DNA of 45,978 bases from a virus. Taxonomy: Duplodnaviria > Caudoviricetes. Location of the stretch: IMG/VR virus record IMGVR_UViG_3300037424_000965, positions 1-45,978 of that record; one strand, given 5' to 3'. A program made the position numbers and the translations under genes. The notes beneath the pieces were generated by a model, which was not told where the DNA came from, searched no databases, and worked only from the letters and a program-made list of their open reading frames with translations. This document shows positions 1-45,978 of the stretch, piece by piece (the stretch's first letter is position 1; each line of letters begins with the position of its first letter).

Positions 1-127
1 GGTGAGGGTCAGGGAGGTGCCGGATGGACGCGCTGATTAAGGGCTCCCATGCGCCGAAGGTTACGGCGGTATGCTCAAGGTGCGGCTCGAGCTTCGAGAG
101 GTCGGCGGTCCACCCGTACATCGTGGA
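1..127. repeat. Terminal direct overlap (identical to 45852..45978); circular contig closure
   Basis: Positions 1-127 (ggtgagggtc...atcgtgga) recur exactly at 45852-45978; 127 is a common assembler k-mer size. Confidence 0.95.
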
Positions 128-419
128 ATGTCCGGACTGCAGGGGGGCGGACCGCGCGGCCCGCGACCTTAAAAGGAAGACGGACGCGCGGCTGAGGTGC
201 AAGGCGTGTCGCGCCATGGTCTCTGCGGCCCGCCCGCTCGGGATGCACTCCTGCGGCGGGCACGGGTGCGATAGGCAGTGGTGGTCCCTCGGCAGCGGCT
301 GGTGGCGCGACACCGGGTCCAATGAGGTGTTCCGCCTCGGGGAGTACCGTGGTACCCTTAACGAGTCCACCTTCGACGACGTCTTCCGGGGCGTGCGGGA
401 TGACCTTCCAAATACTTGA
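24..419 (+). CDS. Zinc-ribbon-containing early protein
   Basis: CSRCG..FERS..HPY..CPDC plus further CxxC motifs; GGAGG RBS upstream. Confidence 0.7.
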   Translation: MDALIKGSHAPKVTAVCSRCGSSFERSAVHPYIVECPDCRGADRAARDLKRKTDARLRCKACRAMVSAARPLGMHSCGGHGCDRQWWSLGSGWWRDTGSNEVFRLGEYRGTLNESTFDDVFRGVRDDLPNT

Positions 420-445
420 CAGAGTGACCCAAACCGTGGTATAAT
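416..445 (+). promoter_or_regulatory. Strong sigma70-type promoter with extended -10
   Basis: TTGACA(416-421)-18 nt-TATAAT(440-445) with TG at 437-438; near-identical copy at 15609. Confidence 0.85.
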
Positions 446-482
446 GTAAAGGTCAGGGGCGCAGGGCGCCAGGGGAGATAAC

Positions 483-707
483 ATGATAAACGGGATTTAC
501 AGGCAGTTGATTGGAATTACGGTTGAGGCGACCAAGAAGCGTTTTGAGTTATCTTTAGGTGACGGGGTGGAGATAACGGAGGACAAGGTAGACGACTTCG
601 TTTGCATGTTCACCTGTACAAGGATATCAATGGTTGAATATAGGCTTGCGGTCAGGAACGCGGCAGTCAAGCGGTACATGAAGTACTTAGGGGCCCATCG
701 TGCGTGA
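483..707 (+). CDS. Hypothetical early protein
   Basis: ORF directly after promoter with GGGGAG RBS; overlaps start of next gene. Confidence 0.65.
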   Translation: MINGIYRQLIGITVEATKKRFELSLGDGVEITEDKVDDFVCMFTCTRISMVEYRLAVRNAAVKRYMKYLGAHRA

Positions 708-1281
708 GCTCATATCGACCATCGAGGCGGCCCTCGGACAGGACCGGCTCGCCAGGCTAAAGAGGGATGAGGACGCCTACCAGCAGTTCTGGCTCGGGGT
801 CCTCGAGGCGTACCACAGGATAGACCTGAACAGGGAGTCTGTGGGCTTCCTGGTGTCTAACGGTTACGGCGCCATACGTAACATGAGGCGGGCCGAGAAC
901 TCCAGGGGCAGGGTCCGGTCCTGCCCGAGGTGCGGCAGGGTATACGGTAACAGGACCATGGAGTGTCCCAGGTGCATGCATCCGACGGACGGCTCCGTCC
1001 GTACGTCCTCGACTGCGGCCGCGACTGGCGAGGAGATGGACTTCGAGGACGGCCGCCAGTCGTCTTACCTGGAACTGTCGATTGACATCGAGACCTTCCT
1101 TGGGGGGCTGGAAGGGAAGAGGTTATACCTTGCCAGGCGGTGGCTCGTAGACCGTGCGGACATGATGTACAAGAACCACCTGTCACAGCTGGCCTTTGAG
1201 ATGGGGATCTCTAAGCCCAGGGCGGCACAGATAAAGGTTGAGGTCCGGGACGCGTTCCGGCGCTGGTACTGGGGAACTTAA
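700..1281 (+). CDS. Phage sigma70-family (FliA/sporulation-like) sigma factor with internal zinc ribbon
   Basis: Region-2-like LGVLEAYHRID...GAIRNMRR; C-terminal region-4 HTH LSQLAFEMGISKPRAAQIK; CPRCG...CPRC between them. Confidence 0.7.
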   Translation: MRELISTIEAALGQDRLARLKRDEDAYQQFWLGVLEAYHRIDLNRESVGFLVSNGYGAIRNMRRAENSRGRVRSCPRCGRVYGNRTMECPRCMHPTDGSVRTSSTAAATGEEMDFEDGRQSSYLELSIDIETFLGGLEGKRLYLARRWLVDRADMMYKNHLSQLAFEMGISKPRAAQIKVEVRDAFRRWYWGT

Positions 1282-1304
1282 CTGGGGCGGGCCCTCAGGA
1301 CACT
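1278..1304 (+). promoter_or_regulatory. Putative phage-sigma promoter TTAA-N16-GGACACT upstream of purZ
   Basis: TTAA 1278-1281, GGACACT 1298-1304; same spacing at five other sites (a sixth is N17). Confidence 0.7.
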
Positions 1305-1323
1305 TACCCTTAAGCCTGAGGGC
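1291..1323. other. Inverted repeat/hairpin GCCCTCAGG...CCTGAGGGC
   Basis: 9-bp perfect arms 1291-1299 and 1315-1323 between sigma gene and purZ. Confidence 0.6.
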
Positions 1324-1375
1324 GGCCTTGAAACCGCTCGGGTGACATCAAAAGCGTATGACGTAGGGGGTATAG

Positions 1376-2446
1376 ATGAGGGCAGACATCGTTGTTGACC
1401 TGCAGTTCGGGTCGACGGGCAAGGGGGCCGTATGCGCGTTCCTGGCTAAGGAGCGGTCGGTAAGGTATAACTCTTCCATAAGGGTCCAGTCCATACAGGC
1501 TGGACATACCGTGTATTATGGGGGTAACGCGTACAAGATGCGGACCATACCATGCGCATGGGTAGACCCTGACGTCGAGCTCCTGCTCGGGCCGGGCTGC
1601 TTCATAGACAAGGCGCTCCTGATGCGCGAGATCGAGATGGTCCGTAAGGCTACTGGTAAGGACCCAAGGGACCGGCTGTTCTTAGACTACCGTGCCTTTT
1701 ACGTCACCCCAGAGGACGAGAAGGAGGAGGTTGACCGCGCGATTGAGAGGGGCATGGGCTCCACTGCACATGGCGCCGGTTCCTCCCTCATCCGTAAGCT
1801 CTGGCGTACCGACTTTAAGGACGGTAACGGCCGGGTATGTGATGACAGCTGGACCGGCCTGGCGGGCATAAGGGTGTGTGACACGATCGCGCGGATGCAG
1901 AAGCAGAGGGTATTGGTTGAGGGGTGCCAGGGCACCATGCTCTCGATACATACCAGTCCCTACTACCCATACGTTACGACGAGGGAGGCTACCGCCTCGG
2001 GGATAGCGGCCGAGGCCGGGATATCGCCCAGGGACGTAGACCAGATATTCGGGGTGTTCCGTACGCTGCCCATACGCGTCGGCGGCAACTCGGGGCCTAC
2101 AGGCTCAAAGGAGCTGACCTGGGATGAGGTGAACGAGAGGGCGGGCCGGGTCGTAGAGCCCGAGCGGACCACGGTTACCAACCGGGTGCGCCGCATATTC
2201 GAGTTTGACGACTCGGACTTCACTCACGCCCTAAGGGTAAACAAGCCTACGGGGCTGTTCATGACGTTTGCGGACTACCTGTCGCCTGGCATCTATGGGA
2301 AGACCGCCATGCGGGACGTCCTGCCTGACGCGCTCCAGAAGATTGTGGACTTTAAGGGAAGGGTTGAAAGGCTAGACAGCTCAGCGCCGGTCTTATGGAT
2401 CGGCACAGGAGAGCAGGCCGAGCACTATATAAGGACCGGGAGGTAG
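1376..2446 (+). CDS. purZ: N6-succino-2-amino-2'-deoxyadenylate synthase (PurZ family, PurZ0-like)
   Basis: Short archaeal-PurA-like fold; QFGSTGKG (Ser in place of PurA catalytic Asp of GDEGKG), AGHT, EGCQG, YPYVT, FRTLPIRVGGNSGP, TTVTNRVRR, TFADY. Confidence 0.88.
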   Translation: MRADIVVDLQFGSTGKGAVCAFLAKERSVRYNSSIRVQSIQAGHTVYYGGNAYKMRTIPCAWVDPDVELLLGPGCFIDKALLMREIEMVRKATGKDPRDRLFLDYRAFYVTPEDEKEEVDRAIERGMGSTAHGAGSSLIRKLWRTDFKDGNGRVCDDSWTGLAGIRVCDTIARMQKQRVLVEGCQGTMLSIHTSPYYPYVTTREATASGIAAEAGISPRDVDQIFGVFRTLPIRVGGNSGPTGSKELTWDEVNERAGRVVEPERTTVTNRVRRIFEFDDSDFTHALRVNKPTGLFMTFADYLSPGIYGKTAMRDVLPDALQKIVDFKGRVERLDSSAPVLWIGTGEQAEHYIRTGR

Positions 2447-2449
2447 ATC

Positions 2450-3403
2450 ATGGGCTGGGGAAAGTATGCAGGGGCACAGGGCGGGGGTAGTAGCCAGAAT
2501 AAGGGGTGGGTAGAGGAGGGGAATGCACTGGTTTACATGTTCTCGAACGACCCTACAAGATGCCGGTTCCTTACCGAGGACGTGAGCGTCGAGGACGTCA
2601 TGGCCGAGCGTAAGGTGACGCGGGAGGAGGCAGAGGACATACTCCTTACGAAGGTGTCCCAGGACAGGTGGGTCATGCCGAAGTCCATATGGGAGCACAC
2701 CATTAAGGAGGTACCTGGCAAGAGGTTCTTCTCTACCGTAGCGTGTACTGGCCGTAACAGGTGCAGCCTGTGTAAGGAGAACGACGCGGCCAAGGACACC
2801 GGGATAAGCGAGAACAAGCTACTCCCATATCCCATACGCAGGAGGTTCCTGGCGCCAGCGTACTTCTACGAGCTGAACCGCGTCCTGTTCGTGCGGGCGG
2901 CAGAGGACTTCTTCGACGGGGTGGCAGACTACGTCAACAAGCACGGGTCTGACTGCGACTTTGACATATACAAGGTCGGCAGGGGGATGGATACCAAGTA
3001 CAAGTCGGTGTTCTCCGGTAAGAGCCAGGTCATACCTGACGGCGGGTACCCGACAGTTGCCCTCTCCCCGAGGGAATTGGACACCTCCTGCTCGGAGGAG
3101 GAGCTCAAGCGCAGGCTTGACGGGGGGAGGCGGGTAGAGCAGGCCTCAGCGGTACAGAGGGGCGACAGTCCTGTGGTCGTCGCGGTCCCTGCGGCCGTCA
3201 CGGTTCCCGGTCCCGTTACGGCTTCTGTTCCCGTTCCCGTTGTGGCCCCGACAGAGGAGTTTAAGCTCCCCTTCGGACAGCATAAGGGGCTGACGTTCAG
3301 CCAGCTGGTGTCCGCCGGTAACGGCGAGTACGTCAAGTTCCTGGCCGAAAACAGCGCGGGACTGGTACAGAAGGCCGCCCGAGAGTTCCTGGGACTGGCA
3401 TGA
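2450..3403 (+). CDS. gp32-like single-stranded DNA-binding protein with C-terminal PFGQHKG domain
   Basis: RFL...WEH...CTG...CSLC Zn motif, DIYKVGRGMDTKY, Pro/Val/Ala linker, LPFGQHKGLTF domain; next to recA. Confidence 0.65.
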   Translation: MGWGKYAGAQGGGSSQNKGWVEEGNALVYMFSNDPTRCRFLTEDVSVEDVMAERKVTREEAEDILLTKVSQDRWVMPKSIWEHTIKEVPGKRFFSTVACTGRNRCSLCKENDAAKDTGISENKLLPYPIRRRFLAPAYFYELNRVLFVRAAEDFFDGVADYVNKHGSDCDFDIYKVGRGMDTKYKSVFSGKSQVIPDGGYPTVALSPRELDTSCSEEELKRRLDGGRRVEQASAVQRGDSPVVVAVPAAVTVPGPVTASVPVPVVAPTEEFKLPFGQHKGLTFSQLVSAGNGEYVKFLAENSAGLVQKAAREFLGLA

Positions 3404-4476
3404 GCGACAAGGCGGAGCGCAAGGGTGCTCCGGCCCTGTCGGTGCCGGAGCTTTACGCCAAGATGAAGCGGGAGATCGGCCTGGACGACCCAAGGCCGAT
3501 TCCTTACATCATACCGACGGGGTCTTCCGCGATCAACAGGGCGACGTACGTCGGGGGGTATCCCGGCGGCAGGATCATAGAGATATATGGCCCTGAGCAC
3601 TCGGGAAAGACCACCCTCGCCATGCACGCATGCATCGAGGCGGAGAAGATGGGCCTGCCGTTCGCATACGTTGACATGGAGACGACGCTGGACCTGGAAT
3701 ACTTCGCCAGGATGGGGCTTAAGGGCAAGCCGAACGTGGACTGGATGCACATCACCCCCGAGACGGGGGAGGACGCGTTCACGGTCCTCGGCCGGGCCAT
3801 AGATAACGGGATTAAGCTCGTAGTCCTGGACTCCGTGGCCGCAATGACCCCGAAGGCTGAGATAGAGGGCGAGATGGGCGAGGCCTTCATGGGCCTGCAG
3901 GCCCGCATGATGGGCCAGGGCATGAGGAAGTCGGTCGGCCCCGTAAGCCGGACGGACGCGACGGTTATATTCATCAACCAGATTCGTATGAAGATAGGCG
4001 TCGTGTTCGGCAACCCGGAGACTACGCCCGGCGGTGCGGCCCTCAAGTTTTATGCCTCGATAAGGCTTGACATACGGCAGGTGGGAGACCCAATCCTCGA
4101 TGACGCGGGTGAGCCCATTGGGAAGTATAGCAAGGTCAAGGTGGTAAAGAACAAGGTCGCGCCCCCAATGAGGCAGTGCCAGATACCGATAATCTGGGGT
4201 CGCGGGATTGCCGAGGAGTACGAGTTGTTCGACGAGCTCGTGACCCAGGGGATACTGACCAAGACGTCCAGTTACTTCACGTATAGGGACCAGAGGGTCA
4301 ACGGGAGGGTGAACGCGCTCGCCATGGTGCGGGAGCGGACGGCCGAGATGAGGGCGGACCTGGACCGGAAGCTGGCGTCCCCGGACGCGGCCCCAGAGAA
4401 GCCGGTCCCGAAGCAGAAGGCTAGTATAGCCGAGATCGCGCTGGAGGAGGGTTCCATTGGACCAGAGGAAGATTAG
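3400..4476 (+). CDS. recA: RecA/UvsX recombinase
   Basis: GRIIEIYGPEHSGKTT, LDSVAAMTPKAEIEGEMG, FINQIRMKIGVVFGNPETTPGGAALKFYASIRLD. Confidence 0.97.
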   Translation: MSDKAERKGAPALSVPELYAKMKREIGLDDPRPIPYIIPTGSSAINRATYVGGYPGGRIIEIYGPEHSGKTTLAMHACIEAEKMGLPFAYVDMETTLDLEYFARMGLKGKPNVDWMHITPETGEDAFTVLGRAIDNGIKLVVLDSVAAMTPKAEIEGEMGEAFMGLQARMMGQGMRKSVGPVSRTDATVIFINQIRMKIGVVFGNPETTPGGAALKFYASIRLDIRQVGDPILDDAGEPIGKYSKVKVVKNKVAPPMRQCQIPIIWGRGIAEEYELFDELVTQGILTKTSSYFTYRDQRVNGRVNALAMVRERTAEMRADLDRKLASPDAAPEKPVPKQKASIAEIALEEGSIGPEED

Positions 4477-5008
4477 GGCCCTGCGGAACGTCCGCAGGTT
4501 CAACTTCGAGCACTGCAATAGGTATCAGAGCGTAGCCGAACACTCGTACTTCGTGGCGGTGCTTGCCATGGAGCTGGCCGTGCGAGCCATGATGCCGCCG
4601 CCTAAGGTGGCGTCGGTAATTGAGGCGGCCCTCATGCACGACGTGACCGAGGCCGTGACCGGAGACATACCGTATTTGGTACGCAGGTCGATGGACAGGG
4701 TGGCGCTCGCCGAGATCGAGCATAGGGCGGCAAACGAGCTTAAGGTTGACGCCTCGTACCCGCTGGACGTGATCTGGGTGGTAGACTATGCCGACGCGCT
4801 CGAGCTTGCCATGTATCTTAAGGAAGAGAGGGAGTCGGGCAACCGGTCCCTCATTGACATCGAGCGGGAGACGCGGCGGCGGCTGGTTGATGTTGACGCG
4901 GGCGGGGAGCCTTCCGCATTCTATAGCTTTGCGGTGTCCATATTGGGCGGTCCCGAGGAGTGGGAGCTGATAGGGACGAAGGAGATGCCGCATGAGCTCA
5001 AGCATTGA
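4457..5008 (+). CDS. HD-domain deoxynucleotide phosphohydrolase (YfbR/DatZ family)
   Basis: R..F...SVAEHS, ALMHDVTEAVTGDIP, YADALE; TTG start with GGAGGAGG RBS; same operon as purZ. Confidence 0.8.
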   Translation: MDQRKIRALRNVRRFNFEHCNRYQSVAEHSYFVAVLAMELAVRAMMPPPKVASVIEAALMHDVTEAVTGDIPYLVRRSMDRVALAEIEHRAANELKVDASYPLDVIWVVDYADALELAMYLKEERESGNRSLIDIERETRRRLVDVDAGGEPSAFYSFAVSILGGPEEWELIGTKEMPHELKH

Positions 5009-5342
5009 GCCGGTGACTTGCGACAACGTCATGTCGCTGTCGCTGGACGAGGTCCGCGTGAGGCTCTTCGGCCTGATCGAGAGGCACGACAAGAGCCTGC
5101 TCCTGGACCAGCCGCTCTACGTCAGGCTCCTGGGCGAGTACGCCGGGCTGTACCAGTACATGTCCGAGATATACGTCTACCTGATCGCCAGGGTCAGGGC
5201 GTACACCGAGGCGCGCAACACGCTCCAGAAGATCGCGGCCCAGGACCGGCGCGACTGCCTGGAGCACGTCTTAAAGGTAGTCAAATTTAACTACGACAGC
5301 CTGTCGAGGAAGGTGACCGTCATGAGCTCTGAGGGGGATTGA
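4992..5342 (+). CDS. Helical protein, possibly UvsY-like recombination mediator
   Basis: All-helical, C-terminal SLSRKVT; context of recA and SSB; function inferred only. Confidence 0.4.
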   Translation: MSSSIEPVTCDNVMSLSLDEVRVRLFGLIERHDKSLLLDQPLYVRLLGEYAGLYQYMSEIYVYLIARVRAYTEARNTLQKIAAQDRRDCLEHVLKVVKFNYDSLSRKVTVMSSEGD

Positions 5343-5345
5343 CCC

Positions 5346-5372
5346 TTACCTCCCGGCCCGCCGGGGGACACT
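5346..5372 (+). promoter_or_regulatory. Putative phage-sigma promoter TTAC-N16-GGACACT
   Basis: TTAC 5346-5349, GGACACT 5366-5372, intergenic. Confidence 0.65.
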
Positions 5373-5391
5373 GACGGGTTTGGGGGTATAT

Positions 5392-5673
5392 ATGTGTAAA
5401 GACATTGGCAGTATGGATCTGGCAACCTTGAAACTTGAGCTTAGCGACCTACTCTCTGAGCGCGTTAGGGTCTCGATAAGGATAGATTTGGTTGAGTCGG
5501 CCATTACAGCTCACAAATACCAAATAAGATACCCGGTAGGCTCCATACAAGAAGTTTGGGGGGCTCGATATCGCATCACAGGATATGGAATATATGGGCC
5601 CGTTGGGGTTCAGCTTAGGAAGGACGGGTCTGACTATGCTTTCGGTCCTAAGGAAATTCGGGGTCTGAGATGA
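5392..5673 (+). CDS. Hypothetical protein (lower GC)
   Basis: ATG 5392 after GGGGG RBS; ATGA coupling to next gene. Confidence 0.6.
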   Translation: MCKDIGSMDLATLKLELSDLLSERVRVSIRIDLVESAITAHKYQIRYPVGSIQEVWGARYRITGYGIYGPVGVQLRKDGSDYAFGPKEIRGLR

Positions 5674-6149
5674 CCAGGCAGTGTAGGGAGGTGCTCTCCT
5701 CCTGTGACTTCCCGGTTACCGCCGCGCGGGACGTCGAGCCGTTCCTGGCCAGGTGTACGGTCGCGCAGGTCGTGTCCCTCGTCTGGGGCAAGGACCCGGA
5801 GGGTAAGCACGAGGCGTCATGGTTCGCCCCGTTCTTCATTAACGGTTACGTAAGGTCCAAGGTCTCCATCCCGTGCTCGTTCGACCAGCAGTTCTGGGAG
5901 GCATATGACTGGGTTGCCCAGGCGATGCCCGAGGACTTCTCTGCGTTTGACCTGCCGTCTATTGACGAGATGGCGAGGGACATGAAGCGCATGAGGAGGG
6001 CGGTGGGCGCCAGTAAGGTGCTGACCGTCCCCTACGTCTTCAAGGTCTTCCAGGGGATGGAGCCGACGCGCGAGGCCGTCAGCAACTCGACTGCGATAGG
6101 CGGGTTCGAGATAGGCAGCAGGGGCGCAAAGCCTAGGGGGAATGCATGA
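5670..6149 (+). CDS. Hypothetical protein
   Basis: Translationally coupled on both sides; phage-typical codon usage. Confidence 0.65.
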   Translation: MTRQCREVLSSCDFPVTAARDVEPFLARCTVAQVVSLVWGKDPEGKHEASWFAPFFINGYVRSKVSIPCSFDQQFWEAYDWVAQAMPEDFSAFDLPSIDEMARDMKRMRRAVGASKVLTVPYVFKVFQGMEPTREAVSNSTAIGGFEIGSRGAKPRGNA

Positions 6150-6844
6150 ACTATATGGGCGGGAAGTGGCGGCAGGGCCCGAAGATCGCGGAGGTCATCG
6201 CTCCGTACCTCAAGCCGGGAGGCCGTTACGTCGAGCCGTTCTGTGGCGCGATGGGGTCTGCCTCGCACGTAGCCGAGAGGTCTCCGGGCCTGAGAATGGA
6301 GCTTTCCGATATAAACCCGGCGCTGATCCGGACGTGGCAGGCCGTGCTCTTCGGGGGGTGGGTCCCGCCCGACGTCGTCACCGAGGAGGAGTACCGCTGG
6401 CATAAGGACGTACGGGACCCGACCGACCCGATGACCGCCTACGTCGGATATGGGATGAGCTTTGGCGGGAAGTGGTTCGGCGGGTATGCCAGGAACGGGC
6501 ATGGTACGGACTACGCCATCAACGCAAAGCGGTCCCTCCTCCTCAAGGCGTCCCTCCTCCTCAAGGCGTGCAGGTATGAGGACGTAAGGGGGCCGGGCGT
6601 CTACTATTTAGACCCTCCATATGCCGGGCGTACCAAGGCCCATGGCGTTAAATTCGACAGCAAGAGGTTCTGGGACTATGCCCGCGAGCGGGCTGGGGAG
6701 GCGACGGTCTTCGTGACTGAATTTACCGCCCCAGACGACTTCATCCCGGTTCATTCTTTCGGTGATACGGTGGTAAGGCATCATGCGGGGCGGGGAAATG
6801 ATGGTACGGTTGAGTGTATTTTCATGCATAGGAGCCAGGCGTGA
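6146..6844 (+). CDS. Dam-like (D12 class) DNA N6-adenine methyltransferase
   Basis: NYMGGK, YVEPFCGA (motif I), SDIN, YLDPPY (motif IV). Confidence 0.88.
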   Translation: MNYMGGKWRQGPKIAEVIAPYLKPGGRYVEPFCGAMGSASHVAERSPGLRMELSDINPALIRTWQAVLFGGWVPPDVVTEEEYRWHKDVRDPTDPMTAYVGYGMSFGGKWFGGYARNGHGTDYAINAKRSLLLKASLLLKACRYEDVRGPGVYYLDPPYAGRTKAHGVKFDSKRFWDYARERAGEATVFVTEFTAPDDFIPVHSFGDTVVRHHAGRGNDGTVECIFMHRSQA

Positions 6845-9096
6845 CCCTAGTTGAGCTGATGGAGTCTGAGGGGATGACCCTCACCAGGCGCGGGTCCAGG
6901 TGGTGGGCGTGCTGCCCGTTCCACGGCGACACCTCACCGTCCCTGTCCGTGTCCGAGAGGGACGGGGGGCAGGTCTGGCACTGCTTCGGGTGCAAGAGGG
7001 GCGGCGGCGCGGTCGAATACCTGTCTGAGGTGCGGGACGTCCCCGAGTTCGAGGCTCGGCGGGAGTGGGCCGCCCTCAACGGGTGGGACGTCCCGGACGG
7101 CGACAGGGAGCTCCTCACCAACGCGGTCGAGGGCCTTTCGGGTCATCAGTTCTTGCTTGACCGTGGGATCAGCGAGGAGACGCGCAGGCGGTTTAGGGTA
7201 GGGTACTGTGAGGATTATGGAACCCTGCTCGAGAGCGCCAACCTGTCTGAGGATCGGGCTATAGAGCTCGGGCTGTTTGACGTGTCCGGGTGCATCGTGT
7301 ACCCGTTCTACGACAGGGACGGCGTGTATAAGGTCGCGGCCCGCAGGGTGGACGTCAAGGAGTATAGGACGTCCCCCGAGACCTCCAAGTTCTTCCGCCT
7401 CGGCCTGTGGGGAATGCACCTCCTGCGGGGTGAGGAGGCATGGATATTCGAGGGTTACCACGATGCGATGGTAGCCAGGCAGGCCGGTTACCAGGCGGTC
7501 GCTGCGTGTGGCACTGACATGTCTCCCTCACATTGGGAGGACCTTAGGAGGGCCGGGGTTAAGCGGGCCGTCATAGTACCGGACGGGGATGAGGGTGGCA
7601 GGGTGTGGCTGGAGAAATCGGCGAGGTCTGCCCCCAAGGACGTGTCTCTTGAGTTGGTCGTGTTACAGTCTGGCGACCCGGACGACGCAATACTGGCCGG
7701 TACGTTCAAGTCACTGCCGAGGCTCAACCCGTTCGAGTGGTACGTAACGTATAAGTGGGGCAGTCCGTCTGGATTGGCTGAGAAGTGCCGCATGCTCCAG
7801 GAGGCTTCCCCGGTTTATTCGAGGATGCCAGCGCAGGACAGGGCCGCCGCCAGGGCCTGGTTCATCGGGGCGTTCGGGGATGACGAGTCGCTGTCGTTCC
7901 TGGCGGACCCGGTGCAGAGGGACGTGGAGGCCGAGAAGGTGGTGATCGCCAACTGCCTGTATTCTGGTACGGCGAGGCTTGAGGCTTTACAGGAGCTGGA
8001 GCCGTCATACTTCACCGGAGAGCGGCATCGGAAGGCGTTTGAATTGATACGTGACGTTGAGGCTACCCCACAGCTCCTGCAGGTAGAGATGGGTATTGAC
8101 TTTTCGGATAGGGCTGACCTGACGAACGCCAAGAGGTACGTGGATAGGGTGGCCCTATACGGGCGCGCCTCTAAGGTGTCTGAGGTACTGCGGAACTCCG
8201 ACCCGGCGAACGTCGGCGAGATCATAGAGCGCTTATATTTAGTAACCGATAAGGTTATACCGATTAGCGGCGTCGACCAGGTCCATAGGGTGATGGCGTC
8301 GGTAAATGATAGAGTAGCCAACCCGAGGGCTCCTGGGGTTGAAATCTGCGGCTTCCCGTCATTACATAAGTCCCTCCTCGGGTGGCGCCCGAAGAAGCTG
8401 ATCCTGATCTCTGGGAACTCGGGGCACGGGAAGACTACCACTGCATGCAACTTCGTCAATAGCTTCGTAGACGAGTGGCCGTCGCTGTTCGTGAGCCTTG
8501 AGATGACCGACGAGGAGATCATGGAGAAGATGATTGCCATCAGGTCCGGCATACCGTCGATGAAGATGATTACCGGCTCTATGGAGCAGTTCGAGTATGA
8601 TGAGGTGGCTAAGGCCGCCGACTCCCTTATGCACGGCAACCTGGAGATAGTTACGGGGGTAACCGACTTACATCGCATAGTGGCTATATGTAAGGCTCAT
8701 GTGATGCGCCGGAAGGTCAGGTTCATAGTCATCGACTACCTACAGCTGATAACTATAGGGGGTTCAAGAGAGGAGCGGTGGGAGCAGTTGGCCCTCATAA
8801 CTAAGACCTTAAAGACCCAGGTATGCTCGGCCGGGCCGACGGTAATCGCCCTCACCCAGCTTAAGAAGAGCGCGCTGAACTCGGACGTCCCGGACGCGGC
8901 CGACCAGGCCGGGGCCTATGCTATGCTGGCGGACGCCGATGCGGCCATGACGGTGAGGAAGGTAGACCCCAGGGACACCAAGGACGGGAGCAACTACCTG
9001 ATAAACTTAAGCAAGAACAGGTTCGGGTGGGACGAGGTGCAGGTTCCCTGCCTGTTTGATCGCAATTCGCAGAGAATAGAGGAGCTGACGTCATGA
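6841..9096 (+). CDS. DnaG-type primase / DnaB-type helicase fusion
   Basis: CHC2 Zn finger (CPFHGD...WHCFGC), TOPRIM (FEGYHD, PDGDEGG), Walker A GNSGHGKTT, SLEM, IDYLQL, ALTQL. Confidence 0.93.
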   Translation: MTLVELMESEGMTLTRRGSRWWACCPFHGDTSPSLSVSERDGGQVWHCFGCKRGGGAVEYLSEVRDVPEFEARREWAALNGWDVPDGDRELLTNAVEGLSGHQFLLDRGISEETRRRFRVGYCEDYGTLLESANLSEDRAIELGLFDVSGCIVYPFYDRDGVYKVAARRVDVKEYRTSPETSKFFRLGLWGMHLLRGEEAWIFEGYHDAMVARQAGYQAVAACGTDMSPSHWEDLRRAGVKRAVIVPDGDEGGRVWLEKSARSAPKDVSLELVVLQSGDPDDAILAGTFKSLPRLNPFEWYVTYKWGSPSGLAEKCRMLQEASPVYSRMPAQDRAAARAWFIGAFGDDESLSFLADPVQRDVEAEKVVIANCLYSGTARLEALQELEPSYFTGERHRKAFELIRDVEATPQLLQVEMGIDFSDRADLTNAKRYVDRVALYGRASKVSEVLRNSDPANVGEIIERLYLVTDKVIPISGVDQVHRVMASVNDRVANPRAPGVEICGFPSLHKSLLGWRPKKLILISGNSGHGKTTTACNFVNSFVDEWPSLFVSLEMTDEEIMEKMIAIRSGIPSMKMITGSMEQFEYDEVAKAADSLMHGNLEIVTGVTDLHRIVAICKAHVMRRKVRFIVIDYLQLITIGGSREERWEQLALITKTLKTQVCSAGPTVIALTQLKKSALNSDVPDAADQAGAYAMLADADAAMTVRKVDPRDTKDGSNYLINLSKNRFGWDEVQVPCLFDRNSQRIEELTS

Positions 9097-9602
9097 CATA
9101 CTGCTTTACAGGATACCCACTAAGCGGGAAGAGCACGCTGGCTCGCAAACTGGCTGTAACACTTAACGTCGGGTGCTTATCTACGGGGGCGCTCGCGAGG
9201 GCCCTGGGGATGGGTCTGGAGCCGTCCATCAAGGAGTTGGACATATCCCTGGAGCACGATAGGGAGATAACGGCCGGGGCTCTCAAGGCCGCTGCTGACT
9301 GCGAGGTGCTGGACGGGTTCCCGAGGTCCATTGACCAGGTCTCGGCCCTTAGGACCCAGGGCACGGCCTTCACGGTCGTGTTTGTGACGGAGAATCCGTT
9401 GATCGTGTTCGACAGGATAAGCGATCGGGCCAGCAGGGAGGGGAGGCCAGAGGACGCCCCGGATGTGGTGGCAGGCAGGCTGAGGCGATCTATGGAGTTT
9501 AAGAGGGAGCTTGAAGACATACTGCTCACGGGCGAGCTGGTGATCTTTGACTCCTCTCGCGGCTACGGCGACCTGGTTCATGAGCTTGGGCTAGAGCCGT
9601 GA
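9093..9602 (+). CDS. Adenylate-kinase-family nucleoside monophosphate kinase (short LID)
   Basis: GYPLSGKST P-loop, STGALAR, LDGFPRSIDQ, R.ED....RL. Confidence 0.85.
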   Translation: MTYCFTGYPLSGKSTLARKLAVTLNVGCLSTGALARALGMGLEPSIKELDISLEHDREITAGALKAAADCEVLDGFPRSIDQVSALRTQGTAFTVVFVTENPLIVFDRISDRASREGRPEDAPDVVAGRLRRSMEFKRELEDILLTGELVIFDSSRGYGDLVHELGLEP

Positions 9603-10111
9603 TCCGCCGTGCCATCGGGAAGATGATAGAGTGGGCCATAGGTTACAGGCATGAGATAACCGTGGTCCTGGCCCCAGGGGCCAAGATGCCCTTCCATAAG
9701 TATGACGGCGACGCCGGATACGACCTCCATAGCCTGGAGGATGTCGGCATACCTGGAGGGTCTACCAGGGACGTAAGCTCGGGGGTTTACCTTGACATGC
9801 GGGAGCGCATCTGGCTAGAGATAAAGGCCAGGAGTTCGACGCTCCGGGTCAAGGGACTTGAGGTGGTGGACGCCGTGATCGACCGCGATTATCGGGGCGA
9901 GATGAGGGCCTCGGTACATAACCCGACCGGTTGTGTAATTATGATTAAGGCTGGTGAGAGGGTGGTACAGGTAGTACCTCACAGGCTGATACCCCTCACG
10001 TTCTCTGAGGGCGAGCTCACCAGGTCGGAGCGCGGGACGTCCGGGTTCGGCTCCACGGGCGGGCATGGGGAGTTAACGGGCGGTGGTGACGCAGACACGG
10101 TACGCAGATGA
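9599..10111 (+). CDS. dut: Trimeric dUTPase-fold dNTP pyrophosphatase
   Basis: All five motifs: AGYDL, RSS, VIDRDYRGE, GERVVQ, RGTSGFGSTG. Confidence 0.92.
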   Translation: MIRRAIGKMIEWAIGYRHEITVVLAPGAKMPFHKYDGDAGYDLHSLEDVGIPGGSTRDVSSGVYLDMRERIWLEIKARSSTLRVKGLEVVDAVIDRDYRGEMRASVHNPTGCVIMIKAGERVVQVVPHRLIPLTFSEGELTRSERGTSGFGSTGGHGELTGGGDADTVRR

Positions 10112-13100
10112 GTAGATATGTCGACCTACACCTACACGGGGCGCACTCGCTCCTTGACGGGTTGATCAAGCCGGTTCCGCTGATGGAAAAGTGCAAGACC
10201 CTCGGGCGGGACGCGGTGGCCCTGACCGACCACGGCTCCCTCGGGGGCCTGGTCGAGTTCCATAAGGCTGCAAACAAGGCCGGGATAAAGCCGCTCCTCG
10301 GGTGCGAGTTCTATCACGACCGTGGGGATCAGGTCAACTACCACCTGATCCTGATAGCGCGCAACCGAGAGGGGTATCGGAACTTGGTCAGGCTCAACAA
10401 CCTAGCCCAGGGCAACATCTACAAGAAGCCCAGGATAACCGATGAGATGATTAGGTCTCACGGGTCCGGGCTGGTCCTGTTGACTGCGTGCGTTCAGGGG
10501 TACCTCGCCTCTACCGCGATCAGGGGCGTCCCGGACTGGCAGTGGTTCAAGGCTGCGCAGGGGTGGGTCGATGCGGCATACCTTGAGGTGCAGAATCATG
10601 GGATATCGGATGAGGAGCTAGTCCGGGACGCGTTCATATACTCCGGGCTCCCGTGCGTCGGGACGGTTGACGCCCATTACCTGAACGCCCAGGATGGGGG
10701 GGCGCACGAGGTCGGCCTCGCGGTCTCCATGAACAAGATGGCGGGCGAGTTTAAGTTTCCAGGGAGCGGATATCACGTCCGTGATGAGTCTGAGATCAAG
10801 CTCCCCCCGATGGTGCTGGACGCCACGGCCGACGTGGCCGCCACGGTGGAGGTCTACGACCTGGGGTACGACACCTGGCAACTGCCGGAGGTAGACCTTG
10901 ATCCAGGTCATGAGCTGGCCGAGTTGGAGTTTAGGCTTAACGACTATCTAGTCAGCAGTTTTGGCTTTGAAGCCGTTCAGTATGACCCGGATGGCACGAT
11001 ACTGTCATACCTCGAGAGGCTGACATATGAGTTCAAGGTAATCCGGGATAATGGGTTCCTCCCTTACTTCAAGATCGTCGCTGAGATTTGCAGGTTCGTC
11101 GATGAGGACCTCAAGAGCCTGAGGGGGTGGGGGCGGGGGTCGGCCGCCGGGTCCCTGGTCGCGATGCTCATGGGGATAACGAAGATCGACCCCATCCGGT
11201 GGGGCCTATATTTCGAGAGGTTCCTAAATCCAGACCGCATAAGCCCGCCGGACATCGACCTGGACTTCAAGCCTGAGGACCGACAGCCGGTGCTGGAGTT
11301 CATGCGCAACAGGTGGGGCCGCGTCTACCAGATCGGAACGTACACGACGCTCGGTCCCAGGGAGACCATCCTGTCCTGCTCTCGCGCCATGGGGGTCCAA
11401 ACTTCCCTCGCCGACTTCGTGCCGGTGGAGGCCCCGGTCCCGCCGATCTCCGAGCTGATGGGGCGCGAGGCCTTCGCCAAGAGGGTCGCGGTAGAGGGGA
11501 ACGAGGACTTCGTGGCCGTCTGCATGTCGCTGGAGGGCCTGCCCAGGAACCCGTCGGCCCATGCGTCGGGGGTGGTCATTGACGTAGCCGACGAGGTGCC
11601 GGTCCGGATATCGAAGTCGGGCGCCAACGCCGGGATACCGGTTACGGCCTATGACATGTACTCCCTCGAGGACCTGATGCTGACCAAGATAGACGTGCTC
11701 GGCGTGAACGCGCTGTCGATCATCGACCGGGCCTGCAGGGCCGTCGGGGTTAGGGTGGACGACTTCCCGCTCGGGGACGCCCGCACGTTCGAGGCGTTCA
11801 ACTCGGGGAGCACCCTGGGGGTGTTCCAGTTCGAGACCCACTCGTTCGCGAAGCTCATCCGCGACCTGCACCCGGATTCGTTCGAGGAGTTGGTTGACCT
11901 AAACACGCTTGGGCGGCCGGGGTGTCTCGAGTCCGGGATGACCGAGGAGTATATGGACCGCAAGTTCGGGAGGAGGGAGAGGCTACCGATACACCCGAAG
12001 CTGGCCGACAGCCTGGGGCATCAGGGCCTGCCGCTGTTCCAGGAGCAGATGATGCTCATAGCCCGAGAGCTTGCCGGGTTCACCATGGCCGAGGCCGACA
12101 TCCTGCGGAAGGCCATCGGGAAGAAGCAGAAGGACCTGTTCGAGTCGATTCACGTGAAGTTCGTCGAGGGGTGCGGGACGACCAGTGGGGTCCCGATAGA
12201 GGAGGCTGAGGGGGTCTGGGCCACGCTCGAGAAGAGCGCCCGGTACACGTGGAACCTGTCCCACGCCGTGGCGTACACGCTGGTCTCGTATTGGACTATG
12301 TACCTGTCGGCTAACTACCCGGTGGAGTGGTTCTGCGAGCTCCTGAACGGGGCGGCGGCGGGGAACGACTCCTCCGTCAGGAGGAGGGCCCTCCTGTCCG
12401 AGTGCAGGAGGCGCGGGGTGCCGGTCTCAAGGCCGAACGCCAACCTGTCAGGCAGGGAGTACACCGTGTCCGGCGGGACCGTTATGCTCGGGCTGTCCGG
12501 CATAAAGTACGTGGGCGAGAAGGCCGTGGAGCACATCCTGGCGGCTAGGGGGTCCGGCAAGCCGTTCATGGGGTCGGAGGACCTCAAGAATAGGTGCGGG
12601 GCCAAGAACGTGAACTCTAGGGCCGTGACGTACCTGCTCAAGGCCGGGTGCTTTCCGGACGAGTACGAGCCCAGCCGGGACGATGAGATGGAGGCCCTCG
12701 GGTACTCGGTCTCCGGTAGGGCGATAGATCAGGGCTTCCTCAGGTTCGTGGAGGGCGCGGGCGAGGTCCTGGACGTGAAGGCCATCACTTCCAAGAAGGG
12801 TGACCCGATGTGCTTCGCGTCGGTGGACTTCCATGATGAGATACGGTCGGTAGTCGTGTTCCCGAGGCAGTACTCGGAGTACCGCGAGGTGCTGGTCAGG
12901 GGCGCCGTACTCGGCTTCTCGACCAGGGCTGGGGAGGATATACTCGAGGGCCTGTTCGACCCGTGCAACCTGGACGAGCTCATCATGGAGATACCTGAGA
13001 GGAAGGCCGACGAGTTCCTTTCCTTCTACCCATCGTGCGCGGGCCTGCCGACGGTGAGGGCGGCTGGGTACGACCTGGCCAGCGTCCCGCTCACCCCGCA

Positions 13101-13179
13101 GATGGTCGAGTTCACGGCGGCCGAGTTCGGCGTCGAGAAGATGATTACTCGGAAGTCGTTCCAGGGACACGGAAGGTAA
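10108..13179 (+). CDS. dnaE: Family C DNA polymerase III alpha subunit with intact PHP domain
   Basis: HLHGAHSLLDG, TDHG, DAHY (PHP); GRGSAAGSL, FERFLNPDRISPPDIDLDF, KIDVLG, GVFQFE, FQEQMM, C-terminal OB fold. Confidence 0.97.
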   Translation: MSRYVDLHLHGAHSLLDGLIKPVPLMEKCKTLGRDAVALTDHGSLGGLVEFHKAANKAGIKPLLGCEFYHDRGDQVNYHLILIARNREGYRNLVRLNNLAQGNIYKKPRITDEMIRSHGSGLVLLTACVQGYLASTAIRGVPDWQWFKAAQGWVDAAYLEVQNHGISDEELVRDAFIYSGLPCVGTVDAHYLNAQDGGAHEVGLAVSMNKMAGEFKFPGSGYHVRDESEIKLPPMVLDATADVAATVEVYDLGYDTWQLPEVDLDPGHELAELEFRLNDYLVSSFGFEAVQYDPDGTILSYLERLTYEFKVIRDNGFLPYFKIVAEICRFVDEDLKSLRGWGRGSAAGSLVAMLMGITKIDPIRWGLYFERFLNPDRISPPDIDLDFKPEDRQPVLEFMRNRWGRVYQIGTYTTLGPRETILSCSRAMGVQTSLADFVPVEAPVPPISELMGREAFAKRVAVEGNEDFVAVCMSLEGLPRNPSAHASGVVIDVADEVPVRISKSGANAGIPVTAYDMYSLEDLMLTKIDVLGVNALSIIDRACRAVGVRVDDFPLGDARTFEAFNSGSTLGVFQFETHSFAKLIRDLHPDSFEELVDLNTLGRPGCLESGMTEEYMDRKFGRRERLPIHPKLADSLGHQGLPLFQEQMMLIARELAGFTMAEADILRKAIGKKQKDLFESIHVKFVEGCGTTSGVPIEEAEGVWATLEKSARYTWNLSHAVAYTLVSYWTMYLSANYPVEWFCELLNGAAAGNDSSVRRRALLSECRRRGVPVSRPNANLSGREYTVSGGTVMLGLSGIKYVGEKAVEHILAARGSGKPFMGSEDLKNRCGAKNVNSRAVTYLLKAGCFPDEYEPSRDDEMEALGYSVSGRAIDQGFLRFVEGAGEVLDVKAITSKKGDPMCFASVDFHDEIRSVVVFPRQYSEYREVLVRGAVLGFSTRAGEDILEGLFDPCNLDELIMEIPERKADEFLSFYPSCAGLPTVRAAGYDLASVPLTPQMVEFTAAEFGVEKMITRKSFQGHGR
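13145..13171 (+). promoter_or_regulatory. Putative phage-sigma promoter TTAC-N16-GGACACG in the end of dnaE
   Basis: TTAC 13145-13148, GGACAC 13165-13170, ~20 nt upstream of next start codon. Confidence 0.55.
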
Positions 13180-13191
13180 GGAGGCCATTAG

Positions 13192-13872
13192 ATGGCAGAG
13201 ATTTCAGAGATAAAGGAACTCGTGGTGCCGCTCGCGCTCGAGCTTAGCAGGAGCGTCGACGCGGTGGTTAAGGAGATGGAGGCCATCACGGTCTCAACCC
13301 AGGGGCAGTACGACTGGATGTCCGGGTGGCTCCGCCGGAACAAGGACACCCAGAAGGCCGTCGACGAGTTCTTCGAGGGCGAGAGGGTGGAGAAGAAGGC
13401 CGCGTACGATGACGTGCTGGCCCGCAAGGGAGCGTTCAAGAAGCCGCTCGAGGCCGCCGACGCCGTGGCACGTAGGAAGATGTCGGTGTTCGCTACCGAG
13501 CAGGAGAAGGTCCGCCGGGCCGCGCAGGCTAAGGCCGACGAGGAGGCCCGTAAGAGGGTCGAGGACGACCGGTTGCTCAAGGCCGAGGAGCTCTCGGCCA
13601 TGGGCCGGACCGACCAGGCCGACGCGGTTATGGAGAGGTCCGTCACCGTCAAGGCCGCCCCCGTGATGGCCAAGGTCGGCAAGACGATGGAGGTCTGGAC
13701 CGTGGAGGTGGCAGACTTATCGGCGTTCCTGGCCGAGGCCTCGGGGCTGAACCAGGACATCCTGAACTGCATCACCGTTAACGTGACGGCCCTGGCGGCC
13801 GTGCTCAAGAGGGGAGACTGCAGGCAGTTCGTGGGGCTTAAGGTCAGCCAGACCTTCCGGCCCGTGTTATAA
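13192..13872 (+). CDS. Coiled-coil phage protein (Gam/gp157-like context)
   Basis: Long charged helix; AAGGAGG RBS; precedes exonuclease. Confidence 0.6.
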   Translation: MAEISEIKELVVPLALELSRSVDAVVKEMEAITVSTQGQYDWMSGWLRRNKDTQKAVDEFFEGERVEKKAAYDDVLARKGAFKKPLEAADAVARRKMSVFATEQEKVRRAAQAKADEEARKRVEDDRLLKAEELSAMGRTDQADAVMERSVTVKAAPVMAKVGKTMEVWTVEVADLSAFLAEASGLNQDILNCITVNVTALAAVLKRGDCRQFVGLKVSQTFRPVL

Positions 13873-13881
13873 GGGGGAGAG

Positions 13882-14712
13882 ATGCAGATAAACACCGTAA
13901 ACCTAGCGTACGCCCAGACCCTGGCCGACGAGGCCGCGAGGGAGCGGGCGAGGAAGCCCCGGCATTACCCGTCTGGGGCGTGCGCGTACCTAAAGTCGGG
14001 CCGGTTCACCGGCAAGTGCCGGAGGGCAACCTGGCTCGAGTGGAACGGGGCCACGAAGACGGACCCGATCGACGCCCCCGCCCTGTTTAAAATGAGGGTT
14101 GGCGACCTAATACATGAGATGCTCGACGGGCTCCTCAACCGGGCGCTGGAGGCTGAGGGGTGGGCCCCGGAACAGCACGCTGGCGAGAACGGTTCCGTAG
14201 TCGAGGGCATCGGGGCCGAGACCTCACTGGTTTGGCAACCTGAGGGGCTCAAGTACCCGTTCTCTGGCAGGCTCGACAAGAGGTTCGTTAAGGGTGGGGT
14301 CAGGCTCGCGGCTGAGTGGAAGAGCACGTACGGCAGGGGCGCGGACTTCATAAAGAAGGACGGCCCGAAGGAGGATGCCCTCCTACAGGTCGCAGTCTAT
14401 CTCGAGCAGGACGTCTTCCCGCTCGATGAGGTCGCCCTGATGTACGCCGCCCGCGACTCCGGGTACCTGATGGGCTACGCGGTCACGAGGGGCTCGGACG
14501 GCATGCTGGAATATGAGACCATGGGGTCGTCCTTGCACACCGTGTCCGAGGCCTCCTGGGACGGCGTGAAGGCCGCTACCCTGGAGCTCGAGGCCGCCCT
14601 GGAGGACGAGGCGATGCCGCCCCCGAGGGACTACGGACCGCAGAACCCGGACAAGTCCAATAAGTGGAGATGTCAGTACTGCAGCTATGCCAAGCTCTGC
14701 GAGGGCCTGTGA
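13882..14712 (+). CDS. Cas4-like PD-(D/E)XK exonuclease
   Basis: KCRR..W, GDLIHE, SGRLD, EWKS, QVAVY, C-terminal CQYCSYAKLC. Confidence 0.85.
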   Translation: MQINTVNLAYAQTLADEAARERARKPRHYPSGACAYLKSGRFTGKCRRATWLEWNGATKTDPIDAPALFKMRVGDLIHEMLDGLLNRALEAEGWAPEQHAGENGSVVEGIGAETSLVWQPEGLKYPFSGRLDKRFVKGGVRLAAEWKSTYGRGADFIKKDGPKEDALLQVAVYLEQDVFPLDEVALMYAARDSGYLMGYAVTRGSDGMLEYETMGSSLHTVSEASWDGVKAATLELEAALEDEAMPPPRDYGPQNPDKSNKWRCQYCSYAKLCEGL

Positions 14713-14930
14713 CCGTCTTCGAGCACCCGGACCTCTCCGAGGGGTTCAGGTGCCCGGTCTGCGGGACCGGGAGGGACGGGCCGGTCCTGAAGGTCCCCAG
14801 GGACTGGGACCACCTCGGGTTCATATCTACCACCCAGGTGCACGTCGCGTGCCTGGACCTGAGGCTGTACCCGAGGCTTGACACGTTCGTGATCAGGCAG
14901 GACCTCCAACTGCGGAATGAGGACCTATGA
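14709..14930 (+). CDS. Small Zn-finger-like hypothetical protein
   Basis: GTGA overlap start; CPVC...HVAC. Confidence 0.6.
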   Translation: MTVFEHPDLSEGFRCPVCGTGRDGPVLKVPRDWDHLGFISTTQVHVACLDLRLYPRLDTFVIRQDLQLRNEDL

Positions 14931-15196
14931 GCTACAGGCTATTTAAGGTATCCGTACTGCGGAGGGCCGACTGGCAGTGTGAGGTCGTAGGGTGTGATGC
15001 CGAGTGTACGTCGGTGCACCACCTCCTTAAGGTGTCCCGGTACCCGGAGTTCAGGGAGGAGCCCAAGAACGGGCTCGCCATATGCGGGGGGTGTCACGCC
15101 GAGGTTGAGCGCCGAGAGCGCGAGGGCATCCCGACCGACGAGATGATACCGGAGCGGAGGCGCCTTGAGGCGGCCTCCCTATTGGAGGCGACATGA
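14927..15196 (+). CDS. HNH endonuclease
   Basis: CEVVGC...SVHH...NGLAICGGCH. Confidence 0.8.
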   Translation: MSYRLFKVSVLRRADWQCEVVGCDAECTSVHHLLKVSRYPEFREEPKNGLAICGGCHAEVERREREGIPTDEMIPERRRLEAASLLEAT

Positions 15197-15612
15197 GGGT
15201 ACTCGGGATAGACCCCCATGGGGCTAAGCCGTACGGGTTCGCCATACTGGACCGCGAGGACGGGCTCCCCTATAGCAGGGTCCTCCTGTCGGGCCTGTGC
15301 GACCTGCGGGTGCTGTACGGGATGATCCGGGAGTTTAAGCCGGACGTGGTCGCCATAGAGGACCAGTACATGGACAAGAACTACAAGGTCGCAAAGTCCC
15401 TGTCCTGGTCGGCCGGGAAGGTGATGGGGGCGGCCGAGCTGGCACATGTCGAGTGGCTGGTGATTAACGTGGCGACCTGGAAGTCGGTGATGCGGGCCCA
15501 GAAGGGTACTCACGTCGCCCGCGCGGCCGAGCTGTTCGGCGGGAAGTTCGAGGATGACGAGGCCTCGGCGGTCCTGATAGCCGCCTATGCAATAGGGCAG
15601 AAGGGTACTTGA
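15193..15612 (+). CDS. RuvC-like Holliday junction resolvase
   Basis: VLGIDP, PDVVAIED, TWKS, DDEASAVLIA. Confidence 0.85.
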   Translation: MRVLGIDPHGAKPYGFAILDREDGLPYSRVLLSGLCDLRVLYGMIREFKPDVVAIEDQYMDKNYKVAKSLSWSAGKVMGAAELAHVEWLVINVATWKSVMRAQKGTHVARAAELFGGKFEDDEASAVLIAAYAIGQKGT

Positions 15613-15638
15613 CAGAATGACCCAAATCGTGGTATAAT
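15609..15638 (+). promoter_or_regulatory. Strong sigma70-type promoter with extended -10
   Basis: TTGACA(15609-14)-18 nt-TATAAT(15633-38); two mismatches versus the promoter at 416. Confidence 0.85.
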
Positions 15639-15640
15639 GG

Positions 15641-15713
15641 AAGGGTTGGGGACGAGGGGTTCAAAGATTGACCGTAAACCCGGCCAGCAGTCGGACCCCA
15701 CTCCCGACCCTTT
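15641..15713 (+). ncRNA. Candidate rod-like hairpin sRNA / structured leader
   Basis: Nested helices GGGUUGGGG/UCCCGACCC, GGGGUUC/GGACCCC, GAUUG/CAGUC, CCG/CGG immediately after promoter. Confidence 0.45.
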
Positions 15714-15721
15714 CGGCTTCC

Positions 15722-15748
15722 TTAATCGGGACTAGCCTTGAGGACACT
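15722..15748 (+). promoter_or_regulatory. Putative phage-sigma promoter TTAA-N16-GGACACT
   Basis: TTAA 15722-25, GGACACT 15742-48. Confidence 0.7.
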
Positions 15749-15784
15749 AGAAGATGGGCGCAGGGCGCCAGAGGAAGGTACAAG

Positions 15785-16723
15785 ATGAGTCACATGATAG
15801 AGACGATGGCTTACGCAGGCGAGACCCCGTGGCACGGCCTTGGAGTCAAGGTGGACGAGGCGATGACCAGCGCCGACGCAATCAGGCTCGCCGGTCTGGA
15901 CTGGGACGTCGAGCAGTCCCCGGTCTCCGTGAACGGCGCCGAGGTCAAGGGCTGGATGGCCAACGTACGTAGTACGGACAAGAGCGTGCTCGGGATCACG
16001 TCGGACAGGTACGTGCCGGTGCAGAACCGCGACGCGTTCGACTTCACCGACGCCATGATCGGTGAGGGCGCCCGCTATGAGACTGCCGGGTCCCTCAAGG
16101 AGGGCAGGCTGGTCTGGCTCCTGGCGCTCATCGGACAGCGGAAGGTCCTGGGCGACGACGTGAGGCAGTACCTCACCTTTGCCACGGGGCACGATGGGAA
16201 GACCCCAGTGCGCGTGTTCGATACCAACACCCGCGTGATGTGCAACAACACCTACCAGCTGGCCCTGAACTCCGCCAAGCGGGTCTGGACCTTTGAGCAC
16301 TCCTCCGGCGTGATGGACCGGCTCCGGGCCTTCCGCGAGACCATGGAGAACGCTAAGGACTACATGGACGGGCTCGAGGCTAAGGCCGCCGAGCTCTTCG
16401 CCCAGAAGGTGGACGGGGCGGCGCTGGACAGGATACTCGACCAGGTGTTCGGAGACGAGGACTCCTTTAAGGACCAGCCCATGAAGGCCAGCCGGATAGT
16501 GGCGCTCAAGGGCCGCCTCGTGAAGGTGTACGAGCGGACCGATGACCTCCAGAACATGCGCGGGACCGCGTGGGGCGTCTATAACGCGTTCGCCGACCTT
16601 GCGGCTCACTCAAGACCTACATTTAACACCCCAAATGCTAAGGAGCGCAGATGGCTCTCTTACATTGAGGGCAACCAGCTCCTCAAGTCTGCCCAGAAGG
16701 CCATCGAGGCGGTGGCGGCGTGA
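15785..16723 (+). CDS. DUF932/TIGR03299-family phage/plasmid protein
   Basis: ETPWHGLG, AGLDW.V, YVPVQN..AF.F, YETAGSLKEG, RVMCNNT, GTAWG.YNA; start moved to ATG 15785 after RBS. Confidence 0.88.
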   Translation: MSHMIETMAYAGETPWHGLGVKVDEAMTSADAIRLAGLDWDVEQSPVSVNGAEVKGWMANVRSTDKSVLGITSDRYVPVQNRDAFDFTDAMIGEGARYETAGSLKEGRLVWLLALIGQRKVLGDDVRQYLTFATGHDGKTPVRVFDTNTRVMCNNTYQLALNSAKRVWTFEHSSGVMDRLRAFRETMENAKDYMDGLEAKAAELFAQKVDGAALDRILDQVFGDEDSFKDQPMKASRIVALKGRLVKVYERTDDLQNMRGTAWGVYNAFADLAAHSRPTFNTPNAKERRWLSYIEGNQLLKSAQKAIEAVAA

Positions 16724-16890
16724 ACGTCGTCTACTTCAAGGTCGTCAAGACCGTCCGGTCCCGCTACGGGTTCACCGAGAGGGTAGAGGAGGAGCGACGG
16801 CGGTGCACCGATGAGGAGCTGGAAGGCGTGGTCGCCCAGTTCAGGTCGAGGTACGAGGTGATAGAGGTCAAGATCGTAAGGATCGGCTGA
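16720..16890 (+). CDS. Small hypothetical protein (56 aa, below ORF-track cutoff)
   Basis: GTGA-coupled; MNVVYFKVVKTVRSRYGF...IVRIG*. Confidence 0.55.
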   Translation: MNVVYFKVVKTVRSRYGFTERVEEERRRCTDEELEGVVAQFRSRYEVIEVKIVRIG

Positions 16891-17081
16891 TCGGCGGCCA
16901 CCGGAGACACCCGCCTGATGCTGATGTACACGGCCGACGGCGAGATTTAAGGCGCCGATTTTAAGGATTCGGAGCACCTTGCCGCGTTTATTCGGCATAT
17001 CAAGACGTTAGGGAAACTCGGAATGCCGGGCGGTCTGGAAGGGCCTATCGCGCAATTGGCGCTATTCGAATAGGAGGAACC

Positions 17082-17357
17082 ATGGAGAAACGAGAGGTGT
17101 TGAAAGGATTCGCGATAGTTGTCGCGGATCGCGGATTCGTGTACGCGGGAAACGTTGAATCTGACGAACGGTTCTGCGTAGTTGAAAACGCTCGCAACGT
17201 CCGCAAATGGGGAACGACGAAAGGGCTCGGACAACTCGCTCTTGAGGGCCCGACCGCCGAAACGGTGCTTGACGAAGTCGGAACCGTGCGAATCCCGGCG
17301 CGGGCGGTGATCAGCATCATTGATTCAGAGGCCGCTAAGTGGCCGCGCTTGAAGTAA
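17082..17357 (+). CDS. DUF6948-like small phage protein
   Basis: ADRGFVYAG...NARNVRKWGTTKGLGQLALEGP; AGGAGG RBS. Confidence 0.75.
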   Translation: MEKREVLKGFAIVVADRGFVYAGNVESDERFCVVENARNVRKWGTTKGLGQLALEGPTAETVLDEVGTVRIPARAVISIIDSEAAKWPRLK

Positions 17358-17548
17358 CGCTGGACGGCTCCGGCTACGGCTCCGGCTACGGCTCCGGCTA
17401 CGGCTCCGGCTACGGCTCCGGCTACGGCTCCGGCTACGGCTACGGCTACGGCTCCGGCTACGGCGACGGCGACGGCTACGGCTACGGCGACGGCTACGGC
17501 GACGGCTCCGGCGACGGCTACGGCGACGGCGACGGCGACGGCTGGTAA
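17339..17548 (+). CDS. Gly-Ser/Tyr/Asp repeat peptide
   Basis: (GS/GY/GD)n ORF overlapping the DUF6948-like gene end. Confidence 0.55.
   Translation: MAALEVTLDGSGYGSGYGSGYGSGYGSGYGSGYGYGYGSGYGDGDGYGYGDGYGDGSGDGYGDGDGDGW
17363..17542. repeat. 6-nt tandem repeat GGC(TCC/TAC/GAC)
   Basis: About 30 hexamer units visible directly. Confidence 0.95.
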
Positions 17549-17652
17549 GAATAAACAGGCGCCTTTCGGCGCTGAAACTAAGCAAGAAGGTCGCCTTGGA
17601 GGGCATTCTAATGACAATTACCGATACGTCATCGACGTGACCCATATTCAGG

Positions 17653-17674
17653 CGGCCCCCGGAGACGGGGGCCG
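17653..17674 (+). terminator. GC-rich hairpin with GAGA tetraloop (terminator-like)
   Basis: CGGCCCCCG-GAGA-CGGGGGCCG; weak U-tract. Confidence 0.55.
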
Positions 17675-17689
17675 GTTCATATGTAAGGG

Positions 17690-17716
17690 TTAATCGGGCA
17701 GATGCTAGGGGACACC
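17690..17716 (+). promoter_or_regulatory. Putative phage-sigma promoter TTAA-N16-GGACACC
   Basis: TTAA 17690-93, GGACAC 17710-15; shares TTAATCGGG with the 15722 site. Confidence 0.65.
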
Positions 17717-17734
17717 TACTCCTGGAGGTAACAG

Positions 17735-18184
17735 GTGAAAGACTATAAGGTAATCAGGGTTACGTTTGACAATCCCATCGGAGGGGTCAACAGGGACCGG
17801 TACGCCTTCAAGACCATACTGGACCTGAAGGCTGGTGAGAGGGTCATAGTCGAGTGCGCGACCGGTTTGCAGGTCTGTACGGTCCGCGAGGTGGACTGCA
17901 ACGCCTACCGGTCGGCGGCTACCAAGTGGGCCTTCCAGAAGGTAGACGAGGCCAGGCTCTCCTTCCTCAAGGGGAGGGACGCGGAGTACAGGAAGGCCTG
18001 GGCCCGGCGTAAGGAGCTCATCGGCCGCCTAAACGGGAAGCTTGAGGCCCAGGAGTCCTGGGATATGTACATGAAGCTGGCCGCATCAGACCCCGAGGCC
18101 AGGGACATGCTTAGGGAGCTCCGCGACATCGAGGCCCTCGGGTGCACCTCGCGCAACATCGAATACATCTTTGAGGCTAAGTAG
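17735..18184 (+). CDS. Hypothetical phage protein (SH3-like N-terminus, helical C-terminus)
   Basis: YAFKT..DLKAGERVIVE; GGAGG RBS. Confidence 0.65.
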   Translation: MKDYKVIRVTFDNPIGGVNRDRYAFKTILDLKAGERVIVECATGLQVCTVREVDCNAYRSAATKWAFQKVDEARLSFLKGRDAEYRKAWARRKELIGRLNGKLEAQESWDMYMKLAASDPEARDMLRELRDIEALGCTSRNIEYIFEAK

Positions 18185-18592
18185 GTGGACCGGATGAGCC
18201 CGGAGGCCAGGTCGCGCGTGATGCGCGCGATCCGGTCCAGGTGGACCCGGCAGGAGAGGCTCTTTGCCTCCCTCTGCTCCGGGTGGGAGCGCGGGACGCG
18301 GGAGGAGAGGAACGCCGACTTCGTGTTCCCGCTCGCCCGCGTGGCCGTCTTCCTTGACGGCGACTTCTGGCACGGCCGGAACGTCCCGGACTCCCTCCCG
18401 GCGAGGTGGAAGGAGAAGCTGGCCCGGAACTCGGCCCGCGACTCCGTGAGCCGCGCCTGGCTGGAGGGGCAGGGGTGGGAGGTCGTGTCGGTCTGGGAGT
18501 CTGACTTCACGTCCGACCCGGAAGGGTGGGTATCTGAGGTCATGTCTAAGGTAGAGGCGCTCGAGGAGTGCAGGAGGGTGTGGAATACATGA
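18185..18592 (+). CDS. vsr: Vsr-like (very short patch repair) endonuclease
   Basis: SPEARSRVMRAIRS, ADFVFP, VFLDGDFWHG, WKEKLARN..RD, GWEVVSVWE. Confidence 0.85.
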   Translation: MDRMSPEARSRVMRAIRSRWTRQERLFASLCSGWERGTREERNADFVFPLARVAVFLDGDFWHGRNVPDSLPARWKEKLARNSARDSVSRAWLEGQGWEVVSVWESDFTSDPEGWVSEVMSKVEALEECRRVWNT

Positions 18593-18861
18593 GCAGGGAT
18601 GATTATTCATCGGCGGTTACTGCAGTATGCTTCGGCATGATCTTAGCGTTGATGATGGGGCTATGCACGTTCGGCGGTAGTGGGAACGCCAGGCCCCTGA
18701 TAAGGGACGTGTCCGTGCGTACGTTCGATTCCATGGACGGGCCTGTGATCGTCTACAGGTACTCGGTAGGCGGGATCGACTCGGTGGTCGAGCTGAGCGG
18801 CGACGGGGCACTGGCCGAGTATAGGGAGTACCTCTCAAGGTTCGGGAGGTTTGACAGGTGA
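18589..18861 (+). CDS. Small membrane-anchored protein
   Basis: N-terminal hydrophobic segment; ATGA coupling at 18589. Confidence 0.6.
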   Translation: MSRDDYSSAVTAVCFGMILALMMGLCTFGGSGNARPLIRDVSVRTFDSMDGPVIVYRYSVGGIDSVVELSGDGALAEYREYLSRFGRFDR

Positions 18862-19337
18862 CGTCCGTCATAGTAGATGGGCATAGGGTCCAGGTGGACC
18901 CACAGGACGTCCCGGCCGTACTCTCCCTGAGGCTCAGGGTGGTAGACAAGACCAGGCATAGGAAGGTTAAGCTGTACGTGGAGCATTGCACTAGGGAGGG
19001 CGGCAGGATGGTACACAGGGCCCTCCATAGGATACTGCTTGGGGTCAGTGATCCTGACATACTGGTAGACCACAGGGACGGTGACGGTTTGAACTGCAGG
19101 AGGTCGAACCTCCGAGAGACGGACCGTATGGGAAACTCCCAGAACGCGTCCATCCGTGCGGACAATACGAGCGGGTACCGTGGGGTCACCTTGCGGTCGC
19201 CGGGTAGGTGGCAGGCGTCGATCCAGTGTAAGGGGGTCAGGAGATATCTCGGCTCGTTCTCATCCCCGGAGATTGCCGGTGAGGCGTACGTCGTTGCGGC
19301 ACGTAGGCTCCATGGCGCTTTCATGCGGGTAAGGTGA
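18858..19337 (+). CDS. HNH-AP2 homing endonuclease
   Basis: VDHRDGDGLNCRRSNLR, NTSGYRGV, WQASI, YLGSF....A.EAY..AA..LHG.F. Confidence 0.9.
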   Translation: MTSVIVDGHRVQVDPQDVPAVLSLRLRVVDKTRHRKVKLYVEHCTREGGRMVHRALHRILLGVSDPDILVDHRDGDGLNCRRSNLRETDRMGNSQNASIRADNTSGYRGVTLRSPGRWQASIQCKGVRRYLGSFSSPEIAGEAYVVAARRLHGAFMRVR

Positions 19338-19349
19338 AAGGAGTAAACT

Positions 19350-19496
19350 ATGTCGTATAAAACCGTAAAGCAGGAAGGCCCAGACTGGCTACCGAGAGCG
19401 GTAGTTTGCAGGGTGGACCGACTTAAATGTCTCGGGAATTCGATTGTCCCTCAAATTGCAGAAATGATTTTTAGGGAAATAAAGGAGGCGATATGA
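19350..19496 (+). pseudogene. 48-aa ORF containing only C-terminal motif X of a C5-cytosine methyltransferase
   Basis: Manual translation MSYKTVKQEGPDWLPRAVVCRVDRLKCLGNSIVPQIAEMIFREIKEAI*; AAGGAG RBS. Confidence 0.6.
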
Positions 19497-19969
19497 CCGA
19501 CGCTGAGAAGCTGGGAAAGGCGCGAGAGGCGCTGGAACTTGCACGAGAAGGATTGTCGTCATCTAAATACGACCATGTTATCCAAGGTGAAATAGATGCC
19601 GCCATTTCCATCCTCTCCACCTCCTCTAATCCGTTGCCGATTGACCGGGATGTGGCGGAGAAGTTTTGCAAAACGGTAAAAGTTATCCAGCAGGTCGAAG
19701 TAAACGGCGTTAAAAAACCAGATGAAATAAGATACCCCTTCGATACGCTTGACAACATAGAAAATATGACAATGTTTCTTATGCGGCACCGTGAAGCGGC
19801 TGTCAAAGCGGAAGGGGAACGATTTGTTACATTATTTAACGCGGCTCTTGACGCTTCTACGAATAAGTTGAGAGCGTCTGATAAATCGTTACATTTGGTT
19901 ATGTCAGACCCATTTTGTAACCGTATGAGTAAAAGTATTTTAGCCCTCATGCAAGGAGACGGGAAATGA
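19493..19969 (+). CDS. Hypothetical protein (AT-rich island)
   Basis: AAGGAGG RBS, ATGA coupling. Confidence 0.6.
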   Translation: MTDAEKLGKAREALELAREGLSSSKYDHVIQGEIDAAISILSTSSNPLPIDRDVAEKFCKTVKVIQQVEVNGVKKPDEIRYPFDTLDNIENMTMFLMRHREAAVKAEGERFVTLFNAALDASTNKLRASDKSLHLVMSDPFCNRMSKSILALMQGDGK

Positions 19970-20184
19970 TAGTGAAAGACAAAAACTTAAAGAAACTGAT
20001 TAACGTTTCCAGAAAAGAATGTCCAACATTCGACTGTTATTGGCCTAGGGTTAATCCAGGTATTTTTAATCAAGGTATTGGTTATCGGTCTTTTGGTGAT
20101 AAGCGCGACAAAGAGTGGCTATGTGGTAGCCGTGAAATTGACGGATGCCCGAAAAATCCGAAAGTGAAAGGAGACGGGAAATGA
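19966..20184 (+). CDS. Small Cys-containing hypothetical protein
   Basis: Bracketed by 17-nt direct repeat that supplies RBS and start. Confidence 0.65.
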   Translation: MIVKDKNLKKLINVSRKECPTFDCYWPRVNPGIFNQGIGYRSFGDKRDKEWLCGSREIDGCPKNPKVKGDGK

Positions 20185-20342
20185 GCCGCGCTCGTAAACA
20201 TTGCACTCATCCAGAAAACGTCGAGTGCCTATCAGGGTACAACGGAGATTGTCTCAACTTGGGTCCGTGTCATAACCGTGATGAGTACGCGGGTAAAGGG
20301 CGGATCAAGAAAGCGCCGGAATATGGGAGGGTTAGGAAATGA
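20181..20342 (+). CDS. Small Cys/His-rich hypothetical protein
   Basis: Start at ATGA 20181 after AAGGAG. Confidence 0.55.
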   Translation: MSRARKHCTHPENVECLSGYNGDCLNLGPCHNRDEYAGKGRIKKAPEYGRVRK

Positions 20343-20605
20343 GCGAACCGAAAACCTGCGAGACGTGCGGAAGTGGCGGAAACGCTAAAGATGGACGGTT
20401 TGATAGTGGAAGCTCAGAAAATAATATACGGTCCGATTGGGTACTCGAATATTGGGTTAAGACTAGACATCGCCCACGCCGCCCACGAAGCAAGGAGGAA
20501 AGGATGAGCGATGAGTGCCGAAAGGCGTTTGAAGAGTGGGCGTTTGAAAATAAGAATGATATATACTTGACGATATACATCAAGCGGTGTTATACTTTAG
20601 GGTGA
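20339..20605 (+). CDS. Hypothetical protein, possibly fused remnants
   Basis: CETC N-terminus; internal AAGGAGG RBS before MSDECRK. Confidence 0.4.
   Translation: MSEPKTCETCGSGGNAKDGRFDSGSSENNIRSDWVLEYWVKTRHRPRRPRSKEERMSDECRKAFEEWAFENKNDIYLTIYIKRCYTLG
20567..20596 (+). promoter_or_regulatory. sigma70-type promoter for packaging operon
   Basis: TTGACG(20567-72)-18 nt-TATACT(20591-96) with extended TG. Confidence 0.6.
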
Positions 20606-21159
20606 TGGAAAGTATCAAGGAACCCAGGGCGCCAGCCAAGAAGACGTGGACTCAGTTTGCACAGTTTTACATAGAACAGGACTTTAGGGACGCCATGAGG
20701 GCCTATCTCAGGGCGTTCAAGCGCTGTAAGTCGGAGCACGCGGCCAGGGTTAGGTCGACGAAGCTCCTGGCGCGCCCCGAGGTACAGGACATTGTATCTA
20801 AGGAGCTTGAGAGGGTCCTGGCCGAGAATAGGCGCCCCATAGAGAAGCGCGTATTTGATGTATGGACGGTACGCGCGTTTTATGATCCAACCGACATCTT
20901 AAACTTAGACGGTACCTTAAAGATAACTGAGGAGGAGCTTCGCGAGAAGGGCCTTCACGTCTGTATAGACTCGATAGTGCGTAAGGTGACGCAGTTTGCA
21001 ACTACCGTTGAATATAAGCTTGCAGACAGGGACGAGGCACTGGGGATGCTCCAGCAGTACGTCCAGATGATCAAGCCGCAGACACAGCGGCACGTGGTGT
21101 CAGGGTCCATAGTGACGTACATACCGGATAACGGCCGGGGAGAGGGGAGGAGGGATTGA
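20605..21159 (+). CDS. terS: Terminase small subunit
   Basis: FAQFYI...AMRAY...STKLLARPEV, AFYDPTD, YKLADRDEALGML; precedes terL. Confidence 0.85.
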   Translation: MESIKEPRAPAKKTWTQFAQFYIEQDFRDAMRAYLRAFKRCKSEHAARVRSTKLLARPEVQDIVSKELERVLAENRRPIEKRVFDVWTVRAFYDPTDILNLDGTLKITEEELREKGLHVCIDSIVRKVTQFATTVEYKLADRDEALGMLQQYVQMIKPQTQRHVVSGSIVTYIPDNGRGEGRRD

Positions 21160-22547
21160 CCGAGATACGCCCGCAGTCAGGCCCGCAGGAGCAGTTCCTG
21201 TCCTCGCCCGCCGACATAGCGATTTACGGCGGGGCGGCTGGTGGCGGGAAGACGTACGCCCTGCTCATGGAGCCGCTCAGGCACGTCGGGAACGGGGACT
21301 TCGGGGCAGTATACTTCCGCCGTACGATGCCGCAGATAACCTCGGAGGGCGGGGCTTGGGATAAGTCGTACGACCTGTATGGGAGCGCGGGAGCCACGAT
21401 GATCCAATCCCCGAACCTACAGGCGCAGTTCCCGTCCGGGGCGAAGGTAAGCTACAGCCAGCTACAGTATGAGGACTCAGTCCATAATTGGCAGTCCTCA
21501 CAGATACCGTTGATACTCATGGACGAGCTGACGCAGTTTACCAGGCGCCAGTTCTTCTATATGCTGAGCCGTAACCGCTCCACGTGCGGGGTGAGCGGGT
21601 ACCTCAGGGCGGCGACGAACCCCGACCCCGACTCTTGGGTCAAGGAGTTCATCTCCTGGTGGCTGGACCCGGAGACCGGGTACGCGATACCCGAGAGGTC
21701 CGGTATAATTAGGTGGTTCGCCAGGCTTGATGATGAGATCGTCTGGGCTGGCTCAAGGGAGGAGCTCCTCTCGATTGACCCCAGGGCTAAGAACCCCATG
21801 TCCGTAACCTTCATACCCTCCGACGTGTATGACAACAAGATCATGCTCGGCTTGGACCCGTCGTACATATCGAAGCTTGAGTCGCTGCCGAGGTGGGAGA
21901 GGGAGAGGCTGCTCGGCGGTAACTGGAACTCGCGGCCGAGCGCCGGTACCATATTCTCAAGGTCAGACTTTAAGGTGGTGGACGTCACCCCCAGGGCCGA
22001 GGCTACCGTCAGGTACTGGGACAGGGCAGCGACGGAGCCGTCCGAGGCCAGCCCGGACCCGGACTGGACTGCAGGCGTGAGTATAAGCAGGTGCGCCGAT
22101 GGCCTGTTTTACATAAACGACGTCGACAGGTTCAGGGCCAGGCCGCTTGGGGTGAAGGTAAGGATAAGGGCCGTGGCGTCCCAGGACGGGCGCGCCACGG
22201 ACATAGGGATAGAGCAGGACCCAGGGTCGGCCGGGGTCTCGGAGGCGGACGACCTCGTATTGTCCCTGGCCGGGTACAGCGTGAGGGCCTATAGGCCCAC
22301 CGGATCGAAGGTCAACAGGTGGAAGCCCCTGTCCGCGCAGGCCCAGGCCGGTAACGTCCTCCTCGCCCGTGGCCCCTGGAACGAGGCCTTCATATCGGAG
22401 CTTTGCGCGCTTACCGACAGCCCCGGCGACTACGGGCATGACGACCAGGCGGACGCTGCGGCGGGGGCGTTTAACGCGCTGCAGTCCGGCCCGCCCTCGA
22501 ACCCGAAGGTAGGGGCGGCGCTTGCCGCCCGCAGGAGGCCAAGTTGA
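21156..22547 (+). CDS. terL: Terminase large subunit
   Basis: YGGAAGGGKT, DELTQF, ATNPD, YWDRAAT, DWTAGV, HDDQADA. Confidence 0.96.
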   Translation: MTEIRPQSGPQEQFLSSPADIAIYGGAAGGGKTYALLMEPLRHVGNGDFGAVYFRRTMPQITSEGGAWDKSYDLYGSAGATMIQSPNLQAQFPSGAKVSYSQLQYEDSVHNWQSSQIPLILMDELTQFTRRQFFYMLSRNRSTCGVSGYLRAATNPDPDSWVKEFISWWLDPETGYAIPERSGIIRWFARLDDEIVWAGSREELLSIDPRAKNPMSVTFIPSDVYDNKIMLGLDPSYISKLESLPRWERERLLGGNWNSRPSAGTIFSRSDFKVVDVTPRAEATVRYWDRAATEPSEASPDPDWTAGVSISRCADGLFYINDVDRFRARPLGVKVRIRAVASQDGRATDIGIEQDPGSAGVSEADDLVLSLAGYSVRAYRPTGSKVNRWKPLSAQAQAGNVLLARGPWNEAFISELCALTDSPGDYGHDDQADAAAGAFNALQSGPPSNPKVGAALAARRRPS

Positions 22548-23956
22548 GCAGTACGAGAGGAAGGTTCTCATGGCTATTCTCCAGGGAGGAGGAGCCGACT
22601 AAGAGGTACCCGCCCAGGCCGAACCGCCGAGACATGACCGCCGGGATGGTCTCGAATGAGGACATGCTCAGGGGCCTGTACCACGGGACGTGGCAGGGCC
22701 TGCAGTTCGCCTCCCCGTTGGCGTTCACCCCGATACAGGTGCCGGTAAACATGATGGGAGTGCCCACCCCCAAGAGCGACGACGGGGCGACGCAGGCCGC
22801 CCTGGACCTCATCACCCTGCAGATGGCCGACGGGATGACCAAGCTCCATAGGTCCGCCCTGCTCGTCGGTACCGCCTGGAGGTGGCCCAGGTATGACCGC
22901 GTCACGTCCTCCCTGATATGGGAGCCCATACCTGACCCCTCGGTCTGCGACGTCCTGGCTGACGTAAACACTGGGGCCGTCAGGGCGGTACTCACCGACG
23001 AGAGTATCATACTGTCGGTAGCCCAGAACGTTAACGTATCCTCCCGCAGGTACCGCAGGTTTGACCGGGACGCCGTCTCGGTAAGGTGGGAGGGCAGCAG
23101 GCCGGAGGGCGCCGAGGACTACCGGTCGGTCAACGTGTCCGGGGCGCTACCCATACCGTTCGCCCATGACGCCGACGAGCTTGAGGTCCGGGGCCACTCG
23201 GCCCTGTCCAGGATGATCAGGGACCTCAAGGATTACCACGACATCGACTACATGCGCTCCGAGATACTTACCAAGTTCAGGCCCAAGCAGTTACAGGAGG
23301 TCGACGACGTCGGCAAGTGGATGCAGAACAACCTGGGGACGGACAGTCCGGAAGCTATAACCGGGTATGACGTCGCCGGGAACGACCTCATATTGAACAG
23401 GCACGGGATGGAGTCCACGGAGTTTGCCTACCTCCCGGAGGGCGCGACCGCCCCGCATGAGAAGGCCCTCGCCACTAAGTACCTCAAGATATTTGAGGGG
23501 TCGGGCATCCCGGAGATGTTCTGGGGAGGCCTGGCGACCGGGAACCACGCTACCGCCGAGGTGCAGATGCAGCAGGCAGTGTCCTACGTCGACCAGGTGC
23601 GCAGGCAGTTTACCCAGCCGTACAAGGAGCTGTACTCCGCGTCCCTCAGGCTCGTCGAGGTCGCTACCATGTCCAGCTTCAAGCCGTTTACCGTAAAGTG
23701 GAATGACCTCGAGTCGGTAAGCGCCGACGTGAAGTCCCAGGTGTTCGGGAGGTTCGCCCAGGCGGTGGCCGCCATGGCCGCGTCCGGCACGATCACGAAG
23801 GACCAGGTTCGGACGCTGTGGGAGATGAACTACCCGAGCTCCAGACCGGGCGACAAGGCCGAGTTTGAGGCCGGGATCAAGGACATGGCCCAGTTTCAGC
23901 AGTTCCTCAAGATGGACTACTTCTCCGGCCTGTCCGACCGGGGCGGGGACAGGTGA
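22544..23956 (+). CDS. Portal protein
   Basis: 470 aa directly after terL; SGIPEMFWG...NHATAE motif. Confidence 0.8.
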   Translation: MSSTRGRFSWLFSREEEPTKRYPPRPNRRDMTAGMVSNEDMLRGLYHGTWQGLQFASPLAFTPIQVPVNMMGVPTPKSDDGATQAALDLITLQMADGMTKLHRSALLVGTAWRWPRYDRVTSSLIWEPIPDPSVCDVLADVNTGAVRAVLTDESIILSVAQNVNVSSRRYRRFDRDAVSVRWEGSRPEGAEDYRSVNVSGALPIPFAHDADELEVRGHSALSRMIRDLKDYHDIDYMRSEILTKFRPKQLQEVDDVGKWMQNNLGTDSPEAITGYDVAGNDLILNRHGMESTEFAYLPEGATAPHEKALATKYLKIFEGSGIPEMFWGGLATGNHATAEVQMQQAVSYVDQVRRQFTQPYKELYSASLRLVEVATMSSFKPFTVKWNDLESVSADVKSQVFGRFAQAVAAMAASGTITKDQVRTLWEMNYPSSRPGDKAEFEAGIKDMAQFQQFLKMDYFSGLSDRGGDR

Positions 23957-24924
23957 CGGAAGCCGGGTACGCAAGCGCGTACTCGCTGGTGAGGCTCAAG
24001 GCCGGAAGGCTCGACATGGAGTCGATGTCCAGGGTCAGGGCGATATACGTCGCTGCCGCAGGGGACGCGGGTAGGGTCCTGAGGTCGGCCGTGGAACGCT
24101 CCATGTCACCGCTCACCGTCGAGCGGTGGGCGCAGGTGCAGGCCGCCCTCTCCGACGCGGCCGACTCCCTGGCGAGGGCGATCGAGGAGGAGGCGGGCAG
24201 GTCCGCACTGGGCGCGGCGTCCCTCTCGACCGGCATACAGTACGCTTACGCTATGGACGCCGCCCGAGAGGCCGGTGCCGCGCTTGCGGTCAGGGGACTT
24301 AAGGGCATGGTCTCGATGGTTAACCGTAGAGTGGTCGAGGAGCTGGCCCGGAAGGTCTGGTCTGACGGGTACACGCTCTCGCAGAGGGTCTGGGACAGGG
24401 CCAGGTCAGACTGGCTGAACAGGGTAAGGACGGTACTCTCAGTGGGCCTCTCCGAGGGTAGGGACCCGGTAAAGATAGCGGCAGACCTGGGGGCGTACAC
24501 GTCCGGCGGGTCGGTCAAGCTCATAGGCAGGTGGGGTACCCTCAAGAGGGGCACCTCCGAGTTTGCGCGCAGGATACCGGGACAGATAGACTGGAGGGCT
24601 ACTAGGCTCGTCCGGTCCGAGCTGTACGCCGCTCTGCAGTCCGCCTCCGCCAGCGCGGGCGCGGTGAACCCAGGGTGTACGGGCGAGTTCGACTGGGTGC
24701 TCTCGGCCGGGCGCCAGCACTGGGACTGTACGTGCGAGGGCCTGGCGGCGGCGTCACCCTACAGCAGGGCCTCGCTGCCGGGATATCCCCACTCCAACTG
24801 CATGTGTACCGTGACCCCCAAGCTAAGGCCCAGGGGGGAGTTCGTGGCAGACCTTAAGAGGTGGGCGGGCGGTGACGGTGTGGAATACCTGGACGAGTGG
24901 GAGCGCAGCATAGAGCAGGCCTAA
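23953..24924 (+). CDS. Minor head morphogenesis protein (Mu gpF/SPP1 gp7-like)
   Basis: LSQRVW, RLVRSE, C-terminal C.C...PHSNCMC. Confidence 0.8.
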   Translation: MTEAGYASAYSLVRLKAGRLDMESMSRVRAIYVAAAGDAGRVLRSAVERSMSPLTVERWAQVQAALSDAADSLARAIEEEAGRSALGAASLSTGIQYAYAMDAAREAGAALAVRGLKGMVSMVNRRVVEELARKVWSDGYTLSQRVWDRARSDWLNRVRTVLSVGLSEGRDPVKIAADLGAYTSGGSVKLIGRWGTLKRGTSEFARRIPGQIDWRATRLVRSELYAALQSASASAGAVNPGCTGEFDWVLSAGRQHWDCTCEGLAAASPYSRASLPGYPHSNCMCTVTPKLRPRGEFVADLKRWAGGDGVEYLDEWERSIEQA

Positions 24925-24931
24925 TTGGGGG

Positions 24932-24960
24932 TTGACCCCAGGCCATGCCTGTGTTATAAT
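24932..24960 (+). promoter_or_regulatory. sigma70-type promoter for head operon
   Basis: TTGACC(24932-37)-17 nt-TATAAT(24955-60) with extended TG. Confidence 0.75.
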
Positions 24961-24991
24961 GGAGTTTTCCCTATCAGGGGAGGGGCAGTAT

Positions 24992-26296
24992 ATGAGAGAG
25001 ACGGAAGACAGGGTACCATCGGGATTGGTCGTGTTGAACTTTTCCGGGCCCGGCCCGGCGCTCCCCCCGGCCGCGTCGGTTCCCACGCTGGTGAGACCGG
25101 CCGTGATGTCGTCGCTTTCCGAGGGTGACCCGGAGCCCTATTACAAGGTAGAGGCCGTCGAGTACCCGGCCCCAGGCAAGGGTGGGACGTACGAGAAGTC
25201 GTTCTTCAAGTCCTTCCTTAACATCATGAAGGACCGGCCCATACCGGGCTCAAAGCGCGGGCACGAGTTCTCATCCCGCTCGTCCTCTGACTTCTACACG
25301 GTAGGCGGGGACCTGGTCGACAATGCGGACGGGAAGACCGGTACCGCCTACTTTAAGATTTACATACCGCAGAAGGGCGACACCACGGAAAACTTCGGGT
25401 TCATACGGGACGCGAAGGCCGGGATAGTCCACTTCTCGCTCGTGTCGGCGCCCGAGTACGTGACCAAGAAGGACCCTAAGACCGGTGAGGAGGTCAGGCA
25501 CTTCCTATCGTCTAAGGGGTTTGAGCGCAACGATGCCATGGAGTACGGCACGGGTGCGATGCAGCAGGTGGTTAACTCTCAGTCTGACTCGATAGACTTT
25601 AAGGTAGCAAGGGAGCTCGTCACGTCGGGCCGCTTTGACAGGTCCACGAAGGTGAGTGGGGCACCCGTCCAGGGCGGCATCGTCTACCGTTCCGCGCTGA
25701 GGTCCATGATCTCCCGCGCTAACGGCCAGGACCTTCCGGAGGTGGCTGAGCTGATCTCACTGATAGACAAGCATAGGAACGGAGGTTCAAGCATGGAAAC
25801 CAAAGAAGAGGCCTTAGGGGTTTTGAGTAACCTCATGGCAAACGGCCGCCTCAACGTGGCCGAGGTGGCTAAGGCGTGCGGCTTTGAGGCGCAGGTGCGG
25901 ACGCCCGCCGATGCCGCGAACGCGGACCTGGTAAGGGCGATCAACTCGAAGCTCGGCGACAAGCCGATTGAAAGGATCGACGCCCTCATGTCGAACTCAG
26001 AGGCGTTCGCGGCCGCCACTGTGGAGCGGGCGGTATCTGCCGCCGTAGGGCAGAAGGTCGTCAAGAACGCGGAGGGGAAGGACGTGGACAACCCCGCGCA
26101 CGCGTACGCGATGTCCGCCTGCAGGGGCAAGTCCGGCGCGGAGCTTAACTCCGCGATCGAGGCCCTGAAGGCTGACCCCGTCATGGTCGCGCTCAACGCG
26201 GCCCGCGCCGACGGCGAGTCGGGAATCAACAAGGTCGTGAACGGCGGGAAGTCCGTAGCGTCCTCCGGCGGTGCAATCGCTCCGCTCAACGTGTAA
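24992..26296 (+). CDS. Prohead protease/scaffold protein
   Basis: Position before capsid genes; N-terminal GH...S protease-like region, helical C-terminal half; start moved to ATG 24992. Confidence 0.6.
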   Translation: MRETEDRVPSGLVVLNFSGPGPALPPAASVPTLVRPAVMSSLSEGDPEPYYKVEAVEYPAPGKGGTYEKSFFKSFLNIMKDRPIPGSKRGHEFSSRSSSDFYTVGGDLVDNADGKTGTAYFKIYIPQKGDTTENFGFIRDAKAGIVHFSLVSAPEYVTKKDPKTGEEVRHFLSSKGFERNDAMEYGTGAMQQVVNSQSDSIDFKVARELVTSGRFDRSTKVSGAPVQGGIVYRSALRSMISRANGQDLPEVAELISLIDKHRNGGSSMETKEEALGVLSNLMANGRLNVAEVAKACGFEAQVRTPADAANADLVRAINSKLGDKPIERIDALMSNSEAFAAATVERAVSAAVGQKVVKNAEGKDVDNPAHAYAMSACRGKSGAELNSAIEALKADPVMVALNAARADGESGINKVVNGGKSVASSGGAIAPLNV

Positions 26297-26310
26297 GGGG
26301 AGGGTAAGCC

Positions 26311-26994
26311 ATGAGCGCTACCGTTTTCGTAGAAAAAGAAGAGATCAGGCACCTCCGCCTGTATAACGACTCCGGCGCCGCCGTGGTCCAGGGCGAGTTC
26401 TGCGTAATAGGCGGGATCGCCGCCGTAGCCGACGAGGACGTAAGCTCCGGGTCGGTCGGGTCCTTCCACGTAGAGGAAGGGATCGTGTTGCAGGCCTCGG
26501 AGTACGTCTCCGCAAGCGAGGACACGTTCGCTACAGGCGGGCAGAAGGTCTACTGGGACCCCGTTACCAAGCTTTTCAGCGACACCCGGAAGGCCGGGTA
26601 CCTCGCGGTCGGCACGGTCGTCGAGGTGATCTCCAGTACCGTCATCCGGTTCGCCAAGCGGTTCTTCGCCGAGCCCGTCGTGGTCAAGTGCGCCGAGGTC
26701 GTAATCGACGCGGCTACCGACTATTCGTCCACGGGCAAGAGCGTCCCGCTCCCCGTCGGGTCAAAGATTGTAGACGTTGTCGCGATCTGTACCGCCGCGA
26801 ACACGGCCGGTACGGCCCAGGTGGTAAACGGGTCGACGGCGCTGCACACCGCGCTCGTCATGGCCGTGGACCAGACGATCAACCGCATGGCGGCCGCCGT
26901 TAACGACGCCGCAATGGACGTCGGCACGGACGCGATCACCGTGAAGACCCATGCAATTGGAGACGCGGGCATAGTCCTCGTCTACTACATCTAA
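26311..26994 (+). CDS. DUF2190-like capsid cement/decoration protein
   Basis: GEFCVIGGIAAVA.EDV..G..G....EG, GQKVYWD. Confidence 0.7.
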   Translation: MSATVFVEKEEIRHLRLYNDSGAAVVQGEFCVIGGIAAVADEDVSSGSVGSFHVEEGIVLQASEYVSASEDTFATGGQKVYWDPVTKLFSDTRKAGYLAVGTVVEVISSTVIRFAKRFFAEPVVVKCAEVVIDAATDYSSTGKSVPLPVGSKIVDVVAICTAANTAGTAQVVNGSTALHTALVMAVDQTINRMAAAVNDAAMDVGTDAITVKTHAIGDAGIVLVYYI

Positions 26995-27007
26995 GGAGAC
27001 CTCGGTC

Positions 27008-28249
27008 ATGATCAAGATAGCAACTGCTGATAGCTACGCGGAAGAGAAGGTCGTCAACGGCCTCACCCGCGAGGCCCGCGTCATAATGGGGAATGGAGCC
27101 GACAACGCGAAGTCGGGCGCCCCTCGGACGCACAAGATCGGGTACGTGGCAAACGGTCAGGTCGTGGAGGTGGACGCCATTCCCTTCAAGGTGACTTCCA
27201 GGAAGTGGAAGAACTCCGAGGGTCAATTCAACCTGTACCGCGAGATGAACGCGGCAAGAGAGAGGATTCAGAACGGAGCGTTAGCCCCCTCTGCGACCGA
27301 CCTCGCGGCGTATTACGCGATGCTCTTCATCGACGTCCAGCGGCAGGCGGACGAGCTCGCCGACCACTCGGCGGCGATCTTCAACGTGGTGTCCCGCCCG
27401 GACGCCCAGGAGGTGACCTACCTCCGCGACCTGATCCCTTACACCGGCAAGGAGAAGATCATCACCGGAGCCGGGGACAGCGTGCCCCTGCTCGAGGAGA
27501 ACCAGGCGCAGTCCGCAGCAGTCACTTTGTACTTCAAGGCGTTCGGACGGAAGGACTCGATCCGGAACCTGGTGTTCAACCCGTTCGACCAGGTCCAGCG
27601 CGTCACAGAGGCCGCCGCGAAGATCAACGTCGACAGCCGGAACAACGACGTCATCGGCCCGATCGTGGCCGCGACCTATGGCGCGCTCCACGCGCAGGCC
27701 GCAGACGCAACCTCCGGGGCGACGTACGACGTGCTCATGTACAACACCCTCCGGAAGGGCCTCAAGACCCTGTCGAAGCTCACCCACCCGCTCACCAACC
27801 AGACGATGGCCGCCCTCGGCGGGTTCTCCAGTAAGGTGAAAATCCTCTGCCATCCCGGCGACACCTGGTCCATCCAGCGCATCGCCTCCGGACAGCTCGC
27901 GGGCGCTGGCGGTCTGCTTCAGGTGGCTACCGCCCTCCCGTTCGCGGAGATAATCCCCTACGGCGGCGGCATCATGAACGGTCTGACTTGGGGTAAGGAG
28001 ACCCTGAGCCTCCCCGGCGTCACGCAGGGCACGTGCTTCATGTTCCTGCCGAACGACCTCGGGGGCTTCGTCCTCGACAAGATCGGACAGACTATGGAGA
28101 TGGGTTCCGGTTCCGTGCTTGAGCTCTCCAAGGAGGAGCGCGCATGGTACCGCGTGAACGGCCTGTTCCCGACCTGGTTCCAGGGCGGGAGCGCCACGAA
28201 CACCGGTAAGGGCTGCGTCATCAAGGTGACCCTGCCTGCGGAGACCTAA
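27008..28249 (+). CDS. Major capsid protein
   Basis: 413 aa, strongly biased codons, AAGGAG RBS, followed by strong hairpins. Confidence 0.75.
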   Translation: MIKIATADSYAEEKVVNGLTREARVIMGNGADNAKSGAPRTHKIGYVANGQVVEVDAIPFKVTSRKWKNSEGQFNLYREMNAARERIQNGALAPSATDLAAYYAMLFIDVQRQADELADHSAAIFNVVSRPDAQEVTYLRDLIPYTGKEKIITGAGDSVPLLEENQAQSAAVTLYFKAFGRKDSIRNLVFNPFDQVQRVTEAAAKINVDSRNNDVIGPIVAATYGALHAQAADATSGATYDVLMYNTLRKGLKTLSKLTHPLTNQTMAALGGFSSKVKILCHPGDTWSIQRIASGQLAGAGGLLQVATALPFAEIIPYGGGIMNGLTWGKETLSLPGVTQGTCFMFLPNDLGGFVLDKIGQTMEMGSGSVLELSKEERAWYRVNGLFPTWFQGGSATNTGKGCVIKVTLPAET

Positions 28250-28260
28250 TCCTAGTCGTT

Positions 28261-28320
28261 GCGGCCCCTTAGGTGGGGCCGCCCTTTGACCCTCTTCTGA
28301 GGAGGCGGGTCAAAGGGCGG
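28261..28320 (+). promoter_or_regulatory. Two overlapping hairpins after capsid gene
   Basis: GCGGCCCC/GGGGCCGC (28261-82) and CCGCCCTTTGACCC/GGGTCAAAGGGCGG (28279-320). Confidence 0.7.
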
Positions 28321-28330
28321 GAGGTGAACG

Positions 28331-28819
28331 ATGGCGACTTGGACAGACCTAAAGGAATTGCGCCTCCGCATCAAGGACCCGCTCGGGGCCATAGCCCTCG
28401 AGACGGTAGCCAGCGCCTCCGCGCGCGAGAACGTCGCATCCCCTGCCAGGCAGACCGCATACCTCCAGTCCGATACCGGCGTCTATTACGTCTATGACTC
28501 AGACCTTGAGGAGTGGGAGGCTAAGGACCTCCTCATTTCCGACGCCCGCCTCGGAACACTTATCGACTTGTACGGAGTAGCTTCCGCCGCCCCGCGCGCG
28601 GTGAAGGACATCATGGCCGAGCTGGGCCAGCGCCTCTATGTCGCCCGGACGGCTGATGGCGCCGGGTCTACCGACTATCAAAACTTATCCACTATGAAGG
28701 AATTCTACAAGGACCTGATCGCGACCATGACGGAAGAGGTCGTTCAGGACGCCGGACAGTCTACCGGCCGATACCTTCGCATCCGGAACGAACACGTCGG
28801 CGGGGGGATGCACTTTTGA
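28331..28819 (+). CDS. Head-tail adaptor-like protein
   Basis: Synteny; LRLRIKD N-terminus. Confidence 0.55.
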   Translation: MATWTDLKELRLRIKDPLGAIALETVASASARENVASPARQTAYLQSDTGVYYVYDSDLEEWEAKDLLISDARLGTLIDLYGVASAAPRAVKDIMAELGQRLYVARTADGAGSTDYQNLSTMKEFYKDLIATMTEEVVQDAGQSTGRYLRIRNEHVGGGMHF

Positions 28820-29208
28820 ACGCGCCGCTCCTCCAGCTCCGAGATGGAGTAAAGACTCATATCGCCGAGGACCCGTCCGTCATAATCCCGAAGCGCAGGG
28901 CCCTGGTCGCCGACGGCTTCGGGGGGACGTCACGAGAGGGAACACTGATCCCCCTCTCAAAGGTTCGCGTCCGCCTACAGCACGAGTCCGGGAGCACTCA
29001 GCCAAACTCGGTCAAGCCTTCCGGACTCGACACGAACCTCTCAATGTACGCCCTCACCGACTACCGCGCCCCGCTCTGCGATGGCGACGAGTTCGACGCT
29101 AACGGGTTCACCTGGATAGTCGGCCCGGTAAACGAGTTTAGGCGCAACGGCGGCCTGTACAAGACCGAGGCCCCGCTCACGAAGACGACAAAGGTGGCGA
29201 CGTCATGA
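28816..29208 (+). CDS. Head closure/stopper-like protein
   Basis: Synteny; DGFGG and GD.F...G..W.V motifs. Confidence 0.55.
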   Translation: MNAPLLQLRDGVKTHIAEDPSVIIPKRRALVADGFGGTSREGTLIPLSKVRVRLQHESGSTQPNSVKPSGLDTNLSMYALTDYRAPLCDGDEFDANGFTWIVGPVNEFRRNGGLYKTEAPLTKTTKVATS

Positions 29209-29408
29209 AAAAGAAAGAGGGGTTGCTTCCTCCGAGGCTTGGCGAGGAGAACGCTTTCAGCGTCTCGGACAGCGGGTCCGATACCGTGCCCGTCCTCGTC
29301 GACGTCGGCGGGGTGAAGGTGGAGATGTCGCCCTCGAACGCGCTCGCGCTCGCGGGAAGGATAGTCGCGACCGTAGAGTGCTGGATGAGGTCGAGAGATG
29401 TCCGGTAG
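29205..29408 (+). CDS. Small hypothetical protein
   Basis: ATGA-coupled ORF in neck region. Confidence 0.45.
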   Translation: MKKKEGLLPPRLGEENAFSVSDSGSDTVPVLVDVGGVKVEMSPSNALALAGRIVATVECWMRSRDVR

Positions 29409-29766
29409 CGAGGACACCCGCGCTCAGACGGCGGCCATTAAGGCTAAGGTCAAGCAGACCTATGACAGGCGCAGGTCCGCCGCGATAGCCCTGTGCCTGC
29501 ACTACGCGGGAATGGCCCTCCAGCGGTTCCGGCAGAAGCAGGCGTCAAACAAGTTCTGGGACAATCAGACAAAGGTCGCGCTCGACACCGTATTCTCCGA
29601 CGCCATCGTTACCGATGGGGCGGTAGGGTTCTTCCTCGCGCACCTGGTCGAGTACGGGGTATACCTTGAGCTCGCGAACGACCGGAAGAACCAGGCCCTG
29701 GTCCCGACCGTGATGGCCTTCTACAGCCGGTTCCACTGCGACCTGGAGGCCCTGTATGGTAGCTGA
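29398..29766 (+). CDS. Neck/tail completion protein (HK97 gp10-like)
   Basis: WDNQT..A, AHLVEYGVYLELAN. Confidence 0.65.
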   Translation: MSGSEDTRAQTAAIKAKVKQTYDRRRSAAIALCLHYAGMALQRFRQKQASNKFWDNQTKVALDTVFSDAIVTDGAVGFFLAHLVEYGVYLELANDRKNQALVPTVMAFYSRFHCDLEALYGS

Positions 29767-30103
29767 GGTCGTCTCCCGGCTCAAGACCGGCACGATCAAG
29801 AGCGTCGTCCCCTTCGGGTCGGCGCTCCCGTCCGCGCCCTACGTGGTGGTAAAGACCAAGGCGGGTATGGGCCGCCGCGACCTGCGCATCATCGCCCACG
29901 CGAAGCAGGGATCGAGTCAGACGCTTGAAGACTACGTCTTCGAGGAGCTCTCGGACCTGCTGCGAGGATTCTCCTCTACCGACAGGCACGGGAACCCGTT
30001 CAAGGTCCTGGACGCTGAGGAGTGGACAGACGTCGAAGCGGTAAGCGACGACTCTACGATATCTATGGAACGGGTATTCTACGTTCCCCAAAGACTGCAT
30101 TAG
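29756..30103 (+). CDS. Tail terminator-like protein
   Basis: Synteny; APYVVV motif. Confidence 0.55.
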   Translation: MVAEVVSRLKTGTIKSVVPFGSALPSAPYVVVKTKAGMGRRDLRIIAHAKQGSSQTLEDYVFEELSDLLRGFSSTDRHGNPFKVLDAEEWTDVEAVSDDSTISMERVFYVPQRLH

Positions 30104-30112
30104 GAGGCAATC

Positions 30113-31054
30113 ATGGCCATGTTAAACAGGAAAACGAGGTTCGCGACCGAGGGACTGCGCTTCATGCGCCTGAACCCCGACGGCACGATACCGACGGCGG
30201 CGAGGTTCCTCGGGTTCGCAAACACGGTGGACCTATCCGCCGTACTCGTGGCCGACATTGGAGACCTTACCGTCAAGGTTGACGGCGGCGCTGAGGATAC
30301 TAACTCCATCAACTTCACTGCGGCCGCCGACATCACCGCCGTCACCGTGGCTGAGGCCGTGGCGGCGCTCACGACTGCGGCGTTCACCGGGATCACCTGG
30401 AGCGCTGACTCCGCGACGGGACGGCTTAAAGGCGTCTCCGCTACCGGCGCCTACGTGCAGGTGTACGGCGAGCTTGCGGCCCCGATGGACTTCGGCCAGG
30501 GCCTGCTCCACGGCGGCGAGGGGCTCAAGTTCTACAAGTTCTTCGACGACGAGGCGATGTCGATCGGCCTGCCGAAGAACATCAAGGACAAGGAAGAGAT
30601 CGACCAGGAGGGGGCGCTCGGGACGATCACGCGCATGGTCATCGGAGCGAAGCTCCTCGGCCTCTCTCCCGTGGTCGCGCTTAAGGTCAAGGACTACGAC
30701 GTCCTCGAGCTCGTCCAGGGCGGCACGTACAACCGGACGGCGGTCCCTCCCAAGTACGACCCGCCGACGTCCGACGTAACCGAGCACCCGACGTTCTTCG
30801 TCGAGATATTCTCCCCGATCTATGCGGTCGGAATCACCAAGCTCGAGTCCAGGGACGGGTACGAGATGCTCCTGCTCAGGTCCTGCATGGGCATCGAGGG
30901 GGACGTCCCGATAGAGGCTAAGTCTTGGGCGAACTACGCGTTCAACCTTGAGGCCACGGAGTACTTCACCGAGGCGGGAGTCAAGCTCCCGGCATACCAG
31001 GAGGGGACGCTCACCGAGGCGCAGTTCCTGGCGCTGGACGTAGAGAATGTCTAA
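30113..31054 (+). CDS. Major tail tube protein
   Basis: AGGAGG RBS, high-expression codon bias, position two genes before tape measure. Confidence 0.65.
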   Translation: MAMLNRKTRFATEGLRFMRLNPDGTIPTAARFLGFANTVDLSAVLVADIGDLTVKVDGGAEDTNSINFTAAADITAVTVAEAVAALTTAAFTGITWSADSATGRLKGVSATGAYVQVYGELAAPMDFGQGLLHGGEGLKFYKFFDDEAMSIGLPKNIKDKEEIDQEGALGTITRMVIGAKLLGLSPVVALKVKDYDVLELVQGGTYNRTAVPPKYDPPTSDVTEHPTFFVEIFSPIYAVGITKLESRDGYEMLLLRSCMGIEGDVPIEAKSWANYAFNLEATEYFTEAGVKLPAYQEGTLTEAQFLALDVENV

Positions 31055-31823
31055 AGGTAACGGGATCGTCGCCCGCCTGGTCCGGCGCGAGCTTGACAGG
31101 CTGGCGGGCCATCCCGGCATGGCGCGGCGGGACCCACCGACGGGGTACAACCCGCTGGAGGCCATTCGGGGCGCCATGTTCAGCTGGGTGCTCGTCCCGT
31201 TCAACGGCGTCAGGGTCTGGTGCGAGCTCCGTACGCTCAACGCCACTCAGATGGAGTCGTGCGGGGCGGTCACCCTCATAGACGTCGTCAAGGGCGGGGT
31301 CAAACCCAGCTTCGAAGAGATGATTGATATGCGCAACAGGCAGGAAGCTCTGGCCAGATCCGTGATGAACCGGCCGGGCCTCGACGACGTCATCTCCCAC
31401 CTGACGGGGGTTGACTTCGTGGCCGCGAGGAAGCGAGCGGAGCTCGCCGAGATCAAGGCGACCGACATGTCCTCGATGACGAAAGCGGAGCGCGCCGACG
31501 TTGACCGGCGCATCTACCTCGCGGAGCTCGCGCTCGCGTTCGTGCTCCCCGAGGACACGCTCGGGTTTCTCACCGAGTGGGCGCTCGGGGCAGACGTAAG
31601 CGACATTAAGAGGCTCACGCGCGACCAACTGCTTGACGCGGCGATCCTCGCCACGAACGGGCATAACGACCCGCACGAGCACCTGAGTGGAGTGTTTACC
31701 GACAGGGACAAGGGAGACATAGACAAGGCGGCCTGGCACGTCTACGTAGAGTTCAAGAACGACCAGGAGGCCGACAAGGCCAGCAAGATGCGCTGGGTGC
31801 ACAGCGGGCGCAGGGGCAAGTAG
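31047..31823 (+). CDS. Tail assembly chaperone
   Basis: Between tail tube and tape measure. Confidence 0.55.
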   Translation: MSKGNGIVARLVRRELDRLAGHPGMARRDPPTGYNPLEAIRGAMFSWVLVPFNGVRVWCELRTLNATQMESCGAVTLIDVVKGGVKPSFEEMIDMRNRQEALARSVMNRPGLDDVISHLTGVDFVAARKRAELAEIKATDMSSMTKAERADVDRRIYLAELALAFVLPEDTLGFLTEWALGADVSDIKRLTRDQLLDAAILATNGHNDPHEHLSGVFTDRDKGDIDKAAWHVYVEFKNDQEADKASKMRWVHSGRRGK

Positions 31824-34357
31824 TGGGAGTAGACGCGGGGTCGGTATACAGCTCAGTACGCATCAGGCTCGACTCGCTCGACGGCGACCTCAAGGGCGTA
31901 TACGCCCGGCTGAACCAGCTTGAGAAGGGCCTCGACAAGATCCCGACCAAGAGCACCGGTTCCTTCGGGAAGTTCTTCAACTTCATTAAGACCTCCGGGG
32001 TGATCCCGTTCATCACCGTAGGCGCGGCCGTCATGAAGCTCGGCCAGTACATCAACGACTCGATCCAGGTGTCGATCGCGGCACAGGAGACGTTCTCAAA
32101 GTTCGGCGTCGTCTTCGGCGGGATTAAGAGCAAGGCCGAGGAGGTCGCCGACGCGTTCGCCGACAGCTTCGACCTCGCTGGCGTTACCGCGCAGAAGCTC
32201 CTCGGGAACACCGGGGACCTCCTGACGGGCATGGGCGCCACGCAGACGCAGGCCCTAGACCTGTCCGTCCAGGTGAACACGCTCGCGGCCGACCTCGCCT
32301 CCTTCACCAACATCGAGGGCGGAACGGAGCGCGCGTCCCAGGCGCTTACCGCCGCGATGCTCGGGGAGCGCGAGCAGGCGAAGATGCTCGGGATCGTCAT
32401 ACGAGAGGCCGACGTACAGCAGGAGCTCCTCAAGCGCGGGCAGCAGGACCTCGTCGGAGAGGCGAAGCTCCTCGCGACCGCACAGGCGACGCTTGCGATC
32501 GCCATGCGCCAGAGCAAGAACGCGCTCGGTGACTACGCCAGGACGGCCGACAGCGCGGCAAACTCCCAGAAGCGCGCGGCGGAAGCCGGGAAGAACCTCC
32601 AGGTGGCGCTCGGGACGGCGCTGAACCCCGTAGTGACGGTCACGTCAAACCTGTTCACCGGCATCTCCGAGGCGCTCACCAACATCATCAACAAGTCAAA
32701 CGCGTACACCGAGGCGATGAAGGCCGGTAAGGCCGGGAACGCGACGCTTGAACAACGCCTACTATTGCTCGACAAGCAGATCAAGGACGAGCAGGCGCTC
32801 GCCCGCGCGGCTACGATGCCTGGGGTTGACCCCAAGGACGACCCGCTGGCCAAGGTCCACCTCAACCGTGTCTCCGCACTACAGGCCGAGAAGACGGCGC
32901 TGGTAGACAGCCTGCGGTATCAGGGGATCGGGAACAAGGCAGAGCAGGACGCGGCGGCGGAGTCTGAGAAGGTCGCGCTTAAGAAGAAGGCTGACGCGGA
33001 CGCGGTACAGCGCTACCTTGAGCAGGTCGCGGAGCGGTACGCCCAGACCGAGGAGGGCAAGATCGCCTCCCTCCGGAAGGAGCTTGCGACATGGGAGGCA
33101 TACGCCAAGACGGCGAGCGCCACGGCCCCGCAGGTACAGGCGGTCATCTCCGACATCAAGGCGAACATCGAGTCGCTTACCGACAAGACCAAGGCGCTGA
33201 CCGAGGCCGAGCAGTACTCCCTCGACCTGCTCAAGGCCGACAGGGACGCGCGGAAGTCTGACGCCCAGGATATCGCCGAAGGGAACAGGACCCTGGCAGG
33301 GATTCAGCAGGACATGACCGACTCCCTGCTTGAGCAAAACGTCACGGAGCGAGAGCTGATCGAACTCCAGCGGAAGAAGAAGATTGAGACCATAAAGGCC
33401 GCCTCGGCCGACAAGATATACAAGGACGCCGCGATCGACGCAGTCAACGAGTACTACGACGTGCTGGCGGACCGCGCCGCGTTCGAAGAGTTCATGGGCA
33501 ACTTGAAGAGCGCGTTCTCCTTTGCGGTTGACGTCTACAACTCCCTGAGCGAGATCAACCTCACCAACATCCGCAACGACACCGACGCTCAGCTCGCCGC
33601 CCTCGAAGAGGTACAGGCCGCCGAGGAGCAGGCCCTCTCTGACAGGTACGACTCGCTCACGGCCGCGCTCGACGCCGAGCTCCAGGCGCGCCTCTACGCC
33701 GCAGGGCTCGTCGAGGCGGAGACGATCGCGCAGTTGCAGGCGGAGCTTGAAGCCGCCAAGGCGTCCGGGGACGAGGAGGCGATAGCCGCCGCCGAGAAGG
33801 CGCTTGAGAAGGCGACCATCGAGGAGGAGTTTGCCGCGAGGAAGAAGGCGCTCCTCGAACAGCAGGCGGCCGAGGAGAAGGCGCTTGAGGAGAGGCAGGC
33901 CAAGGAGAAGGCCGAGATACAGTACAAGTACGAGGTCGCCGCCTGGGAGATGAAGGTGGCGAGCTCCATAGCCAACGCGGCTATGGCCGTGCTCAACGGC
34001 CTGATGACCCAGCCGTTCATACCGGCGGGCGTGGCGGCGGGCATCGCCGCAGGCATCGCGGGCGGCGTGCAGGTAGCGGCGGTAGTAGCCGCCAAGCCGA
34101 AGCTCACCTACGCCACGGGCGGCATCGTGCCAGGAACCGCGTACTCGGGCGACTCCATCCCGGCGCGCCTCAACTCCGGCGAGATGGTGCTCAACGATGC
34201 GCAGCAGGCCGCGCTGTTCAGCCTAGCCAACGGCGGGGGCGGCGCCTCGCAGGTCGTCGAGGTCCCGGTCTACCTGGACGGGCACGTCATAGCGAAGGCC
34301 GTCGTACAGCTCGTCAACGACAGGCAGTTCCTCATAAAGGCGGGGTCGGTGATATGA
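31823..34357 (+). CDS. Tape measure protein
   Basis: 844 aa Ala-rich helical; LAADLASF.N, GERE..K.LGIVI, C-terminal YATGGIVPG...GDSIPARLNSGEMVLN. Confidence 0.9.
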   Translation: MGVDAGSVYSSVRIRLDSLDGDLKGVYARLNQLEKGLDKIPTKSTGSFGKFFNFIKTSGVIPFITVGAAVMKLGQYINDSIQVSIAAQETFSKFGVVFGGIKSKAEEVADAFADSFDLAGVTAQKLLGNTGDLLTGMGATQTQALDLSVQVNTLAADLASFTNIEGGTERASQALTAAMLGEREQAKMLGIVIREADVQQELLKRGQQDLVGEAKLLATAQATLAIAMRQSKNALGDYARTADSAANSQKRAAEAGKNLQVALGTALNPVVTVTSNLFTGISEALTNIINKSNAYTEAMKAGKAGNATLEQRLLLLDKQIKDEQALARAATMPGVDPKDDPLAKVHLNRVSALQAEKTALVDSLRYQGIGNKAEQDAAAESEKVALKKKADADAVQRYLEQVAERYAQTEEGKIASLRKELATWEAYAKTASATAPQVQAVISDIKANIESLTDKTKALTEAEQYSLDLLKADRDARKSDAQDIAEGNRTLAGIQQDMTDSLLEQNVTERELIELQRKKKIETIKAASADKIYKDAAIDAVNEYYDVLADRAAFEEFMGNLKSAFSFAVDVYNSLSEINLTNIRNDTDAQLAALEEVQAAEEQALSDRYDSLTAALDAELQARLYAAGLVEAETIAQLQAELEAAKASGDEEAIAAAEKALEKATIEEEFAARKKALLEQQAAEEKALEERQAKEKAEIQYKYEVAAWEMKVASSIANAAMAVLNGLMTQPFIPAGVAAGIAAGIAGGVQVAAVVAAKPKLTYATGGIVPGTAYSGDSIPARLNSGEMVLNDAQQAALFSLANGGGGASQVVEVPVYLDGHVIAKAVVQLVNDRQFLIKAGSVI

Positions 34358-35073
34358 AAATCCTATACGACAACCTGCTGGAGTCGGCGGACGCCCTGGC
34401 GATGACCAACCTCGACGTCGACTCTTACGTCGAGGACCTGTTCCACCCCTACCTCGAGCTCGCGTGCCTGTGCACGGGCCTGACGTCGTCGGTATCCGGG
34501 ACTTGGGCCGACCCGAAGGCGATAGACTCGGTCGCCGTCGCCTATCACAACTGCGACACCGCTACCGTCACCCTCAAGGACTCGCTCGGGGCGACGCTCT
34601 ATACCGACGAGATCGCGCTCCAGCCGTACGACAGCGTTTATTACTTCGCCGCCGTCGAGGGCGTGTACGAGTTCGAGGTGGCGCTTTCCGCCGGGTCGGC
34701 GCTGCGCGTGGGCCTCGTCTCCCTCGGGGCGTCGCTCGAGATGCCGCCGTTCTCCGTCAGAGGGAGCTTCCCGCTGGCGCTCAGGTCGTCGTCATCCAAG
34801 TCACCCGGCGGCCAGGCGTCTGGCGTGTTCGCCCGCCAACTCCGGGGCTATGAGATTTCCTGGCCTCGAATGGGGAATTCAGACCGCGCCCTGCTGCTGG
34901 ACTACCTCGCCGCCGTCCAGACCTGCAAGCCGCACATGGTCGACCTCTTTCCCGACTCTCACGGCGACGAGCCGCCGTTCTACGGGACGGTGACGGACTC
35001 GGTAGAGGTGAAGAAGCGGGCAGAGGCCAGCTTCTACTATGAAGTTTCCATTAAGTGGGAGGAGTCAAGATAA
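34354..35073 (+). CDS. Distal tail/baseplate protein
   Basis: Immediately after tape measure; beta-rich. Confidence 0.55.
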   Translation: MKILYDNLLESADALAMTNLDVDSYVEDLFHPYLELACLCTGLTSSVSGTWADPKAIDSVAVAYHNCDTATVTLKDSLGATLYTDEIALQPYDSVYYFAAVEGVYEFEVALSAGSALRVGLVSLGASLEMPPFSVRGSFPLALRSSSSKSPGGQASGVFARQLRGYEISWPRMGNSDRALLLDYLAAVQTCKPHMVDLFPDSHGDEPPFYGTVTDSVEVKKRAEASFYYEVSIKWEESR

Positions 35074-35864
35074 TGGCAGACCTTATAGCCGAGCCAGCGA
35101 GCACTAACCCCCTTACCGCCGACTGGCAGGCGCTACTCTCGAAGCTGGTGAAGGTGTGCGGGGGCGCGGAGGTGTGCCGCCTCACGAACTGGGACACGAC
35201 GGCCGAGCCGCAGGTGGCGGCCGGTTCCCGCTTCGAGGTCAACAGCTCCTTCTTTGAGGTCCCGTCAAACGAGTCGATAACCGGGTGGTCGGGCATCTCC
35301 AACGGCGCCGTGGCGTACGTCTACGCGACTCCCTCCGGCTCCACGGCGACGTTCTCCTACTCGTCGACCGCGCCTACGTGGGACTCGGCAAAGGGCGGGT
35401 GGTTCAACGGTACGGCGCGCGCGCTGTTCAGGGTGCTGAGGACGAGCGCGACGGTGTGGTCAGAGAAGAGGAACATGGCGTCGATAGAAGACCACGACGC
35501 CATCGGGACGGTTAAGATGTTCTCCGGGACGTTTGTTAACGACGTAACGATGCCAGGGTGGTATAAGTGCGATGGAACCAACGGCACCCCAAACTTAGTT
35601 GATAAGTTCATAAGAGGCGGATCAACATCGGGGGCAACGGGTGGAGAAGACACTCACGTACTGACAGTCACAGAGATGCCCGCGCATGCTCATAGCACAA
35701 ACATTAGACCATATGGAGCATATGCGGCTACTTACGCCCTTCCCGTAGACACGCCATCAGGACAGCAATTCTCCGTTATTCAGACTTCTTCTGCGGGTGG
35801 AGACCAGGCCCATAATAATATTCCAGCATATTATGCTCTCCTGTTTATCATGAAGACTAGGTAG
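35073..35864 (+). CDS. Tail fibre/collar-domain protein
   Basis: IGTVKMFSG...PGWYKCDGTNGTPNLVDKFIRG, TGGEDTHVLTVTEMPAHAH, AHNNIPAYYAL.FIMK. Confidence 0.8.
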   Translation: MADLIAEPASTNPLTADWQALLSKLVKVCGGAEVCRLTNWDTTAEPQVAAGSRFEVNSSFFEVPSNESITGWSGISNGAVAYVYATPSGSTATFSYSSTAPTWDSAKGGWFNGTARALFRVLRTSATVWSEKRNMASIEDHDAIGTVKMFSGTFVNDVTMPGWYKCDGTNGTPNLVDKFIRGGSTSGATGGEDTHVLTVTEMPAHAHSTNIRPYGAYAATYALPVDTPSGQQFSVIQTSSAGGDQAHNNIPAYYALLFIMKTR

Positions 35865-35867
35865 TAG

Positions 35868-37754
35868 ATGAATACTATTGTCGTTGCCGAGATAGAAAAG
35901 ACAACCCGCCTGGCTCTCACGGCGACCCCGTACTTTTCCCCTATCTGGAAGTACGACCTATGGTTACTGGCCTACGTTAAGACCCTCCCATTCATGGCAG
36001 ACGACGACACGGAATACCCCGCTACCCCTTATGCCTTCTCGAACCTGATCGTAGACTACGTTCCGTATTACGGCGCGACGAGCCTGGCTGAGTGCATATC
36101 CACGGCGGAGTCGTACTTTGTCTCAGGCTCGACGCTTTACGTCCACGGGACAGACGGCCGCCCGATATGGAAGTTCCTATCGGTGCAGTACGGCCGACTG
36201 TACGGCTTTACGAACAAGGGAGTCCGACGCTATAACCAGGTTACGTACCTGCCGCTCGTCGAGAGCGTGCCCAACGTCTCCGACGCGGTGGACCCGGTAG
36301 AGTACTCGAAGATGGCATTCAAGAGCGGGTCCCTCACCCTCATCAATGACCTCGCTACCTTCGACGAGATGGCCTCCGTGTTCGGCAACGACATGAACGT
36401 GAAGGCCGGGCCGGATGGCGAGTACTCCGACCTCATCCCCATCGCGAAGTATTACATCGACACGTACGTCTCCGGGACGAGCCGGACCAGGTTTTCGCTT
36501 AAGGACAAGCGCGAGCTCCTCTCGGCTAAGGCCCCGAACACGTTCTTCAACGCGACCGACTATCCCTACATCGAGGAGAACAAGGTCGACAGGGTAATTC
36601 CCGACGCCTTCGGAGAGCTCGTCGGGGTCCCCGGTACCTGCATCAACGGTACGCAGACCGCTTCCGCGAAAACGTTCAAGTTCGCGCCGGTGATCACCAG
36701 GCTAGACCACGTCTACGTACTCAAGGACGAGAAGTGGTCTGAGGTCTCGGCGGCGTCGACCGACCTGCCGAACGGAACCGTCACGCTCTCCACGGCGAAC
36801 GCGCACGTGGGCGGAGACACGGCAAAGGGCATCGTCAAGGTCAAGATTGACGGCCTGTTCCGCCCGGAGGTCAACCCTGGCGACGTCATCGCCAAGATCA
36901 ACGAGGCCTACGGCAACATCCAGTACCTCGCTGGAAACTACGACATCGTAGAGTGGGAGGCGGAGCTCGGGCCGCTAGCGGATATAGGGCTCTACCTCGA
37001 CGAGTCCAAGGACGTCTCGGAGTGGATCGAGCGGGTGCAGAACGGGTCGACCGTAGGGTTCCAGTACCTTATCGAGTACGACCGGATTACCGCCAGGCTC
37101 GACAACCCGAACAGGGCCGTCGCGTTCAACATCCGCCCGGTGGACATCATGGACGTAAGCGCCGTGCAGGTGGACTACAACGCGAACATCTACGCGTCGT
37201 CGGCACTGGTCAGGTATGGGGCCGACCAGGAGTCCGGAGACGCGAAGCAGGTCATAAACGACGAGTTCGAGGAAGAGGTGCTCGACGTACACCGGAAGGA
37301 AAAACAGTATGAGTGCGACTCGCTCATGCCGGACCTCTCCGGGGTGACGGCCAAGGCTGCCGTCATCATGGACGACCAGAAGGACATCCGCCCCGTCTTC
37401 CGGGGAGTGGCCCTTTGGGGCGCCGAGTGGCTGGCGGTGCGCCTGTATGACATCGTCACCGCAACCATATCGATACCGGGGGTCACTCCTCGGGTCCCGT
37501 ATCCCTACGATACCAGGCTCATAGACTCGGGATCGGCCGACTGGCTTGAGGTGGTAAGCGGCAGGGCGGACGCGGAGCTGATAACGCTGATGGGTCCCGC
37601 CCCGACAGAGGTCGCGGGCACGTCCCGCACGTTCGTGGGGCTGGTGCGGTGCCAGGTGGTGGGGATCAACAGGGACGTCGCGGGGTGCATAGTCTCCCTC
37701 GACTTGAGACAGAGGGATTATTCCGCCGTCGTGGCGTCGGTACTTGGAGGGTGA
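35868..37754 (+). CDS. Tail tip/baseplate hub protein
   Basis: 628 aa in tail module; IPDAFG, NPGDVI motifs. Confidence 0.6.
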   Translation: MNTIVVAEIEKTTRLALTATPYFSPIWKYDLWLLAYVKTLPFMADDDTEYPATPYAFSNLIVDYVPYYGATSLAECISTAESYFVSGSTLYVHGTDGRPIWKFLSVQYGRLYGFTNKGVRRYNQVTYLPLVESVPNVSDAVDPVEYSKMAFKSGSLTLINDLATFDEMASVFGNDMNVKAGPDGEYSDLIPIAKYYIDTYVSGTSRTRFSLKDKRELLSAKAPNTFFNATDYPYIEENKVDRVIPDAFGELVGVPGTCINGTQTASAKTFKFAPVITRLDHVYVLKDEKWSEVSAASTDLPNGTVTLSTANAHVGGDTAKGIVKVKIDGLFRPEVNPGDVIAKINEAYGNIQYLAGNYDIVEWEAELGPLADIGLYLDESKDVSEWIERVQNGSTVGFQYLIEYDRITARLDNPNRAVAFNIRPVDIMDVSAVQVDYNANIYASSALVRYGADQESGDAKQVINDEFEEEVLDVHRKEKQYECDSLMPDLSGVTAKAAVIMDDQKDIRPVFRGVALWGAEWLAVRLYDIVTATISIPGVTPRVPYPYDTRLIDSGSADWLEVVSGRADAELITLMGPAPTEVAGTSRTFVGLVRCQVVGINRDVAGCIVSLDLRQRDYSAVVASVLGG

Positions 37755-37755
37755 G

Positions 37756-39666
37756 ATGAATACGGTAATCGGCCAGCGGTGGAGGGTGTACGCGTATGGG
37801 GACGTCTCCGCGACGGTCCCGCTCAACGGGGAGCTCGTGATACTGAGCGCGGTGCCTCTTTACGGCTCCTACAACGTATGGGTGGTAGGTGACGGCACGC
37901 ACGACATCGAGTACCTGGTCGCAAACAGGCAGTTCTCGCCGGTCTACGCGTACGCGACGGAGCCCGGCTTTGGCCTTGAGAACGGCCAGTTCAACGATAG
38001 GCAGGTTATCAACTGGGAGGCGTACGCCGACGCCGCCGGAGCCACTCCCGTTGACGGTACCGGCGGCTCCCCGGCATCGACCTTCACCCATAACACGACG
38101 TCCCCGCTGGTCGGGACGGGCGACGGCCTGTTCACGAAGGGAGCGGCCAACAGGCAGGGCGAGGGGTTCAGCGCGCTTTGCCCGATCGACCGCGGGCTCG
38201 TTACCGGCACGGCGCAGATATCGTTCATCTACGAGACCCCGGCCGGGTACGTTGACGGCGACATGGGCGTGTTCCTCTACGACGTCACGAACGCGGCGCT
38301 GATCCCGCTCTCGGTCCAGGCGCTACCGGCAACGTACGGGAAGCCATCGAAGTTCCTCGCGACGTTCATCCCGTCGAGCAGCGTTGACTACAGGCTGATA
38401 TTCCACGTTGTCAGTACGTCGGCGGTAGCGTACACGCTTGAGGTTGACGACGTTCAGGTCGGGGAAAAGGGCGTGGCGATTGGCGCGGCAATATCGACAT
38501 GGAAAAATTTCAGTCCGGCGGTTAATTTTACAAACTTGCCTGGAGCGTGGAACGCAGACACGAAGTGGCGCAGGGTTGGCGAAAACTTTGAGTTTATGGG
38601 AACATATGTAGCTTCCGGAGCGGCTACGGGAAACATATTATTTGCCCTCAACACGTTGCTTGCGCAGTTTGGATTAACAAAAAATATGGTGTCTGAATTA
38701 AGCACCATTGCGTTTGTGCTGGATACAGGAACCACGCATTTGCCCGGCGTTTGGGTTGGTAACGGGCTGTATTCATCTACCGGGGTTTGGAATGCAACTA
38801 ATCCTATTACATGGGCAGCGAATGACACTGTGACTTTCCAATTTTCCGTTCCCATTTCTCAATGGACATCAAACGTTAATTTAGCGAGCGACTTCACGGA
38901 GTTTTTATACAACAGCTCGGCGACAACTGCGGACGACACGACGTCGTTCGGAGTTGGGCAAGAAGGCGTTGTATTTCAGTCCTTCGCGCCCTCCGGTACG
39001 GCCTTTATAACGAAACGTGTTCGCAGTTCAAGACCTTTACAGCCAACAGACTCTTATGACTTTGAGTTCTACGAAAACGGGGTGTGGATAAGTTGGCTTC
39101 TTAGATACGGTGCAATTCAGGCAGACAGCATTGCGACTCCAACGCTTTATGCCGGTATCAGGCTGTCAGTTGTAAACGCCACGGACATAGACGTCAGATT
39201 TTACAATAAGGCGAATCCCTTATCAGGGTGGTCTGCATTTCCCTCTAGCAAATGGCGCGTCCGCAAAGTCTCCAACGGCAACATGGCGGAAGTGCCGCCG
39301 TTGGTGCGGGCGTCTTACTACAACCAAAACGCCGCGCTCGTAAACGCCGCGACCCTCTACTCGACGAAAGTGGCAGACACGCATTCAGCCTACAGTCCAG
39401 CAACTGGGCTTTTCACTGCGCCCATATCTGGACTGTATGTGTTTGACGTTGAGGTCTACGCCCCATCGGGCCATCTCGTCACCTTGATGGTGGCCGGAGT
39501 GCGGATAAAGGACGCCATAACGAGCGCATCATCAAGGGCAGAGCTTTTTGCTACTGCCTGGATGAACGCGGGGGAGACGGCTTACGTGACTAACCTGACG
39601 GGAACGTCTACGGCACAGGCGGAACGTGGGGCGGCTAATTTCAACGTCACAAGGATCGGCTCCTAA
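37756..39666 (+). CDS. Receptor-binding tail fibre with C-terminal C1q-like domain
   Basis: AYSPATGLFTAPISGLYVF C1q signature; WRRVGE..E fibre motif; start ATG 37756 after GGAGG. Confidence 0.7.
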   Translation: MNTVIGQRWRVYAYGDVSATVPLNGELVILSAVPLYGSYNVWVVGDGTHDIEYLVANRQFSPVYAYATEPGFGLENGQFNDRQVINWEAYADAAGATPVDGTGGSPASTFTHNTTSPLVGTGDGLFTKGAANRQGEGFSALCPIDRGLVTGTAQISFIYETPAGYVDGDMGVFLYDVTNAALIPLSVQALPATYGKPSKFLATFIPSSSVDYRLIFHVVSTSAVAYTLEVDDVQVGEKGVAIGAAISTWKNFSPAVNFTNLPGAWNADTKWRRVGENFEFMGTYVASGAATGNILFALNTLLAQFGLTKNMVSELSTIAFVLDTGTTHLPGVWVGNGLYSSTGVWNATNPITWAANDTVTFQFSVPISQWTSNVNLASDFTEFLYNSSATTADDTTSFGVGQEGVVFQSFAPSGTAFITKRVRSSRPLQPTDSYDFEFYENGVWISWLLRYGAIQADSIATPTLYAGIRLSVVNATDIDVRFYNKANPLSGWSAFPSSKWRVRKVSNGNMAEVPPLVRASYYNQNAALVNAATLYSTKVADTHSAYSPATGLFTAPISGLYVFDVEVYAPSGHLVTLMVAGVRIKDAITSASSRAELFATAWMNAGETAYVTNLTGTSTAQAERGAANFNVTRIGS

Positions 39667-40259
39667 TGACTCCCCTGCAACTTTTTGAAAAGACCGTACA
39701 CGGCCCCTGGACGACCGGAGAGCTTGACGTTCAGTACCGCGTAGAAAACGGCGTCCTTTACTTACAGCCGTCAAAATCTCGCGTCGATTGGGCGCTGAAC
39801 TTCCTCTTCTCGACGGTCCCGTACAAGCGGATGGAGACCGAGTATGAGGTCCATGCCGGGTTCTTCCTCGCGTACAAGGCCAACGCGGAGGCTATCCAGG
39901 CGCTTGACTTCGACACCATCGCGGGATTCTCCCTTGGCGCCGCGATCGCCGTACACGCTCACGAAGACCGGCTTTTCCGGACGGGTAAGCAACCCGAGAC
40001 TCACCTTTTCGGGTGCCCGTGCGCGATAGGCCGCGCCCCGAAGTTGGTAATGCCACGATGGTCGAACGTGACGCGGTACGAGACGCCATTTGACATCGTC
40101 GCGTGGGCGCTCCGCCTGGTAGGGTACAGGCACGTCGGCCGCCTAGTGCGGCTCGGCGGGACGGCGCGCAGGGACACGGGACTGCTGGAATGGATTACGG
40201 GACACACGCCGAGCGAATACCGGCAGAGAATAAAACAGCTTGAAGGAGCACAGAAATGA
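39666..40259 (+). CDS. Lipase class 3-like alpha/beta hydrolase
   Basis: DW..N, VHAGF, GFSLGAAIA nucleophile elbow, FGCP, DIV, YRHVG, late His. Confidence 0.8.
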   Translation: MTPLQLFEKTVHGPWTTGELDVQYRVENGVLYLQPSKSRVDWALNFLFSTVPYKRMETEYEVHAGFFLAYKANAEAIQALDFDTIAGFSLGAAIAVHAHEDRLFRTGKQPETHLFGCPCAIGRAPKLVMPRWSNVTRYETPFDIVAWALRLVGYRHVGRLVRLGGTARRDTGLLEWITGHTPSEYRQRIKQLEGAQK

Positions 40260-41005
40260 CCGAGACCCTAAAGGACGTAATCCCGCTTGCCTGGCCTGTC
40301 GCGATAACCGTCATCGCGTTTTACGTCTTCATCCTCATTATGTCCGGGAAGATTCGCAAGGCCTCGGCCTCGAAGGACGGCGGGATATCGCTCGACATCG
40401 CCCCGATCGAGGCGCGCGCGAACGTCCGCGAGGAGGCGCGCTATTACATGGACCGCCGGATATCGGAGATTGACGACGACCTGAAGACGGAGGTGAAGCT
40501 CCGCACGCAGGAGTTCCGCAAGCCTATCCTCGCGGCCGTCGCCGGGTCCGGCCTCTGCACAGCGGCGCTCCGCGCGATCGCCTCAGACCTACGCGGGCCA
40601 ATGTACCACGCCGTCGACGAGAACGACTTCAAGCACCGGCTGTCTTCCGAGAATCGCGCCGGGTATCTCTCCGAAAAGCTCGACGCGCTGCAGGAGGAGT
40701 ACGAGGACTTGGTCGGCGAGGCGTCGTCCGACCCGTGCGCGATCGGGACTGGAGCGACGATTACCTTCCCCACTTGGGCCGAGGTCGAGCCGCGCCTTTC
40801 GCGTGCCGTCGAGTCGTGGGCGGACAAGATCACCGTCGCGGTGGCCGACGCGTGCCGCCGGAAGATCATCGTCTACCAGGAGTACCGGCCGCAGTTCGTG
40901 GAAGCTGGAGATGAGCGCTTCGTCAAGATCGTGGACGACTGCATCTCCAAGAACGCGGGGTATATCGAGGCGCTACTCGGAGAGAAAAAGGCGGCAGTCG
41001 CGTGA
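40256..41005 (+). CDS. Single-TM membrane protein (holin position)
   Basis: N-terminal TM WPVAITVIAFYVFILIM; directly before endolysin. Confidence 0.5.
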   Translation: MTETLKDVIPLAWPVAITVIAFYVFILIMSGKIRKASASKDGGISLDIAPIEARANVREEARYYMDRRISEIDDDLKTEVKLRTQEFRKPILAAVAGSGLCTAALRAIASDLRGPMYHAVDENDFKHRLSSENRAGYLSEKLDALQEEYEDLVGEASSDPCAIGTGATITFPTWAEVEPRLSRAVESWADKITVAVADACRRKIIVYQEYRPQFVEAGDERFVKIVDDCISKNAGYIEALLGEKKAAVA

Positions 41006-41469
41006 AGGCGAGCCTTGACGACCTCAATCCGGAAATCCAGGATCGAGCAAAGGCAGCGTTCAGCGAGATGAGCGAAGACCCGGACATCAAAGCCGCTGGG
41101 ATCAAGATGCTGCTTTGCGAAGTTCTGCGGCCGCTTCCGGTTCAGATGGCCTATGCTGTCAAGGCGCGGATCAAGGCCCTACCAGAAGACATGCGAACAG
41201 ACCTCGAATGGGTGCGTGAGTTCTTCCGGGCCGCAGGCCTTAGCTGGGTCCCAACGAAGGACGAGAACGCGCGGGCATCCACGTGGACGCTCGACTCGAA
41301 GCACGTCGTCGGCATGGCGTTCGACGCGGCACCGTCCAGGAACGGACTCAATGCGGCCTGGGACGCGCCCGACTGGGTGTGGGAGCGGATGGCGGTCATC
41401 GCAGAAAGGCACGGCCTTAAGTCCGGCCGGAGGTGGAAGAATAAGGACAGCCCTCACTTCGAGGGATAA
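41002..41469 (+). CDS. Endolysin, M15 family (L-Ala-D-Glu) peptidase
   Basis: E.LR....Q, SKHVVGMAFD, G..W...DSPHFE. Confidence 0.85.
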   Translation: MKASLDDLNPEIQDRAKAAFSEMSEDPDIKAAGIKMLLCEVLRPLPVQMAYAVKARIKALPEDMRTDLEWVREFFRAAGLSWVPTKDENARASTWTLDSKHVVGMAFDAAPSRNGLNAAWDAPDWVWERMAVIAERHGLKSGRRWKNKDSPHFEG

Positions 41470-41529
41470 ATGGAATCGGCGCCGGGGAGTATGTCCCGTG
41501 CGAATTGATAGACGAATAGGGAGGACGAT

Positions 41530-41934
41530 ATGGCTAATGCTCTTTTTAATCCAGGCCGCGAAGGATTTCTCGACGGCACGATCGACTGGGATACCGGGGA
41601 CATCCGCGCGATGCTCGTACTCTCGACGTACACTCTCGACGCAACCGACAAGTTCGTCGCCGACCTCGGGGCTGTCGATAACGGCCGGTCCGCCGCGCTT
41701 GCCAGCAAGACGGTCACCGACGGCGTAGCCGATGCCGCCGATACTTCCCTCACGGCAACCGCCGCGACTGCGAGCAACGCAATCGTTCTTTTCCAGCATA
41801 CGGGCAGCGATGCGACCGCGCGCCTCATCGCGTATATCGACACGCCGACGAGCGGACTCCCGTTTACCCCAAGCGCCGGGCAAAACGTGCCGATTGCATG
41901 GGACAGCGGCGCGAACAAGATTTTCAAGTTGTAG
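41530..41934 (+). CDS. Virion-associated small protein (fibre module)
   Basis: MANALFNPGREGFLDG.IDW..GDIRAML family; AGGGAGG RBS. Confidence 0.65.
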   Translation: MANALFNPGREGFLDGTIDWDTGDIRAMLVLSTYTLDATDKFVADLGAVDNGRSAALASKTVTDGVADAADTSLTATAATASNAIVLFQHTGSDATARLIAYIDTPTSGLPFTPSAGQNVPIAWDSGANKIFKL

Positions 41935-41943
41935 GGAAATAAA

Positions 41944-44154
41944 ATGGCGGAAGCAACGGGACTTTTCCTCGCGGACATAGAAGAAAACGATCTCGCCGAG
42001 TTTGACTCCATAACGCAAGAGGGGTCAAACACCTTTGTTGCTTCCGCGTCCGCCGCACTTCACGGATCATATGGCGCACGCGCTACCTTTGACGGTACGA
42101 ATAACGACGCGTACGGTGTCAAGTCAATAACCGCGCGCACCGAAATGTGGGCGCGGTGCTATTTCCGGTTAAGCGCCGACTTTGACGGAAACACCGGATA
42201 TCTTTACCCTCTTGTAATTAAAAGTGGTACGACTAATTACATTTACCCGCGCTTTATTGTAACGGCTGGCGCTGTATCGATCAGCCGTTTTTACCACTAT
42301 GCCGACAGCGGAGCGGTTTACGCGGCGGTATCTCAAGCCGTTTCAAAAAACGTTACACATTATATTGAGGTGTACTTCAAGGCCGCATCTGCTCCGGGTG
42401 CCAATGACGGAATTGCGCGTCTGTATTTTGATGAAACGCTTATATCCGAAGTCACCGGGGTTGACTCAGACACTCGCACCGTAGACGGTATCTATACCGG
42501 ACAGCGCGGAACAATCATTCCGACATCAGGATCGATCATTGATATCGATGACGTCAAAATGGACTCTGCCTATATCGGCGAGTACACCGACGCTGGGTCG
42601 ATTATCGGGGCCGGAAACATCGCGTCCGCCGAAGCCTTTGGTTCCCCGGCAATCTCCGCGACCATATCGACGCAAGGGATTGCGTCATCTGAAGCGTTCG
42701 GCTCTCCGGTGGTTGGCGATCAAGGGATCGTCGGCGCTGGCGGCATAGCCTCCGCTGAGGCGTTCGGCGGAGTCGTGCTATCAGCTGGCATATCGGCTTC
42801 CGGCATAGCGTCGGCGGAAGATTTTGGGTCGCCAATCGTTGGGACTCCGGAATCCGTGATCATCGATCACGCCTCCGTAGCTAAGTACGCCGACATCCCG
42901 CAGGCTTATATCGATGCTGTTAAAGCCATGTGGTTCGACCTGCCTGGCGAGTCTCATTCGGCCGCCTATCGGTACGGCTTGCAGTACGTCGAGGACCTGG
43001 ACGCCAAGTTCGCCGTAAACATCCTTGAGTCCGGAACCCCCGAAGGCCCGACGAGTTCTTACCTCCGCGCATCCTGCGCGACATGGGGAGACTGGGATAC
43101 CGCGACCGGCTGGCTCTACAGCTACGGCGAAGAGGACTGGTATACGAGCGATGCCGCGCGGGTCGCGACGAAGCGGCATATCCAATACTGCTACGATAAT
43201 ACGTTCGGGCTATCGGCTGTCGGTTTCGGCTGGTGCTGGGACATGTCGTGGATTAACGACGTTACCGCCGAGAAGGACGCAGTACACAAATGCGGCTGGG
43301 CCGGGTCGTCGGTCAACGGGCCGGAAGGAAGCCTCTCGTGGGGCCTCGACGCGGATGACTCCGCGATCACCGGGAATAGCGTTTGCCTCGACACTTACCT
43401 CGCGGCAACGCAAGAGTACATCGACTACTGCGAGACGAACGGAATCCCGACTAATGTGTTCTTTACGACCGGCCCAGTTGATGGATATGAAGGTACGGGA
43501 GAGCGCGGGTATCAGCGGCACCTGAAGCAAGAGCGCATCAGGGCGTACGTTGCGGCTAACGGCGGGTACTTGTTCGACTATGCGGACATCCTCGCATGGG
43601 ACAACGCCGGTACGGAGAATCTCCCGTCATGGGTAGACGGCGACAGCGGGTCGCATCCGTACCAGATGATCGCCGACGACAATCTTTTGGACTTTGACGG
43701 CGGCCAGACCGAGGCTTACGGGCACATCGGGCAACGCGGCTGTCTACGCCTGGGAAAGGCGACGTGGGTCATGCTGGCGATGATGGCCGGATGGGATGGG
43801 GAGCCGGAGGGCGGAATCGTCGGCGCCGGAAACATCACGTCCGCCGAAGCCTTCGGAGCCGCAGCTATCTCAGCGACCATAACCGCTACGTCAATCGAAA
43901 GCGCAGAGTCTTTCGGACAGCCGACCATCGGCGGAATCCAAGGCGCTGGCGGTATTGAGTCAAGCGAGGCGTTTGGCGCTCCAGGAATCAGCGCGACAAT
44001 AACGGCGACGGGCATCGCGAGCTCCGAGGCTTTTGGAGGGCCTACCGTCGGAGATTATGTCCCGACTGAGGCTCCGGTCTACCGAAACTCTGACGTACCT
44101 CAGATATCCCGTAACGCGGACGTGCTGATCAATCGCAATGCTATGGGGGTTTAA
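41944..44154 (+). CDS. Large accessory fibre/adhesin: lectin-like N-terminus, GIASxEAFG repeats, central enzyme-like domain
   Basis: 4+4 repeats flanking an ~320-aa globular domain. Confidence 0.65.
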   Translation: MAEATGLFLADIEENDLAEFDSITQEGSNTFVASASAALHGSYGARATFDGTNNDAYGVKSITARTEMWARCYFRLSADFDGNTGYLYPLVIKSGTTNYIYPRFIVTAGAVSISRFYHYADSGAVYAAVSQAVSKNVTHYIEVYFKAASAPGANDGIARLYFDETLISEVTGVDSDTRTVDGIYTGQRGTIIPTSGSIIDIDDVKMDSAYIGEYTDAGSIIGAGNIASAEAFGSPAISATISTQGIASSEAFGSPVVGDQGIVGAGGIASAEAFGGVVLSAGISASGIASAEDFGSPIVGTPESVIIDHASVAKYADIPQAYIDAVKAMWFDLPGESHSAAYRYGLQYVEDLDAKFAVNILESGTPEGPTSSYLRASCATWGDWDTATGWLYSYGEEDWYTSDAARVATKRHIQYCYDNTFGLSAVGFGWCWDMSWINDVTAEKDAVHKCGWAGSSVNGPEGSLSWGLDADDSAITGNSVCLDTYLAATQEYIDYCETNGIPTNVFFTTGPVDGYEGTGERGYQRHLKQERIRAYVAANGGYLFDYADILAWDNAGTENLPSWVDGDSGSHPYQMIADDNLLDFDGGQTEAYGHIGQRGCLRLGKATWVMLAMMAGWDGEPEGGIVGAGNITSAEAFGAAAISATITATSIESAESFGQPTIGGIQGAGGIESSEAFGAPGISATITATGIASSEAFGGPTVGDYVPTEAPVYRNSDVPQISRNADVLINRNAMGV

Positions 44155-44156
44155 TT

Positions 44157-44447
44157 ATGCTTGTATGGGATGACAAAGACCCGGACGATATCATCGACTA
44201 TACGCGCACCTGGACGGACAACCTGGCGACAGGCGAAACGATCACGGCGAGCGAGTGGGCGGTAACTCCGGCTGGGCTTACCTTGGGCACGACCGGGCCG
44301 ACGGCTCCGTACATCCTGGGCGCCGTATGCGGCGTCTGGCTTTCGGGCGGGACGGTTGGCGAGACCTATGAGGTGCGCAACCGGATCACTACGAGCCGGG
44401 GCGTGAGGCTTGATGCCACGGTGAACATAAAGATCAAGGAGCGATAA
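44157..44447 (+). CDS. Fibre-tail adaptor protein
   Basis: KDPDDIIDY...W...L..GETITASEW, VWLSGGT.G.TY.V.NRITTS.G. Confidence 0.8.
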   Translation: MLVWDDKDPDDIIDYTRTWTDNLATGETITASEWAVTPAGLTLGTTGPTAPYILGAVCGVWLSGGTVGETYEVRNRITTSRGVRLDATVNIKIKER

Positions 44448-44917
44448 TGTGGCGAAGATTATCGGGATCGTTCTTTGCGCTCTTGCTCTTTTTGGCGGCT
44501 ACCTCCTCGGTGCACGCTCAGGACATTCTCGCGGCGAGGCAGAGCATCAGCGCGGCGCGCTTGCGGCTGACAGCCTTAGGGCAGAGCTTAGCGCAGAGGG
44601 AGACCGCCTCCGAAGAGAGAGAGGCGATCTTGCGCGAGACCGAGGACAGCTTGACGCGCGGCTGGCAGGACTTGACCGCCGAGAGGGCGACTTACGAGCA
44701 GGACAAGGCCGCCTTGAGCGCGAAAGAGACCTTGCTAAGCGAGAGAGAGACCGCATTGCCGAAGACGGAACGGCAGTTGGCGACATTGACAGACTCCTTC
44801 GAGAAGCAGAGCGCCAGCTTGAGGACGGCAGAAAAGGGCCGTGACTTCTGGAAGGCCGCCGCGCTGGTCCTAGCGTCAATCGCGGCGATACTTGGGGTAG
44901 GGTCCTTAATGAACTGA
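44447..44917 (+). CDS. Spanin-like protein A (signal peptide, coiled coil, C-terminal hydrophobic helix)
   Basis: MWRR..FFALLLFLAATSSVHA|Q; heptad helix; AAALVLASIAAILGVG. Confidence 0.65.
   Translation: MWRRLSGSFFALLLFLAATSSVHAQDILAARQSISAARLRLTALGQSLAQRETASEEREAILRETEDSLTRGWQDLTAERATYEQDKAALSAKETLLSERETALPKTERQLATLTDSFEKQSASLRTAEKGRDFWKAAALVLASIAAILGVGSLMN
44449..44844 (+). CDS. Spanin-like protein B (Rz/i-spanin-like) embedded in alternate frame
   Basis: GTG start on the same AAGGAG RBS; N-terminal TM IIGIVLCALALFGGYLLG then charged coiled coil. Confidence 0.6.
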   Translation: MAKIIGIVLCALALFGGYLLGARSGHSRGEAEHQRGALAADSLRAELSAEGDRLRRERGDLARDRGQLDARLAGLDRREGDLRAGQGRLERERDLAKRERDRIAEDGTAVGDIDRLLREAERQLEDGRKGP

Positions 44918-44926
44918 TGATCTATC

Positions 44927-45418
44927 TCAGTCTGTAGCCTTCCTACGCTCTTCCCTTCCCCTCTGTCGGCGCCTTATCCCCTCATTACGGGTGCACCTCT
45001 GACACTTGGTGGGCTCGAGGTACGGCTGATATTTTGATATCGTGAACTCATCCCCGCACTTCTGGCAGGTAAATTTCCTACCCTCACCTCCGGTCTTGCG
45101 GTCCTTGCGCCTGCACTCGGGACAGTCGGTAAGGTACGGGTTGAACTTAGACCTGGTGAACTCATTTCCGCACTTGGTACAGGGGGCGGTGAGCTGTTTC
45201 GGTGTCGGGGCCTCCTTGAGGACCACTTCCGTCACCTTCTCCTCAAGCCTGATGATCCTGAGGCGCTCGGTTCCGCTAACCCGGTACCTCCCGTCGAGGT
45301 CCTCCCTGTCGCCCGATAGGGTAAGGACGTCACTCTCCACCTTAGCGGTGAGGGGCTCAAACCCAGCCCTGATTTGCCTAACCAGTCCCTTTAAGTATTC
45401 AAAGTCTTTGTAGTCCAT
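44927..45418 (-). CDS. Double zinc-ribbon protein (only clear minus-strand gene)
   Basis: GGAGG RBS on minus strand; two CxxCG.EF..SK..PYL...CxxC units. Confidence 0.8.
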   Translation of the reverse strand: MDYKDFEYLKGLVRQIRAGFEPLTAKVESDVLTLSGDREDLDGRYRVSGTERLRIIRLEEKVTEVVLKEAPTPKQLTAPCTKCGNEFTRSKFNPYLTDCPECRRKDRKTGGEGRKFTCQKCGDEFTISKYQPYLEPTKCQRCTRNEGIRRRQRGREERRKATD

Positions 45419-45437
45419 GTTTATGCCTCCGTATATT

Positions 45438-45464
45438 AGTGTCCTAAATCGTATTATCCGTTAA
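45438..45464 (-). promoter_or_regulatory. Putative phage-sigma promoter TTAA-N16-GGACACT (minus strand)
   Basis: Minus strand TTAA 45464-61, GGACACT 45444-38, upstream of RBS of 44927..45418. Confidence 0.7.
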
Positions 45465-45490
45465 TGAAATTCGCCCTGGAAGGCCTGCAC

Positions 45491-45518
45491 TTACCGGATG
45501 GGGATATCTAAGGACACT
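45491..45518 (+). promoter_or_regulatory. Putative phage-sigma promoter TTAC-N17-GGACACT (divergent partner)
   Basis: TTAC 45491-94, GGACACT 45512-18; no ORF downstream. Confidence 0.5.
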
Positions 45519-45607
45519 AACTTTCAGTTTTCGTTTTCCGGGGCGTTTTTCTTTTCTTAAGAGGCGCCGCAGGAGTTTAATTGACCGTTCCCCTCATACA
45601 TACGTTC

Positions 45608-45633
45608 CGGGCGGGGTCTGGAAGTCCCGCTCG
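45608..45633 (+). other. Hairpin CGGGCGGGG/TCCCGCTCG
   Basis: 9-bp stem including G-U pairs just before the sigma70 promoter. Confidence 0.45.
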
Positions 45634-45642
45634 CATGATAAC

Positions 45643-45672
45643 TTGACAGATTGGGGCAATTCGTGTTATAAT
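45643..45672 (+). promoter_or_regulatory. Strong sigma70-type early promoter
   Basis: TTGACA(45643-48)-18 nt-TATAAT(45667-72) with extended TG. Confidence 0.85.
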
Positions 45673-45708
45673 TGAAGGGTCGAGGCGCGACGCGCCAGGA
45701 GGGATATC

Positions 45709-45891
45709 ATGAAGACTATGGTGCTGTACGAGACCGTCAAGCTGTGGATTTCGGGGCCGCTCAAGGGACGTAGGGCCATTGAGTATAGGGACTCGGCGCT
45801 CGCCGAGGGAACCGAGATGCAGGGGCCGTCCGGTAGGTACCGGGTGATTGGGGTGAGGGTCAGGGAGGTGCCGGATGGACGCGCTGATTAA
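45709..45891 (+). CDS. Small early hypothetical protein
   Basis: AGGAGG RBS after promoter; overlaps start of the ORF that continues at 24..419 across the junction. Confidence 0.65.
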   Translation: MKTMVLYETVKLWISGPLKGRRAIEYRDSALAEGTEMQGPSGRYRVIGVRVREVPDGRAD

Positions 45892-45978
45892 GGGCTCCCA
45901 TGCGCCGAAGGTTACGGCGGTATGCTCAAGGTGCGGCTCGAGCTTCGAGAGGTCGGCGGTCCACCCGTACATCGTGGA
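45852..45978. repeat. Terminal direct overlap (copy of 1..127)
   Basis: Exact match to window start. Confidence 0.95.

Follow-up and report, generated by a model that had tools for sequence, protein, structure and literature searches.

A PurZ-type synthetase with a GTP-type donor pocket at the head of the replication operon of a DnaE-encoding phage

The phage genome and its replication operon

The window (the whole stretch of DNA analyzed, 45,978 nt; IMG/VR record IMGVR_UViG_3300037424_000965) is a whole phage genome, with direct terminal repeats (a 127-base end overlap) and terminase, portal, and tail genes. Statements about absent genes rest on the end repeat, because CheckV completeness is only 56%. 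A replication operon on the forward strand begins with a purZ-type synthetase gene (1376..2446), followed by a conserved 317-aa ORF (2450..3403) without a family match, which by position and look only might be SSB-like; recA (3400..4476); a DatZ-like HD hydrolase gene (4457..5008); two small ORFs; a DnaG-DnaB primase-helicase fusion (6841..9096); an adenylate-kinase-like NMP kinase, a candidate dZMP kinase (9093..9602); dut, for a DutZ-like trimeric dUTPase-fold enzyme that is a candidate dGMP supplier and dATP remover (9599..10111); and dnaE, for the family C polymerase Pol III alpha (10108..13179), the only polymerase found.

The synthetase belongs to an uncultured clade with the signature QS[IV]QAGHT (82 rows once 90% duplicates and short rows were removed). 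Genes for purZ, recA, the HD protein, primase-helicase, dut, and dnaE are present in all five whole relative records, and adk in four; most clade loci of sufficient length for gene order to be seen have the same operon. The exceptions are L015, a 268-kb contig; L032; and L019 and L031, which have no HD gene and contain a weakly NDT-like ORF. No PolA or DpoZ was found in the window or in any of the five whole relatives, nor was there a match to MazZ, DmtZ, or NDT among the window ORFs scanned.

With PurZ, phages can build their DNA from 2-aminoadenine (Z) in the place of adenine. Also inside the operon is a gene for a Dam-like N6-adenine methyltransferase (6146-6844, forward strand), which would be odd in a predicted Z-genome; none was found in the five whole relatives, and L019 has another Dam in a similar place. 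L019 is a clade member with the donor motif TFAN; besides its weak NDT/DUF4406-like ORF (4513-4914) it has a thymidine-kinase-like ORF, possibly a DmtZ-like swap. The NDT-like Pfam match (6.7e-5) is under the cut-off, and comparison of the ORF with gene 53 of Ghobes gave no alignment (E 21).

Sequence, fold, and motifs of the PurZ-type enzyme

The 356-aa ORF at 1376-2446 is stop-free, with a start that aligns with those of its homologues. It is a real gene rather than a chance ORF: it matches PF00709 (2.8e-40); its best curated model is NF038379 (PurZ; 9.8e-66), although at 221.9 of 300 bits it falls below the cut-off; 77 of the 120 matches listed are homologues at 45-70% identity; and the AlphaFold model has a pLDDT of 93. 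Scores for the PurA models are also below cut-off (TIGR00184, 151 of 396 bits; NF003295, 200 of 368 bits). The closest fold is that of Pyrococcus horikoshii PurA with GTP (Z 44.6, rmsd 1.8, 329 aligned residues), tied with PurZ0 7VF6 (Z 44.3, rmsd 1.8, 336 aligned), with phiVC8 PurZ (Z 42.7, rmsd 2.1, 326 aligned) and S-2L PurZ (Z 39.4) behind.

The motifs quoted in an earlier sequence-only reading are all present as it gave them. These are the P-loop GSTGKG (residues 12-17; 1409..1426), with S13 at the position of E. coli D13; QAGHT, as part of a QSIQAGHT loop (residues 38-45; 1487..1510) with Q41 at the N38/N49 position and the catalytic H44 kept; RTLPIRVGGNSG (residues 229-240; 2060..2095), with P232, I233, and V235 as in PurZ and PurZ0; the aspartate loop TTVTNRVRR (residues 265-273; 2168..2194), in which R270 corresponds to E. 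coli R303 and phiVC8 K267; and the donor-base motif TFADY (residues 297-301; 2264..2278), in which D300 corresponds to E. coli D333. A second donor-pocket motif, IGTG (2399..2410), has T344 as in PurA and PurZ0, not an aromatic residue. All are on the forward strand.

Phylogenetic placement

An IQ-TREE phylogeny of 76 of 278 rows, spanning the FastTree groups, has starred branches for the window-enzyme clade (100/99), for PurZ (100/100), for PurZ0 (100/100), and for all Ser/Gly types against PurA (100/99); a quick tree under a mixture model agrees, with a starred support of 98 for the clade. The window enzyme is outside the strict-PurZ clade (phiVC8/S-2L/SH-Ab) in both trees, and the actinophage PurZ0 clade forms without it. 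With S13 in place of the catalytic Asp13, the PurA cut-offs unreached, and a position outside the PurA clade, the enzyme is PurZ-type and not PurA, as had been claimed. The suggestion of a distinct clade, for which a phylogeny had been proposed as the check, likewise holds, since the enzyme clusters neither in ATP-type PurZ nor in PurA.

What the trees do not support is the description of this clade as early-branching or intermediate. It is nested in a broad radiation of Ser-type rows, both cellular and uncultured, and leans weakly toward PurZ (forks 82/89 and 80/90), with backbone forks at 80-82 bootstrap. Forcing it together with PurZ0 was marginally rejected (AU p 0.043, LG+G4), and forcing PurZ and PurZ0 together to its exclusion was also only marginally worse (AU p 0.042, LG+G4). 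Membership in PurZ0 proper is not supported either. Phage sequences have been divided into just PurZ0 and PurZ (PMC12884076, sections 19, 20, and 24); judged from its sequence, the window enzyme is a third branch beside these.

Ser/Gly-type PurZ-like genes are also found in many bacterial and DPANN archaeal genomes (L104-L182). In all five bacteria checked, the gene is additional to a normal PurA; in three incomplete archaeal genomes it is the sole match. Because Ser-type homologues are common in cells that also hold a normal PurA, Ser at the D13 position is by itself no proof of a Z-genome. Two sister-group Ser-type enzymes (L037:1573-3204 and L090:5273-7987) lie near family B DNA polymerases and may represent Z-systems with another polymerase family.

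Acceptor and donor pockets

Individual residues were compared in an alignment of the window enzyme with the record sequences of PurZ from phages phiVC8, S-2L, SH-Ab 15497, PMBT28, ZP6, and Bm1; PurZ0-type enzymes from Archimedes, Ghobes, Wayne, Goodman, Hiyaa, and Parvaparticeps; the BpsS-140 enzyme; and E. coli PurA. On the acceptor side, S13, F11, P232, I233, V235, W249, T265, and R272 are shared with PurZ and PurZ0. The set F11, S13, P232, I233, V235, W249, T265, F298, and Y301 corresponds to phiVC8 F12, S14, P233, I234, V236, W252, T262, F295, and Y298, and most of these have been named as discriminators between PurZ and PurA (bioRxiv 2025.10.22.683976, section 4); V235 corresponds to the 2'-OH gate V241 of S-2L PurZ (PMC8342488). 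Acceptor-side Y244, P144, G256, and S273 of phiVC8 have no match in the window enzyme. Against strict PurZ, with its Ser at D13, the dGMP-pocket residues differ only at N40/N49, here Q41; N49 lines the dGMP base pocket (PMC8342488), and the literature searched yielded no paper on Asn38.

Strict PurZ also has an adenine pocket, N-F-x-N/Q with G-aromatic-G (NFCN, NFAQ, or NFAN and G-F/W-G in the ATP-type enzymes of phiVC8, S-2L, and SH-Ab), in which N305, F306, Q308, and G335 of S-2L PurZ read the base (PMC8342488). The window enzyme does not have this pocket: its T297-F-A-D300 and I-G-T344-G agree with TKLD and ISTG of E. coli PurA, and with SFAD and LGTG of Ghobes PurZ0, and the pairing of S13 with an Asp at the D333 position is that of strict PurZ0. 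In E. coli PurA, D333 reportedly controls GTP specificity, D333N leading to specificity for XTP rather than ATP (the 1994 work of Kang et al.), and PurZ0 is said to use GTP as donor (that of Tong et al. in 2023). An Asp at the D300 position would clash with adenine N1 (NKxD-type pocket chemistry). Because D300, T297, and T344 match the PurA/PurZ0 pocket, and D333 sets GTP specificity, GTP is the likely phosphate donor predicted for the window enzyme, and the sequence-only reading was right in assigning its pocket to the GTP type. For PurZ, ATP is given as the donor in the introduction of PMC12884076; the wording in its section 24 (“ATP and GTP, respectively” for PurZ0 and PurZ) contradicts this and is taken to be a slip.

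How unusual these residues are was judged from the 82 clade rows and from 234 Ser/Gly-type rows beyond the clade (one 83-row cellular clade thinned to 1 in 8). Position 41 is Q in 74 clade rows and N in eight. That QAGHT is unusual, as had been noted, is true with respect to the solved enzymes, all of which have N, but not more widely, since Q is present in 45 of the 234 outside rows; by sequence, several lineages have acquired QAGHT, and it is the longer QS[IV]QAGHT that marks the clade. Position 270 is R in 72 clade rows, L in seven, and K in three; outside, Arg (107) and Lys (100) together account for 207 of 234. The Arg equivalent to E. coli R303 is indeed kept, but its counterpart in phiVC8 is not Leu, as the earlier reading had it: it is Lys267 (also given in PMC8342488), with Lys in three PurZ0s as well, and Leu is found in S-2L and SH-Ab 15497. 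An argument from R270 for altered ribo versus deoxy selection loses its footing here, since Arg or Lys is what most rows have and the deoxy-selection features of S-2L (V241 and the loop insertion that follows; here V235 and W249) are kept throughout the clade.

Position 300 is D in 63 clade rows, N in 17, and H in two; outside, it is D in 192 of 234, with [TS]FxD in 102. From these frequencies, TFxD and the R303 equivalent are common and ancestral, and thus less special than they first appear: the GTP-type pocket is the ancestral state, commonest in the whole Ser-type radiation, and does not mark a special intermediate. It is also labile, as F298 and T14 resemble PurZ and Asn or His replaces D300 in the rows just given. 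Asp and Asn change seven times at this position on the clade tree (motif columns omitted), with at least four changes forced by starred branches. Close natural pairs, such as P0001 with TFAD and P0003, a clade neighbor 65% identical, with the full NFAN motif, may therefore expose a switch from GTP to ATP; two further natural neighbors, P0024 and P0028, have TFAN. In the P-loop, position 14 is T in 57 clade rows, as in PurZ, where PurZ0 and PurA have E. Ancestry shared with PurZ was considered as the source of T14 and rejected, since E is found in 13 of the 82 rows, including basal ones, and in sister rows.

Comparison with known systems

The best cultured match to the window enzyme is of the PurZ0 type, at 35% identity. 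With PurZ0 (Gordonia phages Ghobes and Archimedes, PDB 7VF6; Arthrobacter phage Wayne) it shares Ser at D13, the PIRV loop, [TS]-x-x-D, G-T-G, and a DutZ-like partner, but it has GSTGKG rather than GSEAKG, QSIQAGH rather than AGPNAGH, R270 rather than K, and a separate clade, with an HD hydrolase instead of DmtZ and DnaE instead of DpoZ-1. With PurZ (phiVC8, 6FM1; S-2L, 7ODX; SH-Ab 15497; 30-34% identity) the common features are the Ser13-Thr14 P-loop, dGMP pocket residues, F298/Y301, and a DatZ-like neighbor; it differs in its donor motif (TFAD/GTG, not NFxN(Q)/G-aromatic-G), clade, and subthreshold NF038379 score, and no MazZ, DpoZ, or PrimPol was found in the window. The short archaeal PurA (P. 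horikoshii 5K7X/2D7U; NF003295) resembles it in its short fold, R303, and D333-type GTP pocket, but it has Asp where the window enzyme has Ser, and is in a separate clade. In terms of sequence the enzyme is thus in neither strict family, PurZ nor PurZ0, and is predicted to work in a PurZ0-like way.

In the published picture, the PurZ0 and PurZ groups have their own helper sets and a family A DpoZ (PrimPol in S-2L; PMC12884076, PMC8599892). Within a literature search that stopped short of the principal papers in Science and Nature Microbiology, none was found joining PurZ with DnaE.

Partner enzymes

The best PDB match of the HD protein is S-2L DatZ (1.9e-6), and its phage matches are led by DatZ genes of Z-phages. 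All metal ligands are kept, but F15 and F17 stand at the W20 and I22 positions, and P79 and K116 are not kept; both the W20-I22 and the Y20-T/S22 DatZ signatures are absent (comparison residues from PMC8065100 and bioRxiv 2025.10.22.683976, section 6). Because it is without these signatures, P79, and K116, the protein is perhaps a dNMP phosphatase; it may be a dATPase or a dAMP phosphatase.

Dut has the motif RSS[TA]L, like DutZ, where ordinary enzymes have RSGL. Its 192 phage matches include 110 from Arthrobacter, 18 from Microbacterium, six from Gordonia, and five from Streptomyces phages, mirroring the PurZ0 phage set; 39 of the 40 matches listed are Arthrobacter or Streptomyces phages of PurZ0 type, although the first, phage KLEA5, has the ordinary RSGL. 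It groups with the DutZ of Ghobes, Archimedes, and Hiyaa (96/94, starred) in a tree with only three outgroup rows. DutZ acts on dGTP and dATP, giving dGMP and dAMP (PMC12884076, section 20), and dutZ is a partner in 98 of 98 PurZ0 genomes (PMC12884076). The window thus has, by sequence, the dutZ partner of the PurZ0 type, with dmtZ and DpoZ-1 not found, and from the strict-PurZ set a DatZ-like HD protein without W20-I22, with no MazZ match in the scanned ORFs and no PolA. Relatives with G+C contents of 31-61% have the DutZ-like and DatZ-like genes together.

Palindrome distribution

Certain G/C-only palindromes are missing from the window: CCCGGG (0 of 25 expected), GCCGGC (0 of 27), and CCGCGG (1 of 30). 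In all, three of 16 G/C-only but none of 70 A/T-containing palindromes are purged (Fisher 0.005, in a post hoc test of words that are not independent); 4-mers give no signal (G/C-only O/E 1.01). Ghobes has a similar pattern (2 of 14 and 0 of 50), SH-Ab purges 2 of 11 and 1 of 75, phiVC8 1 of 10 and 3 of 66, and S-2L has no signal (0 of 13 and 0 of 52). Unlike the window, pooled GC-rich phages without PurZ purge four of 48 G/C-only and 17 of 181 A/T-containing words, and in each of five DnaE phages that have no PF00709 gene (analyzed up to 60 kb in two cases) two to 11 A/T-containing words are purged. The relatives are mixed: one (G026) purges none of eight, and in two others (G027 and G028) 7-8 A/T-containing words are purged as well. 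The pattern would fit Z-DNA in the window phage, as supportive but not decisive evidence.

A cultured phage with a similar gene layout

Bacillus phage vB_BpsS-140 (MH884512.1; DSM 29700; genome, PMC6375668) is the only cultured match found to the window gene layout, with a PurZ-type gene, recA, primase, adk, dut, and DnaE in similar order. It differs in that its enzyme has NFAN and is sister to PurZ proper (100/99, starred; 31% identical to the window enzyme), its DnaE is split in two ORFs, absent from the GenBank CDS list, and no HD gene was detected; gene 52 was considered as an HD protein and rejected. Of 12 phages, BpsS-140 is the only one whose DNA was uncut by DraI (PMC6483233); HindIII, PstI, and BamHI also failed to cut, KpnI cut poorly, and EcoRI cut fully (PMC6483233, S3 Table), against 21 DraI, six HindIII, four PstI, three BamHI, four KpnI, and 24 EcoRI sites. 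DNA containing dZ blocks DraI, HindIII, and PstI, and EcoRI only partly (PMC12944874, supplement). The digests thus fit what Z-DNA would be expected to give, with full EcoRI cutting counting against it. The digest passages of PMC6483233 draw no link to Z, and adenylosuccinate goes unmentioned in the genome paper; the supplement trees of PMC12884076 may include BpsS-140. Since its enzyme sits in another PurZ branch, BpsS-140 bears on the pairing of DnaE with Z in general.

Possible functions

A role for the window enzyme in a Z pathway, acting on dGMP, is very probable, and given such a role a preference for GTP is quite probable. The fuller reading toward which we lean is that it condenses dGMP with aspartate at the expense of GTP, thereby opening Z-DNA synthesis in a phage whose only detected polymerase is DnaE. 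The DutZ-like enzyme would convert dGTP to dGMP and dATP to dAMP, standing in for the missing MazZ; the PurZ-type enzyme would make dSMP from dGMP; host PurB would release dZMP, as in the described Z pathway (PMC8342488); and the phage NMP kinase with host kinases would carry dZMP to dZTP. The HD hydrolase would remove an adenine deoxynucleotide (dATP or dAMP), and DnaE would copy the genome from a dATP-depleted pool.

The dGMP step could proceed as proposed with ATP or dATP as donor, or with a promiscuous pocket, making the enzyme functionally an ordinary PurZ. F298, the stacking residue of ATP-type PurZ, is present in all 82 clade members, T14 is PurZ-like, the P0003 neighbor has NFAN, and both the repeated D/N changes and the weak PurZ-side placement (80/90) would suit such an enzyme. 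Ghobes PurZ0 has the same Phe, however, D300, T297, and T344 all have the GTP-type state, and the expected clash of Asp with adenine N1 also makes this unlikely. The acceptor site might instead be widened by the QSIQ loop and R270, so that GMP or IMP is used besides or instead of dGMP: the bulky QSIQ replaces a Gly-rich xGPN loop beside the acceptor, and R270 is Arg as in PurA. Against this, none of the 82 clade members deviates in V235 or in the PurZ-type insertion with W249, the ten clade members with L or K at 270 (L018 and L022 among them) and the eight with N at 41 have the same operon, and the partner genes are for deoxynucleotide enzymes; we think it quite unlikely.

There might also be no Z-genome, the enzyme acting on nucleotide pools (dIMP salvage to dAMP, or as an AMP-boosting auxiliary gene), or only partial Z. 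The lack of DpoZ and MazZ, the Dam-like methyltransferase, the HD protein without DatZ signatures, and the spread of Ser-type enzymes in cells and other contexts (L015, L032, L104, L106) point that way; with the loss of D13, which makes PurA-like IMP chemistry unlikely, DutZ-like and DatZ-like genes co-occurring in relatives, the palindrome pattern, and the BpsS-140 digests on the other side, it seems very unlikely. Beyond the GTP-driven dGMP step that we favor, a possible but doubtful extension is that the phage stands for a third, independent line of Z-genomes, in which the PurZ branch runs on GTP, DutZ-like and DatZ-like helpers are combined with a phage kinase, the family C DnaE has become selective for Z, and the donor switch from GTP to ATP that sets PurZ apart from PurZ0 has been replayed several times. 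If true, a helper-mixing DnaE branch would mean that a bacterial-type replicase can copy Z-DNA, which would be relevant to building Z-organisms, and closely related natural enzymes between which Asp and Asn have been exchanged repeatedly would allow the proposed transition from GTP to ATP to be tested.

Other features of the genome and its relatives

Clade enzymes also occur beyond the operon: that of L015 is in a large phage, and that of L032 is beside an NMP kinase and a ribonucleotide reductase. The window terminase, portal, and a 413-aa ORF (20587-28249) have no match in the five relatives at E 1e-4, and phages of 33-61% G+C whose head modules differ share the Z/replication module. The sequence is present in two sediment DNA sequencing runs, with no RNA run among those listed. 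A Gly-Ser-Gly-Tyr/Asp repeat ORF is found at 17339-17548 and a Vsr-like endonuclease at 18185-18592; from about 19300 to 20600, the ORF list has a run of short ORFs, their codons richer in AT, in a genome of 61% G+C.
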